Below, piece after piece: positions 1 to 64,000 of a stretch of DNA of 64,000 nt (the stretch's first letter is position 1; each line of letters begins with the position of its first letter). The stretch is taken from NCBI GenBank assembly GCA_016931155.1, contig JAFGFJ010000006.1, forward strand, positions 314,896-378,895. Reading direction: 5' to 3'. The notes below the pieces were generated by a model. It was not told where the DNA came from. It saw nothing but the letters and a program-made list of their open reading frames with translations, and ran no database searches. Origin of the DNA: Candidatus Dojkabacteria bacterium (GTDB taxonomy: Bacteria; Patescibacteriota; Dojkabacteria; B142; JAFGFJ01). The position numbers were made by a program, and so were the translations under genes.

Positions 1-9
1 TAAGAAGAT

Positions 10-34
10 GTGAGCTTTGTGCTCACTTTTTTTT
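10..34 (+). terminator. Rho-independent terminator-like hairpin (GTGAGC-tttgt-GCTCAC + T8) upstream of nusA
   Basis: Perfect 6-bp stem, 5-nt loop, followed by 8 consecutive T; seen directly in sequence. Confidence 0.5.
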
Positions 35-87
35 GAAGGGTAGATTTGCATAATAGCAGGGTGTTTAATATTTTTTATAAAAATACA

Positions 88-1431
88 ATGGCAGTACAAT
101 CAGATTTTTTGGTGGCAATCAATCAGATTGCGGCAGAAAGAGGAATAGATGCGAATGAAGTACTTGAAGCAGTAAAGGCTGCTATACTTACCGCTTTCAG
201 GAGAGAGTATCCTATAGAAGAGGAGAATACAGATATTGAAGAGGAAAAAGAGAGTACAGAGGAAGGTCAATTGCTTAAGGTGGATATTAGTTCTGATACG
301 GGGCTTTTCCATGTTTATGCTGACAAAAAAGTAGTAATTGAGGTTGCCAATCCCGCAACACAGATAGGTCTCGAAGATGCACAGAAAATTGAGCCTAAAC
401 TGAAAGAGGGTGATCATATTGAAGTAGACATTACTCCAAAAGGAGACTTTGGAAGGGTGGCTGCTCAGGTTGCAAAGCAGGTAATTCTTCAGAACTTGAG
501 GGAGTTTGAGAAAGAAGCGGTTATGGAGGAATTTAAAGATAAGATGGGGCAACTTGATACAGGCATCATTCAGAGAATGGATGGTGATACTGTTGTTGTC
601 GAAATAAGAAGAGCAAGTGCAGTAATGGAGGCGGAAGACAGAATCCCAGGTGAATTTTACAGAAGTGGAGACAGATTAAAATTTCTTCTGAAAAAAATAA
701 AAAGAACTACTAAAGGGAAAATCCTTACTGTATCAAGATCAGATCCGGATTTTTTGAGAGCTCTTTTTGAACTTGAAGTACCAGAGTTGGTATCAGAAAG
801 TGTTGAAATAAAAGCAATTGCGAGAGAGGCAGGGTCAAGGTCAAAAGTAGCTGTCAGTTCAAATGTTGAAGGAGTTGATCCTATTGGATCGTTCGTCGGA
901 CAAAAAGGTGTGAGGATAAATGCTGTTATGAACGAATTAAAAGTCGGCAGTAACGAAGAGAAAATAGATATAATACTATGGGATCAGGATATTAAGCAGT
1001 TTATTTCAAATGCGTTTAGCCCTGCACAAGTTGTGAGTGTGAAGATTAATGATGAGAAGGCGAAATATGCGGAAGTAGTTGTTCCTGATGATCAGCTTTC
1101 ACTTGCTATAGGAAGGGAAGGGCAAAATGTTAGACTTGCTGCAAAGCTCACAGGTTGGAGACTGGATATTCAGGGCGAGACTATTAAAGTGAATCCGGAA
1201 AACGCTGGTTCTGAAGACGGGGATGCTGGAAATATTTCTGAAGTAAAAAAGAAAACTTCAGCTGTTACAAAGAAAAAGGATGAAGCTAAGGAAAAGAAGA
1301 TAAAAGAAAAGAACGGGAAAAAAGCTATAAAAAAGAAAACAAGTAGTACAAGTAAAAAAAGAAAGGCAGTTATAACGAGTCAAAAGAATAAAACGGGTAA
1401 AACAAAAAAAACAGTTAAGGCTAAGAAGTAA
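88..1431 (+). CDS. nusA: Transcription termination/antitermination factor NusA with Lys-rich C-terminal tail
   Basis: Translation MAVQSDFLVAINQIAAERGIDANEVLEAVKAAILTAFRREY... matches NusA N-terminal/S1/KH architecture. The ORF track start at 46 is a TTG lying inside the terminator region, so ATG at 88 is preferred. Confidence 0.85.
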   Translation: MAVQSDFLVAINQIAAERGIDANEVLEAVKAAILTAFRREYPIEEENTDIEEEKESTEEGQLLKVDISSDTGLFHVYADKKVVIEVANPATQIGLEDAQKIEPKLKEGDHIEVDITPKGDFGRVAAQVAKQVILQNLREFEKEAVMEEFKDKMGQLDTGIIQRMDGDTVVVEIRRASAVMEAEDRIPGEFYRSGDRLKFLLKKIKRTTKGKILTVSRSDPDFLRALFELEVPELVSESVEIKAIAREAGSRSKVAVSSNVEGVDPIGSFVGQKGVRINAVMNELKVGSNEEKIDIILWDQDIKQFISNAFSPAQVVSVKINDEKAKYAEVVVPDDQLSLAIGREGQNVRLAAKLTGWRLDIQGETIKVNPENAGSEDGDAGNISEVKKKTSAVTKKKDEAKEKKIKEKNGKKAIKKKTSSTSKKRKAVITSQKNKTGKTKKTVKAKK

Positions 1432-1442
1432 AAGGAGAAAAA

Positions 1443-1820
1443 ATGCTGATGCTGAAAGAATTATCTCCAAAAAAACATATTCCTATGCGTACTTGTATTG
1501 CAACTGGTATAAAGAAACCAAAAAACGATCTTATCCGTCTGGTCAAACTATCTAATGGACAAGTTGTAATTGATTTATTGGGAAAGGAGAGAGGTAGAGG
1601 GGCAAATTTAGATCTAAATACTGAAGCATTTGATTTGGCTGTTAAGAAAAATGTAATAAGTAAGGCTCTAAAACTTGAAAGAAATTTAACTGAAACGGAA
1701 ATTGAATATTTGAGAAAAGAATTTATTTCTGCTCTTGAGTTGAAAAAATTTCGTCAGGGTAAAAGGTCAGTTACGATCAGGGTGGATAAAGGAACTCTTG
1801 CCAGGAAACTGGCTGAATAG
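1443..1820 (+). CDS. ylxR: YlxR/DUF448 family RNA-binding protein (nusA-operon associated)
   Basis: KKHIPMRTCIATGIKKPKNDLIRLV motif typical of YlxR; conserved position after nusA. Confidence 0.75.
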   Translation: MLMLKELSPKKHIPMRTCIATGIKKPKNDLIRLVKLSNGQVVIDLLGKERGRGANLDLNTEAFDLAVKKNVISKALKLERNLTETEIEYLRKEFISALELKKFRQGKRSVTIRVDKGTLARKLAE

Positions 1821-1839
1821 CGAGTTATTTTTGTTTTGT

Positions 1840-2931
1840 CTATTCTGTGTTGTTTTCTATGTTTGTAAGTTGACCACAAGCAGCCTCAACGTCCTCTCCC
1901 ATTGTTACTCTAATTGTGGCAGGAATACCTGCTTCAGTAAGTATCTTTGCAAAACTATGTATTCTATTTCTACTACTTCGGCGAAAACTCCTGAAAGAAT
2001 ATTTATCTGGCAGAAAGCGAGAACAATTAGTCTGTTTATTTACAGTTTTTATATCATGATAAATGGTAATGGGATTGTAAGGGATGAGGTTTATGTGGGC
2101 AAGTCTTTGCCCTTTCAAAAGTGCAACTAGTTCCTGAGCGTGTTCTCCCCTGTCGTTTACATCGTGTATCATGATGTATTCGTAGCTTATTCTTTTGTTT
2201 CGAAGATCCATGTACCAGGTTGTTGCTTTTATGAGCTTATCAATAGGAAAAAGCCTGGCAATGGGCATAATTTTTTCTCTGAGCTTCTGATTTGGAGCGT
2301 GCAGTGAAATGGCAAACCTTCCTTTGAAACCATCTTTGACCAGTTTCTTGAATTGAGGAATATATCCACAGGTTGAAATTATTATTCTTCTTTTACTAAG
2401 TCCAAGTTTTGCAGGATCTGTAATAATGTCCAGTGACTTTTGAACTTCAGACAGATTAAGTAGTGGCTCGCCCATTCCCATAAAGACAACATTAGTAACC
2501 TTTTGAGGTTTTTTACAACTGAGGAGAAAACGATTGAAATATAATATCTGATCGATAATTTCCTGTGCTGAAAGATTTCCACCGAAGCCCATTTTCCCGG
2601 TTGCACAAAATATACAGCCTACGGGGCATCCAACCATACAGCTTACACAGACGGTATTCCTTTTGTCTTTATGTCTTATGAGTACTGTTTCAATTTTCTT
2701 TTTATCGCTTCTTTCAAATAAGAGCTTTATTGTTTTCGAATTTTTGGATTCAAGTTTTTTTATCTCCCTTAATGTCGAAAAGGTTATTTCTTGAGATAAT
2801 TTATTTTTTATGTCTTTTGGAAGAGTAGTGATTTCCTCAAAACTTCTGATAGGTTTCTGATAAAAGGCTTCCTCAATTTGCTTGAGTCGAAACCCGGGAA
2901 GATTATATTTATTTATGAATTTTCGAAACAT
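1840..2931 (-). CDS. rlmN: 23S rRNA (adenine2503-C2)-methyltransferase RlmN (radical SAM)
   Basis: CxxxCxxC radical-SAM cluster CPVGCIFCATG and RlmN/Cfr-like conserved blocks (GMGEPLLN, second Cys ...ISTCG). Confidence 0.85.
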   Translation of the reverse strand: MFRKFINKYNLPGFRLKQIEEAFYQKPIRSFEEITTLPKDIKNKLSQEITFSTLREIKKLESKNSKTIKLLFERSDKKKIETVLIRHKDKRNTVCVSCMVGCPVGCIFCATGKMGFGGNLSAQEIIDQILYFNRFLLSCKKPQKVTNVVFMGMGEPLLNLSEVQKSLDIITDPAKLGLSKRRIIISTCGYIPQFKKLVKDGFKGRFAISLHAPNQKLREKIMPIARLFPIDKLIKATTWYMDLRNKRISYEYIMIHDVNDRGEHAQELVALLKGQRLAHINLIPYNPITIYHDIKTVNKQTNCSRFLPDKYSFRSFRRSSRNRIHSFAKILTEAGIPATIRVTMGEDVEAACGQLTNIENNTE

Positions 2932-3154
2932 AAAGGGATTATACCCTACATTATAAAGTGCAGACAGGGTAGGAGCTGATTTATGGATTTTTTTGGGACA
3001 GAAGATGAAGGTTATTTATTTGCTTCACACTTTATTGAAAATTTCCTACCACTCTGTTACTATTACCCAGCTTTTTTGAAGTAGGATGTACAATAACCTG
3101 TGAAGAGGGTTGTTGTTTTTTTGATCAAAAATTTAAATTATATTTATAAATTTA

Positions 3155-5302
3155 ATGGCAGGTACAGATTACACATCGGTAAAAGATAAAAATCTTTACA
3201 GGAATATTGGAATTATTGCTCATATTGATGCTGGGAAAACTACTACCACTGAGCGTATTCTCTTTTTTACGGGAAAGAAGCACAAACTTGGAGAAGTTCA
3301 CGAAGGAGCTGCGGAAATGGACTTTATGGACCAGGAAAAGGAAAGAGGAATAACTATCCAGTCTGCTGCTACTACTGCTTTCTGGGAAGTTGATAATACC
3401 AGATATAGGGTAAATATTATTGATACTCCCGGGCATGTTGATTTTACAGCTGAAGTTGAGAGGTCATTGAGGGTACTTGATGGAGCGGTTGTTGTATTCG
3501 ATGGGAAGGAGGGGGTTGAACCGCAGTCAAGTAAAGTGTGGCTTCAGGCGGAAAAATATTTTGTACCAAGGCTTTGCTATATAAATAAACTTGACGCAAC
3601 TGGTGGCGATTTTTTCAAAAGCCTGGAAAGTATTCAAAATGAACTCAACAAAAATGCATTTGCGGTTCAGATTCCTGTAGGTACTGAGTCAAACTTTAAT
3701 GGGATTATAGATCTTGTTGATATGAAGGCTCATATGTATAAGGATGAGCTTGGGAAAGAGATAGAAGTATCCGATATTCCGGATGATCTTAAGATAAAGG
3801 CTGAGGAATATAGAGAAAAAATGATTGAGAAAATTGCTGATGCGGATGATGTCATTGCTGAAAAGTATCTTGGCGGGGAGGAAATATCCCGTGAAGAAAT
3901 TGTTGCGGGTATTAGAAAAGGAACTGTCTCTGGTGTGATTTTTCCGGTTTTGGCAGGATCTTCGTACAAAAATAGAGGTATTCAGCTTATGCTTGATTGT
4001 GTTTGCAGGTATCTGCCGTCTCCCCTTGAAAAGATTCAGGTAATAAAAAACGAAGAGACTGGAGAGCAGACAAAATATATTGGAGAGGTAGTTGGGAAAA
4101 ATCCAAAGACTGATGCTGATGAACACAGGAAGGCATCAAATGATGAACCTTTTTCCGGACTTGTTTTTAAAATTGCAATGGATACTCATGTGGGCTCGCT
4201 GGCCTTTATAAGAGTATATTCAGGTAAGCTTCAGGCTGGAACGTATGTGTACAATTCATCTGTCGATAAGAAAGAAAGAGTGGCTAGAATTCTTTTGATG
4301 CATGCAAATCATAGAGAGGAAGCACCTGAGATAAGTGCTGGAGATATTGCGGCTCTTGTAGGGATTAAAGAATCCTATACTGGAAATACAATTTGTGATG
4401 AAAATAATCCTGTTGTTCTCGAGAGTATCAAGTTCTCTGATCCTGTTGTCTCGCTTGCGATTGAGCCAAAAACAAAATCAGATCAGGAGAAAATGGGTAC
4501 AGCTCTTAATAAGCTTTCGCAGGAGGATCCTACTTTTAAAATTTCGACAAATGAAGAAACGGGGCAGACAATTATTTCTGGGATGGGAGAACTACATCTG
4601 GAAGTAAAAGTGGATATTATGAGAAGGGACTACAATGTGGATGTTAATACAGGTAAACCGCAAGTAGCTTACAGAGAGACCGTAGAAGGAGAAATTGAAC
4701 ATAGAGAGCTTCTCAAAAAGCAGACAGGAGGTGCGGGACAATTTGCCGATCTCACTATCATTCTTTCTCCGAATGAGCGAGGGAAGGGGTATGAATTTAT
4801 TGATAAAATCAAGGGTGGAGCGATTCCAAGAGAATTTATTCCTTCAGTTGATAAAGGAATTCAACAGGCACTTTCTACAGGGGTAATCGGAGGATTTCCG
4901 GTAGTGGATGTGAAAGTTGAGCTGGTTGATGGATCCTACCACGAGGTTGACTCAAATACCGATACATTCAAAATTGCAGCGAACAGAGGTTTCAAGGAAG
5001 CAATGAAGAAGGCTTCTCCTATTCTACTTGAACCAATTATGAAGCTTGTAGTGAATACTCCGGATGAATTTGCAGGAGACATAACAGGAGCGGTTGCTTC
5101 AAAGAGAGGACAGATTAAGAAAATGGAATCAAAAGGTAATTACCAGGAAATCGAAGCAGAGGTTCCTCTTGGTAATATGTTTGGCTGGACGGGGGACATG
5201 AGGTCTATGACTAAAGGAAAAGCGAATAGTGTGATGGAATTTTCGCATTACCAGAAAGTACCTGAAAATCTTGTGGATCAACTACTCGGAAAGAGCGAGT
5301 AG
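3155..5302 (+). CDS. fusA: Elongation factor G
   Basis: GIIAHIDAGKTTTTERILFFTG... G-domain and full-length EF-G domains II-V. Confidence 0.95.
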   Translation: MAGTDYTSVKDKNLYRNIGIIAHIDAGKTTTTERILFFTGKKHKLGEVHEGAAEMDFMDQEKERGITIQSAATTAFWEVDNTRYRVNIIDTPGHVDFTAEVERSLRVLDGAVVVFDGKEGVEPQSSKVWLQAEKYFVPRLCYINKLDATGGDFFKSLESIQNELNKNAFAVQIPVGTESNFNGIIDLVDMKAHMYKDELGKEIEVSDIPDDLKIKAEEYREKMIEKIADADDVIAEKYLGGEEISREEIVAGIRKGTVSGVIFPVLAGSSYKNRGIQLMLDCVCRYLPSPLEKIQVIKNEETGEQTKYIGEVVGKNPKTDADEHRKASNDEPFSGLVFKIAMDTHVGSLAFIRVYSGKLQAGTYVYNSSVDKKERVARILLMHANHREEAPEISAGDIAALVGIKESYTGNTICDENNPVVLESIKFSDPVVSLAIEPKTKSDQEKMGTALNKLSQEDPTFKISTNEETGQTIISGMGELHLEVKVDIMRRDYNVDVNTGKPQVAYRETVEGEIEHRELLKKQTGGAGQFADLTIILSPNERGKGYEFIDKIKGGAIPREFIPSVDKGIQQALSTGVIGGFPVVDVKVELVDGSYHEVDSNTDTFKIAANRGFKEAMKKASPILLEPIMKLVVNTPDEFAGDITGAVASKRGQIKKMESKGNYQEIEAEVPLGNMFGWTGDMRSMTKGKANSVMEFSHYQKVPENLVDQLLGKSE

Positions 5303-5716
5303 ACAAATTCCGGTAGGAGTTCCATTTGTCCATTATCAACTCCAAAGTTTCTCTTTATGGCTAAGTAACTTTATTGTCTGAGAGATTTCTATGGATAAAT
5401 GATCGCATTCATGATCTATCTTTATGGCAGCTAATTCCAATTGAAGCATTGATAAATACTTTTTTTATTACCGATTTCTTTTCTTACAAAATCTACCAGC
5501 GGTCAATGAAAGGGCTAATTGAATAATTGTTTTTACTGAAAAATTCAAATCCCATATCAAGCATGCTGGTGCAATACAAAGCAGTATTAATTCTTTGACT
5601 TATAAAGTCAAAGATATGATTTTACAGTATGGAGTGAAGAATAAGGAGAAATACTGGTCTGAAAATTTCTCGTAATAACTTGATTATTAGTCCAGGATTT
5701 GATATAAATTTGGATC

Positions 5717-5747
5717 GAGAACACAAATTCCTCGCGTGTTCTTTTTT
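5717..5747 (+). terminator. Intrinsic terminator-like hairpin (GAGAACAC...GTGTTCT + T6) in the fusA-tuf spacer
   Basis: 7-8 bp stem, 11-nt loop, T6 tract; located ~415 nt after the fusA stop and ~110 nt before the tuf ATG. Confidence 0.45.
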
Positions 5748-5765
5748 AACTGCCTTTGACAGCAC

Positions 5766-5794
5766 TTGCGGGTGGTTGACCCAACTAATATAAT
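5766..5794 (+). promoter_or_regulatory. Candidate sigma70-like promoter for tuf (TTGCGG-17nt-TATAAT)
   Basis: Perfect -10 TATAAT at 5789-5794 with a weak -35 at 17-nt spacing, placed just after the spacer terminator. Confidence 0.3.
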
Positions 5795-5857
5795 GAGGAG
5801 TTTTTGATTTAAGAGTATTTAACTCCAAACGTATTATTATTTTTAAAATTACAAAAA

Positions 5858-7039
5858 ATGGCAGACACAAAGTTTGATAGAACAAAGCCACATGTCAATA
5901 TCGGTACTCTAGGTCATGTTGACCATGGAAAGACTACTTTACTTCGAGGTGTTCTTGAAGTATTCGGTGGAGAAAGAAAAGAAGAGTTCAAGGAGAAACT
6001 TGATAAATCTCCTGAGTCAAGAGCAAAGAGCGTTACTATTTCCGTTGCTCATGTTGAAGCTGAGACAGATAGCAGGCATTATGCAATTGTTGACTGTCCT
6101 GGACACAGAGATTACATCAAAAACATGATTACAGGTGCGGCTCAAATGGATGGTGCAATTATTGTTGTTTCAGCAAGTGATGGTCCAATGCCTCAGACAA
6201 AAGAGCATGTCCTTCTTGCCAAGCAAGTAGGAGTGAAGAACTTTGTCGTATTTATAAATATTTTTGACGACTCAATGGATACTGAGCTTGTAGATCTCGT
6301 TGAAGAAGAGGTAAGGGATCTTTTAACTAAGTATGACTTTGATGGAAAAGGAGTAACAGTTGTGAGAGGTTCTGCTCTGAAGGCAGAAAAAGGAGAAGCG
6401 GAAGGAATTGAAGCAATAAAGAAACTGATGGAAGCTGTGGATAAGGATATTCCAATGCCTGAGAGGCCTGTTGATCAACCACTTCTTATGTTTATTGAAG
6501 ATGTTTTCTCGATTTCAGGGAGAGGTACCGTTGCTACGGGAAGGATTGATAGGGGAAAGATTAAGGTGAACGATGTAGTTGAGCTTGTTGGACTTTCAGA
6601 GAAACCAGTTGATGTTACTGTTACTGGAGTTGAAATGTTTAATAAACAACTCGATGAGGGTATGGCAGGAGACAATGTTGGTATTTTAATGAGAGGGCTT
6701 AAGAGAGAGGACGTTGAGAGAGGACAGGTACTTGCAGCAAAGGGTTCTATTAAACCTCATACTGAATTTGAAGCTCAGGTTTATATTCTAAAGAAAGAAG
6801 AAGGTGGAAGAACTACTGCATTCTTTTCAGGATACAAGCCACAGTTTTATATGAGAACTACTGATGTGACTGGAGATGTAACATTGAAGGAAGGAACGGA
6901 AATGGTTATGCCTGGGGATGATGCTGAAATCTCTATCAAGCTTATCACACCAGTGGCGGTTGAAGAGGGAATGAGATTTGCAATTAGAGAGGGAGGAAGG
7001 ACAGTAGGAGAAGGAATTATTACTAAGGTTATTAAGTAA
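5858..7039 (+). CDS. tuf: Elongation factor Tu
   Basis: [28 protein letters not shown]... canonical EF-Tu. Confidence 0.95.
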
Positions 7040-7046
7040 GAAACTG

Positions 7047-7081
7047 AAGTTGAGCTGGAAAAAACCAGCTCAACTTTTTTA
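7047..7081 (+). terminator. Terminator/attenuator hairpin between tuf and rpsJ (GTTGAGCTGG-aaaaaa-CCAGCTCAAC + T6)
   Basis: Perfect 10-bp stem plus T-tract, starting 8 nt after the tuf stop and ending 20 nt before the S10 ATG. Confidence 0.6.
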
Positions 7082-7100
7082 TGTTGCTCTTTTTAAATTA

Positions 7101-7400
7101 ATGCAAAGGATAAGAATAAAAATAAAAGGATATGATTATCGTGTAGTTGATAAGGCTGCTCAGCAGATTATTGAAACTGCTGTTAGAACTGGGGCAAAGA
7201 CAGCTGGTCCAATTCCTTTGCCTACGAAGTTGAGGAGATGGGCTGTTCTGCGTTCTCCTCATGTTGATTCCAAATCGAAAGAGCACTTTGAGATGAGGAT
7301 TCACAAGAGGCTTGTGGATATAATTGAGCCAACAGGCCAGACGATTGATTCTTTAACGCATTTGCAACTTGCGGCGGGGGTTGGTATTGAAATAAAGTAA
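7101..7400 (+). CDS. rpsJ: 30S ribosomal protein S10
   Basis: [27 protein letters not shown]... aligns with E. coli S10 from Met1. The ORF-track start at 7050 lies inside the terminator hairpin. Confidence 0.9.
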
Positions 7401-7479
7401 CAAACTTTTTGAACTGACCTTGGTTAATACTGTTCTTTTCAGGATAAGTTACCAGGACTCTGAAACTTCAGGGATCTTG

Positions 7480-7504
7480 GGCTTCTCAAAAAGAAGCCTT
7501 TTTT
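7480..7504 (+). terminator. Second terminator-like hairpin (GGCTTCT-caaaa-AGAAGCC + T6) between rpsJ and rplC
   Basis: 7-bp perfect stem, 5-nt loop, T6; ends 8 nt before the rplC ATG. Possible attenuator. Confidence 0.5.
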
Positions 7505-7512
7505 AATAGAAA

Positions 7513-8082
7513 ATGAAAAAAACTTTAATTACAGAAAAAAAAGAGATGACGAGCCTATTCGATGGAGATGGGAAGTTTGTATCTGTTACTGTACTTGAGG
7601 TAGGGGATAATGTTGTTTTTGGGACAAGAATTGAAGAAAAGGATGGTTATAGTGCTTTTATTATTAAAGATGAGAAATCTGGATTGGTAAAAGAGGTGAG
7701 AGTGGAAAGTGATGAGGAAGTAAAGGATATGAAGGTGGGGGATAAATTGGAGATAGACTTTAGTGAGGGAGATACGGTTTCTGCAACGGGAGTAACAAAA
7801 GGAAAAGGTTTTCAAGGAGTAGTCAAAAGATGGGGATTTAAGGGTGGACCAAAAACTCATGGACAATCAGATAGACAAAGACATCCTGGCTCTATTGGAG
7901 GTGGGACTACGCCGGGAAGAGTTTATAAAGGGAAGAAAATGGCGGGAAGGATGGGTGCAGTTACAAGAACGATCAGAGGATTGAGGATTATAAAAATAGA
8001 TAAGGAGAACAATTTAATAGCGGTAAAAGGTGCGATACCTGGAGGTAAAGGCGGATTGGTTTTGCTTAAGTCGACCAAATAA
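7513..8082 (+). CDS. rplC: 50S ribosomal protein L3
   Basis: Homology by eye to L3 (KGKGFQGVVKRWGF...HGQSDRQRHPGSIG). Confidence 0.92.
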   Translation: MKKTLITEKKEMTSLFDGDGKFVSVTVLEVGDNVVFGTRIEEKDGYSAFIIKDEKSGLVKEVRVESDEEVKDMKVGDKLEIDFSEGDTVSATGVTKGKGFQGVVKRWGFKGGPKTHGQSDRQRHPGSIGGGTTPGRVYKGKKMAGRMGAVTRTIRGLRIIKIDKENNLIAVKGAIPGGKGGLVLLKSTK

Positions 8083-8084
8083 CA

Positions 8085-8609
8085 ATGAAAGCTTTGAAAT
8101 TAGTGCCCTATTTGGTACTTGTTTCTCTCATATCAGTAGGAGTGTACTTACTGATAGGAATAACAAATCAGGAGAAATTGCAAAGTTATTCTGACTTTAT
8201 TGAAACAAGTAGTGGCAAAGTACTTGAAGGGATAAACAAACAGAGTGAACAGATAAACAGAATTGGAAATATTTCGGATATTGAAGAAGGAGTAATAACG
8301 GATAATGAGGATATTTCAAGTAAGTTTAAGACTTTACTTGAAGCAGAAAAAAAAGCCTGGCAGGAATTAAAAAAGCCTGAAGGGTCTAAGGAAACTCAGA
8401 AACAAATGGAAGAGTTTTTTAAGGGTGCAGAAGAAAGCAATAAGCAGTTTGATGAGGCAATGATGGAAATAAAAATACTGAAAAAAGAAGATGAGCTTCT
8501 AAGTACAATTAAGGGCTACAATGAGAAAGTAACAAAATTTGCAGAAACATACGAAGAGCTTATTGAAAACTTAAATAATTATATTGATGAAAGTAACTTT
8601 ATACGATAA
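8085..8609 (+). CDS. Hypothetical membrane-anchored coiled-coil protein inserted between rplC and rplD
   Basis: 174-aa ORF starting 3 nt after the L3 stop and overlapping the L4 start by 26 nt. It has an N-terminal TM helix followed by a K/E-rich, coiled-coil-like region; no family recognised. Confidence 0.55.
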   Translation: MKALKLVPYLVLVSLISVGVYLLIGITNQEKLQSYSDFIETSSGKVLEGINKQSEQINRIGNISDIEEGVITDNEDISSKFKTLLEAEKKAWQELKKPEGSKETQKQMEEFFKGAEESNKQFDEAMMEIKILKKEDELLSTIKGYNEKVTKFAETYEELIENLNNYIDESNFIR

Positions 8610-9402
8610 AACAGGAAAAAAGACTGAGAAAAAGATTGAGCTTGACTCTGCGATTTTTGGGGCAAAGGTTAATAAAAAACTATTAAGCCAGGCTGTCTAT
8701 ATATATCTTTCAAATCAAAGGACAGCCAATCCCCAGACTAAAGACAGGGGTGAAGTTAGTGGTGGAGGAAGAAAGCCATGGAAGCAGAAAGGGACGGGAA
8801 GAGCCAGACACGGTTCAACAAGAAGTCCGATCTGGAGAGGAGGAGGAGTTACTTTTGGTCCCACAAATCAAAAGAATTATAAAAAGACTATGCTTAAGAA
8901 AATGAAAAGAGCGGCAATTAGGTCAGCTTTTAGTTATCAGACTGAAGAGAAAAAAGTGTTGGTAATGGAAAAACCCGATTTCAAAGAAGGAGCACTTACA
9001 AAACAAGTCTTGAAAATTTTAAATAATTTGAGAATTGATAAGAAAGTGTTGTTTGTTCAGGGAGATATTGACCAAAACTTTGTTAAAGCAGTGAGTAATC
9101 TCAAAACTGTTTTGGTAAAACCGGTAAACGAACTTAACACTTATTCAGTATTAAATACACAATGGCTGATTTTTACAGATGAAAGTTTGGGAAAGGTTAG
9201 CGAGTTTTGGGGAGCAGAAAAAGGAAAAACTTTAAATACAGAGAAAGGGGAAGAGAAGAAGCTCAGCTCTGTTCAAAGAGATTTAGTAAAAAAGGAAACA
9301 AAAAGAGTCAAGGATGAGAGTGAGAAAAAGCCTTTGAAAAAGGTTGCAAAAAAATCGACTATAAAGAAAGTTAAAATAATAAAATCAAAAACAAAGAAAT
9401 AA
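8584..9402 (+). CDS. rplD: 50S ribosomal protein L4 with Lys-rich C-terminal extension
   Basis: GGGRKPWKQKGTGRARHGS motif; ~65-aa basic tail. Confidence 0.92.
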   Translation: MMKVTLYDKTGKKTEKKIELDSAIFGAKVNKKLLSQAVYIYLSNQRTANPQTKDRGEVSGGGRKPWKQKGTGRARHGSTRSPIWRGGGVTFGPTNQKNYKKTMLKKMKRAAIRSAFSYQTEEKKVLVMEKPDFKEGALTKQVLKILNNLRIDKKVLFVQGDIDQNFVKAVSNLKTVLVKPVNELNTYSVLNTQWLIFTDESLGKVSEFWGAEKGKTLNTEKGEEKKLSSVQRDLVKKETKRVKDESEKKPLKKVAKKSTIKKVKIIKSKTKK

Positions 9403-9704
9403 TGAATAAGGTCGAGGCAAGCAAAATTATAATAAGACCAGTCGTTACGGAGAAGACGCTGGATCTTGTCGAAAAAGAAAATCAATATACTTTTGTTATT
9501 GGTAAAAGATTCAACAAGATTGAAGTTCAAAAAGCGGTTGCTCTCCTATTTAATGTGAAGGTATTAGGGGTAAGAATACTGAATGTTCTTGGAAAGAAAA
9601 CAAGATTTGGGAAAAGCAGGATTGAGGGAAAGAGACAGGGAATGAAGAAAGCTATAGTCACCTTGAAAGTAGGTGATAAGATCAGTGCATTTGAAATTAA
9701 ATAA
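9402..9704 (+). CDS. rplW: 50S ribosomal protein L23
   Basis: IIIRPVVTEKTLDLVEKENQYTFVI... L23 family. Confidence 0.9.
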   Translation: MNKVEASKIIIRPVVTEKTLDLVEKENQYTFVIGKRFNKIEVQKAVALLFNVKVLGVRILNVLGKKTRFGKSRIEGKRQGMKKAIVTLKVGDKISAFEIK

Positions 9705-9731
9705 TATAATTAGACATTTGATGTTTTTATT

Positions 9732-10595
9732 ATGGCATTAAAGTTTAGAAAACCAGTGACACCAGGACAAAGGCATACAGCTCTTGTTGATACCAGCTGG
9801 TTGACAAAGAAAGAACCTGAAAAAAGCTTGACTGTTGCATTAAAATATAAAACCAGGAATTCGAGTGGGAGGCTTACGGTAAGACATAGGGGGGGGAGAG
9901 TAAAGAGGCTATACAGAATTATTGATTTCAAGAGGAGAAAAGAGGGTATGAAGGCTGAGGTCGTTGCTGTTGAATATGATCCAAACAGAAGTGCCAACAT
10001 CTTGCTTCTCAAGTATGAAGATGGAGCAAAAACCTATATACTTGCACCTGATGGTATTAAGACAGGTGATAAGTTGGAGTCGGGTGAAAATGCTCCAATC
10101 AAGGTTGGAAATGCATTGCCTTTAAAAAAGATTCCTTCGGGAAGTTATGTTCATAGTGTAGAGCTGAAAAGAGGAGAAGGTGCAGTTCTTGGAAGAGCAG
10201 CAGGAGCAGCCATTCAACTGCAAGGATTCAATAAAGGATATGCTCAACTCAAGATGCCAAGTGGAGAAATAAGGCTTGTAAGGGATGTAAATTTTGCGAC
10301 AATCGGAAATGTTGGGAATACAGAGCATAGTGGAGTGAGTTTGGGGAAGGCAGGAAGGAAAAGAAAAATGGGAATAAAGCCAACGGTCAGGGGAGTTGCA
10401 ATGAGCTGGAAGCACCCTCATGGAGGAGGGCAGGGTAAAAGTGGAAGGCACGGTCCAGGGGGACCTGCAAAAGACAGGTGGGGGAATAAAATAGGGAAAA
10501 AGACCAGGGTTAATAAGACTACGAATAAGTATATAGTGAAAAGAAAGACATCTAAAAGAGTAAAGAAAGTTAAAACATATAAAACAATAGTTTAA
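9732..10595 (+). CDS. rplB: 50S ribosomal protein L2
   Basis: MALKFRKPVTPGQRH... and GGGQGKSGRHGPGG C-terminal motif. Confidence 0.95.
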   Translation: MALKFRKPVTPGQRHTALVDTSWLTKKEPEKSLTVALKYKTRNSSGRLTVRHRGGRVKRLYRIIDFKRRKEGMKAEVVAVEYDPNRSANILLLKYEDGAKTYILAPDGIKTGDKLESGENAPIKVGNALPLKKIPSGSYVHSVELKRGEGAVLGRAAGAAIQLQGFNKGYAQLKMPSGEIRLVRDVNFATIGNVGNTEHSGVSLGKAGRKRKMGIKPTVRGVAMSWKHPHGGGQGKSGRHGPGGPAKDRWGNKIGKKTRVNKTTNKYIVKRKTSKRVKKVKTYKTIV

Positions 10596-10606
10596 TAATA
10601 TAGATC

Positions 10607-10912
10607 ATGAGTAGATCATCGAAAAAGGGACCATATATTGACGAAAGGCTTTTAGAGAAAATTAAAAGAGCCAGAGATACTGGTGATAAGAAACCAATCA
10701 AGACATGGGCAAGATCTTCCAGTATTTCACCCGAGATGGTTGGAATTAATTTTGAGGTACACAATGGAAAAGAATTTGTTAAGGTGTTTGCAACTGAGTC
10801 AATGGTTGGGCATAAATTAGGAGAATTTTCACTAACCAGGAAGTTCACTGGTCATAGTAAGAAAGGTAAGATTGCTAAGGCAACAGGAACAGCTGGAAGA
10901 GTTGAGACATAA
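10607..10912 (+). CDS. rpsS: 30S ribosomal protein S19
   Basis: [12 protein letters not shown]...HNGKEFV...GHKLGEF S19 signature. Confidence 0.93.
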
Positions 10913-10916
10913 AAAT

Positions 10917-11402
10917 ATGGAAAAAGAATTGGTGTGTGCAAAAAACAGATATGTTGGGAATGCCCCTAGAAAGGTGAGGCTGGTAGCGGGTTTGGTTCGT
11001 GGGAAAAATGCACTTGAGGCTATTGAAATGCTTAAATTTGTTAATAAAGCTGCTTCTCTCCCTGTTAAGAAGGTGTTGAATTCGGCGATTGCCAATGCAA
11101 CCTTCAATAAAGGATGGGACAAGAAACAGCTAAAGGTATCAAAAATTACTGTTGATGAAGCTCCTTCTTTCAAAAGAGGAAGAGCAGTTTCAAGAGGAAG
11201 ATATAGAAGAATCTTAAAAAGGAACAGTCACATAACTGTTGTTTTGGAGCAGATTTCTGAAGAGAAAAACACTGAAACAGAAAAAGGCGAAGTAAAGAGG
11301 TCTGAAGTAGGAAAAGTTGAGATGAACAATGATAAAGATAGAAAAATAGATAAGAGTAAAATTAAAACAACTAAATCTGTTAATAAAAAAAATGGGAAAT
11401 AA
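10917..11402 (+). CDS. rplV: 50S ribosomal protein L22 with basic C-terminal extension
   Basis: MEKELVCAKNRYVGNAPRKVRLVAGLVRGK... The ORF-track start at 10872 overlaps S19; ATG at 10917 follows the S19 stop. Confidence 0.88.
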   Translation: MEKELVCAKNRYVGNAPRKVRLVAGLVRGKNALEAIEMLKFVNKAASLPVKKVLNSAIANATFNKGWDKKQLKVSKITVDEAPSFKRGRAVSRGRYRRILKRNSHITVVLEQISEEKNTETEKGEVKRSEVGKVEMNNDKDRKIDKSKIKTTKSVNKKNGK

Positions 11403-12042
11403 GACAAATCCGACAAGTATGAGAGTGGGAGTAAATCAAAACTGGAAGTCAGTTTGGTACTCCTCGAAGTCAGACTATGCAAAAATGATGCACGAGGACT
11501 TAATGATAAATGAGATTATTAGGAAAAAACTCAAACCGGCTGGAGTTGACGAAATAAGGATAAAAAGATCTATGAACAAGGTGTTGATTGAAATAACTGT
11601 GGCAAGGCCTGGAGTTGTTATCGGAAGAGGAGGAGCAGGTATTGAAGATCTTAAAAAGGAGTTAAAGAAGAAAATAAAGGGAGATGTCGAACCGAAAATA
11701 TTAGAAGTGAAAAAGAATGATGTTTCAGCGAACCTGATAGCAGAAAATATTGGCAATCAGCTCGAAAGAAGAATTGTTCCGAAATATGCTGCTGAAAGAG
11801 AAGTTGAAAATGCACGAAGCGCCAGTGGAGTAAAAGGCGTCAAAATTTGGATTTCGGGAAGGATTAAAGGAGCAGAGATAGCAAGAACAGAGAAGTTCCA
11901 GTGGGGGAGGATTCCTCTTCAAACACTTAGGGCAGATATTGATTACTCTTATAAATCTGTCCAGGTTCCAAATGCTGGTAAGCAGGGAATTAAAGTGTGG
12001 GTCTATAAAGGTGACAAAAACGAAATTGAATATGACGAATAA
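11392..12042 (+). CDS. rpsC: 30S ribosomal protein S3
   Basis: [23 protein letters not shown]... KH domain [12 protein letters not shown]. Confidence 0.93.
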
Positions 12043-12464
12043 TGTTGCAGCCTAAAAAAACAAAATATAGAAAACAGTTCAGAGGAAAGAGAGGGGGTAC
12101 GGTAGTAAAAAAAGGTGCTTTTATTACTATGGGTGATTATGCACTTCAGGCTATTGAGAGATCCTGGATAACAGAAAGGCAGATTGAATCTGCTAGAAAG
12201 GCAATTGTTAGGGAAACGAAAAGAAAAGGTAAGTTGTGGCTAAAGATCTTCCCAGACAAACCTTACACAGGAAAACCGGCGGAAACCAGAATGGGAAAGG
12301 GTAAGGGGGACGTTGTTGGATATGTCTCAGTAGTTAAGCCAGGCAGGGTACTGTTTGAGCTGGGTGGGGTTACTGAAGAAACTGCAAGAGAAGCGTTTAG
12401 GGTAGCTGGTCATAAGTTACCTATTAAGACTCAGTTTGTAACCAGAATACAACAAACAAGATAA
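12042..12464 (+). CDS. rplP: 50S ribosomal protein L16
   Basis: [19 protein letters not shown]... canonical L16 start. Confidence 0.95.
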
Positions 12465-12465
12465 A

Positions 12466-12753
12466 ATGAAACCAAACGAACTTAGAAAATTTAGTAAAAA
12501 GGAGCTTGAGGAAAGGTTGGTTAAAAAAGCTGAAGAATTAGAGAGCAAGAAGTTTGAAGTCAGGATGAAAAAAGATAATGATTATGCAAGCTTGAAATTT
12601 TTGAAAAAAGAATTGGCAAGAATAAATACAATTATAAAGGCAGGTTCGTTTGCCATTGATGATATAAAGGATAAGGTGGAAAAGAAGACTGTGAAGAAAG
12701 AAACGAAGAAAAAAAACAGTATTGTGAGGAAGGATAAAGAACCTGATAAGTAA
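12466..12753 (+). CDS. rpmC: 50S ribosomal protein L29 with C-terminal extension
   Basis: MKPNELRKFSKKELEERLVKKAEEL... L29 family; ~30-aa extra tail. Confidence 0.85.
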   Translation: MKPNELRKFSKKELEERLVKKAEELESKKFEVRMKKDNDYASLKFLKKELARINTIIKAGSFAIDDIKDKVEKKTVKKETKKKNSIVRKDKEPDK

Positions 12754-12782
12754 TCAGTAAATAAATATTTTTAATATAAGAA

Positions 12783-13094
12783 ATGGCAACAAAAGCAGAA
12801 AAAATAACAAAGAAGTTAAAAACAAAGAGAGTTGAGAAATCTCAGCAGAAGATAGCAAGAATAAAAACAGGAATAGTAGTAGGCAATAAGGCACAAAAGA
12901 CCTTGAGAGTGAGGGTTGAAAGGAAATTCTCTCACCCTTTGTATACGAAGATTGTAAAGAGGCACAAAAATTATCTTGTTCACAGTAATGAGCAGGTTGA
13001 GGTTGGTAAAATAATAAGATTCAAAGAGGTTAAGCCCATCTCAAAAGCAAAGAAATGGGTACTAATTGATGTATTAGAAAAGAAACAAATATGA
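12783..13094 (+). CDS. rpsQ: 30S ribosomal protein S17
   Basis: [41 protein letters not shown]17 signature. Confidence 0.93.
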
Positions 13095-13474
13095 TTCAAT
13101 CACTGACTAGACTAAAAGTTGCAGACAATAGTGGAGCCAAAGAAATAATGGTCATTCAAGTACAGGGCGGCAAAAAGGGTGGTGGCTATCAAAGGTTTGG
13201 TACAGTTGGAGAAATCGTGAGTGCTACTGTCAAAAAGGCACAGCCAAACAGTGGGGTGAGCAAAGGAGAGGTTGTACATGCGGTAATCATAAGGGTTGCA
13301 AAGGAAATAAAAAGAATAGATGGGTCTTATTTGAAGTTTGATGACAATGCAGCAGTTCTTATTGATAAAAAGAGTGGAGATCTTAAAGGTACAAGAATTT
13401 TTGGTCCAGTTGCAAGGGAGTTGAAAGAAAAAGGGTTTAATAAAATTGTTAGTTTAGCACCAGAAGTACTCTAA
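13091..13474 (+). CDS. rplN: 50S ribosomal protein L14
   Basis: [24 protein letters not shown]... canonical L14. Confidence 0.95.
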
Positions 13475-13785
13475 TGAAACTAAAAAAGGGAGATACAGTA
13501 AAGGTATTATCAGGTAAGTATCGAGGGAAAACGGGAGACATCCTGAAGATTTTTCTCGCAAAGAATACTGCGATTGTTGAGAAAGTGAATATAGTAAAAA
13601 AACATAAAAAGAAATCAGCTAATGAAAAAGAACCTGGCGGAATAATTGAAGTTGAGGCTCCGGTTCATATTTCGAACCTTATGCTTCAATGTAAAAATTG
13701 TTTGAAATTTACCAGGGTAGGATTTAGAAACGATGAAAAAGGAAAAAAAGTGAGATATTGCAAAAAATGCGATAAGACAATATAA
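13474..13785 (+). CDS. rplX: 50S ribosomal protein L24 carrying a C4 (CxxC...CxxC) motif in its C-terminal region
   Basis: [26 protein letters not shown] domain. The C-terminal region aligns with E. coli L24 but contains QCKNC...YCKKC. Confidence 0.9.
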   Translation: MKLKKGDTVKVLSGKYRGKTGDILKIFLAKNTAIVEKVNIVKKHKKKSANEKEPGGIIEVEAPVHISNLMLQCKNCLKFTRVGFRNDEKGKKVRYCKKCDKTI

Positions 13786-13791
13786 AAAATC

Positions 13792-14460
13792 ATGATAGAA
13801 CCAAGAAAGAAAAAAGAATTTAATGAAAAAATAAAAAAGGAACTAATGTCAATTCTTGGGATTGATAATGTGATGGCTGTTCCGATGCTAACAAAAATAG
13901 TGATAAATACCGGAATGGGAGAGGCAAAAGAAGATACGAAGCAGTATGAAGAGATGGCAAATGAATTGGCTGCGATTTCGGGGCAGAAACCGGTTATTAG
14001 TAAAGCAAAGAAGGCAATTTCAAATTTCAAGATTCGTGCTGGTAGTATTGTTGGATTGAGTGTTACCTTGAGAGGGAGGAGAATGTGGGAGTTTTTTGAT
14101 AAACTTGTCAGCATCACTCTTCCAAGAGTAAAGGACTTTCGGGGTCTTTCTCCGAAGTCTTTTGATGGTAGAGGGAACTATTCTCTTGGACTTAAAGAGC
14201 ATACGGTATTTATTGAAGTAGATACTAATAAAGTGACAAAACTTAGAGGTGTCCAGATAACACTTTGTACCAGTTCTGGTGATGATAAAAGAGCCTATGT
14301 CCTGCTTGAGAAACTCGGTATGCCTTTTATGAAAAATACGAAAAAACAGGAAGAGATGAAACAGGCAATAGATGCGGTTGAAGCGGGTCCTACTGTTGAC
14401 AAAGAGATCAGGGAAAGCAAGGAGGTTGAAGGTGTACAAGGAAATAATGATAATTTATAA
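13792..14460 (+). CDS. rplE: 50S ribosomal protein L5 with acidic/Q-rich C-terminal tail
   Basis: [17 protein letters not shown]...[16 protein letters not shown]5 signature. Confidence 0.93.
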
Positions 14461-14468
14461 AATTTATA

Positions 14469-14663
14469 ATGAGTACAGAAGCACAAGAAGCAAAATCAAG
14501 AAAATACAAAAGAAAAGCAAATAAGTCGGTAAAAGCATTCAATAGATGCAGGATTTGCGGGAGGAGAAGAGGATATATGAGGATGTTTGATCTTTGCAGG
14601 ATACATTTCAGGGAACTGGCTCAAAAAGGGCAATTGCCCGGAGTAACTAAAAGTACGTGGTAA
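14469..14663 (+). CDS. rpsN: 30S ribosomal protein S14 type Z (zinc-binding)
   Basis: 64 aa, [18 protein letters not shown] with CxxC...C motif. Confidence 0.9.
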
Positions 14664-14687
14664 TTATTTATTATTAGCTGAGTTTAG

Positions 14688-15083
14688 ATGAACGACCCAA
14701 TAGCAGATTTACTAACAAGAATAAGGAATGCACAAATGAGGAAGTCAAAGGTGTTTGTAATGCCTTCTTCCAAGATGGTCGTTTCTATTGTCGATATTCT
14801 GAAGAAGGAGGGTTTTATTGAAGATTATAAAAATAATGAGAGTGGCGTGATTGCAGGAAAAGAGATAATAATAAATCTGAAATATAATGATGGTAAACCC
14901 TCAATTACAGGGCTTAAAAGAATATCAAAACCTGGGGTCAGAAGATATGTTGGATACAGAGATATTAGGAAAGTACTTGGTGGACTTGGTGTGTCTATTG
15001 TTTCTACTCCCAGGGGAGTAATGACAGGTGATTCTGCAAGGAAGGAAAGAGTTGGAGGAGAGATACTTTGTGAAATCTGGTAA
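14688..15083 (+). CDS. rpsH: 30S ribosomal protein S8
   Basis: MNDPIADLLTRIRNAQMRK canonical S8 start. Confidence 0.95.
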   Translation: MNDPIADLLTRIRNAQMRKSKVFVMPSSKMVVSIVDILKKEGFIEDYKNNESGVIAGKEIIINLKYNDGKPSITGLKRISKPGVRRYVGYRDIRKVLGGLGVSIVSTPRGVMTGDSARKERVGGEILCEIW

Positions 15084-15094
15084 TCATTCAAATT

Positions 15095-15667
15095 ATGTCA
15101 AGAATAGGAAAAAACCCAATAACAATTACAGAAGGAGTGATTATTACTGTTGAGGACGGAGGAAAATTTGGTCATAAGGTTGTGAAAGTAAAAGGACCGA
15201 AAGGAGAGCTCAGTGAGGATATTAGAAAAGGGATAGATATTGAGTTGAGTGAAAGTGAGCTAAAGGTTATAAATAAAAAAGATGAGGATAAGTATAACAG
15301 GTCTTTGCATGGATTATACAGAACATTGATAAACAATATGGTAGAGGGAGTAACAGAGGGCTTCCAGAAAAAACTGGAGATTGTTGGTATTGGATATAAA
15401 GCTATACCAAAAGGTGAAGATCTCGAATTATACGTAGGTTTTAGTCATCCTATTTTGGTAAAAGCTCCAGAAGGGATTGCTCTTTCAGTTGAAGAAAATG
15501 TTAAAATCACTGTTTCAGGAATCAATAAAAGACTGGTAGGGGAAATTGCTGCAAGAATAAGAAAAGTGAAAAAACCTGAGCCATATAAAGGTAAAGGAAT
15601 TAGATATGAAGGGGAAGTGGTGAAAAGAAAGGTCGGAAAAGCAGCAGCTACAACAGAAGCAACATAA
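15095..15667 (+). CDS. rplF: 50S ribosomal protein L6
   Basis: MSRIGKNPITI... two L6 repeats. Confidence 0.93.
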   Translation: MSRIGKNPITITEGVIITVEDGGKFGHKVVKVKGPKGELSEDIRKGIDIELSESELKVINKKDEDKYNRSLHGLYRTLINNMVEGVTEGFQKKLEIVGIGYKAIPKGEDLELYVGFSHPILVKAPEGIALSVEENVKITVSGINKRLVGEIAARIRKVKKPEPYKGKGIRYEGEVVKRKVGKAAATTEAT

Positions 15668-15671
15668 TATT

Positions 15672-16013
15672 ATGAGCAGACAAAATTTAAGACTAAAAAG
15701 AAAAACAAGATCGAAGTATAAAATCAGAGGAACTGATTCCAGGCCAAGGCTTAGTGTCTTTAGATCAAATAAACATATTTGTGGTCAGTTAATTGATGAC
15801 GAAAATTCGAAAACCTTGGTTCAAGTTTCTGACATGAAGTTCAAAAATAAAGGTACGAAGACTGATCTTGCCTTTATCGTCGGAGAAAATATTGCGTCTG
15901 AAGCAAAGACAAAAAAGATTACAAAGATTGTTTTTGACAGGAGTGGGTATAAGTATCATGGAAGAGTTAGGGCTCTTGCTGAGGGAGCAAGAAAAGGTGG
16001 TCTTTTATTCTAA
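15672..16013 (+). CDS. rplR: 50S ribosomal protein L18
   Basis: RPRLSVFRSNKHICGQLIDD...GYKYHGRVRALAEGARKGGL L18 signature. Confidence 0.92.
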   Translation: MSRQNLRLKRKTRSKYKIRGTDSRPRLSVFRSNKHICGQLIDDENSKTLVQVSDMKFKNKGTKTDLAFIVGENIASEAKTKKITKIVFDRSGYKYHGRVRALAEGARKGGLLF

Positions 16014-16028
16014 TTTATATATTTATAA

Positions 16029-16616
16029 ATGGCAGAGGAACAAAAACAAAAAGCGAAAGTAGGTACAGTAGAACAGACTTCTCCCGGAGAAGTTAAGGAA
16101 AGGCTTGAACGTATAAAGGTGAGAAGAGTTCAGAGGAAATCTGATGCAAGAGGTAACAAGAGGGGAAGAGATAAAGACAGAGATGAGCTTGATACAAGAA
16201 TCATTAATATAAGGAGGGTAACAAGAGTATATAAAGGTGGGAAAAGGATGAGGCTGAGTGCCTTTGTTGTGGTTGGAGACAGAAAAGGTAGTATTGGACT
16301 GGGTGTGGGAAAAGGTTCTGATGTTAGATCCGCTGAGGCTAAGGCGATAAACTATGCAAGAAAACACATGGTAAAAATCAGTCTTAAAGGAAATACACTA
16401 CCTCATCAGATCATTGGGAAAAGCGGAGCGGCAGAAGTTTTTATGAAGCCTGCTGCCCCTGGAACTGGAGTTATTGCAGGCAGTGCTGCCAGGGCTGTTG
16501 TGGAAGTTGCAGGTGTTAAAGATATTCTTACTAAAGTGCTTGGATCTGATAACAGTATAAATAATGCATATGCGACACTTGATGGACTTACTAAACTTAG
16601 ACTCACTCGAAGCTAA
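16029..16616 (+). CDS. rpsE: 30S ribosomal protein S5 with basic N-terminal extension
   Basis: RVTRVYKGGKRMRLSAFVVVGDRKGSIGLGVGKGSDV S5 dsRBD signature. Confidence 0.93.
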   Translation: MAEEQKQKAKVGTVEQTSPGEVKERLERIKVRRVQRKSDARGNKRGRDKDRDELDTRIINIRRVTRVYKGGKRMRLSAFVVVGDRKGSIGLGVGKGSDVRSAEAKAINYARKHMVKISLKGNTLPHQIIGKSGAAEVFMKPAAPGTGVIAGSAARAVVEVAGVKDILTKVLGSDNSINNAYATLDGLTKLRLTRS

Positions 16617-17068
16617 TGCTTAACAATTTGATCTCGCCAAAAACAAAAAAGAAAAGCAAAATAATCGGAAGAGGTTACGGTTCCGGGGTTGGTGGTCATA
16701 CTGTTGGTAAAGGTCAGAAAGGTCAGAAGTCGAGGTCTGGGTATTCAAAACCTAGACCGGGTTTCGAGGGGGGGCAGATGCCTCTTTCAAGAAGACTTCC
16801 AAAACTTAGAGGTTTCAAGCGGGGGTATTTTAAGTCAAAGTCACACAATACTGTTCTCAATCTTTCTGATCTAGAAGGGCTTGGACTTACAAGGGTTTCT
16901 TTTGAATCCTTGAAAGAAAAGGGATTATTAGGTGGATTTTCAAAAAAACAGGAAGTAAAAATATTATCTGGGGGAAAAATAAGTAGAAAAGTGGAAATCG
17001 TTGGAATTAAAATTTCAAAAAAAGCCCAGGAAAAGGTAGAAAAGGCTGGGGGAAAAGTTACTGCTTAA
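16616..17068 (+). CDS. rplO: 50S ribosomal protein L15 (immediately follows S5; no L30 gene)
   Basis: GRGYGSGVGGHTVGKGQKGQKSRSG L15 signature; the start overlaps the S5 stop (TAATG). Confidence 0.92.
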   Translation: MLNNLISPKTKKKSKIIGRGYGSGVGGHTVGKGQKGQKSRSGYSKPRPGFEGGQMPLSRRLPKLRGFKRGYFKSKSHNTVLNLSDLEGLGLTRVSFESLKEKGLLGGFSKKQEVKILSGGKISRKVEIVGIKISKKAQEKVEKAGGKVTA

Positions 17069-17078
17069 TTTTTTAATA

Positions 17079-18551
17079 ATGCTGGAAACACAAAAAAAAA
17101 GCTCAGGAATGCCTGCAAGTATTTTTAGTCGCACAGTAAGAAAAGTCTCAGGAGAGACTAAGAAGAGTGGCATTTTTACTAAATTCCAAAGGACGTTTGC
17201 AAATAAAGATATAAGGAATCGTTTCCTTTTCACTATGTTGATGGTTTTGGTATTCAGATTATTGTCTGCTGTTCCACTTCCAGGAATTGACCCTGCAGTT
17301 TTTAAAGAATTTTTTCAAGGTACTCCTTTCAGTAATATCTTTACCATAGTTACTGGAGGAAGGCTTGATAATCCGTCTATTGTAGCAATTGGGCTGGCTT
17401 CTTATATTAATGCCTCAATTATGATTCAACTGTTTACAACTGTTATTCCCTCTCTTGAGGAAATGTCAAAAGAAGGGGAAAGAGGAAAGCAAAAATTGAA
17501 TCAGATAACCAGAGTATTGACTGTTCCACTGACAGTGCTGCAGTCCGTAGTGATTTATACTATTTTGAAAAACAGTGCTGGTATTTCAAATCTCGTCGCG
17601 GAGTCATCGGTTTTGGATGTAGTTACTATGATTACGACACTGACTGCCGGGACGATGCTCCTGATGTGGATATCTGAGATTATTTCAGAAAGTGGGATCG
17701 GAAATGGCTCGTCAATAATAATTTCCGCTGGTGTTCTTGCAGTTATCCCGAGTTTTATTTCACAGGATTTCCAAAGTGTTGAACTCAATTTTAAATTTCT
17801 TTTAGAAGGAAAACTTGAAGTTCTATGGAGCTCAAATATGCTTTTGATCTATGCGATAATTGTGGGGCTTGTTGTTTTACTATTAGGTATAGTTTTTATG
17901 TCGGAGGCAACAAGAAAACTATCTATCCAGTATGCAAGAAGAGTAAGGGGTGGTGTGGCGGGATTTCAAAATACTTTTCTTCCGATTAAGCTTAACCAGG
18001 CAGGGGTGATGCCTGTAATATTTGCATCATCAATACTCATTCTGCCGCAGATACTTTCTCAGTTTGTGGTCAGTTCCTTTGAATCGGGTAAGTTTTATGA
18101 TATTGCCAATGCAATAGGAAATTCCTTTCTTTCAGACTATGGATCATTTGGATACAATTTAACCTACTTCTTTGCAATTATTGGGTTTACTTTCTTTTAT
18201 ACTTTTGTTGTTCTAAACCCGAATGATACAGCGGACAACCTGAAGAAAAGTGGAGGCTTCATACCTGGGATTAGACCTGGGACTTCAACTGCCAGTTATA
18301 TTACGAAAGTTATGATCAGATTGACTATTGTCGGGGGTATTTTCCTCGGGGCAATAGCTCTTGCTCCTTCTCTTATTAATCAATTTGCGACTAATCAGTT
18401 CCTTGGAGAAGCTGCAAATTATGGGAGATCGACTCTTTTTTCCGGAATTGGGGGTACCAGTCTTTTGATTTTGGTAGGAGTAATACTTGATACAAAACGA
18501 AAGATTGAATCTATGGCAGTTACACGTAGCTACGAGCATTACAAAGACTAA
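17079..18551 (+). CDS. secY: Preprotein translocase subunit SecY (N-terminal ~35-aa extension)
   Basis: FRLLSAVPLPGIDPAVF and 10-TM architecture typical of SecY. Confidence 0.92.
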   Translation: MLETQKKSSGMPASIFSRTVRKVSGETKKSGIFTKFQRTFANKDIRNRFLFTMLMVLVFRLLSAVPLPGIDPAVFKEFFQGTPFSNIFTIVTGGRLDNPSIVAIGLASYINASIMIQLFTTVIPSLEEMSKEGERGKQKLNQITRVLTVPLTVLQSVVIYTILKNSAGISNLVAESSVLDVVTMITTLTAGTMLLMWISEIISESGIGNGSSIIISAGVLAVIPSFISQDFQSVELNFKFLLEGKLEVLWSSNMLLIYAIIVGLVVLLLGIVFMSEATRKLSIQYARRVRGGVAGFQNTFLPIKLNQAGVMPVIFASSILILPQILSQFVVSSFESGKFYDIANAIGNSFLSDYGSFGYNLTYFFAIIGFTFFYTFVVLNPNDTADNLKKSGGFIPGIRPGTSTASYITKVMIRLTIVGGIFLGAIALAPSLINQFATNQFLGEAANYGRSTLFSGIGGTSLLILVGVILDTKRKIESMAVTRSYEHYKD

Positions 18552-18554
18552 ATA

Positions 18555-19304
18555 TTGGGAATTACTATTAAAAACAAAAAAGAGATAGATTTAATGCGGG
18601 TAGGTGGGAAAATGCTTGGGGATATTGTTGAAGAACTTGGGAGGATGGTAAAGGCGGGAATTTCATCATGGGATATTGAAAAAAAATCCCAGGCTCTTTT
18701 ACAGCATTATAAGGTTAAGCCGGCGTTTCTGAATTATCTTGGCTATCCCTGTGTCTCATGTGTTGGATTAAATGACACAGCTGTACATGGGATTCCAAGT
18801 AAAGATGAAATTTTGAATGAGGGAGATATTGTTAGTATTGATATGGGACTGATTTATCAGGGGATGTATTTGGATCATGCTGTTACTGTCCCTGTCGGAA
18901 AAATCTCCAGTGAGAGTGCGAAGCTCATTAATGTGACTAGAGATGCGATGAAAGCTGGAATAAATCAGGCAAAAGAGGGAAATACGGTTGGAGATATAAG
19001 TCATGCTATTCAGACTACTGCGGAGCTTGCAGGGTTTTCTGTAATAAGGCAAATGGTAGGACATGGAGTAGGTTACCAGGTGCACGAACCTCCTCAAATT
19101 CCCTGCTTTGGAGAAAAAGGGACTGGAGAAATGCTTGAAGAAGGTATGACTCTTGCAATTGAGGCAATGGTAAATGCAGGTGGTGCAGAAATATTGATAT
19201 TGGAGGATGGTTGGACGACAAAAACGCAGGACGGAAAGAATTCTGCAATTTTTGAACATACTATAGTAGTTGGGGAGAAAAAGTCGGAGATTTTGACCGA
19301 GTAG
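18555..19304 (+). CDS. map: Methionine aminopeptidase type I
   Basis: pita-bread fold blocks (DIVSIDMG, HGVGYQVHEPPQI, ALAIE metal-ligand-like motifs). Confidence 0.88.
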   Translation: MGITIKNKKEIDLMRVGGKMLGDIVEELGRMVKAGISSWDIEKKSQALLQHYKVKPAFLNYLGYPCVSCVGLNDTAVHGIPSKDEILNEGDIVSIDMGLIYQGMYLDHAVTVPVGKISSESAKLINVTRDAMKAGINQAKEGNTVGDISHAIQTTAELAGFSVIRQMVGHGVGYQVHEPPQIPCFGEKGTGEMLEEGMTLAIEAMVNAGGAEILILEDGWTTKTQDGKNSAIFEHTIVVGEKKSEILTE

Positions 19305-19455
19305 TTTTAAATTTGGTATTTATTTGATATTTTTTGCGAAAAATTAATGAATTTAGGCAAAATGGCTTTGTTTGAAGGGAGTTCTTTGATATAATTATCG
19401 TCTGCTATGGATTAATGGCTGATGGCGGCTTTGCCGTATTTTTGTGTTTTCAAAT

Positions 19456-19701
19456 ATGACTGGAAGTGAGACCAAGCCAGGAGAGAAATTTAAGGTAACA
19501 GGTACTGTTACAGAGACTCTTCCAGGCGCAAAATTTAGAGTAAATATTAAAATGGGTGAACTCGACCATGAGATAATCGCCTATATTTCGGGCAAGATGA
19601 GAATGCACTATATTAAACTTCAGCCAGGGGATCAGGTGGAGGTTGAAATGACACCATATGATTTACAAAAAGGAAGAATCACTTATAGAGGACAAAAATG
19701 A
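19456..19701 (+). CDS. infA: Translation initiation factor IF-1
   Basis: [61 protein letters not shown]1-like IF-1. Alternative upstream ATG at 19444. Confidence 0.88.
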
Positions 19702-19829
19702 AAGTAAAGGCTTCAATTAAAAAAAGATGTGAGCATTGCTATATTGTGAGAAGACGCAAGAAAAACGGTAAGCATGTTATATATATTTACTGTAAAAGGG
19801 ATGCGACCCACAAGCAGAGGCAAGGTTAA
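19698..19829 (+). CDS. rpmJ: 50S ribosomal protein L36 (43 aa; below the ORF-track length cutoff)
   Basis: Hand translation [43 protein letters not shown] with the C-x2-C...C-x4-H zinc ribbon of L36. Its ATG overlaps the infA stop (ATGA); canonical infA-rpmJ-rpsM order. Confidence 0.85.
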
Positions 19830-19844
19830 TTATTATTTTGTAAA

Positions 19845-20228
19845 ATGGCTAGAATTTTAGGAGTAGAATTACCTGGTGAAAAGAGAACAGAGATTGCTCT
19901 CAGGTATATTTATGGCATTGGACCATCCATATCCAGAAAGATACTTGAAGCAGTGAAGATCAGTCCTGACAAGAGGGCGAAAGATCTTTCGAATGATGAA
20001 GTGAAATCTTTGGCAAATTTTATTGAGCAAACTTTCAAAGTAGAAGGAGAGCTTAAGCAGGTAATTTTTAGAAATATTAAAAGACTGAAAGATGTAAGAA
20101 GCTATAGGGGGATAAGGCATAAACTTGGTCTTCCAGTAAGGGGACAGAGAACAAAGTCAAATGCAGTTACGAGAAAAGGAAGAAATCTTGCGGTCGGAGG
20201 GCTTAAGAGAAAACTGGAGAAAACTTAA
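19845..20228 (+). CDS. rpsM: 30S ribosomal protein S13
   Basis: MARILGVELPGEKRTEIALRYIYGIG canonical S13. Confidence 0.95.
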   Translation: MARILGVELPGEKRTEIALRYIYGIGPSISRKILEAVKISPDKRAKDLSNDEVKSLANFIEQTFKVEGELKQVIFRNIKRLKDVRSYRGIRHKLGLPVRGQRTKSNAVTRKGRNLAVGGLKRKLEKT

Positions 20229-20259
20229 TTTGATGGATTATTTATTTACCGAATAATAT

Positions 20260-20706
20260 ATGGGTAAGAAAAAAGACAAAAAAGCAAAAAAAGAGAATAA
20301 GATGAAGGATAAGGGTAAGGAGGCAGTAGCAGTTAAGAAGAAAAAGAAAGAGAAAAAGGTGGTTACTAAAGGTAAAATATATGTAAAATCGACATACAAC
20401 AATACACTTGTCACTGTTACGGATCTTACGGGCAATGTACTTTCTACCAGTAGTGGAGGTGTAGTTGGATTTACAGGGACGAAGAAAGCGACCGCTTATG
20501 CAGCAACAAAAGCAGCTGAGGATGCGGTAATGAAAGCTCAGAAATATGGTATTAAGGAAGCTGTTGTGATGGTCAGAGGAGCAGGACTTGGAAGACAGGC
20601 AGCTGTGAAGGGACTGAGATCTGGTGGGCTTAGAATTTCTCTCTTGATGGATACTACAAGGATTCCTCATGGAGGAGTTAAGCCGGAAAAAAGACCAAGA
20701 AAATAA
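20260..20706 (+). CDS. rpsK: 30S ribosomal protein S11 with Lys-rich N-terminal extension
   Basis: TGNVLSTSSGGVVGFTGTKKATAYAATKAAE S11 signature. Confidence 0.92.
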   Translation: MGKKKDKKAKKENKMKDKGKEAVAVKKKKKEKKVVTKGKIYVKSTYNNTLVTVTDLTGNVLSTSSGGVVGFTGTKKATAYAATKAAEDAVMKAQKYGIKEAVVMVRGAGLGRQAAVKGLRSGGLRISLLMDTTRIPHGGVKPEKRPRK

Positions 20707-20725
20707 TTAATTCTTTTTACGATAA

Positions 20726-21322
20726 ATGGCAAGATATACAGGACCAAAATGGAAAATAAGCAGGCGAGAAGGGGCTAGTGTTTATGGAGATGAAAAATGG
20801 AAAAAAAGACCTACTCTTCCGGGGCAACACCCGACGAGTATGAAAAGACCGAGTAACTACGCTATTCAGCTTAGAGAAAAGCAGAAAGTTAAAAGGATGT
20901 ATGGGCTATTGGAAAAGCAGTTTAGAGGAGTATACCAGAAGGCAACTGCTGCAACTGGAAATACAGGAACCAGGCTACTGCAACTTCTTGAGATGAGGCT
21001 TGATAATGTAGTTTACAGACTTGGTTTTGCGAAAACAAGAAATCAGGCAAGGCAGATGGTAACCCATGCTCATGTAAAAGTGAATGATAAAAAAGTTAAT
21101 ATACCTTCTTATATAGTAAAAGTTGGTGATCAAATTATGATAAAAGGGGCAGAAAAGAAGGATAATTGTGTAGCACTGATAAAGTTAGAAACAAAAAATG
21201 CTAAGGTTCCTTTGTGGTTGAGCAGAGTTAGTGAAGGAGGAGAGATAAAGAGTGTTCCTACAAGAGAGATGATGGATCCAACAATCAAAGAACAGCTTAT
21301 TGTTGAGTTCTATTCGAGATAA
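20726..21322 (+). CDS. rpsD: 30S ribosomal protein S4
   Basis: MARYTGPKWKISRREG... and S4 domain (RLDNVVYRLGFAKTRNQARQMVTHAHVKVN). Confidence 0.95.
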   Translation: MARYTGPKWKISRREGASVYGDEKWKKRPTLPGQHPTSMKRPSNYAIQLREKQKVKRMYGLLEKQFRGVYQKATAATGNTGTRLLQLLEMRLDNVVYRLGFAKTRNQARQMVTHAHVKVNDKKVNIPSYIVKVGDQIMIKGAEKKDNCVALIKLETKNAKVPLWLSRVSEGGEIKSVPTREMMDPTIKEQLIVEFYSR

Positions 21323-21346
21323 TATTTTAAATTACTGATTGATACT

Positions 21347-22285
21347 ATGTTTCAATTAAATCAATTTAATGTAAAGAAAATAGAAGAAAGGGAGGATTAT
21401 GGTCTCTTTGAAATAGGTCCTCTTCCCAGAGGGTATGGTCATACTGTTGCAAATATATTGAGAAGGATTTTAATGTCTTCTATTGAAGGTGCTGCGATTA
21501 CTTCAGTCAAAATAGGAGGAATTAAACATGAATATTCAAGTCTTGAGGGTGTTCACGATGATATTCTCAAGGTTCTTCTTGGTCTAAAAAATGTTGTGCT
21601 TGTGAGCCATTCAGAAGATCCTCAAGTTTTGAAGTTGAACGTTAAAGGCGGAGCAAAGGCAAAAGAAGTGAAAGCAGGAGACATAGAAACGACAGGCGAA
21701 GTTGAGATAGTAAACCCGGATTACGTGATCACAACCTTATCTGGTCCGAAAGCCAAGATTGAAGCGGAAATTATTGTTGAAACGGGTATTGGGTATAAGT
21801 ATCCTGATGAGTCGAAAAGAAAAGAAATTGGAGTTCTGCCTCTGGATGCGAATTTTTCTCCTGTCAGAAGGATTAATACAAGAATAGTACAGGCTAGGGT
21901 TGGTCAGCAGACAGATCTTGATCAGGTAAATCTTGAGGTATATACTAACAGAGCCGTGAAAGCAAGTGATGTTTTATTGAAAGCAGTGCAAGCCCTTGAT
22001 GAAGTTGCAAATAGATTTGTTTCTCTCTTGGGTGGCACACCAAAAGAAATCGAGTACATACAGGATGAACCAGAGGTTGAAGAGAAGAAGGTTCAATTAC
22101 CAATTGAAGACCTTGGGCTTTCTACCAGACTAACAAATGCTCTTGTAAATTCCCACTATAAGGATCTTGTAGAGCTAGAGGGGATGGGTATGGAAGACTT
22201 TATGAGCATAAAAGGAATGGGGCAGAAGTCAGTTGAGGAGCTGTATGAGGTTATGAAAGAAAATGGATTGGAAACAAAAGAATAA
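21347..22285 (+). CDS. rpoA: DNA-directed RNA polymerase subunit alpha
   Basis: GPLPRGYGHTVANILRRILMSSIEGAAITSVKI N-terminal domain and C-terminal alpha-CTD (LGLSTRLTNALVN). Confidence 0.93.
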   Translation: MFQLNQFNVKKIEEREDYGLFEIGPLPRGYGHTVANILRRILMSSIEGAAITSVKIGGIKHEYSSLEGVHDDILKVLLGLKNVVLVSHSEDPQVLKLNVKGGAKAKEVKAGDIETTGEVEIVNPDYVITTLSGPKAKIEAEIIVETGIGYKYPDESKRKEIGVLPLDANFSPVRRINTRIVQARVGQQTDLDQVNLEVYTNRAVKASDVLLKAVQALDEVANRFVSLLGGTPKEIEYIQDEPEVEEKKVQLPIEDLGLSTRLTNALVNSHYKDLVELEGMGMEDFMSIKGMGQKSVEELYEVMKENGLETKE

Positions 22286-22995
22286 TGAAGAAAGGAAGAA
22301 AGATAAAAAAAATAGGAACAGATAAATCTCACAGGGTTTCTCTGTTGAAGAACCTTTCTTCATCGTTGATCATGACGGAGTATATGACTACTACAAGGGC
22401 AAGAGCCAGGGCATTTGTCCCCTATTTTGAAAGAGTAATTACTCTGGCAAGACCTGCCGATATCAATGCAAAAAGAAGAGTGATATCATTAATTCAAAAT
22501 GAAAAAGCTACAGATAAGATTTTTGATGTTCTTTTGAAGAGATTTGAAGATACCAAATCTGGCTTGGTGAGTGTTTATAAAATTGGGAACAGAAAAGGAG
22601 ATAATGCAGAAGTTGTTAAGCTTGTTTTGAAGGGATATGAACCACCAAAGAAAAAGACGAGGATAAAGGAGGAAAAGAAAAAGGAACAAAGTGAAGAAAA
22701 GATGCTTCAAAAAGATGAGAAGGGTCTTAGTAAAGAAACTAAGCTGAATATGGAAACAGATGTGAAGAAATCGCAAGAAAAGACTGCCGAGAAAGTAGCC
22801 GAAGTTCGAAAAGAACTGGCGAAACCAGAAGAGCCAGCGGGGGGAAATAAAAAGACTATTAAAAAGGAAAGAAGATCAGAGAATAAATCATCCAAGCAGA
22901 ATGGATCATTTTTTACAAAACTATTTGGATTTGGGAAAAAGGATCAACAAAAGACTACTGTCAAAGGAAGAGCTAGATCAAGATCAGGGATTTAA
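22285..22995 (+). CDS. rplQ: 50S ribosomal protein L17 with ~110-aa K/E-rich C-terminal extension
   Basis: RVSLLKNLSSSLIMTEYMTTTRARARAFVPYFERVITLA L17 core. Confidence 0.88.
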   Translation: MKKGRKIKKIGTDKSHRVSLLKNLSSSLIMTEYMTTTRARARAFVPYFERVITLARPADINAKRRVISLIQNEKATDKIFDVLLKRFEDTKSGLVSVYKIGNRKGDNAEVVKLVLKGYEPPKKKTRIKEEKKKEQSEEKMLQKDEKGLSKETKLNMETDVKKSQEKTAEKVAEVRKELAKPEEPAGGNKKTIKKERRSENKSSKQNGSFFTKLFGFGKKDQQKTTVKGRARSRSGI

Positions 22996-23001
22996 TTCTA
23001 T

Positions 23002-23433
23002 ATGAAAACAAGAAGTATTAAAGAAAAAGAAACAGAGATTAAATGGTACATGATAGATGCTACCGGGGTAAGACTTGGGAAGGTTGCGACAAAGGTGGCG
23101 GGGTTGCTTATGGGTAAAGCTGATGTGAATAGGGTGGAGTATCTTGAACCTAAAAATAAAGTTGTCGTTGTGAATTGTGAAAAAGTTGAGGCTTTCCCGA
23201 AAAAATTAAAAACAAAGATTTATTATTCTCACTCGGGTTATCCAGGTGGTTTCAAAGAGAAAACACTAGAGGAGATGATGAAAAAAACTCCGGAAAAAGT
23301 AATTCAGCTTGCTGTAAAAAGAATGCTTCCCCAAAATAGAATGGGAAGAAAGATGTTCAGCAATTTGAATGTAGTGAAGGGAGCAGACCATAAATTTGAA
23401 GCTCAAAAACCAGTAGAAATTAAATTACAATAA
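23002..23433 (+). CDS. rplM: 50S ribosomal protein L13
   Basis: WYMIDATGVRLGKVATKVAGLLMGK L13 signature. Confidence 0.93.
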   Translation: MKTRSIKEKETEIKWYMIDATGVRLGKVATKVAGLLMGKADVNRVEYLEPKNKVVVVNCEKVEAFPKKLKTKIYYSHSGYPGGFKEKTLEEMMKKTPEKVIQLAVKRMLPQNRMGRKMFSNLNVVKGADHKFEAQKPVEIKLQ

Positions 23434-23834
23434 TGGAAGCAAAAATTCAAAAATATAATTATGCTGTAGGAAGAAGAAAAACTTCTGTTGCCACTATCAG
23501 ATTGTTTGAAGGAAAGGGACAGAGTTTTGTAAATGAGAAAAAGGCTGAAGAGAGATTCCCTCTTTTGGCTCAGCAGAAAAGACTTTTGAAGCCATTTGAA
23601 GTTACCGGAACGATGGGTAAATTTTACTTTACTGGGAAGGTAAAGGGTGGAGGAGTAACGGGACAGCTTGATGCTCTTGTGCATGCAATATCTCGAGCTA
23701 TGATAAAGAACGATGAGGTGTATAAAGTTGATCTTAAAAAGAACAGTCTTCTAACAAGAGATGATAGAATGACGGAAAGAAAGAAACCAGGACTTAGAAA
23801 GGCAAGAAAATCCCCTCAGTACTCAAAGCGTTAG
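23433..23834 (+). CDS. rpsI: 30S ribosomal protein S9
   Basis: YAVGRRKTSVATIRL...GGGVTGQLDALVHAISRAM...RKKPGLRKARKSPQYSKR S9 signature. Confidence 0.93.
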   Translation: MEAKIQKYNYAVGRRKTSVATIRLFEGKGQSFVNEKKAEERFPLLAQQKRLLKPFEVTGTMGKFYFTGKVKGGGVTGQLDALVHAISRAMIKNDEVYKVDLKKNSLLTRDDRMTERKKPGLRKARKSPQYSKR

Positions 23835-24026
23835 TTTGTCTCGGGCAATTTATAATTCTTCATATTTTATGTTTTTGGCGTCAATTTTGCGGGCATATTA
23901 TTTATCCCTTGGAAATAATAAGTTCTCGCAAATGCGTAGCTAAATTCTCTCAATATATGATTGTGTTGATTAGGCTGGCTGAATTTTATAGGATTGTTGA
24001 GTATTCAGGCTTAGATTATTGATTAT

Positions 24027-25316
24027 ATGAATCTAAATAGAACCAAATTAACATATGTAATACTTGGTTTAATTCTTCTATTTTCTTTTGTAACGAGAAT
24101 ATACAGAGTATGGATTCCTGCTGAGTACTATTTTGACGAGGTTTATCATGCTGTTACAGCAAAACTTTATGCCAGGAATGATCCTTCCGGGTATGAATGG
24201 TGGCATGATGAGCCAGAACCTGGTACTGCGGTTGAATGGCTACATCCCCCGATTGCAAAACTTACACAAGCTTTAGGAATAATTCTTATAGGTGAGAACA
24301 GTCTCGGGTGGAGAATATCTTCAGTTGTATTTGGAGTTGGCGTTGTTATGGCGACTTTTCTTGTTGCTAATAAACTTTCAAAATCAAGAAAAGTCGCCCT
24401 TTTGTCTGCAATTCTACTAAGTCTTGATGGTCTTGTTTTTGTCCAGTCACGTATAGCAATGAATGATATCCATGTTACTTTTTTTATTCTAATGAGTGTC
24501 TTTTTTTATTCAAAATGGAAAGACTCTCAAGAGAAACAGTTGAATCTTGTTTTGAGTGGTGTATTTACAGGCATAGCGATTGCTACAAAATGGAGTGGTG
24601 TGTTTCTGCTTGGGATATTTATTATTGATCAACTTCTTACATGGATGCCTCGAATGATCTCGAGAAAGAAGTTCCCATCTTTTGCTTTGCTCTCCAATTT
24701 ATTCATTAATTTTATTTTTCTGCCTGTGTTGATATATGTATTATCTTTTTCACAGTTTTTCCTTCAAGGGCATAGCTGGAAACAATTTGAAGGACTTCAC
24801 AGTCAAATATGGCATTATCAGACGAGTCTTGAAGCAACTCATCCTCGTCAATCAAGTCCAATTGAGTGGGTGTTGGATCTGAAGCCAGTCTGGATGTATG
24901 TGAATTATGATTCAGGAGATAAGGTTGGGAATATATATAATTTGGGTAATCCACTTATCTTTTTTGGAGGACTTATTGGTATTTTGGGGATAGTTTATAC
25001 AATTATTCGAACAAAAAACAGGAATTATATTTTGCTCGTTTTAGCATATTTGATCGTCTGGTTGCCATGGATGTTTTCTCCCAGAATAATGTTTTTCTAC
25101 CATTATTTACCCGCAGTACCTTTTCTGACAATAATACTTTCAATTTTCCTTATGTCTATGATAAATGCCAAGTCAAGATTGATAAAGTATTTGGCGTATC
25201 TATTCCTCTTTGCGTGTGCTATATGGTTTTTTCTTTTTTATCCATATTTAACAGGTCTTCCAGTCTCAAAAGAGTTTGTTTCAAAGGTTTACTATATCCT
25301 GCCGGGCTGGAAATAA
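24027..25316 (+). CDS. GT-C family glycosyltransferase, PMT/GT39-like (dolichyl/polyprenyl-phosphate-mannose protein mannosyltransferase-like)
   Basis: Polytopic membrane protein; YFDEVYHAVTA matches the loop-1 DE motif of the PMT family (vFDEVHfgkfa). Confidence 0.6.
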   Translation: MNLNRTKLTYVILGLILLFSFVTRIYRVWIPAEYYFDEVYHAVTAKLYARNDPSGYEWWHDEPEPGTAVEWLHPPIAKLTQALGIILIGENSLGWRISSVVFGVGVVMATFLVANKLSKSRKVALLSAILLSLDGLVFVQSRIAMNDIHVTFFILMSVFFYSKWKDSQEKQLNLVLSGVFTGIAIATKWSGVFLLGIFIIDQLLTWMPRMISRKKFPSFALLSNLFINFIFLPVLIYVLSFSQFFLQGHSWKQFEGLHSQIWHYQTSLEATHPRQSSPIEWVLDLKPVWMYVNYDSGDKVGNIYNLGNPLIFFGGLIGILGIVYTIIRTKNRNYILLVLAYLIVWLPWMFSPRIMFFYHYLPAVPFLTIILSIFLMSMINAKSRLIKYLAYLFLFACAIWFFLFYPYLTGLPVSKEFVSKVYYILPGWK

Positions 25317-25399
25317 GTCTGCTGGAATTCCCTTAGTTTGCTCTTTATCCTTAGCTTCTCTATAATTTCATAGTAATTAGATCTGTTGTTCTACTGTCT

Positions 25400-26095
25400 A
25401 TGAAAAAAATTACGGTTATTATATTCGCTGGAATTGTCCTTCTAGGGCTTGCTGTTTGGTCACCATGGAACAGGCTGGATTTCTCTTGGCAAAGACTTCT
25501 GGGAATTGAAAAGCCGGAAGGTATGGCAGGGCTTACAGTCTATTCACTTGGGGGGAATATGGAGGTAAAAATAGATGGAGAGTTGAAGGGAGAAGTAAAT
25601 CTTGCCAATTCTCCTCTTGAAATACACGATGTTGTTCCTGGTGAGCATAAAATTGAGTTAATTAGAAAAGGTTCACAGGATAACATTTATGCCGAGTATT
25701 TTAAAAATTTAAATTTTGAGGGTAACATAAATTCAATACTAAGTTATGAGCTTGGACCAACAGAAGAGTATAGTTCGGGCTATGTATTTTATGCTGTATC
25801 CAAAGGGAATTATGATGCTCTTGCTAGTTTGTCTGTGGTATCAAGACCTGAGCAGGCAAAGATCTTTCTAGATGGAATAGATGTGGGAAATGCTCCTTTA
25901 AGAGATGTAAAAATTTCTCTCAATCAATTACATAGGCTCAGGTTTGAGAAGGAGGGATTTGAATCACTTGAATTTGAAATTTTACCAAAGGAACAGGCAG
26001 ATCGAGATAAGCTTAAAGATTATAGTCTGGCAGTTGAGGCTCGACTGTTTAAGCTTCCAATAAATATAGTAGAGGAAGTATCAAATGAGAAATGA
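25400..26095 (+). CDS. Membrane-anchored PEGA-domain protein (two PEGA-like repeats)
   Basis: N-terminal TM; repeats such as VYSLGGNMEVKIDGELKGE and VSRPEQAKIFLDGIDVGNAPL resemble PEGA beta-sandwich modules. Confidence 0.5.
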   Translation: MKKITVIIFAGIVLLGLAVWSPWNRLDFSWQRLLGIEKPEGMAGLTVYSLGGNMEVKIDGELKGEVNLANSPLEIHDVVPGEHKIELIRKGSQDNIYAEYFKNLNFEGNINSILSYELGPTEEYSSGYVFYAVSKGNYDALASLSVVSRPEQAKIFLDGIDVGNAPLRDVKISLNQLHRLRFEKEGFESLEFEILPKEQADRDKLKDYSLAVEARLFKLPINIVEEVSNEK

Positions 26096-29000
26096 AGCTA
26101 ATAAGCTAAAAAGTACGAGTAAATACCCAACCTCAATAATTGTTAAGGGTGTTGATACCATTGGTGTAGAGCTTGCAGGTTCACTTATTGAACAGGGGGG
26201 GTATGTAATTATGATAGACACCTACAATGAGGAATCTTTCGGGAAAATAAAACATCTGTTGGAAAAAGATCTGTTTACATTTGTTGATTTTTCAGCTCTT
26301 TCTCATCTGGAAGATGATTTGAGGAGATTGGATTATGTTTTTTTTCTGGGACATCAGGAGACTGACATCGAAAATGAAATTTCTACTCAAGAATTTCTCG
26401 AAGTATCAAATTACTTGAATGCGATTCTTGACCTTTCAACTAAATTTGAAGCTAAATTCTTATTAACAAATTCGATAAGAGCACATAGGAGACTGATAGG
26501 AGAGCAGGACGTTCATCTCAATTTTGATCTAGAAAAGACTAAAAAACACACGGTATATTCAGAAGTTGAAATTCAAAGATATGCAGAAAGTTTGGTGATG
26601 GAGTACTACGAGAAGGTTTCTTTGAATGTAAGAATTTTGAGAATGGGAGAAGTAATTGGTGAGGCTGTTGAGTTTAAAGAAAAGACTCCTCTTGGAAAGC
26701 TTATATTTGATGCAATATCAGGAAATGACCTAGAGATAACTGGTGATGGTCTTGATGAAGAGTATTATGTTCATTATCTTGATGCTGTTTACGGATTATT
26801 GAAGGGTGAATTTACTCCAAATACTAAGGGGAAGATTTTTTCGTTGGCAAATCAAGAGCCGGTTACTACATTATCTTTAGCGTATAAGGTTCAGGAATTA
26901 GAGCCAAAGGCTGGAGAAATAAAATTTGTAGAAAAAAAAGGTCCACTGTCACTCAAACTATACAAGCCAGCTGAAAACCTGGCAGTTATCGGCTGGAGGC
27001 CAAAAGTATCTTTTGACAGAGCCCTGTCACAGTCTATTGAACAAGCATATAACCACTTTAGTATCGAATCTTCTAGTCAGGTGGAAGATGTAAGGGATGA
27101 AAAAAAGAATGATGTGCTTTCCAAAAAACTTAAAAACTTCTTTTTTATCTCAGACAATAACGGAGAAAAGGAGGATACATATAAGCCAAAAGGAGAAGGC
27201 TATGGTGCTCTTTCGAGACTTATTGCAGAAAGAAAATCTCAGGAAATGGGAAGAAAAGGTAGCATTGTTCTGGCAAATGACAAACTAAGAGAAAAGGTCA
27301 AGGGTCAAAATCAGAAACCTGCTATTCAAAGATTGGGTACTAAAGCAAATAAGTTTTATGACAGAATTAAGGTTCAGTTTAATTTCCTTACTAGATTGAC
27401 TCTTAGTGAATTTGCTCTCTATTTGTTTCTTGTAATGATTTTGGCAGTGGTATATTTCGGAGTAGTATCTCCATTACTTAGTCTTGGTAAAGATGTGTAT
27501 TTTGGGAACAGAAATCTTGAAGAAGCAAAAAATAGATTTATTAGTAATGACATAATTGGTGCTAGGGAATCTGCCAAGAGTTCTCTCAATAACTTTGATG
27601 CTGCAGAGAAAACACTAAACAGATTTGAAGCATTTTTTAATCTTGTTTCCCAGAAAGAAGTATTCATTTCAGGGACTACTCTCCTGAGAGGAGCAAAAAT
27701 GTACTCTGAAGGTCTTGAACAATCATTCTCAGCTGTCTCTCCAGCGTACGAGTATTTCGAGAAGTTTGAAGATAATGTCTATTACAGACCGAATGACGGG
27801 AATCTTCTTGTTTCTGAGTCCAGTGCCGATTATTCAGAGTATCTTCAGAAGATGTCAGGAATGGAGATAGTAGCAGATGATGGGATCAGCAAAATAGTAT
27901 CAGCAACAGCTCTTATGTCAACTGCAAGAAAGAACTATTTACCTAAAACAGTAATAGAAAAAATAAATTCTATTGTAAATAATATTGATGAGACTGAGGC
28001 TGAGCTTCAAAGTGCAAAAAAAACGATTAGATATTTACCTGATCTACTGGGAGGAGATGGCCCAAAATCTTACATTATTATTCTCCAGGATAACTCAAGA
28101 TATAACCCTTCAGGAGGCAAAATCAATTCATATGCTTTCTTAACATTTGAAAAAGGTGGTTTAAAATCTATTAAGGTTGAAAATGCATCCAGCCTAAACC
28201 TGTCATTTGATAGGTTGAATCCAAAAACACTTGACCAGATCAATCTGATTTCGTTTCAGAATCTAAAAGTAGAGGACGTAACTCTCAGTGATTTTCAGCT
28301 CATAAATGATTTTGATCTGTTTAGCAGTGAAATTATTCCTTACCTTGAAAATTATTTTGAGAGGGATATTGATGGCGCCATATTTTTAAATATTAACAGT
28401 CTTGAAAAATTAATTGAATTGTATGGCGGAATTGAAGTCGAGCAAATTGAATTTGACGGGAAAAATCTTCTGATGAATGTTGATCTGGTTCTAAGAGACA
28501 ATAGGGAGGAAAATAGAAGAACAGAGATTATTACTCAGGTATTTGCGCTTGTGCTTCAGAAAATATTCACTTCAACAGGAGAAAAAACGCTGGAACTTGC
28601 TTCTCTTTCAAATGTTCAGCTGGAAGTAAAGGATATGATGCTTCAGTTCGAGGGTGAATATTATCAGGAGCAGATTGAAACAAATAATTGGAATGGGAGG
28701 TTTAACAACAACTCAGATTTTATTAAGATTGCAGTGGTTTCAAAGGCAAGGGAATTTTCTCAAACAAAATATCCTAACTTAAATATTGATATAAATGATA
28801 GGTTGAAGTCTGACTTAACAACTGTTAAACAAGTTACAATTGAACCTAAAAGTCTTGAAGATCTTGATTATGTGACTGTATGCCTTCCTGCTGGAGCTAC
28901 AGAATTAAATTTTGGTGAAATTAATCCTTTACTGTACAACCAGAATTTTAGTGCTGGAAATGAGTGTGTGAGTATAAAATTTGGTCAAATAAGCAGGGCT

Positions 29001-29234
29001 GTGATATCATACAAGACCCCAGCTTTTGAAAGTGTAAGGGGCAATAGTTACAATTACAACGTAAGTATCCAAAATACTCCTGGACTCAATCTGATTTATG
29101 ATTATGAGTTGGAATTTGATCCGGGTTTGTACCCTCTTGAGTATGACGATAGAGGATTCCTCCAAAGAGATAAGCTGATATATGCAGGTACTCTTGATGG
29201 AAATTTAATTTTGAATTTAAAATTCGGAAGATGA
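26085..29234 (+). CDS. Large single-pass membrane protein: N-terminal degenerate NAD-epimerase/SDR-like Rossmann domain, TM helix, ~600-aa extracellular domain (DUF4012-like by recall)
   Basis: The N-terminus shows epimerase-like blocks (ITGDGLDEEYYVHYLDAVYGLL) but lacks an intact GxxGxxG and a YxxxK lysine. TM at about aa 435-460. The ectodomain motif LLGGDGPKSYIIILQDNSRYNPSGG resembles DUF4012, from memory only. Confidence 0.5.
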   Translation: MRNEANKLKSTSKYPTSIIVKGVDTIGVELAGSLIEQGGYVIMIDTYNEESFGKIKHLLEKDLFTFVDFSALSHLEDDLRRLDYVFFLGHQETDIENEISTQEFLEVSNYLNAILDLSTKFEAKFLLTNSIRAHRRLIGEQDVHLNFDLEKTKKHTVYSEVEIQRYAESLVMEYYEKVSLNVRILRMGEVIGEAVEFKEKTPLGKLIFDAISGNDLEITGDGLDEEYYVHYLDAVYGLLKGEFTPNTKGKIFSLANQEPVTTLSLAYKVQELEPKAGEIKFVEKKGPLSLKLYKPAENLAVIGWRPKVSFDRALSQSIEQAYNHFSIESSSQVEDVRDEKKNDVLSKKLKNFFFISDNNGEKEDTYKPKGEGYGALSRLIAERKSQEMGRKGSIVLANDKLREKVKGQNQKPAIQRLGTKANKFYDRIKVQFNFLTRLTLSEFALYLFLVMILAVVYFGVVSPLLSLGKDVYFGNRNLEEAKNRFISNDIIGARESAKSSLNNFDAAEKTLNRFEAFFNLVSQKEVFISGTTLLRGAKMYSEGLEQSFSAVSPAYEYFEKFEDNVYYRPNDGNLLVSESSADYSEYLQKMSGMEIVADDGISKIVSATALMSTARKNYLPKTVIEKINSIVNNIDETEAELQSAKKTIRYLPDLLGGDGPKSYIIILQDNSRYNPSGGKINSYAFLTFEKGGLKSIKVENASSLNLSFDRLNPKTLDQINLISFQNLKVEDVTLSDFQLINDFDLFSSEIIPYLENYFERDIDGAIFLNINSLEKLIELYGGIEVEQIEFDGKNLLMNVDLVLRDNREENRRTEIITQVFALVLQKIFTSTGEKTLELASLSNVQLEVKDMMLQFEGEYYQEQIETNNWNGRFNNNSDFIKIAVVSKAREFSQTKYPNLNIDINDRLKSDLTTVKQVTIEPKSLEDLDYVTVCLPAGATELNFGEINPLLYNQNFSAGNECVSIKFGQISRAVISYKTPAFESVRGNSYNYNVSIQNTPGLNLIYDYELEFDPGLYPLEYDDRGFLQRDKLIYAGTLDGNLILNLKFGR

Positions 29235-29695
29235 AACATAAGACTGTAATAACGAAAGAAGGTTTAAAGGATTTGAAAAATGAGCTTGATACCAGGAAGG
29301 ATAAGTTGAAAGAGATTGCTGATAAAATTGATGAGGCACGTCAGCAGGGAGACCTTTCTGAGAATGCTGCTTATACTACGGCTCTTTCAGAGAAAGAAAT
29401 GAATGAGGCGAAAATTAAGGAACTGGAAGATAAAATAAGTGGCTCGATAGTAGTTGAAGCTGATCCTTTAAATCCAGAAGTTGAACTTGGCGAGAAGGTT
29501 CTGGTGCGGCGGAGTTCTGATAACAAAAGGTTAACATATGAAATTGTTGGGATTGAAGAATCCAATCCGAGTGAAGGGAAAATATCTATAGGCTCTCCTA
29601 TTGGCAAGGCTTTGGCACATAAGAAGAAGGGAGATAAAGTAAAAGTTAAACTGCCATCTGGAGAGGAGGAGTTTTTAATTGAGGAAATTGCATAA
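29231..29695 (+). CDS. greA: Transcription elongation factor GreA
   Basis: N-terminal coiled coil with GDLSENAAY acidic tip motif and C-terminal FKBP-like domain. Confidence 0.88.
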   Translation: MKHKTVITKEGLKDLKNELDTRKDKLKEIADKIDEARQQGDLSENAAYTTALSEKEMNEAKIKELEDKISGSIVVEADPLNPEVELGEKVLVRRSSDNKRLTYEIVGIEESNPSEGKISIGSPIGKALAHKKKGDKVKVKLPSGEEEFLIEEIA

Positions 29696-29715
29696 TCAGT
29701 TTTCTCCTGAAAATT

Positions 29716-30981
29716 ATGGAAAGACATTCAGTGCCCCAAAATATTATGGATGTCGAGTTCAAGCTTTTTGGAAGCCTGACCGTAAGACAGTTCGCTAACC
29801 TTGCAGGATCTATTGTCGTTGCGGTTATTTTATATTTTTTTAATATTCCCGGAATTATCAAATGGCCAGCAATCGTCGGTTTTGTTTTCTTGGGCATAAG
29901 TTTGGCACTGGTTAAGATAAATGGTCAAACATTTGGTACTTGGCTTGGCAATTTTCTGGCTTCTATGTTTAGTTCCCAGAGGAAAATATGGAAGAAAGAT
30001 CCGAAAGTTCCTGAGATACTTACAAAGACTTACCGTCCACGAGTAAGTAATGAACAGCTTGTTTCTGCGAAGAAAAAAGAGTTACCTCCTTTTCTACGTG
30101 AGGATATAATTCAATCTACAAACGTAGTAGATGAAGAGGAGGAAGAGCGGCTAAAGAAATTAGAAAAATACATTCTTGGTGGTACCTCTTCAACGATAAG
30201 TGAGCAATTAATTTCAGACGAAGAAAAAGCACAACGACCGGTAATAATTGATCCTTCAGATCAAAATCTTGCTGGCACAATGAATACGGCAAATGAGGAT
30301 AATTATTCTATAAATCAGTCGGACGAATTCGCAGTAATTGGAAAGAAGATGGCTAATCAGAGAGAGCGACCGATAAGCTCAAGACTTGTGCATAAGAACC
30401 TTGCGGAAAACATAGGAATTGCTGTAAGTGAAGATACTAAAGAGTCCGGTTTGGGCAAGGAAAAAGAAAAAAAGTCAGAAATAGGTTATCTTTCTGAGAA
30501 ACCTGTTAATGATATGAACAGAGGATTAGATGTGAAAAGGAGTTCTTCCGACGAATTGATAGAGGCTAATAAAATACTGCAGGAAAGGATACAGGAACTT
30601 ACAGAAAAAGCGAAAAAATCTCCTGATGACTCTCAGATAGCTCAAAAACTTGCAGAGATGGAAAAACGTCTGGTGGAAATTCAGTCGGGAGGTTCGTTCG
30701 CTAATGAAAAAATAGTATCTCAAAAACCAAATGTTATTAGTGGTATAGTAACTGATAAAGAAAATAAATTACTTCCTGATGTTAGGGTGTTGATTAAGGA
30801 CAGAAGGGGTTTTTTGGTTAGATCACTGATTACTGATAAGCAAGGTTACTTTGTTACGACAACTTCACTTCCTGACGGCGATTATTTAGTTGAATTTGAA
30901 AGCGATAGACATCCTTTTGACCAGTATAAAGTTAACCTGAACGGGTCTTTGAAAGATACGTATAAATTTACTGCCAGATGA
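29716..30981 (+). CDS. PrgI/VirB3-like membrane protein fused to a long coiled-coil and a C-terminal CarboxypepD_reg-like beta-sandwich domain
   Basis: N-terminal FKLFGSLTVRQFANL plus two TM helices resembles the PrgI family, which sits upstream of VirB4 in Gram-positive T4SS. The C-terminal ISGIVTDKENKLLPDVRVLIKDRRGFLVRSLITDKQGYFVTTTSLPDGDYLVEFE resembles the CarboxypepD_reg fold. Confidence 0.5.
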   Translation: MERHSVPQNIMDVEFKLFGSLTVRQFANLAGSIVVAVILYFFNIPGIIKWPAIVGFVFLGISLALVKINGQTFGTWLGNFLASMFSSQRKIWKKDPKVPEILTKTYRPRVSNEQLVSAKKKELPPFLREDIIQSTNVVDEEEEERLKKLEKYILGGTSSTISEQLISDEEKAQRPVIIDPSDQNLAGTMNTANEDNYSINQSDEFAVIGKKMANQRERPISSRLVHKNLAENIGIAVSEDTKESGLGKEKEKKSEIGYLSEKPVNDMNRGLDVKRSSSDELIEANKILQERIQELTEKAKKSPDDSQIAQKLAEMEKRLVEIQSGGSFANEKIVSQKPNVISGIVTDKENKLLPDVRVLIKDRRGFLVRSLITDKQGYFVTTTSLPDGDYLVEFESDRHPFDQYKVNLNGSLKDTYKFTAR

Positions 30982-31000
30982 TTTATCTTATTAGTTAATA

Positions 31001-31684
31001 ATGGCGTTTTTAGGAAGAAAAGAAACAACAACTCAGGAACATCTTGATATTGAGGATGTCAGAGATGATCTTGTTGTGTTAAAAAATGGTAACGTTTCTC
31101 TTGTTATGGAGACGACTTCTTTGAACTTTGATCTTCTTTCGGAAGAGGAACAGGATATACGAATTCTTGCCTTTGCAGGGCTTATGAACTCATTGAATTT
31201 CCCTGTACAGATAGTTGTTAGAACAGAAAGAACAGACGTAACTGATTATGTAGATAAGCTAAAGATCTATAAGGAAAAACAGATTTCGTTGGCCTTAAAA
31301 AGACAAATAGAGATTTACATGCAATTTATTAAGAATCTTACTGTGAACACCGAGGTTCTTGATAAAAGATTCTTTGTTGTTATACCAGGAATAATATCAA
31401 GTATACAAAGAACTAGTGCTGTGAGACAGATCTTCGGTAAACCAGTAAAAATTAAAAATATCGAGGAGGTGCTTGAAAAAGCCAAATTACTTCTTTATCC
31501 AAAACGTGATCATCTGCTGAAGCAGTTTCAAAAAATGGGGATAATTGCAGAGCAACTAAAAACTGATGATTTAATACGTTTGTATTACGGTATTTATCAA
31601 CCGGATACTCCTGGAATTAAGAAATTAATTTTGAAAAAACAGGATTTTTCTACTGGGATTGTAGAAACTTTAAAAGAAGAATAA
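31001..31684 (+). CDS. VirB4/TraC-family T4SS ATPase, N-terminal domain fragment (separate ORF)
   Basis: HLDIEDVRDDLVVLKNGNVSLVMETTSLNFDLLSEEEQDIRILAF matches the N-terminal block of Gram-positive VirB4 homologues (Tn916 Orf16/TcpF type). Confidence 0.6.
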   Translation: MAFLGRKETTTQEHLDIEDVRDDLVVLKNGNVSLVMETTSLNFDLLSEEEQDIRILAFAGLMNSLNFPVQIVVRTERTDVTDYVDKLKIYKEKQISLALKRQIEIYMQFIKNLTVNTEVLDKRFFVVIPGIISSIQRTSAVRQIFGKPVKIKNIEEVLEKAKLLLYPKRDHLLKQFQKMGIIAEQLKTDDLIRLYYGIYQPDTPGIKKLILKKQDFSTGIVETLKEE

Positions 31685-31688
31685 CAAT

Positions 31689-33635
31689 ATGTGGATATTT
31701 GGAAAAAGCAAAAAAGAAAAGGAAAAAGAGAAGGAACAGACAAGTCAGTCAGAGGATCTTGAAGAGAAGGCAATTGAAAAATTCGCTGAGGGATTGATTG
31801 ATGTAAAAGATCTGATAGCTCCGTCAGCGATGGAGGTGGATTTTAACGATGTTCTTGTAGGAAATAAGTACTTTAGAACTTTCCTTGCTACTGGATTTCC
31901 AAGCCATGTCGGACCAAATTGGCTTTCTCCACTTATCAATTTTGACTTTCCTGTAGATATAAGCACGTTTTATTATCCTGTGGATAGTTCAATGATAATG
32001 CAAAGACTCAAACGAAAGATTGGAGAAATGGAGGCAACAATCAGTCTTGATCTTGAAGCAGGAAAAGTGGTTGATCCATATGTTAAGGTTGCACTTGAAG
32101 ATGCAAAGAATTTACAGGAACAAATAGCAAAAGGTACAGAGAAATTTTTTCACTTTGCTCTTTATGTAACTATTCGAGCAGGCAGTATCAGGGAGCTTGA
32201 AAAAATCTCGAAGAATCTTATTTCAACAATGTCTTCTATTAGTGTGATTCTAAAGGTGGCTACTTTGCAGCAGGAACAAGGTTTTCAGAGTGTTGTACCT
32301 GTAGGAATAGACAAGATCTATATGACCAGAAATATGGATACGACCTCTTTGGCGACCACATTCCCATTCGTTAGCTCAGAGCTTACTATGGATACTGGTA
32401 TTTTGTACGGAATAAATAAACACAATAGAAGTCTTGTGATTTTTGACAGGTTTGAACTTGAAAATGCTAATGCAGTTGTTTTTGCAACTTCCGGGGCGGG
32501 AAAAAGTTATATGGTAAAGCTTGAGGCTATGAGAAGTCTTATGTTCGGGACTGAAATACTGATAATTGATCCCGAAAGAGAATATGAGAAGCTAACGAAA
32601 ACAATTGGAGGAGAATACGTATCGTTTTCGCAAGATGGCGCGCAAAAATTGAATCCATTTGAGCTTTCAGGAATTTATGACAAAGATGAAGACGAGCTAA
32701 GAATGAAAATTCTATCACTTCACGGCCTTATGAGGATTATGATGGGTGGAGATTTTTCTCCGGAAGAATCTGCAATACTTGATAGGGCACTTATTTTGAC
32801 GTATAAAGAAAAAGGCATTACGGTTGATCCTGTCACACACAAAAAAGAACCACCTCTTCTTGAGGATTTATATAAGATTCTCCAGGCAATGGCAGAGCCT
32901 CAAGCTCATAATCTTGCGACAAGACTTGAGAGGTTTGTAAGAGGAAGTGCAGCTGGTATTTTTGACAGAAAATCAAATATTGAGATTAAGAATACATTTA
33001 CTGTTTTTAGTATTCGAGAGTTGAGTGATGACCTAAGGCCTATAGCAATGTATATGATGCTTGATTTTATTTGGACAAGAGTGAAAAGACTTCGAAAGAA
33101 AAGACTTCTAATAGTGGATGAGGCATGGTGGATGATGCAGTATCCAGATGCAGCAAAATTTATCCACTCAATGGCAAAAAGAGCCAGAAAGTACGGTCTT
33201 GGGCTTACTACAATTACTCAAGATGTTGAGGACTTTTTGAGTACGGATTACGGGAAAGCTGTTGTTACAAATTCATCAATACAAATATTAATGAAGCAAA
33301 GTCCTGTAGCTATAGATAAGATTCAGAAGATATTCTATTTGTCTCAAGGTGAGAAGAACTATCTACTTTCAGCAGGTATTGGGGAAGGTCTATTCTTTGC
33401 CGGATCAAATCATGTGGCAATTCAGGTAATTGCGAGTGAAAATGAGCATAATCTAATAACTACATCTTATAAAGATATGGAGAAAGAGGAGAAGAAAAAA
33501 GCGGCATTGGCAGAAGAAGCTGTAAAAAATGCCGGAATTGGTATTGCAGATATTCCTGAAAATACAAACCAGCAAGTTTCCCCTACTGATAATATTAATT
33601 CCTATACTGGTAATACTTCTTCCAATGCGGTATAA
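31689..33635 (+). CDS. VirB4-like T4SS ATPase, central + C-terminal ATPase domains
   Basis: YFRTFLATGFPSHVGPNWLSPL middle-domain block; Walker A FATSGAGKSY; Walker B LLIVDEAWWMM. Confidence 0.8.
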   Translation: MWIFGKSKKEKEKEKEQTSQSEDLEEKAIEKFAEGLIDVKDLIAPSAMEVDFNDVLVGNKYFRTFLATGFPSHVGPNWLSPLINFDFPVDISTFYYPVDSSMIMQRLKRKIGEMEATISLDLEAGKVVDPYVKVALEDAKNLQEQIAKGTEKFFHFALYVTIRAGSIRELEKISKNLISTMSSISVILKVATLQQEQGFQSVVPVGIDKIYMTRNMDTTSLATTFPFVSSELTMDTGILYGINKHNRSLVIFDRFELENANAVVFATSGAGKSYMVKLEAMRSLMFGTEILIIDPEREYEKLTKTIGGEYVSFSQDGAQKLNPFELSGIYDKDEDELRMKILSLHGLMRIMMGGDFSPEESAILDRALILTYKEKGITVDPVTHKKEPPLLEDLYKILQAMAEPQAHNLATRLERFVRGSAAGIFDRKSNIEIKNTFTVFSIRELSDDLRPIAMYMMLDFIWTRVKRLRKKRLLIVDEAWWMMQYPDAAKFIHSMAKRARKYGLGLTTITQDVEDFLSTDYGKAVVTNSSIQILMKQSPVAIDKIQKIFYLSQGEKNYLLSAGIGEGLFFAGSNHVAIQVIASENEHNLITTSYKDMEKEEKKKAALAEEAVKNAGIGIADIPENTNQQVSPTDNINSYTGNTSSNAV

Positions 33636-33643
33636 ATAAAAAG

Positions 33644-34204
33644 ATGTTTCCACTAGATATTTTTACAAAACAATTCAACCTGAGTGGGCTAGTACTTATA
33701 GCCTCTGTTGCTATTTTTTCTTTGGCAGTAATTATTCTTTTGGTGAATGTTGTTATATTAAACAGGAAGCTAAAAAAAGCTACTACACCGACGTATGGTT
33801 TTGCAGGAAAGCCAATATATCCCATTATTGCAACATTGCTAATATCTGTATCTATACCTCTAGCTGTATATTCTTTATCTCAGGAGACTACTTTTGAACA
33901 AAAAGCAGAAGAAAATGTGATTCTACAGAGTAGTCATTATGTGGTATCAAGAGATGGGGAGAATTTACGGCTTGAGTTTAATGTTGTTCCATATGTAGAT
34001 GGGGTAGCTTGGGGAGAAAAGTCGTTTGATATTTTCTGGTCATTTAAGGGAAAAACATCCAAAACTAGCTATGAGTTTAATAAATCTGCGATTAATCCCA
34101 GTAAAATGACAATTACTTTGCCAAAAGGTGAGTATGATCTTACTATTCTTGTTACTTATGAGAATAGATCTCAGAGGTTAGAACAAAAGCTTGTTCTAAA
34201 ATAA
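33644..34204 (+). CDS. Hypothetical membrane protein (2 TM + ~100-aa extracytoplasmic domain) downstream of VirB4
   Basis: Hydrophobic segments at aa 15-40 and 60-80; no recognised family. Confidence 0.5.
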   Translation: MFPLDIFTKQFNLSGLVLIASVAIFSLAVIILLVNVVILNRKLKKATTPTYGFAGKPIYPIIATLLISVSIPLAVYSLSQETTFEQKAEENVILQSSHYVVSRDGENLRLEFNVVPYVDGVAWGEKSFDIFWSFKGKTSKTSYEFNKSAINPSKMTITLPKGEYDLTILVTYENRSQRLEQKLVLK

Positions 34205-34233
34205 TTCTTGTTTGTGCGTGCTATAATTATTTC

Positions 34234-34626
34234 GGTCTAGTCAGAACGGTCGCTAAGCGTGAGCTTAGAGGAAAGTCCGAACTCCTCTTGGCACAATAGT
34301 CAGGACAAGGTACCTTGGAGACAAGGCAGGGAGTGATCTCTGGGATTAGAGCAACAGAAAGTAAGGAGCCTGCGAATTGCAGGCGATCTTGAAAGGGTGC
34401 CTCCGGGTTTTTCTGGGGGGCGTACATGAAATTTCATGTATGACGTGTAAGAGACCACCGGTCACGATAGTAATATCGAGATGCTGGTAATCCCTATCGG
34501 GAGCAAGATCAAAGTGTAGATCGCAAAGTGTTTGTTCTTTTGATTAATCAGAACAAATACTGCTAGAGAAATGACCGTCATTCTGGTGTTGCCAGAAAGA
34601 ACAGAATTCGGCTTATTGACTAGACC
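34234..34626 (+). ncRNA. rnpB: RNase P RNA, bacterial type (M1 RNA)
   Basis: GAGGAAAGTCCGAACTCC (P4 5' strand) and ACAGAATTCGGCTTA (P4 3' strand) covary with the E. coli GGG/CCC pair. The P1 helix GGTCTAGTCA...TGACTAGACC closes the ~393-nt molecule. The ORF-track ORF 34227-34427 (-) is spurious. Confidence 0.85.
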
Positions 34627-34734
34627 ATTTTTTCAACCACTTCAGGAGTATTTCCATTTGGGTGCATAATACTTCCTGTATAGAAACCATTATTTCTTGA
34701 AAATTTCAATTTACAGTGGGAACACATAGATACA

Positions 34735-35433
34735 TTATCTTCTTGATGTTCCTTTTACCCTTAAGAAGAAGTATAGCAGTGTACTGAGAGATTGGACGGT
34801 GGCAGCAACATAAGTAAATGCGGCAGCGTTCAGGACTTCTTTTGCTTTTTCTATTTCAACGCCATCAAGTAGAGAAAACTCTCTAATGAATTTTAACGCT
34901 CTTTTACTTGCGTCAAGTTCTACGGGGAGTGTCAAAAATGAAAATACAGTAGCTGAAGAAAATAATGTAATTCCTAACCAGGAAATCTGTCCTAGACTCA
35001 AAATGATACCAATTATTAAAAGAGCGTAACCCGTATTTGTAGTAATTCCAACTATTGGTGCAACAAACGATCTGATGCGAATGGCGAGAGTTCCCTCAAT
35101 ATGTTGTGAAAGGTGTCCGGTTTCATGTGCTGCTATTGCAACAGAAGCAATGGACGGAGTTCTACTTACTTCAGAGGAGAGAAGAATCGTTGAAGTAATT
35201 GGATTATAATGATTATTTAAATCATTGTTACCTTCCTCAAAAATAACCTGATAGTTCTTGGCCTTACTTATTGTATATACTGTGTCTACTCCGTTTATTC
35301 CTCTTGCATTCAAAGAATTAGAATACTTTCTGTATGTAGACGAAACTATATGAGAAGACAGAAGTCCTACAAGTAGTGCTGGAAATGAAAAAATTATGTA
35401 TAGTGGATCAAAGTTCATAAGTAATTTTAACAT
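34735..35433 (-). CDS. YugP-like putative neutral zinc metallopeptidase (membrane)
   Basis: HETGH zinc-binding motif and an N-terminal pattern (STYRKYS) matching the Zn_peptidase_2/YugP family. Confidence 0.7.
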   Translation of the reverse strand: MLKLLMNFDPLYIIFSFPALLVGLLSSHIVSSTYRKYSNSLNARGINGVDTVYTISKAKNYQVIFEEGNNDLNNHYNPITSTILLSSEVSRTPSIASVAIAAHETGHLSQHIEGTLAIRIRSFVAPIVGITTNTGYALLIIGIILSLGQISWLGITLFSSATVFSFLTLPVELDASKRALKFIREFSLLDGVEIEKAKEVLNAAAFTYVAATVQSLSTLLYFFLRVKGTSRR

Positions 35434-36162
35434 ATTTTACAAAAGTGTTATTGTACAAACTTTTTTGTCCGGTACTCATGAAGTAATAATAGAGATTAGG
35501 CAGACATGCTAGAAGATAAAAGGCAGGAAGGTATGTATGCCCCAATGTATACCAAATTTGATCAGATAATGATTGATATTGCAGTGTTTTGAATGGTACT
35601 AATATATGGACAAAAAATAGAGCAATGAATTGTAAGGCAATAAATAATATTATAATAATAGAAAGGCAAATTTTCAGTCAATAGTATCTTGGTAGTGATT
35701 ATGTGTTGTTGAAAATTTTCTTACTGTAACATAAAAATATTATATGATATTTAAAAACATTTAATTACGTTAATTAACCAATATTATAAGAAATACTGGT
35801 TAGAATTTGCTTTACAAGTAACAATATAATAACAATAGCTTACCAGTTGTTGGCTTATGTGCTATACGGTACTCTAAATAATCGGTACATTTGTATAATT
35901 GGACACTGTGGACAAGCAAGAATCGATAATTATGTCACACAAAATAGGCTCTAGTAAAGTTAGGGTCGGGATCTACTAAAACTGGTATTTAGTAAATATT
36001 CAATTTAGAGAAATAAAAATAGTAAGAATAAAAAAATTGTACAATAAGTCGGATAAGGCTACAATGGTGACTGATCCGCAAAATCAGGAATGTGTAACAA
36101 TAGGGTAACATAAGGGTGACTTATGAGTATAATAAATTGGGGAAAAATAAATAATGTGGTAT

Positions 36163-39141
36163 TTAGAAGGTTTTATGTTCTTTAGCATTGATTAGTCCGC
36201 ACTTCTTATATTTTAGACCGCTACCGCAAGGGCAAGGGTCATTTCTTCCGATTTTTAGTTTTGTGGTAGTATCCTGTTGTTTACCTCTCTGTAAATATTT
36301 CCCTTCTTTTTTTTGTTTGATTTTTAAATCATTAGGCTGTTGTTTTGTTTGCATTTCTCTATCTTCTATAAGTATATTCTCTATTTGTGAAATATTTGTG
36401 GATACGCTCTCCTGTGTTTTCTGTAATATCCTTTTAATCTTCAAAATTATTCTTGCAAAATTGGAGTCAACATTACCAATAAATTGTTCAAATAATAGGA
36501 ACCCTTCATTTTTGTATTCGACAAGTGGTTCTCTTTGAGCATATCCTCTAAGACCTATTCCTTGCCTGAGGTCTGTCATGCTATCGAGGTGTTCTGTCCA
36601 GCCGTGATCCATACTTTCAAGATAATAGTTTTTTACAATAAGGGGATAGTCTTTACCATATTCCTCAACTTTAACTCTCAACATTCTTCCAACCAAATCT
36701 TTAAGGTAGCTAGTTATCTCATTTAACTTTTTTCCTTCTATTTCCATTTCCAGGTACTCTCCAGCTTTTGTTGCATCAGTTAATTTCTTCTTTGTTGGAA
36801 TTTTAGTGACAAGCTCATCTTCGAATAAGTCCAGGAAATCCGCTATCACTTGTTTTCTGTCCAAATCATCACTTCTTTCAGGGATAAAGTGTTTATTAAC
36901 AATAAAGTCGACTTCTTCCTCCAATAACCTTTGTAATCTTTCGGTGAGCTTCATTGTTTTCTCCTTCGTCTTCAGTATTTCTTCTTTCTTGTACAATGCT
37001 GCAAGATGATCCGTTTCTTCCAAAATCGTTCTTCTCTTTTTGTAATAGATTTCTCTTTGCTTATTTACTACGTCATCATACTGAACAAGCTGCTTTCTTA
37101 CATCAAAATTTGTACCCTCCATCCGCTTTTGTGCGTTTTCAATTGCGCCACTTATCATTCCAGATTCAATGGGCATATCTTCAGGAATATTTGTCATTTC
37201 CATTAATTTTTGTACAATTGGACCGCCCTGTATTCTCATGATTTCATCGTCAAGTGCGACGTAAAACCTGGATACTCCAGGTTCGCCCTGTCGTCCTGAT
37301 CTTCCTCTGAGCTGATTGTCGATCCTTCTAGCTTCATGCCTTTCTGATCCAATTATCTGTAGTCCTCCTGTTTTAACGACCTCTTCAAACTCCTTATCTG
37401 TAGCATTGAATCCACCGAGTTTGATATCCGTTCCCCTACCAGCCATATTTGTTGCAACTGTTACTGCAGATTTCTTTCCTGCATTTGCGACTATGTTTGC
37501 TTCTCTTTCATGGTATTTTGCATTTAGTACTTCGTGATCTACTCCTTTTTTATCAAGGAGCCTTGACAGATATTCCGACTTTTCAATTGAAGTGGTTCCG
37601 ATAAGCACTGGTTGTCCGTCCTTGTTTTTTTCCGTTACTTCTTCTGCTATTGCATTGAATTTTGCTTCCTGGTTTTTGTAGACTCTGTCAGGCAGATCTT
37701 TTCTTATTATCGGCTTGTTTGTAGGTATGGAAAGTGAGTCTAGAGAATATATCTTAAAAAATTCTTCGGCCTCTGTCATGACTGTCCCTGATCCTCCTGA
37801 TAGCACTTTGTATAATCTAAAAAGATTTTGGAATGTAATCGTTGCGAGTGTCTTTGACTCTCTTTTTATCTCCACTCCTTCTTTTGCTTCTATGGCTTGA
37901 TGAAGACCTTCTGAATATCTCCTGCCGGCTAGAACTCTTCCGGTAAATTCGTCAACTATCATGACTTCACCATCTCTAACCAGGTAATGATCATCCAATT
38001 TGTATAAGGTTTCAGCCTTCAGGGCATTCTCAAGATGGTGTGCCAATCTATAATCTTCCCATATGTTTTTTACTCCAAGCAATTTTTCTGCTTTTTCAAT
38101 CCCTTCATCAGTTAAAACAGATGAGTGTGCTTTTTCATCCAAAACATAGTGTCGCTCGGGTTCTAGATTCTTTACAAGTTTTGCAAATTTGATATAAAGT
38201 TCGTTTGATTGTTCAGCTGGGGCAGAAATTATCAGGGGAGTTCGTGCTTCGTCTACAAGAATAGAGTCGGCCTCGTCAACAATGCAAAAGTACAGTTCTC
38301 CCTGAACAATGTCTTCAGTAGTTCGTACCATATTGTCTCTGAGATAATCAAAGCCAAACTCATTATTTGTTCCATAAATCACATCACACTTATATGCTTC
38401 CTGTTTTGATACCTCAAGGAGATTTAGACCATCTGAGTCTCCAGGGTTCATTACCTTTATTTTTTTTCTTTGCTTATACGCTTCTTCATTTTTGAATTCC
38501 TTTATCTGCTCATCAGTAATATATTTGTAGGATTTCTCAGGTGTAATTACTCCTACGCTAAATCCCAACTCAGAGAGAATGTGACCTGCGTATTCACCAT
38601 CTCTTTTTGCAAGATAATCGTTTACAGTGACAACATGTGATCCTCTTCCGGTAAGACTGTATAAGGCTGCAGGCATCTGAAAAACGAGAGTTTTTCCTTC
38701 TCCGGTTTTCAGCTCTACTAACTTAAAACCTTGTGCAAGAATCGCACTGGCCAGAAGCTGAACATCAAACTGTCTAATAAATTTTTTTCCTTTACGCATT
38801 TTTCTTTTGGACACCTCTCTAATCATTGCGTAAACTTCAGGAAGAAATTCAAGCAATTTATCTTGTATGGCTTTTTCGTATTGAGGCATATCTTTTCCTT
38901 TTTCCGGAGTTTTTATTGACATTTTGTCTTCTGAAGGCACTTTTTCTACTAAAGTGTTCAATTCATTTCTTATTGTATCAAGCCTTTTTTGGAAGGATTT
39001 GATGTCTTTTTTTTCGAAATCTGGTTCAAGAGAATTAATTTTCTCGACAATGGGCCACGCAGCTTTTATCTGCTTTTCATTAGAGTCGAAAAATTTTGAA
39101 AAAATATTCAGGAACATTTGTGGAATTAAATCAAACATCAT
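36163..39141 (-). CDS. secA: Preprotein translocase ATPase SecA (with C-terminal zinc-binding CPCGSG...KKCG tail)
   Basis: DEAD-like motor blocks (LKTGEGKTLV, VDEADSILVDEARTPLIIS) and canonical C-terminal Zn finger. Confidence 0.95.
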   Translation of the reverse strand: MMFDLIPQMFLNIFSKFFDSNEKQIKAAWPIVEKINSLEPDFEKKDIKSFQKRLDTIRNELNTLVEKVPSEDKMSIKTPEKGKDMPQYEKAIQDKLLEFLPEVYAMIREVSKRKMRKGKKFIRQFDVQLLASAILAQGFKLVELKTGEGKTLVFQMPAALYSLTGRGSHVVTVNDYLAKRDGEYAGHILSELGFSVGVITPEKSYKYITDEQIKEFKNEEAYKQRKKIKVMNPGDSDGLNLLEVSKQEAYKCDVIYGTNNEFGFDYLRDNMVRTTEDIVQGELYFCIVDEADSILVDEARTPLIISAPAEQSNELYIKFAKLVKNLEPERHYVLDEKAHSSVLTDEGIEKAEKLLGVKNIWEDYRLAHHLENALKAETLYKLDDHYLVRDGEVMIVDEFTGRVLAGRRYSEGLHQAIEAKEGVEIKRESKTLATITFQNLFRLYKVLSGGSGTVMTEAEEFFKIYSLDSLSIPTNKPIIRKDLPDRVYKNQEAKFNAIAEEVTEKNKDGQPVLIGTTSIEKSEYLSRLLDKKGVDHEVLNAKYHEREANIVANAGKKSAVTVATNMAGRGTDIKLGGFNATDKEFEEVVKTGGLQIIGSERHEARRIDNQLRGRSGRQGEPGVSRFYVALDDEIMRIQGGPIVQKLMEMTNIPEDMPIESGMISGAIENAQKRMEGTNFDVRKQLVQYDDVVNKQREIYYKKRRTILEETDHLAALYKKEEILKTKEKTMKLTERLQRLLEEEVDFIVNKHFIPERSDDLDRKQVIADFLDLFEDELVTKIPTKKKLTDATKAGEYLEMEIEGKKLNEITSYLKDLVGRMLRVKVEEYGKDYPLIVKNYYLESMDHGWTEHLDSMTDLRQGIGLRGYAQREPLVEYKNEGFLLFEQFIGNVDSNFARIILKIKRILQKTQESVSTNISQIENILIEDREMQTKQQPNDLKIKQKKEGKYLQRGKQQDTTTKLKIGRNDPCPCGSGLKYKKCGLINAKEHKTF

Positions 39142-39274
39142 GATAGCACAAAAAGCAAATTCCGCGGGAAATTTATTTAAGTTAATAGCAGTATAAATCT
39201 TGTTAATTTAAGATCAGTTTTGGATTTTCTACAAATTTAAGGATTGTCATGAAAAAGTGGAGAGGTGACTCTGT

Positions 39275-40033
39275 CTAGAGTTCCAAAGCAATTACCACAA
39301 TTCTGTTGTCACTTCCCCCGGGTACTCCTGATTGAAGTGAACAGGATATTATCTTGATAAAGTTTCGTTTTGATGTTTCGTAAATATTTACGTCGTTCGG
39401 ATTTTTTATTGTGACACTCCGAACTGAGTATCTTATTGGCTTTCCTGATGGATCATTTACCTGAATTAGATCACCCTTTTCTAGAAGATTTATATTCCAG
39501 CAACTTCTTGGGTCATCTTGTTGAAAGTATCTTCTGTGGCATAGTACTATTGTTTCACCGTTTCCAGGAGTACTGGAAGATGGATACATCCAAAATCCTT
39601 GATCCATTAGAGAATCACCATCGCTTCCCCCGAACACATTTGCTCTCACATTTATTTTTGGAATGATTAACTCTCCAATTACTCCTGTTGTAACTTTGGT
39701 ATCGAATGCAAACTTTTGTTGCTCAGGCGAGAGAATATCATCTCTTGTATATATTTTCTCTTTATTCAATTGACTGTCTTGAGCAGTGGAAGTATCTTCT
39801 GTACTGCTTTTTTGTTTCTCTTCTTCCACCTTCTTAACCTCTGACATTGAAGGAACTAAAAAATTATATCCGTACTTCTGCCTACCATTTTCTCCTTTTA
39901 AAAATACTGAAATAAGGCTTATATGTGTTGTTCTTGCCTTTGTGTATAGAAAAAGTCCGCTAACAATAAGAAAGCTTAGTATAAACAAAATAAAAATCAC
40001 CTTTGTTGTTGAATCTTTTTCCTCGTTTTCCAT
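39275..40033 (-). CDS. Sortase-family transpeptidase (N-terminal TM anchor)
   Basis: His (VLCHRRYF), Cys (FIKIISCS in place of LTLITC) and downstream Arg (DNRIVVIA) in sortase-like spacing. Confidence 0.6.
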   Translation of the reverse strand: MENEEKDSTTKVIFILFILSFLIVSGLFLYTKARTTHISLISVFLKGENGRQKYGYNFLVPSMSEVKKVEEEKQKSSTEDTSTAQDSQLNKEKIYTRDDILSPEQQKFAFDTKVTTGVIGELIIPKINVRANVFGGSDGDSLMDQGFWMYPSSSTPGNGETIVLCHRRYFQQDDPRSCWNINLLEKGDLIQVNDPSGKPIRYSVRSVTIKNPNDVNIYETSKRNFIKIISCSLQSGVPGGSDNRIVVIALEL

Positions 40034-40105
40034 TCCGAATTATATCACAGGAAACTATTGTAGTTATATATTTAATATTGTTCAAAACGCTAATACGATG
40101 ATATA

Positions 40106-41092
40106 ATGCATTATTCCAATATAAAAACAATGAGGAAGGAATTTGATGAGAAAAAAGTGAGGCTGGCTCTGATGGTTTGGGGATTTATGGTTATCCTTAT
40201 TGGGCTTATTATTGGAATTGTGACGGTTGGACCACAGCTTACTCCGCTTGAGGCACAAGGACAGATTTGCACGACTGGTGCAGATTGTCCTCCTTGTGAA
40301 TATCCACAGGTAGCTTTCTGCGACCATAGCGGATCTTCCAATCCTTGTCGTTCAGGAGAGGGTATATGTACATGTAGAGGCGTACCTCAAAGTGACCCAA
40401 CTTGTGGAGGTGCTGTTTGTATCTCAATTTCTCCGAGTGAGGCATGTGATCCTGGTGGGTGTCCTTCGGGTTACACTGACTGCGGGATAAGTGGTCACAG
40501 AACTGATAATTCTTCAGAATGTCAAGCTTTTGGCAGTTGTACTACTAGATGTGCTTCGTGTAATAACCCAACTACATTTGTTAGATATTGCAGACCGGAA
40601 GTTTCACCTGTTGAACCATCACCGTCACCGTCACCGTCACCATCACCGTCGCCCTCCTACCCAGACTATGAAATAGTAAAGGATGTTATTGACTCAGATA
40701 GTTTTTACGAAATAGGGGAGACTGTGAACTTTAGTGTTACAATCAGAAATACAGGGGATGTAACATTTGAAAAGGTAAAATTTAGGGATGTGTACAATCC
40801 TGCACGATTGGATTATCTATCTAGTCGTGGTAATAAAAATGGTGGCACAGACGTAGAGTTAAATTTCAATATTATTGAAAGTACTGGAATTATAACTCAT
40901 TCAAACCTTGCGGTAGAGTTGGGAAATTTGAATCCTGGGGATTACTATCGAATATTTTTTAGCTTTAGAGCTTTGGTAAGTGTTCCGAGAACATGCAACG
41001 AAGCCTTTGTTAATCCTGATGATTTGGGTGAGAAAAGGGACGATGCTTGTGTCTCGATTAATACTGTGTTTATTCCCGTACCTGATTTATAA
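40106..41092 (+). CDS. Secreted/membrane-anchored Cys-rich protein with (SP)n linker and C-terminal DUF11-like beta-sandwich domain
   Basis: N-terminal TM; ~22 Cys within ~120 aa; PSPSPSPSPSPSPS; C-terminal YEIGETVNFSVTIRNTGDVTFEKVKFRDVYNPARLDYLS resembles the DUF11 conserved repeat domain. Confidence 0.55.
   Translation: MHYSNIKTMRKEFDEKKVRLALMVWGFMVILIGLIIGIVTVGPQLTPLEAQGQICTTGADCPPCEYPQVAFCDHSGSSNPCRSGEGICTCRGVPQSDPTCGGAVCISISPSEACDPGGCPSGYTDCGISGHRTDNSSECQAFGSCTTRCASCNNPTTFVRYCRPEVSPVEPSPSPSPSPSPSPSYPDYEIVKDVIDSDSFYEIGETVNFSVTIRNTGDVTFEKVKFRDVYNPARLDYLSSRGNKNGGTDVELNFNIIESTGIITHSNLAVELGNLNPGDYYRIFFSFRALVSVPRTCNEAFVNPDDLGEKRDDACVSINTVFIPVPDL
40616..40654 (+). repeat. Hexanucleotide tandem repeat (TCACCG/TCACCA)n encoding the (Ser-Pro)n linker
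   Basis: ccatcaccgtcaccgtcaccgtcaccatcaccgtcgccc read directly. Confidence 0.8.
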
Positions 41093-41096
41093 TGTT

Positions 41097-41678
41097 CTAG
41101 CTCAATTCAAATCTGGAGATCTCTTTGTATACAGGACCTTGATTTGTTAGTGTGCTTTGAAGAATTGATATTGAATTTGCTGTAAAGGAAGTCTTTTTCT
41201 TTTCTACTCCTTCTAATATGCAGTGAATCTTCTTTTTGAAGTTTCTATTCACAGTTGGTTTTGCTCTTGCTATTGTCATATGATTAATTAAGGTTGCCCT
41301 ATCTTTTTTTCTCCCGGTATCTTCAAGTTTCAGCTCTTTAATAAATGAATGAACGGTATGGACGAGCAGATCAAGCTCTTTGTTTTTATTGACCAAACAG
41401 GAGAGCACAGTTGGTCTGGTTTCTCCTTTGAAGCCAAAATAAATTTTATTGAACTCTATACTTGCTTTCTTTAGTTTCCTCTTATATAGATTAAAGTACT
41501 CGATTATTCTATCAAGACTTTCTTTGGAAACATTATTCCCAAGAAACTTTATTGTTATATGAAGATGCTCCGGTTTTACAAATGTCAAATTTCTCTTTTC
41601 TTTATAAAAGAGTCTGGTAATGTCTCTAATTTTTTCTTTGATTTCCTGTGGCGGAAGAATTGTGATAAATAATCTCAT
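41097..41678 (-). CDS. thpR: 2H-phosphoesterase family RNA 2',3'-cyclic phosphodiesterase (LigT/ThpR-like)
   Basis: Two H-x-T-x motifs (HITIKF and HMTIAR) at the appropriate spacing. Confidence 0.7.
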   Translation of the reverse strand: MRLFITILPPQEIKEKIRDITRLFYKEKRNLTFVKPEHLHITIKFLGNNVSKESLDRIIEYFNLYKRKLKKASIEFNKIYFGFKGETRPTVLSCLVNKNKELDLLVHTVHSFIKELKLEDTGRKKDRATLINHMTIARAKPTVNRNFKKKIHCILEGVEKKKTSFTANSISILQSTLTNQGPVYKEISRFELS

Positions 41679-41682
41679 ATTT

Positions 41683-42507
41683 CTAACTTGATAGTCCTTG
41701 CAGGATAACTAGACTTAATAGCAATACAACGAGATATTCCAGTAACACCTCTTTTTTCAAAGAACCTTCGAGTTTGTGATGAAGAATTGCACTCGTAATA
41801 TAGAAAACCAGTAGGGTGTATGAGGAAGTCGCAAGAATCGAAAAGTTCGTATACGAGCTTAACGCAACTACTGTTTCAATAATTACTAAAGTGGTAATTA
41901 GATTGAAAATAATAGTTAAATAATTGAACTGATTTCTTCTTATCGTGACAATAGTATTGATCATGAATGCTGTCATTCCAATAAGAACGTAAGAAAGAAA
42001 AGGATCAAAACCAAAGTAATTTATAGTTTCAAGAATTGTGTTTGTAAGCTGGAAAAAAGTGATAAATTTGATAATGTCATATATGTAATGAGTTCTTTCT
42101 TCCAATTTGAATTTGTCTTCATAATATGCCCTGATATTAATGAACATTAATGTAAATATGAAAAAGCAAATAAAGAAGAAGAAATACTTGGGAAGTGTCA
42201 GGTGGTAGTAATATATTATTCCCAAGCAAGACATATATAGAGCAGTAGGCAGTAATAAGTGATGTGTAAATTGACTGAATTTAGAATAGGTATCAACCTG
42301 TGGTATTTCCATTTGAGCCAGGATTTTTTTTGAGTATATTTGGCTTGTCAGTACCTCGAAAACAAATACCAGATAAAGGATTATGCTTGCGATGAAGAAT
42401 AATTTTTGTTCCAGATTTATCATGAGCTCAACAAGAAATATGAGACCGATTGAGATGAAAAAACCGTAAAAGATTCCTCTTCTATTGTTTATTAAAAAGT
42501 TCTTCAT
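41683..42507 (-). CDS. Hypothetical polytopic membrane protein
   Basis: 274 aa, ~8 predicted TM helices; start overlaps the stop of the upstream CAP-domain gene (ATGA). Confidence 0.5.
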   Translation of the reverse strand: MKNFLINNRRGIFYGFFISIGLIFLVELMINLEQKLFFIASIILYLVFVFEVLTSQIYSKKILAQMEIPQVDTYSKFSQFTHHLLLPTALYMSCLGIIYYYHLTLPKYFFFFICFFIFTLMFINIRAYYEDKFKLEERTHYIYDIIKFITFFQLTNTILETINYFGFDPFLSYVLIGMTAFMINTIVTIRRNQFNYLTIIFNLITTLVIIETVVALSSYTNFSILATSSYTLLVFYITSAILHHKLEGSLKKEVLLEYLVVLLLSLVILQGLSS

Positions 42508-43952
42508 TTTGTTAACCCTTCAATTATCGTCCCACCTGCTCCTCCAATAAGTACCATCAAAAGCAGAACAATGAAATTTGAAATATGCAAATGATGCTTC
42601 CCTCTTTCTTTATAGCCCAGGGGAAGATTTGTCCTGGCAAGGAGTAGGGCATCAAAAACAAAGAGTGAGACTATAATGAGAAGTGCAGTAATACTTACAA
42701 CATTTTTTACGCTTGGAAACTCTCGAGCAATAATACTTATCAGTTTATTTGTTGCGATTTCTTTTGAGGAAAGAGTTTCCATTGTACTCAATACATTTCC
42801 TGTTTCAATGGTTGAAGATGTGATGTTTCCAGCTTTGTCAATCGCAGTAATTGCTAGCGTGTTAGAAGATTCAGTAATGGGTCTTGCTATGTCTACTTCC
42901 CAGTAATCAGAATAAGGTATGCGAACAAAATTTTTCTCTTCTTCGTTACTGTATAGATATACTTTTTCGGTGTCATCGGAAATAAGTATTCTGAGACGAT
43001 AATTATCAATATTTTCTGTTGACAATATTTCTAACAAATCTGTGTTTATTACTGGTGCTTGAGTGTCTACAACTACGCTAACTATACTTGATTTTTCGCT
43101 GGAAACCCCATGCTCGTCTATGGAATATGAAGATATCAAATGATTCCCCTGTTCAAAAGGTTTGTCTGATGGTGGCTTGTATATAAAGATACCCCCTTGT
43201 GCATCAATATCAGCAATGTTTTTTTCATTGTCAATTATTTTTACTTTTGTTTCCTTTTTTGCTCGACCTCTTATCGTGAAAAATTGATCGTTTGTCCAGG
43301 TACCATTCTCAGGCTCTTCAATTAAGGGGGTATTTTGAATGTCATTTGTTGGAAGTGCTTCTTTCACCTGATGTTTTGAATCACTTGTTATTGGAAGCGC
43401 ATTATAGGAGTTAACTTGAGAGCCGAAATGAACGACAACTACTACATTATTGGGGTTTCCCTGGAAGTTACCCTGAACAATGGAAATACCTATCTCTCTG
43501 AACTCTGGTTTCAGCATATTATCTCTATGACTGGGACTATTCATCCATGCCTGTACTACAGCTTCGTTATCATTAAAACCTTCTGCAAGGTTCTCTCCTG
43601 CATAAATATATTCATAATTCTGATCCTTGAAAAAATCCCAAGGCGATTTCTTATCGGGACAATAGTGAGACCAGCAGTCAGAAGCAAGCATTGCTTTAGC
43701 TTTTTCTGACGCAGAATTAGTCAGTTTGCTGCTAACTACTAATTTCGAAAGTCCTCTGCTGGTTCTTTCTTTATTATGAAGGCTGACAAGTATGGAAGTA
43801 TCGATCGCTGCGTAAGCTTTAGATATCGGTAAGCTTCCCACAGTAATATTAAAAATGAAGAGGATTAGAGTAAAAATGGCTAGACTTCCTTTTCTCAGAA
43901 GAAGTGGATAGTAATTATTTGTTTTAGTAGGAATGAATAAGTTTTTGATCAC
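42504..43952 (-). CDS. Membrane-anchored CAP/SCP/PR-1 domain protein with ~250-aa extracellular extension and C-terminal TM helices
   Basis: CAP blocks HNKERTSRGLSKL, GENLAEG, AVVQAWMNSPSHRDNML; N-terminal signal/TM and two C-terminal hydrophobic helices. Confidence 0.65.
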   Translation of the reverse strand: MIKNLFIPTKTNNYYPLLLRKGSLAIFTLILFIFNITVGSLPISKAYAAIDTSILVSLHNKERTSRGLSKLVVSSKLTNSASEKAKAMLASDCWSHYCPDKKSPWDFFKDQNYEYIYAGENLAEGFNDNEAVVQAWMNSPSHRDNMLKPEFREIGISIVQGNFQGNPNNVVVVVHFGSQVNSYNALPITSDSKHQVKEALPTNDIQNTPLIEEPENGTWTNDQFFTIRGRAKKETKVKIIDNEKNIADIDAQGGIFIYKPPSDKPFEQGNHLISSYSIDEHGVSSEKSSIVSVVVDTQAPVINTDLLEILSTENIDNYRLRILISDDTEKVYLYSNEEEKNFVRIPYSDYWEVDIARPITESSNTLAITAIDKAGNITSSTIETGNVLSTMETLSSKEIATNKLISIIAREFPSVKNVVSITALLIIVSLFVFDALLLARTNLPLGYKERGKHHLHISNFIVLLLMVLIGGAGGTIIEGLTK

Positions 43953-44018
43953 GTTATACTGAAAAAGTTGCTACAATATAGTATAAGTGTTCAGATATAA
44001 TCTCAAGTTTCGTAATAT

Positions 44019-45572
44019 ATGATTGTTAGAACAAGATTTGCTCCAAGTCCGACAGGATACGCTCATTTGGGCTTTGTGAGTAGAGTCCTTATTAATTATG
44101 CAATGGCCAGAAAACATGGCGGGAAGTTTGTATGGAGAAATGAGGACACTGATAGAGAAAGGTTTGTTGAAGGATCTCTAGAGTTTAATATGAGATGGAT
44201 GAGGGAGTTTGGACTTGATTGGGATGAGGGACCGGATATAGGTGGATCTTATGCGCCTTACAACCAAAGTGAAAGATTAGATATCTATAAGAATGCGGCG
44301 GAAAAACTTATTGAGAAAGGTTACGCTTACAGATGTTTTTGTTCAAAAGAAAGACTTTCAGAAATGAGAGAAGAACAGGAAAAAAAGAAGGAGAGAAAAC
44401 ACTACGATGGCCTTTGCAGAAATATATCTGCCAGTGAGATAGAAAGTAATTTAAAAAAGAGTATTGCATACACGGTAAGGGTAAAAATGCCAAGAGATAG
44501 AAAAATAGAATTTGACGATATCATTACACGCACTCATATTACTTGGAATTCAAATGAAGTTGATGATTATATTCTTTTAAAATCTGATGGTTATCCAACT
44601 TATCACCTTGCTGCAGTTGTTGATGATGCTGCAATGGAAATTTCACACGTTTTTAGAGGTTCAGAGTGGATTGCTACAACTCCAGTGCATCAAATAATTT
44701 ATGAAGGTCTTGGTATTACAGAAAAGGAGAGGCCGGGTATTGGTCATTTTACTGTTATTTTGGATCCTTCAACTCCTGGGAAAAAGTTTAGCAAGAGGAG
44801 TAGCTCTTTTAAGGCAAATGGACTTGTGATACAAGGTTATTTAAAACCTGCAATACTTAATTATCTAATGCTTCTTGGATGGGCACCAAAAGATGACAGA
44901 GAGCTTTTTACACTAAAGGAGTTTGTGGAAGCATTTGATCTTTCAGGGATGCAGAAAGCAAATCCAACCTGGGATCAAAATAAAATGGATTGGTTCAATG
45001 GTATTTATATTCGTGCACTTTCCCCAGATAATTTGATAAAGGAATTCACAAACTGGATTACTAATTACCTTTTTAAGGAGCCGGCTGAGGATGTTAAAGA
45101 GAATCTTACCAGTGCTGATCTTGACGTGAAGAGAGTTAATGAATTGTTAGATCTTGCAAGAGTAATTAAAGACTCAGACAGAGATGCTTTAAAATGCCAG
45201 CTTTTACTTACTCAGGAAAGATCTATAAATTTCTGGCATACACTAAGTCAAATAGAATTTTTCTATAGAAGACCTGAAAAAATCGATTGGCAAATTAAGC
45301 AGTTAAATAAAATAAAGGAAAACTTGGAGGAGATCAAATTAGATCTAATTAGTATGTATAGTTCTATGGATGATAATTCTTCAAAGTGGATGCACGCAAA
45401 ATGGGAGAAAGATATCCGTAGACTAGGGGATAAGTATAGGAAAAAACATGGTGATATTTTTATGCTGCTTAGAGTGTCTATTACAGGTGGACCATTTTCT
45501 CCTCCGCTTTTTGAATCTTCGCAGATACTGGGAAAAGAAGAGTGTCTAATAAGACTTAAAAATAATAAATGA
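44019..45572 (+). CDS. gltX: Glutamyl-tRNA synthetase
   Basis: RFAPSPTGYAHLG (HIGH-class motif) and KFSKRS (KMSKS), class I GluRS architecture. Confidence 0.9.
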   Translation: MIVRTRFAPSPTGYAHLGFVSRVLINYAMARKHGGKFVWRNEDTDRERFVEGSLEFNMRWMREFGLDWDEGPDIGGSYAPYNQSERLDIYKNAAEKLIEKGYAYRCFCSKERLSEMREEQEKKKERKHYDGLCRNISASEIESNLKKSIAYTVRVKMPRDRKIEFDDIITRTHITWNSNEVDDYILLKSDGYPTYHLAAVVDDAAMEISHVFRGSEWIATTPVHQIIYEGLGITEKERPGIGHFTVILDPSTPGKKFSKRSSSFKANGLVIQGYLKPAILNYLMLLGWAPKDDRELFTLKEFVEAFDLSGMQKANPTWDQNKMDWFNGIYIRALSPDNLIKEFTNWITNYLFKEPAEDVKENLTSADLDVKRVNELLDLARVIKDSDRDALKCQLLLTQERSINFWHTLSQIEFFYRRPEKIDWQIKQLNKIKENLEEIKLDLISMYSSMDDNSSKWMHAKWEKDIRRLGDKYRKKHGDIFMLLRVSITGGPFSPPLFESSQILGKEECLIRLKNNK

Positions 45573-47299
45573 TATCTTTGAAAATCTTCAAGATTTTTCT
45601 TTTTACAAATTTCTTTTTATTGTTTTCCTTTTTCTTAGGTGGACATAGTACATCTGCTGCATCTTTTTCCCAGGAATTCTCAAGTATTTACACAATAAAT
45701 AGTGATCTTTCTGCGAATGTGACCTTTAGGGAAGTATTTGTAAACATTTCTTCGACTGAAGTTCTTGATCGTTACAAGGTAAATATTCCTTTTGCAGATG
45801 CAACTGATATAAGTGTTAAGGTAAATGGATCGGGGACAATTTCTGGTCATAAGGTGACAGGTGGAAGAACTGAAGTAAGTGTGGATTTTGATCCTGTTAT
45901 TAAAGATCAGACAGCAGTTATTCTTACTTCTTTTAAGACATATCAAGTTGCCAAAGACTTTGGAGGGATAACTGCTTTACTTATCCCTTCAGTGGATTCA
46001 GGGGTAAAGATTAGTAATCAGGCAGTAAATGTTTCAAAGTCACTGGGAGAGTTGAGTTGTGCTTCTACTGACTTTACAAAGGGGAAGGAAACGAAGCAAA
46101 ATATTTACAATTTCAACTCTTCTTCTAATATATACATGACTTTTGGGAATAGTGTGAAATACAATTTCAGCTTAAAACAGTCCTTAATTAACAATACCAG
46201 CAAAGAGGTTACAACAAAATTCCTGCTTCCATATGAAGATTCAAGGCAGTCATTATATTTTTACTTTTCCAATTATGATGCGGTTCTGGTCTCTGATGGG
46301 AGTAACAATAAGGAGATATTTGTGTCATTAAAACCTACGGAAAATAAAAGTATTGGAATAAATGGACTGCTAAGTTCGAAAAATACGGATCGGGAGATCG
46401 TTGAAAGCAAGGTAAAAGATATTTACAAAAAGGTAATAAGTGAGCATTCTCCATCTTCCGACTCCAGATTTGAAAGAAAGTCGATTGGAGAATTGAAAGA
46501 ACAGAAGTCACTTAGTGAGATTCAGTATGCAGATCTATTGGTTTCTCTTCTAAAGGAGAAGAATATTGATGCAAAAATAATTATTGGCAGAAACAATGGT
46601 GCTCGAATGTTTGGTCGCAGTGAGGACATTGATGCTTGGGTTTCCTACTTTGATGAATCATCAAAGAACTGGCAAGGTCTTGATCCATATTTTGCTGATT
46701 CGAACAATCTTGGAGACGAACCCTTTTTTAATCCAGACAGGATAGCATATTTTGTTTTAGATGGTTCTAAAGCCGAGGAATCTTATGGGTATTACTTCCT
46801 TGAAGGACAAGGGTTCTATGTTGAGCTTTCGAAATATGATGGGGACGAATTTTTGATCGACAAGTCTTTTGATTACACTGTTACTATTGATCCTATTGAC
46901 AAGGTGTCACTTGATGTTCATTTTCCTGTTTCCATAAAACTGGCAAATCGTTCTTCAAGGGCAATTAGAATAAAAGATGCTCATTATAAGGGCAAAAAAC
47001 TGGAAATAAGAGCCAGAGATAAGAATTTATGGGTTCTTCCCGGGCATTCGGCAAGATATCAAATTGAAGGGCTTATGGTAAAAGGTCTTTTTGGAGAAAA
47101 AAAACAAACATTTGAACTTTCTTTAAGTATTGAGTCAGCGGGGGGAGAAATACAGAATCAGGAAAAAAGTATCGAAATAACTGCACTTCCGACTGTTAGG
47201 ACTTTCCTTCCGTTGATGGTTGCCCTGACTGTACTTTCAGTGAGTTTTTTCTTGTTTCTCATGTTTAAGAAACATATAAAATTGACACATAAGCGATGA
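45569..47299 (+). CDS. Secreted, C-terminally anchored protein with a degenerate (catalytically inactive) transglutaminase-like core
   Basis: Signal peptide. YADLLVSLLKEKNIDAKIIIG...DAWVSYFDESSKNWQGLDP matches the transglutaminase-like fold but the Cys and His positions are occupied by other residues. Ends with ALPTVRT + hydrophobic helix + KKHIKLTHKR. Confidence 0.45.
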   Translation: MISLKIFKIFLFTNFFLLFSFFLGGHSTSAASFSQEFSSIYTINSDLSANVTFREVFVNISSTEVLDRYKVNIPFADATDISVKVNGSGTISGHKVTGGRTEVSVDFDPVIKDQTAVILTSFKTYQVAKDFGGITALLIPSVDSGVKISNQAVNVSKSLGELSCASTDFTKGKETKQNIYNFNSSSNIYMTFGNSVKYNFSLKQSLINNTSKEVTTKFLLPYEDSRQSLYFYFSNYDAVLVSDGSNNKEIFVSLKPTENKSIGINGLLSSKNTDREIVESKVKDIYKKVISEHSPSSDSRFERKSIGELKEQKSLSEIQYADLLVSLLKEKNIDAKIIIGRNNGARMFGRSEDIDAWVSYFDESSKNWQGLDPYFADSNNLGDEPFFNPDRIAYFVLDGSKAEESYGYYFLEGQGFYVELSKYDGDEFLIDKSFDYTVTIDPIDKVSLDVHFPVSIKLANRSSRAIRIKDAHYKGKKLEIRARDKNLWVLPGHSARYQIEGLMVKGLFGEKKQTFELSLSIESAGGEIQNQEKSIEITALPTVRTFLPLMVALTVLSVSFFLFLMFKKHIKLTHKR

Positions 47300-47344
47300 C
47301 CTAGCATAATTACTTAATAAAAATGTGTCAGTAAGTCTGCCCAA

Positions 47345-49432
47345 ATGAAGATAAAAGACAAATATACAATTTTTCTAGAAAACTATGACCTCAAGCAGGA
47401 GGAAGCTTTTGGTCAGAGAGCTAAAGATTTTTATGATCTCGTACATTTAAACGTGAGTGTTCCTTCTACTTTTTTTGTAAATTCCTCTGCTTTTGATGAT
47501 TTTATACATGGGAATAATCTCAGTGAATATATTATCGAACGTCTCTTAGGTGTGAATATTGATAATTCAAGGGATTTGGAGAAAACATCCAAAGAGATAA
47601 AAGAAGCAATTATGAGTGGGAGTATTTCTAAGGAATTGGAAGAGGAATTGTCTACTTGTTATTCCAGGCTTTCCGGTTTTAGTGATTCACTTGTTTCTAT
47701 GACATATTCTCCGATTAATCCGGATCTTGATTATTCATCATTTAGTGAAAAATCTTTTGTTCATCTAAATATTAGAGGTAAGGATGAGCTTATCGATACA
47801 GTAAAGCTTATCTGGACCTCTTTATTCGAACCAAAGGCTATTTTTTACAGGGAAGCAAAGAGATATTCTGGTGCTCTCACGGTAGCTGTAGTTGTTCAAA
47901 AACTAATCTTTGCCGAGTCTTCTGGGGTTTTATTTACAGTCGATCCAATAACAAATGATTCTACTAAGGCTCAGATTGAGGCGATACTTGGAGTGATTGA
48001 TCCTCTTGTTGACTCAGAGCTTAATCCTGATGTTTATATTTATGACAAAGTGCTAGGTACAATTACTGAAAAAAACACTGTCAATCAGGATTGGATGTTG
48101 GTACGCAAAGGAAGAGTAAAGGGTAATGAAAGTCCTCATGCAAAAGTTAACATATCTCCTGTTTATAAAAAGTTGCAGAAAATTGACGATACCTATTTGG
48201 ACTACCTTGGTAAGCTTGCAGTCACTCTTGATAAATACAACGAATCTCCGCTCGAAGTTGAATGGGTACTTGAATCAGGAAGGATAAGTGTTACAAGAAT
48301 AAGACCAGTGACTACATTGACGATCAATGAAACCGATTGGAAATTTGCTCCTACTGTAACAGCTCTAAAAAGTAAGTTGGAGTCCAGGGAAAAAACAGTA
48401 AATAACCAGTCAGGTTCGCTTTCATTGCAGGAATTTCAAGTCAAAAATAGATCGGATTATGAGGAACAGATGACTGAAATTTCTGAGATGATTCCTGGTA
48501 AAGGAGATCTAGTACCAATTTCTCCAGACATTGGAGTGCCTAAGCTATCACCTCCTTCAATGATTCAGGAAAAGAAGAAAGCAATAATGGGGGAAGATGT
48601 TAAATCTACTGAAGAGCTAGTTGTGCAGGAAGAAATTCTGGTTAATCGGGCTTTTCCAGTCTCTGATGACTTATCAACAGTTACAAAAATCTTTTACGAA
48701 GTTGAAAACAAACAGGGAGTGGAAAAAATTTCTAACTTACCATTAGATGGCGTTGTAGCCCAATTTAATAAAAGTCTTCTGGATAAAGAAATGGGTAGTG
48801 TTTTACTTGAGGCAGCATCAAGGGCAGGGGAGAAACCAGTTCTGTTTTCTCTGTTTTCCAATGGGAGTGTAAATGATATAGAGCTAAAAAAACAGATTGT
48901 GACTTTGAAACAAGTCAGGAATAAAAGCAACAAGAAGAATGTTTGGGTCACAATACCTGCTTTTCATGATAAGCAGGAAATAATAGAAGTTAAGAAATTG
49001 ATTTCAACAATTGGATTGAAGAGATCTTCTACGTTTAAAATTTTCTTGTCAATTAATAGCCCAGCTGCAGCTATGCAGATATTGGAATTTATTGATATAG
49101 GTATCGATGGGATTCTGATAAACTTTTCGAAGTTTGCTGCTCTTAGTCTTGATAAAAAGGTAGGTGATGTCCAATCAAGTGATCTTTTAAAAAACGAAGC
49201 AATTGAAAAAATACTTAGGGGATTGGTAATGGATATAAATAGATCCAAGATTGATTCAATAATTGTGTTTGATCATTTAGAGATTGATGAAAAAATCCTA
49301 ACTAAATTAGTAGAGATTGGGACAATAGGATTTTCTACTGAATTAACAACGATACCTGGACTTAAGAAACACCTCCAGTCTATTGAGGCAGAAAAGATAT
49401 TGAGGCATAAGGGAGGGAAAGCTCACAAGTGA
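47345..49432 (+). CDS. PEP-synthase/pyruvate-phosphate-dikinase-like protein: PPDK_N ATP-grasp domain plus partial PEP-utilizer TIM-barrel-like C-terminus, no phosphohistidine domain detected
   Basis: AVVVQKLIFAESSGVLFTVDPITND matches the PPDK_N nucleotide-binding block; the C-terminal IFLSINSPAAAMQILEFIDIGIDGILINFSKF resembles PEP-utilizers_C; no GGxTSHAAI motif found. Confidence 0.5.
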   Translation: MKIKDKYTIFLENYDLKQEEAFGQRAKDFYDLVHLNVSVPSTFFVNSSAFDDFIHGNNLSEYIIERLLGVNIDNSRDLEKTSKEIKEAIMSGSISKELEEELSTCYSRLSGFSDSLVSMTYSPINPDLDYSSFSEKSFVHLNIRGKDELIDTVKLIWTSLFEPKAIFYREAKRYSGALTVAVVVQKLIFAESSGVLFTVDPITNDSTKAQIEAILGVIDPLVDSELNPDVYIYDKVLGTITEKNTVNQDWMLVRKGRVKGNESPHAKVNISPVYKKLQKIDDTYLDYLGKLAVTLDKYNESPLEVEWVLESGRISVTRIRPVTTLTINETDWKFAPTVTALKSKLESREKTVNNQSGSLSLQEFQVKNRSDYEEQMTEISEMIPGKGDLVPISPDIGVPKLSPPSMIQEKKKAIMGEDVKSTEELVVQEEILVNRAFPVSDDLSTVTKIFYEVENKQGVEKISNLPLDGVVAQFNKSLLDKEMGSVLLEAASRAGEKPVLFSLFSNGSVNDIELKKQIVTLKQVRNKSNKKNVWVTIPAFHDKQEIIEVKKLISTIGLKRSSTFKIFLSINSPAAAMQILEFIDIGIDGILINFSKFAALSLDKKVGDVQSSDLLKNEAIEKILRGLVMDINRSKIDSIIVFDHLEIDEKILTKLVEIGTIGFSTELTTIPGLKKHLQSIEAEKILRHKGGKAHK

Positions 49433-49668
49433 TGTGTTCCAACTTGAAACAGAAACTCAATATAACTGCGTTTTGATGTTGATATGTCGTTTGCTTCTCT
49501 GCTGAGTGAATCGTTTACTTTTTTAAACATATTAATTGGCGGGATTTTTTTGTTTAGAAATACTTATGATAAACAAAGAGATAATAATAAATAAGCTAGG
49601 AATTGTCTGTAGTTAATATTTATTATTTTTTTGTATATTTGATACAACGATAATTACTGGAAAACATT

Positions 49669-50397
49669 ATGAATAAAAAAGTACTAATTTTTCTTGTGAC
49701 TTTGGTTTTATCTTTTACTTTGAGTGGCTGTGCTAAAAACTCGTCTAGTGACTCAATTGCTGATCATACATCAAAAAATGGCAGTGTAATTTTTATTTAT
49801 GGTGCAAGGGTCTTTACCTCTCCGCTTAAGGATAGTGACCTCATTAACGCAAATATTTCGATCACAACGAATATGATTTTTGATTTAAGTAAACAGGTAA
49901 AGGGGTTTACTATTTCTGAGATAAGTATAACTTCACCAGAACTAATAGGAATTGTTAAAAAGTTTAAACCAAAACACATACTGCGTAGTGATAATTGTGT
50001 AAACTGGTATTTGGGGGCTTGCGATGAAATACCTGATCCTGCTGAAATAGCAAGCGAGGGAGACAGCTTTGATTTTTTGGTGGTAGAGCATGAAGCAGCA
50101 TATCTGGATGAAATTTCAAAAGAAGGCTATTTCAATGTTATTTATAATGTTGTTGTAACTGAAATTGCACAGGTTTCATCAAGGAAAATTGAGGCAGATA
50201 CTGGGCATTTTGAGAACTCCAAAGTTCTGCAATATGCTGGTCTAAATGAAAAACAGTTGAGTTTTGATTTGACATATCAGGTGAAAATAGAATTTGAAGA
50301 TGGAGAAGAATTTTCTAACCAGTACAGATACATTGTTAATGCATTAGACTTAATTGAGAAGGGGTACACAACCGAGAACACAGAAGATAAGCTGTGA
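49669..50397 (+). CDS. Hypothetical lipoprotein
   Basis: Signal peptide with canonical lipobox LSGC. Confidence 0.55.
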   Translation: MNKKVLIFLVTLVLSFTLSGCAKNSSSDSIADHTSKNGSVIFIYGARVFTSPLKDSDLINANISITTNMIFDLSKQVKGFTISEISITSPELIGIVKKFKPKHILRSDNCVNWYLGACDEIPDPAEIASEGDSFDFLVVEHEAAYLDEISKEGYFNVIYNVVVTEIAQVSSRKIEADTGHFENSKVLQYAGLNEKQLSFDLTYQVKIEFEDGEEFSNQYRYIVNALDLIEKGYTTENTEDKL

Positions 50398-50491
50398 TTG
50401 GTGATCTATCGTCAAGCTAGATAAAGAAAAATTGACTTCAAGCCATAATGGACTTAGACTGTTGGATAACTAATTTATTAAACTGTCCATT

Positions 50492-51661
50492 ATGGAAAAG
50501 AATTTTTTAAGGCTTTTATCAAAAGCCTTTGCAGTGCTTCTTTCAGTTTTGTGCGGTAGTTCATTCCTCCTGATCAATACTCAAGCAGTAATGGCAAAAA
50601 AACCTAATCCACCGAAAGTGGATATTTTTCTTGATACAGACACTGGGGTAGGAGATGCGGTGGCAGTAGCCTGGGCACTAAAGGATAGTAAGACAAATGT
50701 GCTCGGTATAACCACAGTTGCAGGAAACACTACTGTGGAAAATGCTACAAAGAATGTGCTTACTCTGCTTGATGTCATGGGGAGGACAGATATTAGCGTA
50801 ACTATGGGGGCATCTGAACCTTTAGTTAAACCACATTACAATGTTGGGGATGTAATACACGGTTTAGATGGGCTTTGGTTTCAACAACAGCCACATGATT
50901 TGAGTGCAATCCCGACAGATGCACCCTTAGCACTGGCGACTGCAGCAAGTGAAAATCCAGGAATGACAATAGTTGCACTAGGTCCGTTGACTAACATTGC
51001 TCAAGCTGTTCAAAGATATCCGGATGATATGAGAGGAGTAAAAATTATCACATTAGAGCTGACTGGAAGTGAAACCAGCAGTGCTCACTCGGATCCATAC
51101 CCTGGTGGATTTAATGTGTGGAATGATCCTGATGCCTTGAAAGTATTACTTGAAGCAGATGGACTGGACTTGGATATCTATCTAGCTGGTACTGGAGTAT
51201 TGGATAGTGTAACTGTTGATAGTGCGACTTTCCCTCAGAGATTGATTGATAAGGGAGGTACATTAGGACAGTTTATGGCAGCATTCTTAATACCTAATTT
51301 TCAAATCGCAACTATGGGTGCCGGGGGTCCAGTTGTTATGGATGACCCAGCTTTGACTATCCTGGCAGTAAGACCTGAGTATCTAAAGTCATACGTAGAA
51401 GGTTACGCAAAAGTATCAACAAATGAAGATTTCACAAGCGGTCAAATATTTTTTGGTTATAACGTCAACACCAAGGCATTCCTACTTTCTACGCCGGAAG
51501 AACAATCAATACTTGCAGATAGAATGTTTTCTGATCCCAATTTTAACCTGCAGTATGAAATTGGGCTTATTTTGATGAGGCATCCTGATAATATTAAAGT
51601 GATAACCGAGATTAATGGTAAGAAAATAAAGAAACTAATTGATAAAGACTTTGTAAAGTAG
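50492..51661 (+). CDS. Secreted inosine-uridine-preferring nucleoside hydrolase family protein
   Basis: N-terminal signal peptide; DTDTGVGDAVAVAWAL matches the DxDxxxDD nucleoside hydrolase fingerprint. Confidence 0.75.
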   Translation: MEKNFLRLLSKAFAVLLSVLCGSSFLLINTQAVMAKKPNPPKVDIFLDTDTGVGDAVAVAWALKDSKTNVLGITTVAGNTTVENATKNVLTLLDVMGRTDISVTMGASEPLVKPHYNVGDVIHGLDGLWFQQQPHDLSAIPTDAPLALATAASENPGMTIVALGPLTNIAQAVQRYPDDMRGVKIITLELTGSETSSAHSDPYPGGFNVWNDPDALKVLLEADGLDLDIYLAGTGVLDSVTVDSATFPQRLIDKGGTLGQFMAAFLIPNFQIATMGAGGPVVMDDPALTILAVRPEYLKSYVEGYAKVSTNEDFTSGQIFFGYNVNTKAFLLSTPEEQSILADRMFSDPNFNLQYEIGLILMRHPDNIKVITEINGKKIKKLIDKDFVK

Positions 51662-51684
51662 AAAGCCAGTAATCTGTAATTAGC

Positions 51685-51715
51685 AAAGGGGGGATAAAAA
51701 TCCCCCCTTTTTTTG
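51685..51715. terminator. Bidirectional intrinsic terminator (GGGGGGAT-aaaaa-TCCCCCC flanked by A/T tracts) between convergent genes
   Basis: aaaggggggataaaaatcccccctttttttg read directly. Confidence 0.7.
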
Positions 51716-51777
51716 ACCAATATGGAATCAAATGCTCTGATCCCTTTATTAAGTCTTTTGTCTGCTTAATTCAGATT

Positions 51778-52977
51778 CTAAAGACTCTGTTTTCTCATAG
51801 GGGGTTTGTCTGGAGTATACTTAGACCCCGGGCTGAAAAATTCATTCAGACTATCCTTGGTTTCGTATTCTTCTTCCAGTTTACCTTTGTAGTAATGTCT
51901 AAGTTTCACTGTAGCTTTGTATTTCCGGTAGGAACCGGTCAAATTCCAGGTAAAATTCCTTGACACGAATCTAATTAACTTATTTAACCAAGCAGGATTG
52001 GAGTCTCTTATTGCTGTGAGTTCCAACATTGGAACTACCCTCAGGGTTTCAGTATCATGGACATCAAATTCGTAACGATGATCACCTTCTTCACAGATAT
52101 TATAATATACATTGGCACGATTTCTGTGGGACTCTTTGTCATAATGGTCTTCTCCTCTTTCAAGAGTCCATTTATCAGGGTTGTGAAAAACGATTTTGCC
52201 ATCTTTGGCAAGCAGAATATTCGTTTTTACTGCAGAATTATTGTAGTTATTTTTGCTGATATTATAACCTGCAAGTCCCTGATAGGGTCCTGCAGCAAAC
52301 GAAAACCAGTGCCAGTGATTCCATATATCCAACATAGCATTAGTGAATCCATGATCACTATAGCCGTTGCCATTGAGTTCAATTTTTAAATCGCCCTTAC
52401 GTATATAACCGGTTATCTTTGAGAATGGTTGTGTGACCAGCCAGGCGATGAATTTGTCATCGACATTCGAACAGGTAATACCTGTTCCCTCACGGAAAGC
52501 AGGTACTAAGGCTCTTAATTCAAGGTATACTTCTATATCCAGTTTGGGTAAATACATGGTAGCCTTAAGGTGTCGAGTGTCGCCATTAATAGCCTCAAGT
52601 GTGTTTGGCCCCATTTTTACATTTAAACGATCTTTGCTGTAAGAAAAATCCTTTCCTGAATAATGAAATTCGTTAACTACCTCAATGCCTGGAAAATGTA
52701 TTTCTACAGACAAGTATGGTTCAGCTTTCTTGGATTTATATGTCAGAACGTTGTTATAGGTATAGTTAATCAGCATCCATCCCTCTTTAGTACGGGCATC
52801 AATATAATGCCATTCGAACCATCCTGGCTCTTCTCCAATAGGCGTCCTTACTGCTGCCTCCCAGTCTTCATGGAAATGCTTCAAATTTATCTTGTCACAA
52901 CCAAGTTTGCGATAAATATCTTTGTTTTTGGGATAGCCCAGAAATACTTTTGCATCTTCTTTTGTGTTCTTTTTCAT
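51778..52977 (-). CDS. Hypothetical protein, possibly AttH/CrtC-like lipocalin-fold family
   Basis: Weak resemblance of GWFEWHYIDARTKEGWMLINYTY to the EWWY...dG N-terminal block of the AttH/CrtC family; Trp/Tyr-rich; low confidence. Confidence 0.3.
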   Translation of the reverse strand: MKKNTKEDAKVFLGYPKNKDIYRKLGCDKINLKHFHEDWEAAVRTPIGEEPGWFEWHYIDARTKEGWMLINYTYNNVLTYKSKKAEPYLSVEIHFPGIEVVNEFHYSGKDFSYSKDRLNVKMGPNTLEAINGDTRHLKATMYLPKLDIEVYLELRALVPAFREGTGITCSNVDDKFIAWLVTQPFSKITGYIRKGDLKIELNGNGYSDHGFTNAMLDIWNHWHWFSFAAGPYQGLAGYNISKNNYNNSAVKTNILLAKDGKIVFHNPDKWTLERGEDHYDKESHRNRANVYYNICEEGDHRYEFDVHDTETLRVVPMLELTAIRDSNPAWLNKLIRFVSRNFTWNLTGSYRKYKATVKLRHYYKGKLEEEYETKDSLNEFFSPGSKYTPDKPPMRKQSL

Positions 52978-53246
52978 TATAATTATATTTTAAATAAACA
53001 TAAAATTTGGGATCACTTAGTTGTGTATCCCCTTAATATATTATTCTAGTACATATATATTCTTTTTACTTTAATTCCCTCTTCCCATAAGTTCCATGCT
53101 GTGTATAGCCTTTCTGTGACTGTCATGCTACTTGTCTGCTTAAAATGTAATCTAGGATTGACATTCTAGCAGTTTTGTCGCATTTCTAATGATTATTTAG
53201 CGGAGAGTAAAGAATATATGGTGTTGCTGTTTTTATTGTTTTGGGA

Positions 53247-53873
53247 TTACTTGAACTTAATAACTACACAATATGATTTAGATAAATCTTCAAGGAAATA
53301 TGCAACCTTGAATACCAAAATACCATCAATATGTATATTTTCTATTCTGGAATAACCCAGATTTTCTAACTCCAGAGAAGTTATAGTCGCTGGTATACGG
53401 GCAACTATATTTGTAGTCAAATATTTGCGGGTCAGATTGAACATCTTTCTTAGACTGGGTTTTGTGTCATCTACGCTATTGACATGACTTGATCTGTCCA
53501 TTTTTCTTGTACTCCAACCGGGATCAAGAAATACTATATCAGCTTGAAGTTTTTTTAGAAGACTATGATCTAAGACATCTCCTTGGATAAAGTTTACTTT
53601 ATCGCTCACTCCATATATCTTTGAATTACTGGTAGCCATTTTTATTCTTTTCTCATCTAACTCAATACCTATGACATTGTCCATATATTTCCCAAGTTGT
53701 ATGCACAAAGCCCCGATACAACTGCATAATTCAATTGCTCTTGTAAATTTCCCCATAGAGCTTGCCTGTTTTGCGATATGTTGAGCGACATATTCAGGAC
53801 AGCTAATAAGAGCTGACTCCTTGTCGGAGCGAACCTCTTTCGTGAACCTTTGCGTCTTTTTTAATGTGATCAA
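53247..53873 (-). CDS. SAM-dependent methyltransferase, Tgs1/Methyltransf_15-like (RNA cap guanine-N2 MTase family)
   Basis: Rossmann MTase motif I (VIGIELD) and DPPW-like motif IVFLDPGW. Confidence 0.5.
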   Translation of the reverse strand: MITLKKTQRFTKEVRSDKESALISCPEYVAQHIAKQASSMGKFTRAIELCSCIGALCIQLGKYMDNVIGIELDEKRIKMATSNSKIYGVSDKVNFIQGDVLDHSLLKKLQADIVFLDPGWSTRKMDRSSHVNSVDDTKPSLRKMFNLTRKYLTTNIVARIPATITSLELENLGYSRIENIHIDGILVFKVAYFLEDLSKSYCVVIKFK

Positions 53874-54020
53874 ACGTTGTTATTGAAAAACAGGACGGCT
53901 AATAGGGTTAGAGCCGTTCTCGAAACAGTTTATGCCAAATGGAGTAGTAGAGGCAATTAATGTGTCCTTTTTTTGGATGGTATCAGGATGAGACGGTATC
54001 TTAACTTAATTTTTGAAGGT

Positions 54021-54095
54021 TGGAGCGGGCAACGGGAATCGAACCCGTATCATCAGTTTGGAAAACTGACATAATAACCTTTATACGATGCCCGC
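54021..54095 (-). tRNA. tRNA-Gly (anticodon UCC), CCA encoded
   Basis: Reverse complement GCGGGCATCGTATAAAGGTTATTATGTCAGTTTTCCAAACTGATGATACGGGTTCGATTCCCGTTGCCCGCTCCA folds as a cloverleaf. 7-bp acceptor stem; anticodon stem TCAGT/ACTGA with loop TTTCCAA, so anticodon UCC; T-loop GGTTCGATTCC; discriminator U and G1:C72 typical of tRNA-Gly. Confidence 0.8.
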
Positions 54096-54240
54096 ACAAA
54101 ACACGCAATTGTAGCAGATCAGTCTCCTTTTTGTGAAGCAATGGACCAGGAATTGTGTTAATGGTCGGGTACGGCTGAAACTTTATCGTGTCCTGTTTTC
54201 TGCTAGTTTTCATCTATTGCAATATTGGGATTACTTAGTA

Positions 54241-54312
54241 TGAGTAGCTATCTCCGAAGCACTTCAAGTCTCTGTGCATGAGTAGCTCTTCCCGCAGCAC
54301 TTCAAATTCCTG
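54241..54312. repeat. Imperfect 34-bp tandem direct repeat spanning the 3' end/stop codon of the downstream hypothetical gene
   Basis: tgagtagctatctccgaagcacttcaagtctctg followed by tgagtagctcttcccgcagcacttcaaattcctg. The second copy encodes the C-terminal ...LKCCGKSYSC; the first lies just beyond the stop. Confidence 0.7.
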
Positions 54313-55538
54313 TCGTAAGTAGACGGGTCACCGTTCTTTACGTATTTTAAGACCTTTCCGCAGATGTCACATCTCACCGGGTCGGGTCTGTCAGGGGTTG
54401 GTTGAGGTTCAAACCCCGGATTCAATATCGAGTTTACTCTTCCGAATGTGCTGAACTTTTCCGATATACCGCAGGCGCTCATCACATAACCTTCTTGTCT
54501 CATAAGTCTGGCTTGAGCATATCTATCCATTTTTTGAAAATCTGAGAAACCTCCATCTTGATCGTAATTAATCCCTGTTTCTAGCTTCATTACATCATGT
54601 ATATATTTTCTAAATCCGAACTGCAGGACTGCCATTGTTTCATTGATGAAGGAAAGTTCTTTAGAAATATTTTCCCCTTTATTCAATTTTGCGGCCGTCG
54701 CCGTAATCAATGTTCTAAATTCCTCCCTGACTCTTTCCCAAACAAACGTCTTTGCATAAGCCTCAATTAATCTAATTTTCATTTCTTCGAGACCTTTTGT
54801 TCTTTGTTCTATAAAATCGGTTATGATTCTGAGTTTGTTGTCATCAAAGAAGCCTGATGATGCCATTATGCTTAAATCTGAAAGATTATTGCTGTCTGTA
54901 TTAATTGCCAATTCATTCAGTAGTTCCTCATAATCAAGAGTCGAAGTTGCGGGTAGCCATTTTTGTATAACTTTCTCGGTACCATTTTCATTTATAAATA
55001 AAAAGATGGTGTCGTTCCCCAGATAACCTCTTTTTTTTGCTTCTTCGGTAAGTGGCGGGCTTGGGCTGAATTCTACAAAATTTCTTTTATCTCCCATCTG
55101 TCTTGCTCTTCTGAGTTTTTCATAATTGCTCAGATTTATTGTGTTTCTTAAGATTTCAAATTCAGGAATTTGCCCGCTCGCATTATTTATTGCTTCTCTA
55201 TAGATTTCGTCAAGTGTTCTGTTTCCTGTTGCGAGCTTCCACGGTAAATTGCTCTTATCCCAAGGGAGGCTGTATTCATATATTGCAGTAGTTTCTGCGA
55301 TGGGATGCTCAACGATCTGGGTGTATATGTCGGTAAGGCTTTCTGTCAATGCAATGTTCAACAATGCCTCCCTTTCCTCTCCTCCAGCAGATTGGATAGC
55401 TTTTAGAGCCTGAAGTACATAGTTTATTGAGTTTGAGTATCTGTTTGAATACTGCGCCCTGATAGAATCCATACTTAAATCTGCTTTATTGATCGCAAAT
55501 CTCGACGGTTGTATTTCCTGTATGGCTGTTTCGCTCAT
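54264..55538 (-). CDS. Hypothetical cytoplasmic protein with C-terminal Cys cluster (CDICGKV...CCGKSYSC)
   Basis: 424-aa ORF, no recognised family. Confidence 0.5.
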   Translation of the reverse strand: MSETAIQEIQPSRFAINKADLSMDSIRAQYSNRYSNSINYVLQALKAIQSAGGEEREALLNIALTESLTDIYTQIVEHPIAETTAIYEYSLPWDKSNLPWKLATGNRTLDEIYREAINNASGQIPEFEILRNTINLSNYEKLRRARQMGDKRNFVEFSPSPPLTEEAKKRGYLGNDTIFLFINENGTEKVIQKWLPATSTLDYEELLNELAINTDSNNLSDLSIMASSGFFDDNKLRIITDFIEQRTKGLEEMKIRLIEAYAKTFVWERVREEFRTLITATAAKLNKGENISKELSFINETMAVLQFGFRKYIHDVMKLETGINYDQDGGFSDFQKMDRYAQARLMRQEGYVMSACGISEKFSTFGRVNSILNPGFEPQPTPDRPDPVRCDICGKVLKYVKNGDPSTYDRNLKCCGKSYSCTET

Positions 55539-56149
55539 TTCATTTCAGAAACGAGCAGTGTTGAAGAATTAATTTTCATGGCTTTCTGCTCGGAAAGATA
55601 AAATAATCTTGGCTGGTTTTCTGGCTTTTCCAGTGATGGAATTACAGTTGCGGCACAGCAGCGGTATTTCACCGCTTTTCCCATTTAATCCCGAAAAGAG
55701 AACCTGAAATATACTAGAGTAAAAATTATAATTTTGCAAGAAGTGTAGGTCTGATGTATTTGATGTACAACTTCAAGACCTATGTAGCAACTGAGACTCT
55801 ACGGGCTGTACAGGTTCATGAACATATGCAACAGCCATAGTAGAATACGTTGATGTTTCAAATTATTAATGATTCAAACAAAACGGTTGTTGTATAACGA
55901 GTTTAATCTTTAATATGTTTCATCACACGATAGAGAAGGCGAGTAAAATCAGCTTATTTTTTTCATTAACTGTAGAGACTCTTACAGAGAGCCAAGGATA
56001 AACTAGATGCTTGTTATGTATTATATGTAAGACAAGCAAACTCTCAATGAAGGAAGTAGTAGAGACCACGGCTAAGTTTTGCTCATCATTATTGTTGATC
56101 TTTTGCCAAATGAATTGTACTCTGTATTAGTCAGATTCCTGCCCTAATT

Positions 56150-56605
56150 ATGCAAATAGTATATGCCTCAACATCAGGGAATGTTGAAGTTGTGGTTGAA
56201 AAAGTAAGTGAGGTCTTAACAGAGAAGGGTATAGTTAATCGACTGCACAGATCAGAGCAGACCTCGATTGATCTAATAAGAAATAACAGTCTTTTTGTTC
56301 TTGCTACTTCTACATGGGAACACGGTGAGATAAACCCGTTCTTCAATAAGCTTCTTGCAAAAATAAAAAAAGAGGATTTAAGTAGAAAAAATGCGGCTTT
56401 TATTGGGCTGGGTGATATGCGATATGAGCCAATACTTTTTAATCAGGGTATTAAAATTCTTAAAGATGTCTGGATGGATAAAGGAGGAGGAATTCTCCAT
56501 GAACTTCTCTTGATAAATGGAGAGCCTTACGGAATTCTGGATTCGAGGGTGAGTAAATGGGCACTTGGTTTAGCTGAAGATATTAGGAAAAATGACAAAC
56601 AATAG
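56150..56605 (+). CDS. Flavodoxin (short-chain) family protein
   Basis: MQIVYASTSGNVE N-terminal FMN phosphate-binding loop pattern; ~150 aa. Confidence 0.6.
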   Translation: MQIVYASTSGNVEVVVEKVSEVLTEKGIVNRLHRSEQTSIDLIRNNSLFVLATSTWEHGEINPFFNKLLAKIKKEDLSRKNAAFIGLGDMRYEPILFNQGIKILKDVWMDKGGGILHELLLINGEPYGILDSRVSKWALGLAEDIRKNDKQ

Positions 56606-58334
56606 ATTAGTCATAAAAATATGCGGTAGCTCGGGACAGGGAATAAACTCTGTTGGGGAACTTACTGCAAAGGCTATCAAGAAGCTTGGTTACAAGCTCT
56701 TTGGCTACAGAGAGTACCCATCACTGATTAGAGGTGGGTTTGCAAGTTATCAGATAGATTTTTCGGATAATACTTTGAGATCATCTTCAAAAAAAAGCGA
56801 CGTGCTCATAAGTCTTGGACGTATTGCTACACATAAGTATTTGAAAGATTTAAATTCTTCAGGAATACTTATTCATTCTCTCAAAGGGATGAAATTCGAG
56901 CAGGATGAGGAGAAATTTATAAAAGAAAACAGAATAAAAGTAATTTTTCTTGATGCTTTTGATATGGCAGATAAGCTTGGAGGAAAAACAATAATTGCAA
57001 ACATCATTCTTTTCGGTTTAATGTGGAAAGTATTTGCGTTTCCAATTGAAGTTGTTGACGAAACTGTCAGGGAGGTTTTCGCTGGTAATCCAAAGTACAT
57101 CGAGCTTGATCTAAAAGCATTTGAGGCGGGATACAATTTCGATCTTTCCGGTGTAGAACAAATAAAAGTGCCATTTAAAAAAAATGAGAAGTGGAAGAAT
57201 TCCATGATTATAACCGGGAATGCGGCGGTAGCACTAGGTTCTATTTCAGCAGGAGTAAGAGCATATTATAGCTACCCAATGACACCTTCTTCATCTATTC
57301 TTTCATACCATGCGGACTTTTATAAAGATACAGGGGTTTTGGTTAAGCAAGCTGAAGATGAAATCACGGCAATTCAGATGGCTATAGGTAGTATGTTTAT
57401 GGGAACGCGGGCTCTTGTCGCCACTTCAGGAGGTGGTTTTGATCTCATGACGGAAACGATTTCTTTGTCTGGAATGACTGAAACTCCACTTGTATGTGTT
57501 ATAGGGCAACGACCAGGTCCAGCAACTGGTCTTCCTACCTGGACAGCAGATGGTGATCTAAATCTTGCAATTTATGCAGGGCATGGAGAATTTCCAAGAT
57601 GTGTTATTGCGGCAAGTGATCTGGAATCAGTTTATACGCTTACTCAAAGAGCTTTTGATATCGCTGAAAAATATCAGATACCTGTTCTGATGCTAACAGA
57701 TAAACAAATTGCTGAGGCTCTTTTCAATATTGACTCTTTTCCAAAAGACTCTGAAGTAAAGAGGTATCTGGTTGAGGGTGATGAATTGAAAAGATTAATT
57801 TCTTCTGACAGGTATAAGTTTGTGAATAATGGAATATCGAGCAGGTGGCTACCTGGATCATCGGAAGCAACTTTTGTAGCAAATGGTGATGAGCATATGG
57901 AAGATGGAAGTGTAAACGAAGAAGCAGTAAATGCAAAACAAATGATGGAAAAGAGAATGAAAAAGCTGGAAACTCTATATCAAGAACTACCCAGTCCGAT
58001 GCTTTATGGAGAGGAAACTGCTGATATTGTTTTTGTAGGATGGGGAAGTGCTAAGGCTGCAATTTTGGATGCTATGGATCAGTTGAAAAAGGCGAAGTCA
58101 AGTCAAAGTATATCCTACCTCCATTTTGACTATATTTATCCATTAAAAACAGAGGAAATTATGGATTTGTCAGAAAAAGCAAGGAAGGTTGTGCTTGTAG
58201 AAAATAATTATTCTGGACAATTGGGCAATTTAATTGTACAAAAAACTGGTTATAGATTTAATGAGCTACTTCTGAAGTACGATGGAAGACCGTTTTTTGT
58301 GGAGGATATATTAAATTATTTAAAGAAGCTATGA
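56592..58334 (+). CDS. 2-oxoacid:ferredoxin oxidoreductase, fused gamma + alpha subunit
   Basis: N-terminal gamma-domain GSSGQGINSVGELTAKAIKKLGY followed by alpha-domain ITGNAAVALGSISAGVRAYYSYPMTPSSSI. Confidence 0.8.
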   Translation: MTNNRLVIKICGSSGQGINSVGELTAKAIKKLGYKLFGYREYPSLIRGGFASYQIDFSDNTLRSSSKKSDVLISLGRIATHKYLKDLNSSGILIHSLKGMKFEQDEEKFIKENRIKVIFLDAFDMADKLGGKTIIANIILFGLMWKVFAFPIEVVDETVREVFAGNPKYIELDLKAFEAGYNFDLSGVEQIKVPFKKNEKWKNSMIITGNAAVALGSISAGVRAYYSYPMTPSSSILSYHADFYKDTGVLVKQAEDEITAIQMAIGSMFMGTRALVATSGGGFDLMTETISLSGMTETPLVCVIGQRPGPATGLPTWTADGDLNLAIYAGHGEFPRCVIAASDLESVYTLTQRAFDIAEKYQIPVLMLTDKQIAEALFNIDSFPKDSEVKRYLVEGDELKRLISSDRYKFVNNGISSRWLPGSSEATFVANGDEHMEDGSVNEEAVNAKQMMEKRMKKLETLYQELPSPMLYGEETADIVFVGWGSAKAAILDAMDQLKKAKSSQSISYLHFDYIYPLKTEEIMDLSEKARKVVLVENNYSGQLGNLIVQKTGYRFNELLLKYDGRPFFVEDILNYLKKL

Positions 58335-59212
58335 ATTGCAGTAAATGTATACAAATGTTTGATTATTATTCTGATAATATTTTTACCTGGTGCACCAACT
58401 GTGGTAACTACGGAATTTTTTCAGCAGTAAAGAGGGCACTTGTTGCGGAAGAAATCGATCCGAAGGATGCTCTTCTCTGTTTTGATATTGGTTGTAATGG
58501 AAATGGATCGGACAAAATAAGTGGGTACAGATTCCACGGACTTCATGGGAGAGTTCTACCGTTTGCTGCTGGTGCAAGTCTTGCAAATAGAAAAATTAAA
58601 GTCATTGCCTTCGGTGGAGATGGCGGTACTTTGAGTGAAGGTATTAATCATCTTGTACATTCTGTAAGATCAAATTATGATTTCACCTTTATTCTCCATA
58701 ACAACGAAAACTACGGATTAACAACTGGACAAGCGTCTCTGACAACGAGAAAGGGTAAACCAATGAATGCTGCTCCCGATGGGGTAGTAGTGGAACCAAT
58801 GAATGTTATGGAATTTATTTTAGGGCTAAAACCGTCCTTTGCAGCAAGAGCTTTCTCTGGAGATGTGAAGCATATGACCGAAATAATAAGAGCTGGAATT
58901 AAACACCGCGGGTTTTCTTTTATTGAGATTCTTCAAAATTGTACGACGTATAATGCAGAGACACCTCATGAATGGTATCAAGAGAGGGTTTATGATATTT
59001 CGAAATTAAAAGGATATAACAAAGCTGATTTGGAATCTGCGAAGGAAGTTTCGAAGGATCTGGAGGAAAATATTGCGACTGGTGTATTGTACGAAGATGA
59101 AGATAGTGTAGACTTTTATTCAAGGCTTGCTAACAGGAAAGGAACACAAACAGAGCTGGTTGATGAGGTGAAAAACTATGAAATAGGCAATTTTCTGTCG
59201 CGATTTAATTAG
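58331..59212 (+). CDS. 2-oxoacid:ferredoxin oxidoreductase beta subunit (TPP-binding)
   Basis: WCTNCGNYGI and GGDGG...NNENYGLTTGQ TPP-binding motifs. Confidence 0.8.
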   Translation: MNCSKCIQMFDYYSDNIFTWCTNCGNYGIFSAVKRALVAEEIDPKDALLCFDIGCNGNGSDKISGYRFHGLHGRVLPFAAGASLANRKIKVIAFGGDGGTLSEGINHLVHSVRSNYDFTFILHNNENYGLTTGQASLTTRKGKPMNAAPDGVVVEPMNVMEFILGLKPSFAARAFSGDVKHMTEIIRAGIKHRGFSFIEILQNCTTYNAETPHEWYQERVYDISKLKGYNKADLESAKEVSKDLEENIATGVLYEDEDSVDFYSRLANRKGTQTELVDEVKNYEIGNFLSRFN

Positions 59213-59326
59213 GCAATTGTTTATTAAGCTAGTAGGAGACACGACCTTCTTCACACTGTTTTTCGACCATTGAGATTCTTTTGCATGGTCAGTTTATTGT
59301 TTAGGGAAGTACTTATCCAATTAAGC

Positions 59327-59374
59327 TTATCTATTCATTGAAGATTATCTGTTCATAAATATTTATCTACTCAT
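59327..59374. repeat. Three direct repeats TTATCT(A/G)(T/C)TCAT at exact 18-bp periodicity, plus flanking GAAAGCTT(G/A)TTT duplication
   Basis: Copies at 59327, 59345 and 59363; gaaagcttgttta/gaaagcttattt at 59375/59392; in the convergent korB/acd intergenic region. Confidence 0.6.
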
Positions 59375-59397
59375 GAAAGCTTGTTTACCACGAAAGC

Positions 59398-61515
59398 TTA
59401 TTTGCGCACAAAGATTTTAATATCGACTGCAACACATCTTTCCTTTGTTATCATTGCTGGATTGATATCGATAGATTCAATTTCGGGATAAAGAAGAACA
59501 AGCTTTTGAACGGACTCAATTGTATCTATTAGCTTTTCGTAAGCTAAAGCTTGAAGCCCTCGTGTTCCCTTTACTACAGTTGAGATTTTTGTTTTATCTA
59601 TCATTTCCATTATTTGATTTCTGGACATCGGAACAAGTCCGGTTGATGTATCCTTATATACTTCTGTGTAAATACCTCCCTTGCCGAACAATACAATATG
59701 TCCAAATCCTTTACCATTATTATAAACAAGAGAATCGCCATCTCTGTTTGTGCCAATTATCAATTCTTCATCTGCCCTGATCTGTTCTTGAACCAGTATT
59801 ATAGGTGATTTATTGTTTGTAGCATTATAAATGTTCTTCTTGAGTTGAATGTAAGCTGATTGAAGCTCGTTTTCATTTGAAATGTTTAAAAATAGTGCTT
59901 TAAAGTCCGTTTTATGGCTGATATCTTCGGTTGAGGCTTTCAGCACAAGAGGATATCGAGTCTTATTTGCAAAAAGAATAGCTTCGTCAATATTTTTAAC
60001 AACTGCTTCTTTAGGTAAATCAAAATTCACCTCAGATGCAAGTTTTCTTACTAGATTCTCCGGTAGTGGTGTGGATTTATCTGAAAGATACTTCAAGATC
60101 TCGTTACTATATTTTGACTCACCTTTAAAAATACTGTCGCTGCTCGCAACTTTTAGTCTTGAAGAAATCAGTGAATAATCAGTCAGTTTTTTGAGAGCAT
60201 ATATTGCATTCTCCGGTGAGTCGAAAGAAGCGATCTTATTATTATAAAGTCTTTCCAAGCCCGCCTCAATATATCGTCCACCAATAAAGACTGGAATAAC
60301 TGGTTTCTCTCCAGTTAGGGAGAAATTTATCAACAGTTTAGCAGTTTCCTCTATTTGAGTGACAATTTGTGGTGAGAGAAGACAGATAATTGAGTCAATA
60401 TTTTGATCTTTAATGGCAATATTCAAGGCAGTATTGTATCTATCTGCCTGTGCATCTCCGATTATGTCTATTGGATTGTTGACACTAGCTGCAGCTGGAA
60501 GTGATTTTTTTAGTAATTTCCTTGACTTTTCTGTCGGTTCTGCAAGTTTTAACCCTGCCTTTACAATCTCATCTGTCATAATTATCCCCGGACCGCCAGC
60601 GTTTGTAATGATTGCTACTTTATCACCTTTAGTTTTCTTTGAGTACGAGAGTATCATAAGTGTGTTGAACATCTTTTCTATTCCATCAACCTGTATTATG
60701 CCGTACTGCTGGAGAGCAGTTCTTGTAATGATTGATGATCCTGCAAGTGAGCCGGTGTGTGATGAAATGGCTTTTTGTGCTTCCTGTGTTTCTCCTGGGT
60801 GAAGTACTACAACAGGCTTAAGGGAATTTTTTCTAATAAGCTCAAGGAGATCTCTTCCGTTCTCAAACTCTTCAATGTACATTCCGATGACTTTTATTCT
60901 ATCGTCTTTTAGCCAGTGTTCTAAAAAATCCAGCTCATTCAGGTCGGATTTGTTTCCTAGTGAAACAAAGTGCGAAAACCCGAGATTTTTTTTCATTGCA
61001 AGGTCAAGAAGGGCAGTGTTGAATGCCCCTGATTGTGAAACAAATGCAATATTCCCTTCCTCGATGTCTTGTGCTGCAAAGGTAGCATCAAGCTTATTCC
61101 TGGTTACAGCTATGCCCAAACAATTTGGACCCAGTATTCTAAGCCCATTTTTGCTGGCATAAGCAACTATCTTTTCTTCCAGTTTTTTCCCCTCTTTTCC
61201 AGTTTCACTGAATCCTGCTGAAATAATAATTGCGTATTTAACTTTTTTTTCAGCACAATCTTTTATTACGTCGAAAACGAATTGGGAAGGAATTACGATC
61301 ACAGCTACTTCAACAGCATCTGAGATACAGCCTACTTTTGGATAGCATTTGTTTCCAAAAATTTCCTTGTAATTTGGATTTACTGGATATACCCTGCCCT
61401 CATATCCTTCAGAGATTATATTGTTGTATATAATTGTTCCCAGTTTTGTTGTGTTATCAGAGACACCGATCACTGCGATAGATTTTGGATTAAATAGGCT
61501 GTCCAGATTTGTCAT
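59398..61515 (-). CDS. Acetyl-CoA synthetase (ADP-forming), fused alpha-beta (NDP-forming acyl-CoA synthetase family)
   Basis: N-terminal CoA-binding Rossmann block KSIAVIGVSDNTTKLGTIIYNNI, succinyl-CoA-synthetase-like ligase domains, C-terminal ATP-grasp. Confidence 0.8.
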   Translation of the reverse strand: MTNLDSLFNPKSIAVIGVSDNTTKLGTIIYNNIISEGYEGRVYPVNPNYKEIFGNKCYPKVGCISDAVEVAVIVIPSQFVFDVIKDCAEKKVKYAIIISAGFSETGKEGKKLEEKIVAYASKNGLRILGPNCLGIAVTRNKLDATFAAQDIEEGNIAFVSQSGAFNTALLDLAMKKNLGFSHFVSLGNKSDLNELDFLEHWLKDDRIKVIGMYIEEFENGRDLLELIRKNSLKPVVVLHPGETQEAQKAISSHTGSLAGSSIITRTALQQYGIIQVDGIEKMFNTLMILSYSKKTKGDKVAIITNAGGPGIIMTDEIVKAGLKLAEPTEKSRKLLKKSLPAAASVNNPIDIIGDAQADRYNTALNIAIKDQNIDSIICLLSPQIVTQIEETAKLLINFSLTGEKPVIPVFIGGRYIEAGLERLYNNKIASFDSPENAIYALKKLTDYSLISSRLKVASSDSIFKGESKYSNEILKYLSDKSTPLPENLVRKLASEVNFDLPKEAVVKNIDEAILFANKTRYPLVLKASTEDISHKTDFKALFLNISNENELQSAYIQLKKNIYNATNNKSPIILVQEQIRADEELIIGTNRDGDSLVYNNGKGFGHIVLFGKGGIYTEVYKDTSTGLVPMSRNQIMEMIDKTKISTVVKGTRGLQALAYEKLIDTIESVQKLVLLYPEIESIDINPAMITKERCVAVDIKIFVRK

Positions 61516-61760
61516 GTCAAAGTAATGGTTTATTAATGGAAACAGTTTAGCAGAATTCTATCAGTTTGAAACATTGTCTTGCTTTTCAGTTGTTGTCTTT
61601 AGAGGCTTGTAGTTGATATCTTATACTTTAGAAAAACCAGGCAGAAAAGAAAATTATGTATCCAAGCGAGCAATATCTTCATTTATAAATAATAAGTAAA
61701 AGTCGATTTATAAGGATACTACTTTGCTTCATGAGAATAATGGGGGTTAAGCTGGAACAT

Positions 61761-62942
61761 CTATTTTCCAATTTCAAAGTAATCCCTTTTCTCAAGTTTT
61801 TCAGGCATACATCTTTGATCAGATTTTTTTGAAGGAAGGTTGTGATCGTATTCGTAGCCTTTGCCATATCCCATGTCTTTCATAAGTTTTGTGGGTGCAT
61901 TTCTAATATGCATTGGGACAGGAAGATTCCCATATTTCAGAACGTCCTGTTTTGCTTTTTCAGCTGCTATATAAGAAATATTGTTCTTTGGAGATTTAGC
62001 CAGGTATTCTGCGAGTTGTACGAGTGCAGTATTGCATTCTGGAATACCAAGCTTTTGGCAGGTGTCGAATACAACGTTTGCAAGTAGTAGTGCATTTGGA
62101 TTTGCATTTCCTATGTCTTCGCTTGCAAATCTCAAGAGTCTTCTTGCAATGTATAGGGGATCTTCTCCTGCTTCGAGCATTCTAACTATCCAGTAGACTC
62201 CGGCTGTTGCATTACTGCTCCTCAAACTTTTATGTATTGCTGAGATTATATTGAAATGCTCATCTCCTTTTTTGTCGTAACGGAGAAATCTTTGAATAGA
62301 TTTTTCAATAACCTCTTTATTAATCTCTTTTTCTTTTGTAAGATTGGCAGAAATTTCAAGGCTGTTTAGGGCAAATCTCATATCTCCATTGCTCAGATCT
62401 GCGAGATAAGCCAATGTTGTTTTTTTCATTTTCCTCTTTAAAGTTTTTAGTCCTCTTTCCAGAGCAATAATAATGTTTTCAGGAGAGTGGCTATTGAATA
62501 CGAAAACTCTTGTTCTTGAGAGCAGAGGAGAGATGACTGTGAAGCTTGGGTTTTCAGTTGTTGCTCCTATCAGAATTATCTCTCCAGATTCAACAAAGGG
62601 AAGAAGTGCGTCCTGCTGTGCCTTGTTCCATCTATGAATTTCGTCGACGAAGAGAATAGTAAGTCTGCGGTAGTCTTTATTTGCCTTGGCAGTAGTAATG
62701 ACTTTTTTTAGGGTATCTTTCCCATCAATTACAGCTGAAATTCTAATGAAATCAGAGAAGACGGTTTTAGAAATAATTTCAGCAAGTGTGGTTTTTCCGC
62801 TTGCAGGTGGACCCCAGAAAATCATGCTTGGAATTTTTCCTGAGTCTATTAGTATACGTAAGGAACCGTCTTCTCCTGTGAGATGTTCCTGCCCAATAAA
62901 CTCTTCAAGTGTCTTTGGTCTGAGTTGTGATGCTAGTGGCAT
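61761..62942 (-). CDS. rarA: Replication-associated recombination protein A (AAA+ ATPase, MgsA/RarA)
   Basis: GPPASGKTTLAEII Walker A, ILFVDEIHRWNKAQQDALLP Walker B/sensor, MgsA C-terminal domains. Confidence 0.88.
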   Translation of the reverse strand: MPLASQLRPKTLEEFIGQEHLTGEDGSLRILIDSGKIPSMIFWGPPASGKTTLAEIISKTVFSDFIRISAVIDGKDTLKKVITTAKANKDYRRLTILFVDEIHRWNKAQQDALLPFVESGEIILIGATTENPSFTVISPLLSRTRVFVFNSHSPENIIIALERGLKTLKRKMKKTTLAYLADLSNGDMRFALNSLEISANLTKEKEINKEVIEKSIQRFLRYDKKGDEHFNIISAIHKSLRSSNATAGVYWIVRMLEAGEDPLYIARRLLRFASEDIGNANPNALLLANVVFDTCQKLGIPECNTALVQLAEYLAKSPKNNISYIAAEKAKQDVLKYGNLPVPMHIRNAPTKLMKDMGYGKGYEYDHNLPSKKSDQRCMPEKLEKRDYFEIGK

Positions 62943-63153
62943 ATTGGCTTCGGTATAGTTACGGGTTATCTGATTCTATTTATAAATAAGCCAAAAGTCA
63001 ACACAAGCGTGTGGGAAAACAATGATATTTGCAGGTGTAGTTTTGGAGACTTCTCGCAAATGTGCGTATTGTGTGATAAAAAATCCTTTCCAAATATTTT
63101 TTACTAGAAATATTAGTATTAGATACTATCAGACAAATCATATTCAAGCCCTA

Positions 63154-63182
63154 TTGCCTATATATTAGTTATAGAGTATAAT
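63154..63182 (+). promoter_or_regulatory. Candidate promoter TTGCCT-17nt-TATAAT upstream of the terminal partial ORF
   Basis: Perfect -10 hexamer at 63177-63182, -35-like hexamer at 17-nt spacing, 16 nt before the ATG at 63199. Confidence 0.35.
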
Positions 63183-63198
63183 TTTTGGGCAAACATTT

Positions 63199-64000
63199 AT
63201 GATGCAAATGCCAGATATACAAGAAAATATAGAAAATGAACAAGCTGGATTATTTGATCCAAGTTTTGCATACGAGGATCTGAGACTGCTGGAATATTTT
63301 TCTACGCCTCAACAGGTACTTTCGGATGAGGAAGCAGATAAATATATTGACTTAATAAATACAGTTTTTCAACCCGACTTGGAAGTCAATCGTTCTCACG
63401 CCTTAGGATATAAAGTAATGCTTGGTATGGTGGGTGTCGGGGGTGATTTTGCAGCGGGTCTTGAAGAAATCTCTGCTGAGGAAGATAGACTGCAATATGT
63501 GATAATGATGTCTCGCAGGGATAAGTATGTAAATTATGTAAGTCCATTATACACAAAAGGATATAGTGCTTTAGCGACAAATGATCCTTCTCGAATAAAA
63601 GATTACTCAAAATGGAATTTTAACAACCAGCAGGAAGCGTATGAATATTTTAGTAAGTACATTGAATATGCTAACAGTAATGTTGATTTCATCAAATTTC
63701 TTGGATATATTCTTTATTTTTTGGAACGGAGGGAATCTATTGAGACAGGAATTGATGACAATTCAACTGAGGGGCTAATTCAAATTACATCTGAGAATGA
63801 CTATCTGCATAAAAGTGCGAGGATAGGAATATTTAATTTCTTTATATTTAATCAGATGTATCCACTTGATGATGACAAGAGAAAAACGGTTTTAGAGAGT
63901 CTTGGAATACCTGCGGAGAAGGTTCCAATATTAAACTTGATGGATGATGACCTTGTCAAGACCCTTTGGGAAGAAGATGCGAAAAGCATTGAGTGGGCAC
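63199..64000 (+). CDS. Hypothetical protein, 5' portion (runs off the window end; absent from the ORF track)
   Basis: Hand translation MMQMPDIQENIENEQAGLFDPSFAYEDLRLLEYF... stays open for 267 codons to the window edge; no family recognised. Confidence 0.45.
   Translation, partial: MMQMPDIQENIENEQAGLFDPSFAYEDLRLLEYFSTPQQVLSDEEADKYIDLINTVFQPDLEVNRSHALGYKVMLGMVGVGGDFAAGLEEISAEEDRLQYVIMMSRRDKYVNYVSPLYTKGYSALATNDPSRIKDYSKWNFNNQQEAYEYFSKYIEYANSNVDFIKFLGYILYFLERRESIETGIDDNSTEGLIQITSENDYLHKSARIGIFNFFIFNQMYPLDDDKRKTVLESLGIPAEKVPILNLMDDDLVKTLWEEDAKSIEWA

Follow-up and report, generated by a model that had tools for sequence, protein, structure and literature searches.

A sortase of Dojkabacteria and its cysteine-rich, CLIPPER-domain neighbour: a candidate enzyme-substrate pair with a proposed sorting signal lacking a membrane segment

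Some sortases are dedicated to a single target, as is the case for the class B pair SrtB-IsdC with its NPQTN motif, for class D enzymes and for the class GN 'marine' sortase (TIGR03784). The locus described here seems to be like these systems, in that one specialised sortase lies beside one putative cognate target without LPXTG, a protein that we call X. However, the targets in the dedicated pairs retain both the hydrophobic segment and the basic tail, whereas the candidate signal of X stops one residue after an Asp, and the sortase scores far below the cut-offs of the class D and class GN models.

The class C sortases, for example SrtC1 of Actinomyces oris (2XWG) and SrtC1 of Streptococcus agalactiae (3TBE), share with the sortase of this locus an eight-stranded barrel, a His-Cys-Arg triad and a membrane anchor, and their genes too are found beside a gene for a surface protein with isopeptide-type Ig domains. 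They are its best matches by structure and its best PDB matches by sequence, yet the identity is 16-21%. Compared with class C, our sortase has HRR for GHRG, an extra covarying pair of cysteines and a [DN]YNF motif, it is without the DP[F/W/Y] lid, and its partner X is without a cell-wall sorting signal. Protein X itself is comparable to the CLIPPER stalks of fibrillar adhesins (PF01345; 9IFR, PMC12617251), with which it appears to share the isopeptide positions of Lys, Asp and Asn, a disulfide late in the CLIPPER domain and a signal peptide at the N-terminus, and its larger homologues also share the tandem repeats. Such stalks are tandem repeats in the middle of a protein, whereas X has a single copy at its very C-terminus, and the domain is followed not by LPXTG, Por_secre_tail or any other sorting domain but only by a [T/P]-D-hydrophobic tail without a transmembrane (TM) segment.

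Among CPR bacteria, the sortase family fam000526 (Meheust et al. 2019) is present in more than half of the genomes and is near-ubiquitous in Microgenomates (PMC6744442), and the sortase studied here very probably belongs to it. The fam000526 study deals with presence and absence only, and does not describe a substrate, motif, disulfide or gene partner; as far as the literature could be searched, no target of a CPR sortase has been identified. The Pam pili of CPR (bioRxiv 10.64898/2026.03.03.709456) are alike in some respects: these CPR-specific surface filaments are made of Ig-fold proteins that have paired cysteines and are preceded by Sec signal peptides. We rejected the Pam system as a model for this locus: it works by donor-strand exchange with chaperones and uses no sortase, and the pam gene context (ATP synthase, CorB) is unrelated.

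The window, by which we mean the whole stretch of 64,000 nucleotides of Dojkabacteria DNA that was analysed, has the following layout around the sortase gene:

36163..39141, minus strand: secA, 992 aa, co-directional with the sortase gene and directly downstream of it
39142..39274, minus strand: spacer between sortase and secA, 133 nt
39275..40033, minus strand: sortase gene, 252 aa, with the membrane anchor at the N-terminus, then a low-complexity linker, then the catalytic domain at the C-terminus
40034..40105: divergent intergenic region between sortase and X, 72 nt, which must hold both promoters
40106..41092, plus strand: protein X, 328 aa as an ORF, a secreted, Cys-rich, CLIPPER-domain, adhesin-like protein

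An earlier note, made from the sequence alone, had described a sortase-like ORF directly upstream of secA and co-directional with it, with a Cys-rich protein encoded divergently on the other side; both gaps it gave, 133 nt (39142-39274) and 72 nt (40034-40105), are exact. The start of X is more probably Met9 (40130), giving 320 aa, as suggested by the orthologues and a gene call. On the minus strand of the divergent region, 40085-40057 resembles a promoter (TTGAAC-17-TACAAT), and what may be a TGnTATAAT-like element, read by eye, is located 5 nt upstream of the sortase ATG.

The secA gene encodes all five domains of the SecA Pfam set (SecA_DEAD 314.9, P-loop_SecA 257, SecA_SW 160.3, SecA_PP_bind 131.1 and SEC-C 33.3 bits), and its product is 54-77% identical to the SecA encoded downstream of the sortase in the related loci L001, L002, L006, L008 and L009. 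Sortase and secA are adjacent and co-directional in nine loci, with gaps of 35-166 nt in eight of them and of 605 nt in L001. Neither a terminator-like nor a promoter-like site was found on the minus strand of the window gap (39142-39274), and co-transcription of the two genes is therefore plausible. The 730-nt spacer downstream of secA has no Rfam match and its sequence is unconserved. In streptococci, the machinery for secretion and that for sorting are found together at the septum (PMC3676364).

The ORF at 39275-40033 is confirmed as a sortase by its HMM score, its catalytic triad and its predicted fold. It matches Pfam PF04203 over aa 123-249 with 57.5 bits against a cut-off of 26.6, and NCBI has the very same protein (100% identity) under the name 'sortase [Candidatus Dojkabacteria bacterium]'. 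The features of the protein are, all on the minus strand:

39278..39685, minus strand: catalytic domain, aa 117-252
39302-39304, minus strand: Arg244, catalytic triad
39341-39343, minus strand: Cys231, catalytic triad
39530-39535, minus strand: Arg167-Arg168, the HRR motif beside His166
39536-39538, minus strand: His166, catalytic triad
39539-39541, minus strand: Cys165, predicted to form a disulfide pair with Cys178 (39500-39502)
39851..39871, minus strand: juxtamembrane GYNFLVP motif, corresponding to the subfamily signature [DN]YNFx[IV]P
39941..40000, minus strand: membrane anchor, aa 12-31, VIFILFILSFLIVSGLFLYT, conserved in orthologues

The identity proposed in the earlier note was thus borne out: H166, C231 and R244 are all present, they align with the triad of the class C sortases 2XWG and 24RR, and neither the four closest homologues nor any of the 16 sortases of the related loci examined depart from them at these three positions. 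An AF2 model built with a 55-sequence alignment reached a pLDDT above 95 over the catalytic domain (aa ~121-252) and was preferred to a model from four sequences (pLDDT 57), which was set aside. A Foldseek search with the model gave 128 PDB matches at E <= 0.001, the 50 listed all being sortases, with class C sortase C1 (2XWG) as the best (E 4e-12, probability 1.0). In the model, the anchor is a hydrophobic helix (H8-35) and another helix, 103-111 (PEQQKFAFD), precedes the barrel. In the best explanation, the enzyme is catalytically competent and anchored in the membrane by its N-terminus. The region of the catalytic Cys reads KIISCS where sortases have the signature TLxTC, with Ser for Thr at position -1. 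It had been read correctly before, as FIKIISCS, but had been called atypical, and this is at most a mild Thr-to-Ser variant, the subfamily having I(T/S)C(T/S), or with the rarer residues I(T/S)C(T/S/A/H).

Classification by HMM over classes A-F, a check that had been proposed, showed that the sortase fits no curated class model. Its NCBIfam scores are 45.7 for SrtD (cut-off 140), 36.8 for class D (165), 34.5 for class C (160), 29.9 for class GN (158), 24.5 for class E (160) and 22 for class F (166), and among the 55 members of the subfamily no class model reaches its cut-off, the best E-value to any class being 3e-18. By its fold, as modelled, it is closest to the class C and class D enzymes, and a search of aa 32-116 for the class C lid motif DP[FWY] found no DPF, DPW or DPY. 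The subfamily is marked by the covarying Cys165-Cys178 pair beside the catalytic His, the HRR motif and the juxtamembrane [DN]YNF motif. The two cysteines covary perfectly (C/C in 42 of 55 sequences; G/F, G/A or A/A in the other 13), and this covariation suggests that they form a disulfide. In the same alignment R167 is invariant, R168 nearly so, and Y56 and F58 of the YNF motif are nearly invariant; the motif is duplicated in many members (L010, L012, L016, L017 and L018). So far, the subfamily has been found within CPR in Dojkabacteria, in one 'Doudnabacteria' MAG and in one Saccharibacteria MAG. With a 4-sequence sortase alignment, a scan of GTDB genomes found nothing and a scan of metagenomes found only the already known 1.2-kb contig; a 20-sequence subset of the 55-sequence alignment yielded five loci.

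The features of protein X are, all on the plus strand:

40163..40228, plus strand: hydrophobic N-terminal segment, aa 20-41, then PLEA/QG; signal peptide or signal anchor
40268..40591, plus strand: Cys-rich module, 17 Cys in 108 aa, hypervariable among orthologues
40616..40657, plus strand: (PS)7 linker, PSPSPSPSPSPSPS, aa 171-184
40661..41059, plus strand: C-terminal CLIPPER (formerly DUF11) domain, a marginal match to PF01345 (27.2 against 24.6 bits)
40679-40681, 40787-40789 and 40997-40999, plus strand: Lys192, Asp228 and Asn298, the predicted isopeptide triad
41060..41092, plus strand: extreme C-terminal tail, NTVFIPVPDL and a TAA stop, candidate minimal sorting signal

The (SP)n linker, the DUF11-like domain and the lack of LPXTG had all been noticed before, and we find the same; the earlier count of ~22 Cys in 120 aa was too high, as the cysteines of X number 19, of which 17 lie within aa 55-162. 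The Cys-rich module has no match in Pfam or NCBIfam, and at the position of the linker the orthologues have poly-Pro, DPP or TP-rich stretches. A basic n-region, an h-region of 16-26 aa and an (A/V)-x-A-like site are found in 15 of 16 X proteins, which suggests that a signal peptide is cleaved off. With N-termini that look cleavable, X would be unanchored unless its C-terminus is attached. The CLIPPER domain carries a Cys297-Cys315 pair. Lys192 and Asp228 are invariant in the X alignment and Asn298 is present in 13 of 14 sequences; the Lys and Asn fall on the isopeptide residues K715 and N806 of 9IFR (PMC12617251) in a profile alignment that is weak (E 1.5), and an intramolecular isopeptide bond in X is predicted from these residues. 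The PF01345 scores of homologues are 31.2 (L015), 87.4 (L016) and 112 bits (L018), and the large homologues (1371 and 1664 aa) bear 4-6 CLIPPER repeats and match the 'isopeptide-forming fimbrial protein' model with 91.6 bits against a cut-off of 30. X proteins are built like the sortase substrates of Gram-positive bacteria. A database search with an alignment of the X C-terminal domain (A3) gave no matches, not even to the L001 protein present in the collection, and a single-sequence PDB search with the domain gave only noise.

The tail of X is specific to the protein beside the sortase. In each of the 16 X proteins a Pro-rich stretch leads up to a final [T/P]-D-[L/I/M/K]-COOH (for instance ...SINTVFIPVPDL and ...SIENRPPVTDL), whereas the ending [TP]D[LIMK] is absent from the other ORFs of these loci, of which 242 have 100 aa or more and were compared. 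The last three residues are fixed, those just before them differ among the proteins in both sequence and length, and the tail is found beyond the last conserved strand and Cys, after a spacer of variable length; it is even retained in L018, where the last domain of X has lost its Cys pair. In 13 of the 16 proteins T-D either closes an x-P-x-T-D motif or comes after Pro-rich residues of a less strict pattern. The window clade (window, L001 and L002) has P-(V/P)-P-D, with Pro and not Thr at position -3 (PDL), so that the canonical acyl-donor Thr is missing exactly there; these three proteins have one Thr 7-9 residues from the C-terminal end, and no sortase residue evidently tracks the presence of Thr or Pro in the tail. 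After the Asp there is a single residue, and neither a hydrophobic segment nor a basic tail. Read-through or recoding that would reveal a hidden hydrophobic tail was ruled out, as all 16 genes have TAA or TAG and further in-frame stops downstream.

An X-type protein adjoins the sortase in 14 of the 16 related loci with DNA, a count that owes much to one syntenic block within Dojkabacteria and includes Logan contigs (L014-L018) of uncertain taxonomic independence; one further locus, without DNA, has the same sortase-X gene pattern. The sortases of the paired loci are mutually 30-56% identical. Four arrangements were seen (X<->srt-secA; X<->srt with ftsW; srt-X; and srt-srt-X-secA), and the sole gene that stays beside X in every one of them is the sortase. 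X orthologues in the same position are found in L001, L002, L006-L009, L011, L013 and L014, and L015-L018 likewise have an X-type protein beside the sortase; two members of the sortase family, in L010 and L012, have no adjacent X. The X genes are in tandem in L009 and L013, and the sortase genes in L016. Gene adjacency can reflect shared regulation of envelope genes instead of an enzyme-substrate relation.

We put at about even the chance that the two proteins form a dedicated sortase-substrate pair, with a truncated LPxTD-like signal without a membrane segment. The earlier note had left it open whether X is anchored by an N-terminal TM segment or is a non-canonical substrate; the evidence leans to the latter, given that the pairing survives four arrangements and that the TM-less tail is specific to the sortase neighbour. 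According to this explanation, X would be a Sec-exported, adhesin- or pilin-like protein whose head is variable and rich in disulfides and is joined by a Pro/Ser/Thr linker to the CLIPPER domain (CnaA-like, isopeptide-type) at the C-terminus, and would be the dedicated substrate of the adjacent sortase. The ending ...P-x-(T/P)-D-hydrophobic-COOH would replace the tripartite signal of LPXTG, hydrophobic segment and basic tail. The sortase would bind this tail, perhaps with Arg167-Arg168 beside His166 recognising the Asp and the terminal carboxylate, Cys231 would attack the bond after Thr, and the last two residues would be released. X would then be transferred to an amine, the acceptor most likely being a peptidoglycan precursor, so that the wall would hold the conserved domain of X and the variable Cys-rich head would project outwards. 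The secA gene downstream, or ftsW in other lineages, would make this a conserved neighbourhood for secretion and wall assembly, probably co-transcribed. In all sortase signals known to have been characterised, the motif is followed by a hydrophobic segment and then by basic residues, and that X has neither counts against its being a substrate. LP.T[GAND] is among the regular expressions that have been used as sortase motifs (PMC12617251).

Perhaps the two genes are only neighbours, X being held by its N-terminal TM segment or secreted and never processed by the sortase, in a set of envelope and secretion genes (sortase, X, secA, ftsW and a CAP-domain protein) that are co-regulated or syntenic. 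We regard this as possible but lean against it. It would account for the whole block gltX-CAP-DUF5656-LigT-X-srt-secA-Zn_peptidase being syntenic across Dojkabacteria, and it sits well with the long hydrophobic N-terminal segment of the window X (22 aa), with the lack of a hydrophobic or basic retention signal at its C-terminus and with PDL instead of TDL in the window clade. The tripeptide would then serve to fold the last CLIPPER strand, or would bind a PDZ-type (S/T)-x-hydrophobic-COOH reader or a host surface; T-D-L-COOH is formally a class I PDZ ligand. However, the X-sortase pair is kept in L015-L018, where the other genes of the block are gone or in a different order, the tail lies past the last conserved strand and Cys, on a spacer of variable length, and neither a PDZ protein nor any other likely reader is regularly encoded close by. 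It is less probable still, and in our opinion very improbable, that the ORF is a degenerate, non-catalytic homologue: such pseudo-enzymes do exist in the subfamily, where 10 of 55 members are without the catalytic Cys and six of these also without the His, but the window protein and all 16 sortases of the related loci (14 of them linked to X) keep His, Cys and Arg.

The sortase might instead serve substrates with a tripartite signal encoded elsewhere, X being unrelated to it or an occasional substrate, which we consider unlikely. Canonical LPXTG-type substrates were rejected as targets, since a search of the 64-kb window and of 14 related loci, ~215 kb together, gave none. A single window ORF, 45569-47299, combines a C-terminal motif, a TM segment and a basic tail; it encodes a transglutaminase-like protein with a signal peptide, whose C-terminus has ALPT(V/I)RTFLPL, a hydrophobic segment and KKHIKLTHKR, and LPT(V/I)RTFLPL is conserved in the L001 orthologue although the two are only 43% identical overall. 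The scan covered 64 kb, and the genome has 560 kb or more. Nevertheless, LPT(V/I)R is no known sortase motif and has no small residue after Thr in the LPXTG register, the conservation involves two sequences only, the gene is not kept beside the sortase in L006-L018, and pilus-assembly proteins of CPR have C-terminal TM anchors that are sortase-free (bioRxiv 10.64898/2026.03.03.709456). As a special case of the dedicated pair, the sortase could also be a polymerising enzyme that joins the Thr carbonyl of the X tail to a Lys or to the new N-terminus of the next X, resulting in a covalent, pilus-like fibre. The best structural matches are indeed pilin-polymerising class C sortases, X has a CnaA-like isopeptide-type domain as do Gram-positive pilins, its large homologues match the fimbrial model, and both genes occur in tandem (X in L009 and L013, the sortase in L016). 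Even so, we find polymerisation improbable: the lid motif is missing, no YPKN pilin motif is recognisable, the class C HMM scores are far under the cut-off, and the sole invariant Lys of X is expected to be consumed by the intramolecular isopeptide bond.

The locus bears on how the ultra-small CPR episymbionts build their surface. If sortase and X are neighbours and nothing else, then nothing here is out of the ordinary, neither the annotated sortase nor the surface protein next to it. If they are enzyme and substrate, sortase signals would work without the retention segment that is considered obligatory, and the two-residue leaving group might be of interest for protein-ligation technology. 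A wider formulation, which we offer tentatively and as something rather doubtful, is that CPR of the Dojkabacteria/Doudnabacteria type use a kind of sortase signal not described before, the TM-free tail P-x-(T/P)-D-hydrophobic-COOH, and a dedicated, disulfide-braced HRR-type sortase for covalent wall anchoring or fibre polymerisation of a hypervariable Cys-rich CLIPPER adhesin, probably for contact with the host cell. An enzyme-substrate relation of sortase and X would also mark this adhesin, stabilised by disulfides and probably by an isopeptide bond, as one of the main determinants of the Dojkabacteria surface and so as possibly involved in recognising the host.

The window, with a GC content of about 36%, holds a long ribosomal-protein operon. 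Its source belongs to the Candidate Phyla Radiation (CPR), as do Dojkabacteria, formerly WS6, because the NCBI entry 'sortase [Candidatus Dojkabacteria bacterium]' matches the 252-aa product of 39275-40033 on the minus strand with 100% identity. The ORF map reproduced the gene order and both intergenic gaps described in the earlier note:

36163-39141, minus strand: secA
39275-40033, minus strand: sortase-like ORF of 252 aa, 133 nt upstream of secA
39851-39871, minus strand: [DN]YNFx[IV]P motif of the sortase (aa 55-61)
40106-41092, plus strand, opposite the sortase: 328-aa ORF encoding the Cys-rich protein called X, separated from the start of the sortase by 72 nt

X probably starts at Met9 (40130), since its orthologues begin there and the gene call on an overlapping Logan contig, which encodes the same sortase, gives 320 aa. 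The count of about 22 Cys in 120 aa first proposed for X was too high; it has 19 in total, 17 of them in aa 55-162.

The sortase matched Pfam Sortase with 57.5 bits (threshold 26.6), and the His/Cys/Arg triad is present as His166, Cys231 and Arg244, invariant in the four closest homologues. A PDB sequence search returned sortases exclusively, with CHRR aligned opposite the class C GHRG and ISCS opposite TLxTC. AlphaFold2, using an alignment of 55 related sequences, gave pLDDT >95 over aa ~121-252 and an N-terminal helix at 8-35, which is the predicted membrane anchor. Using this model, Foldseek placed class C on top (2XWG, E 4e-12), then structures of classes D, A and E, with identities of 14-23%. 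The HMM classification suggested in the earlier note thus recognised a sortase but assigned none of the classes A-F: no NCBIfam class model came near its cut-off (best SrtD, 45.7 versus 140), and these cut-offs were likewise unmet across the whole subfamily described below. Class C sortases have GHRG at the catalytic His and a DP[FWY] lid, whereas the window sortase has CHRR and lacks the DP[FWY] motif. It is a genuine but unclassified sortase. The protein is already annotated, and sortases as a family are already known in CPR, being found in more than half of CPR genomes and near-ubiquitous in Microgenomates (PMC6744442, Meheust et al.); the literature searched on CPR sortases mentions their presence and nothing further.

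A profile search against 1.84 billion representative proteins gave 1093 matches at E <= 1e-3, of which 156 reached E <= 1e-10 and 33 reached E <= 1e-30, and the best 55 of the matches made up the subfamily alignment. In these 55 sequences the catalytic His sits within LLCHRRYFGxxDPRSCW, and Arg167 is invariant and Arg168 nearly so; class C enzymes carry Gly in this region. The covariation of Cys165 and Cys178 is perfect, with C/C in 42/55 and joint replacement (G/F, G/A or A/A) in 13/55, and because of it we read them as a predicted disulfide bracing the His loop. Just outside the membrane, between anchor and catalytic domain, lies the nearly invariant motif [DN]YNFx[IV]P, which is frequently doubled and has equivalents in loci L010, L012 and L016-L018; no counterpart is known in classified sortases. 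The catalytic Cys is missing in 10/55 members (S, A, F, T, N or V instead), including P0014, P0038, P0040, P0052-P0057 and P0059, and six of these ten also lack the His (Q, M, N or Y instead), so the subfamily probably contains pseudo-sortases. These members retain the Cys165/Cys178 pair and Arg244. The window sortase is not among them. Within the literature searched, the definition of this HRR/disulfide subfamily appears to be new.

By contig look-ups and one genome scan, subfamily sortases were located in 16 loci with DNA, the window counted, and in one without DNA. The sortases of the related loci, which include loci labelled Dojkabacteria and, for L007, Doudnabacteria, are only 30-56% identical to that of the window, and the genes are arranged as follows:

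X divergent from a sortase that is followed by secA in the same direction: window, L001, L002, L006, L008, L009, L011, L013 and the P0169 locus (no DNA)
X divergent from a sortase that has ftsW on its downstream side: L007, L017 and L018 (directly), L014 (past two other genes)
ftsW, then an unrelated gene, then sortase and X, with all but ftsW in one direction: L015
two sortase genes, then X (1664 aa) and secA, on one strand: L016
X absent within 10 kb: L010 (Saccharibacteria MAG) and L012

The sole gene that stays beside X in every arrangement is the sortase. Sortase and secA are adjacent and co-directional in nine loci, with spacers of 35-166 nt in eight and of 605 nt, containing an opposite-strand ORF call, in L001. 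In L016 secA directly follows X, and in other lineages ftsW instead of secA is found beside the sortase. We found neither a terminator-like hairpin nor a promoter-like site in the 133-nt spacer of the window, and a promoter-like site is present in the 72-nt divergent region; these observations make co-transcription of sortase and secA plausible. Downstream of secA, an AT-rich stretch of 730 nt (35434-36162) has no ORF >45 aa and no Rfam match; L001 and L002 have spacers of similar length at secA (730-946 nt), not conserved in sequence.

Other features of the window are:

29716-30981, plus strand: PrgI-family protein
31001-31684, plus strand: protein of 227 aa; its counterpart in L011 shows weak TraC-like similarity
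31689-33635, plus strand: VirB4/TraG-type ATPase
34233-34631, plus strand: RNase P RNA, bacterial class A (134 bits, gathering score 100)
41683-42507, minus strand: DUF5656-like polytopic membrane protein, after the CAP/YkwD gene
42504-43952, minus strand: CAP/YkwD-domain protein that also has a Big_13 Ig domain and, at the C-terminus, two TM segments
45569-47299, plus strand: protein of 576 aa that has a signal peptide and weakly matches the transglutaminase core (E 3e-4, below threshold)
54021-54095, minus strand: tRNA-Gly(UCC)
55594-55722, minus strand: cobalamin riboswitch (60.1 bits), upstream of a 424-aa ORF (54264-55538, minus strand)

The genes for the PrgI-family protein, the 227-aa protein and the ATPase form a type IV secretion-like cluster (29716-33635, plus strand) syntenic with L011. 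On the strand opposite the RNase P RNA, a spurious ORF of 66 aa overlaps it. The CAP/YkwD and DUF5656-like genes are kept beside LigT and X throughout the Dojkabacteria loci.

The C-terminal 140 aa of X match DUF11 (27.2, threshold 24.6) and DUF7507, which a 2025 study renamed CLIPPER and CLIPPER_2; its crystal structure (PDB 9IFR) is a CnaA-like domain with an Asp-catalysed Lys-Asn intramolecular isopeptide bond, and such domains are typical of fibrillar-adhesin stalks, often alongside disulfides (PMC12617251). Lys (K192 in the window) and Asp (D228) are invariant among X homologues, and the Asn (N298) is present in 13/14 aligned. In a weakly scoring profile alignment with 9IFR, Lys and Asn fall on chain residues 10 and 101, which are K715 and N806 at a constant offset. 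A Cys297/Cys315 pair occurs in 14/14 aligned sequences and is lost only in L018, whose X homologue scores 91.6 bits (cut-off 30) against an 'isopeptide-forming domain-containing fimbrial protein' model. Large homologues hold 4-6 CLIPPER repeats, and one has a cohesin domain. The region N-terminal of the CLIPPER domain is hypervariable: its Cys-rich modules differ in length and sequence, and its linkers are of poly-Pro, DPP, TP or PS type, (PS)7 at aa 171-184 in the window. The N-termini look like cleavable Sec signal peptides, with a basic n-region, a hydrophobic core of 16-26 residues and, shortly after the core, an (A/V)-x-A-like site in 15/16. Within the literature searched, the stable partnership of this sortase subfamily with a CLIPPER adhesin appears to be new.

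The X heads of L007, L015 and L017, which belong to one lineage, share a WGG(I/V)(D/N)xxAMVxxAAxANPGxQ(Y/F)MAWC(D/N)xxTGQxSAxTxxxGxCxCP module. It is absent from the X of the window and is possibly a binding domain. In L013 (14279-14917) and at the P0169 locus, sortase-secA is followed a few genes on by the gene of a DsbA/thioredoxin-like oxidoreductase, which would fit a need for disulfides in X and the sortase; the scanned part of the window yielded no equivalent. A protein O-mannosyltransferase (24027-25316, plus strand; PMT, PMT_4TMC and PMT_2 domains) could glycosylate the Ser/Thr/Pro-rich linkers of X-type proteins.

All 16 X proteins end in [T/P]-D-[L/I/M/K], with Asp at -2 invariant, after a Pro-rich spacer that varies in both length and sequence (...ERPPITDL, ...NQPPPTDM, ...LPPDTDI, ...NNISTDL, ...DVPDTDK). 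The ending is TD[LIMK] in 13 and PDL in the three of the window clade (...NTVFIPVPDL in the window), which do carry a Thr 7-9 residues before the C-terminus. Of the 258 non-overlapping ORFs with 100 aa or more in all locus sequences, [TP]D[LIMVK]$ matched 16, exactly the X proteins, where amino-acid frequencies give an estimated ~0.4 by chance. The tail is kept in L018 although the terminal domain there has no Cys pair. A hidden hydrophobic tail produced by read-through was ruled out because the stop codons (TAA in 14/16, TAG in 2/16) are followed by further in-frame stops in all 16 genes. LPxTD is among the motif variants used for annotating sortase signals (PMC12617251).

X resembles a Gram-positive sortase substrate with a sorting signal trimmed to the pentapeptide plus one residue, by virtue of its signal peptide, isopeptide-type stalk domain, Pro-rich pre-terminal stretch, P-x-T-D motif and neighbouring sortase gene, and for these reasons capture, cleavage and transfer of X by the window-type sortase is judged the most likely mechanism. 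Thr-Asp junctions occur also in the Lactobacillus plantarum LPQTxE type. The membrane-anchored sortase would capture the tail of newly exported X, perhaps with the subfamily-specific Arg167-Arg168 reading the Asp and free carboxylate; a thioester would form at the Thr, the Asp-hydrophobic dipeptide would leave, and X would be passed to an amine, most simply a peptidoglycan precursor, so that the conserved CLIPPER domain would sit at the wall with the Cys-rich head, the variable part, pointing outward. In a more novel form of the same mechanism the sortase would polymerise X into a pilus. However, X lacks the retention segment that, to our knowledge, every characterised sorting signal has, and it is precisely the window's own clade that carries Pro instead of Thr.

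The adjacency of sortase and X may instead reflect co-regulation rather than an enzyme-substrate relation. A further alternative is that the true substrates are encoded elsewhere, for which the transglutaminase-like protein (45569-47299) speaks: alone in the window, it has a C-terminus that looks tripartite, with ALPTVRTFLPL followed by a hydrophobic segment and then KKHIKLTHKR, and the signature is conserved in its L001 orthologue (ALPTIRTFLPL, a TM segment, a basic tail). This is possibly a sorting signal of conventional architecture with an unfamiliar motif.

The sortase beside a divergent Cys-rich surface protein, as first noticed, is confirmed, its identity by HMM match, triad and fold, and the guarded interpretation is supported, the conserved pairing and the tail leaning towards X as a non-canonical substrate. 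Within the literature searched, the TM-less [T/P]-D-hydrophobic C-terminal signature appears to be new, and, although we would lean against it at present, it may act as a minimal sortase signal of a new kind, by which an adhesin of CPR bacteria is anchored or polymerised.
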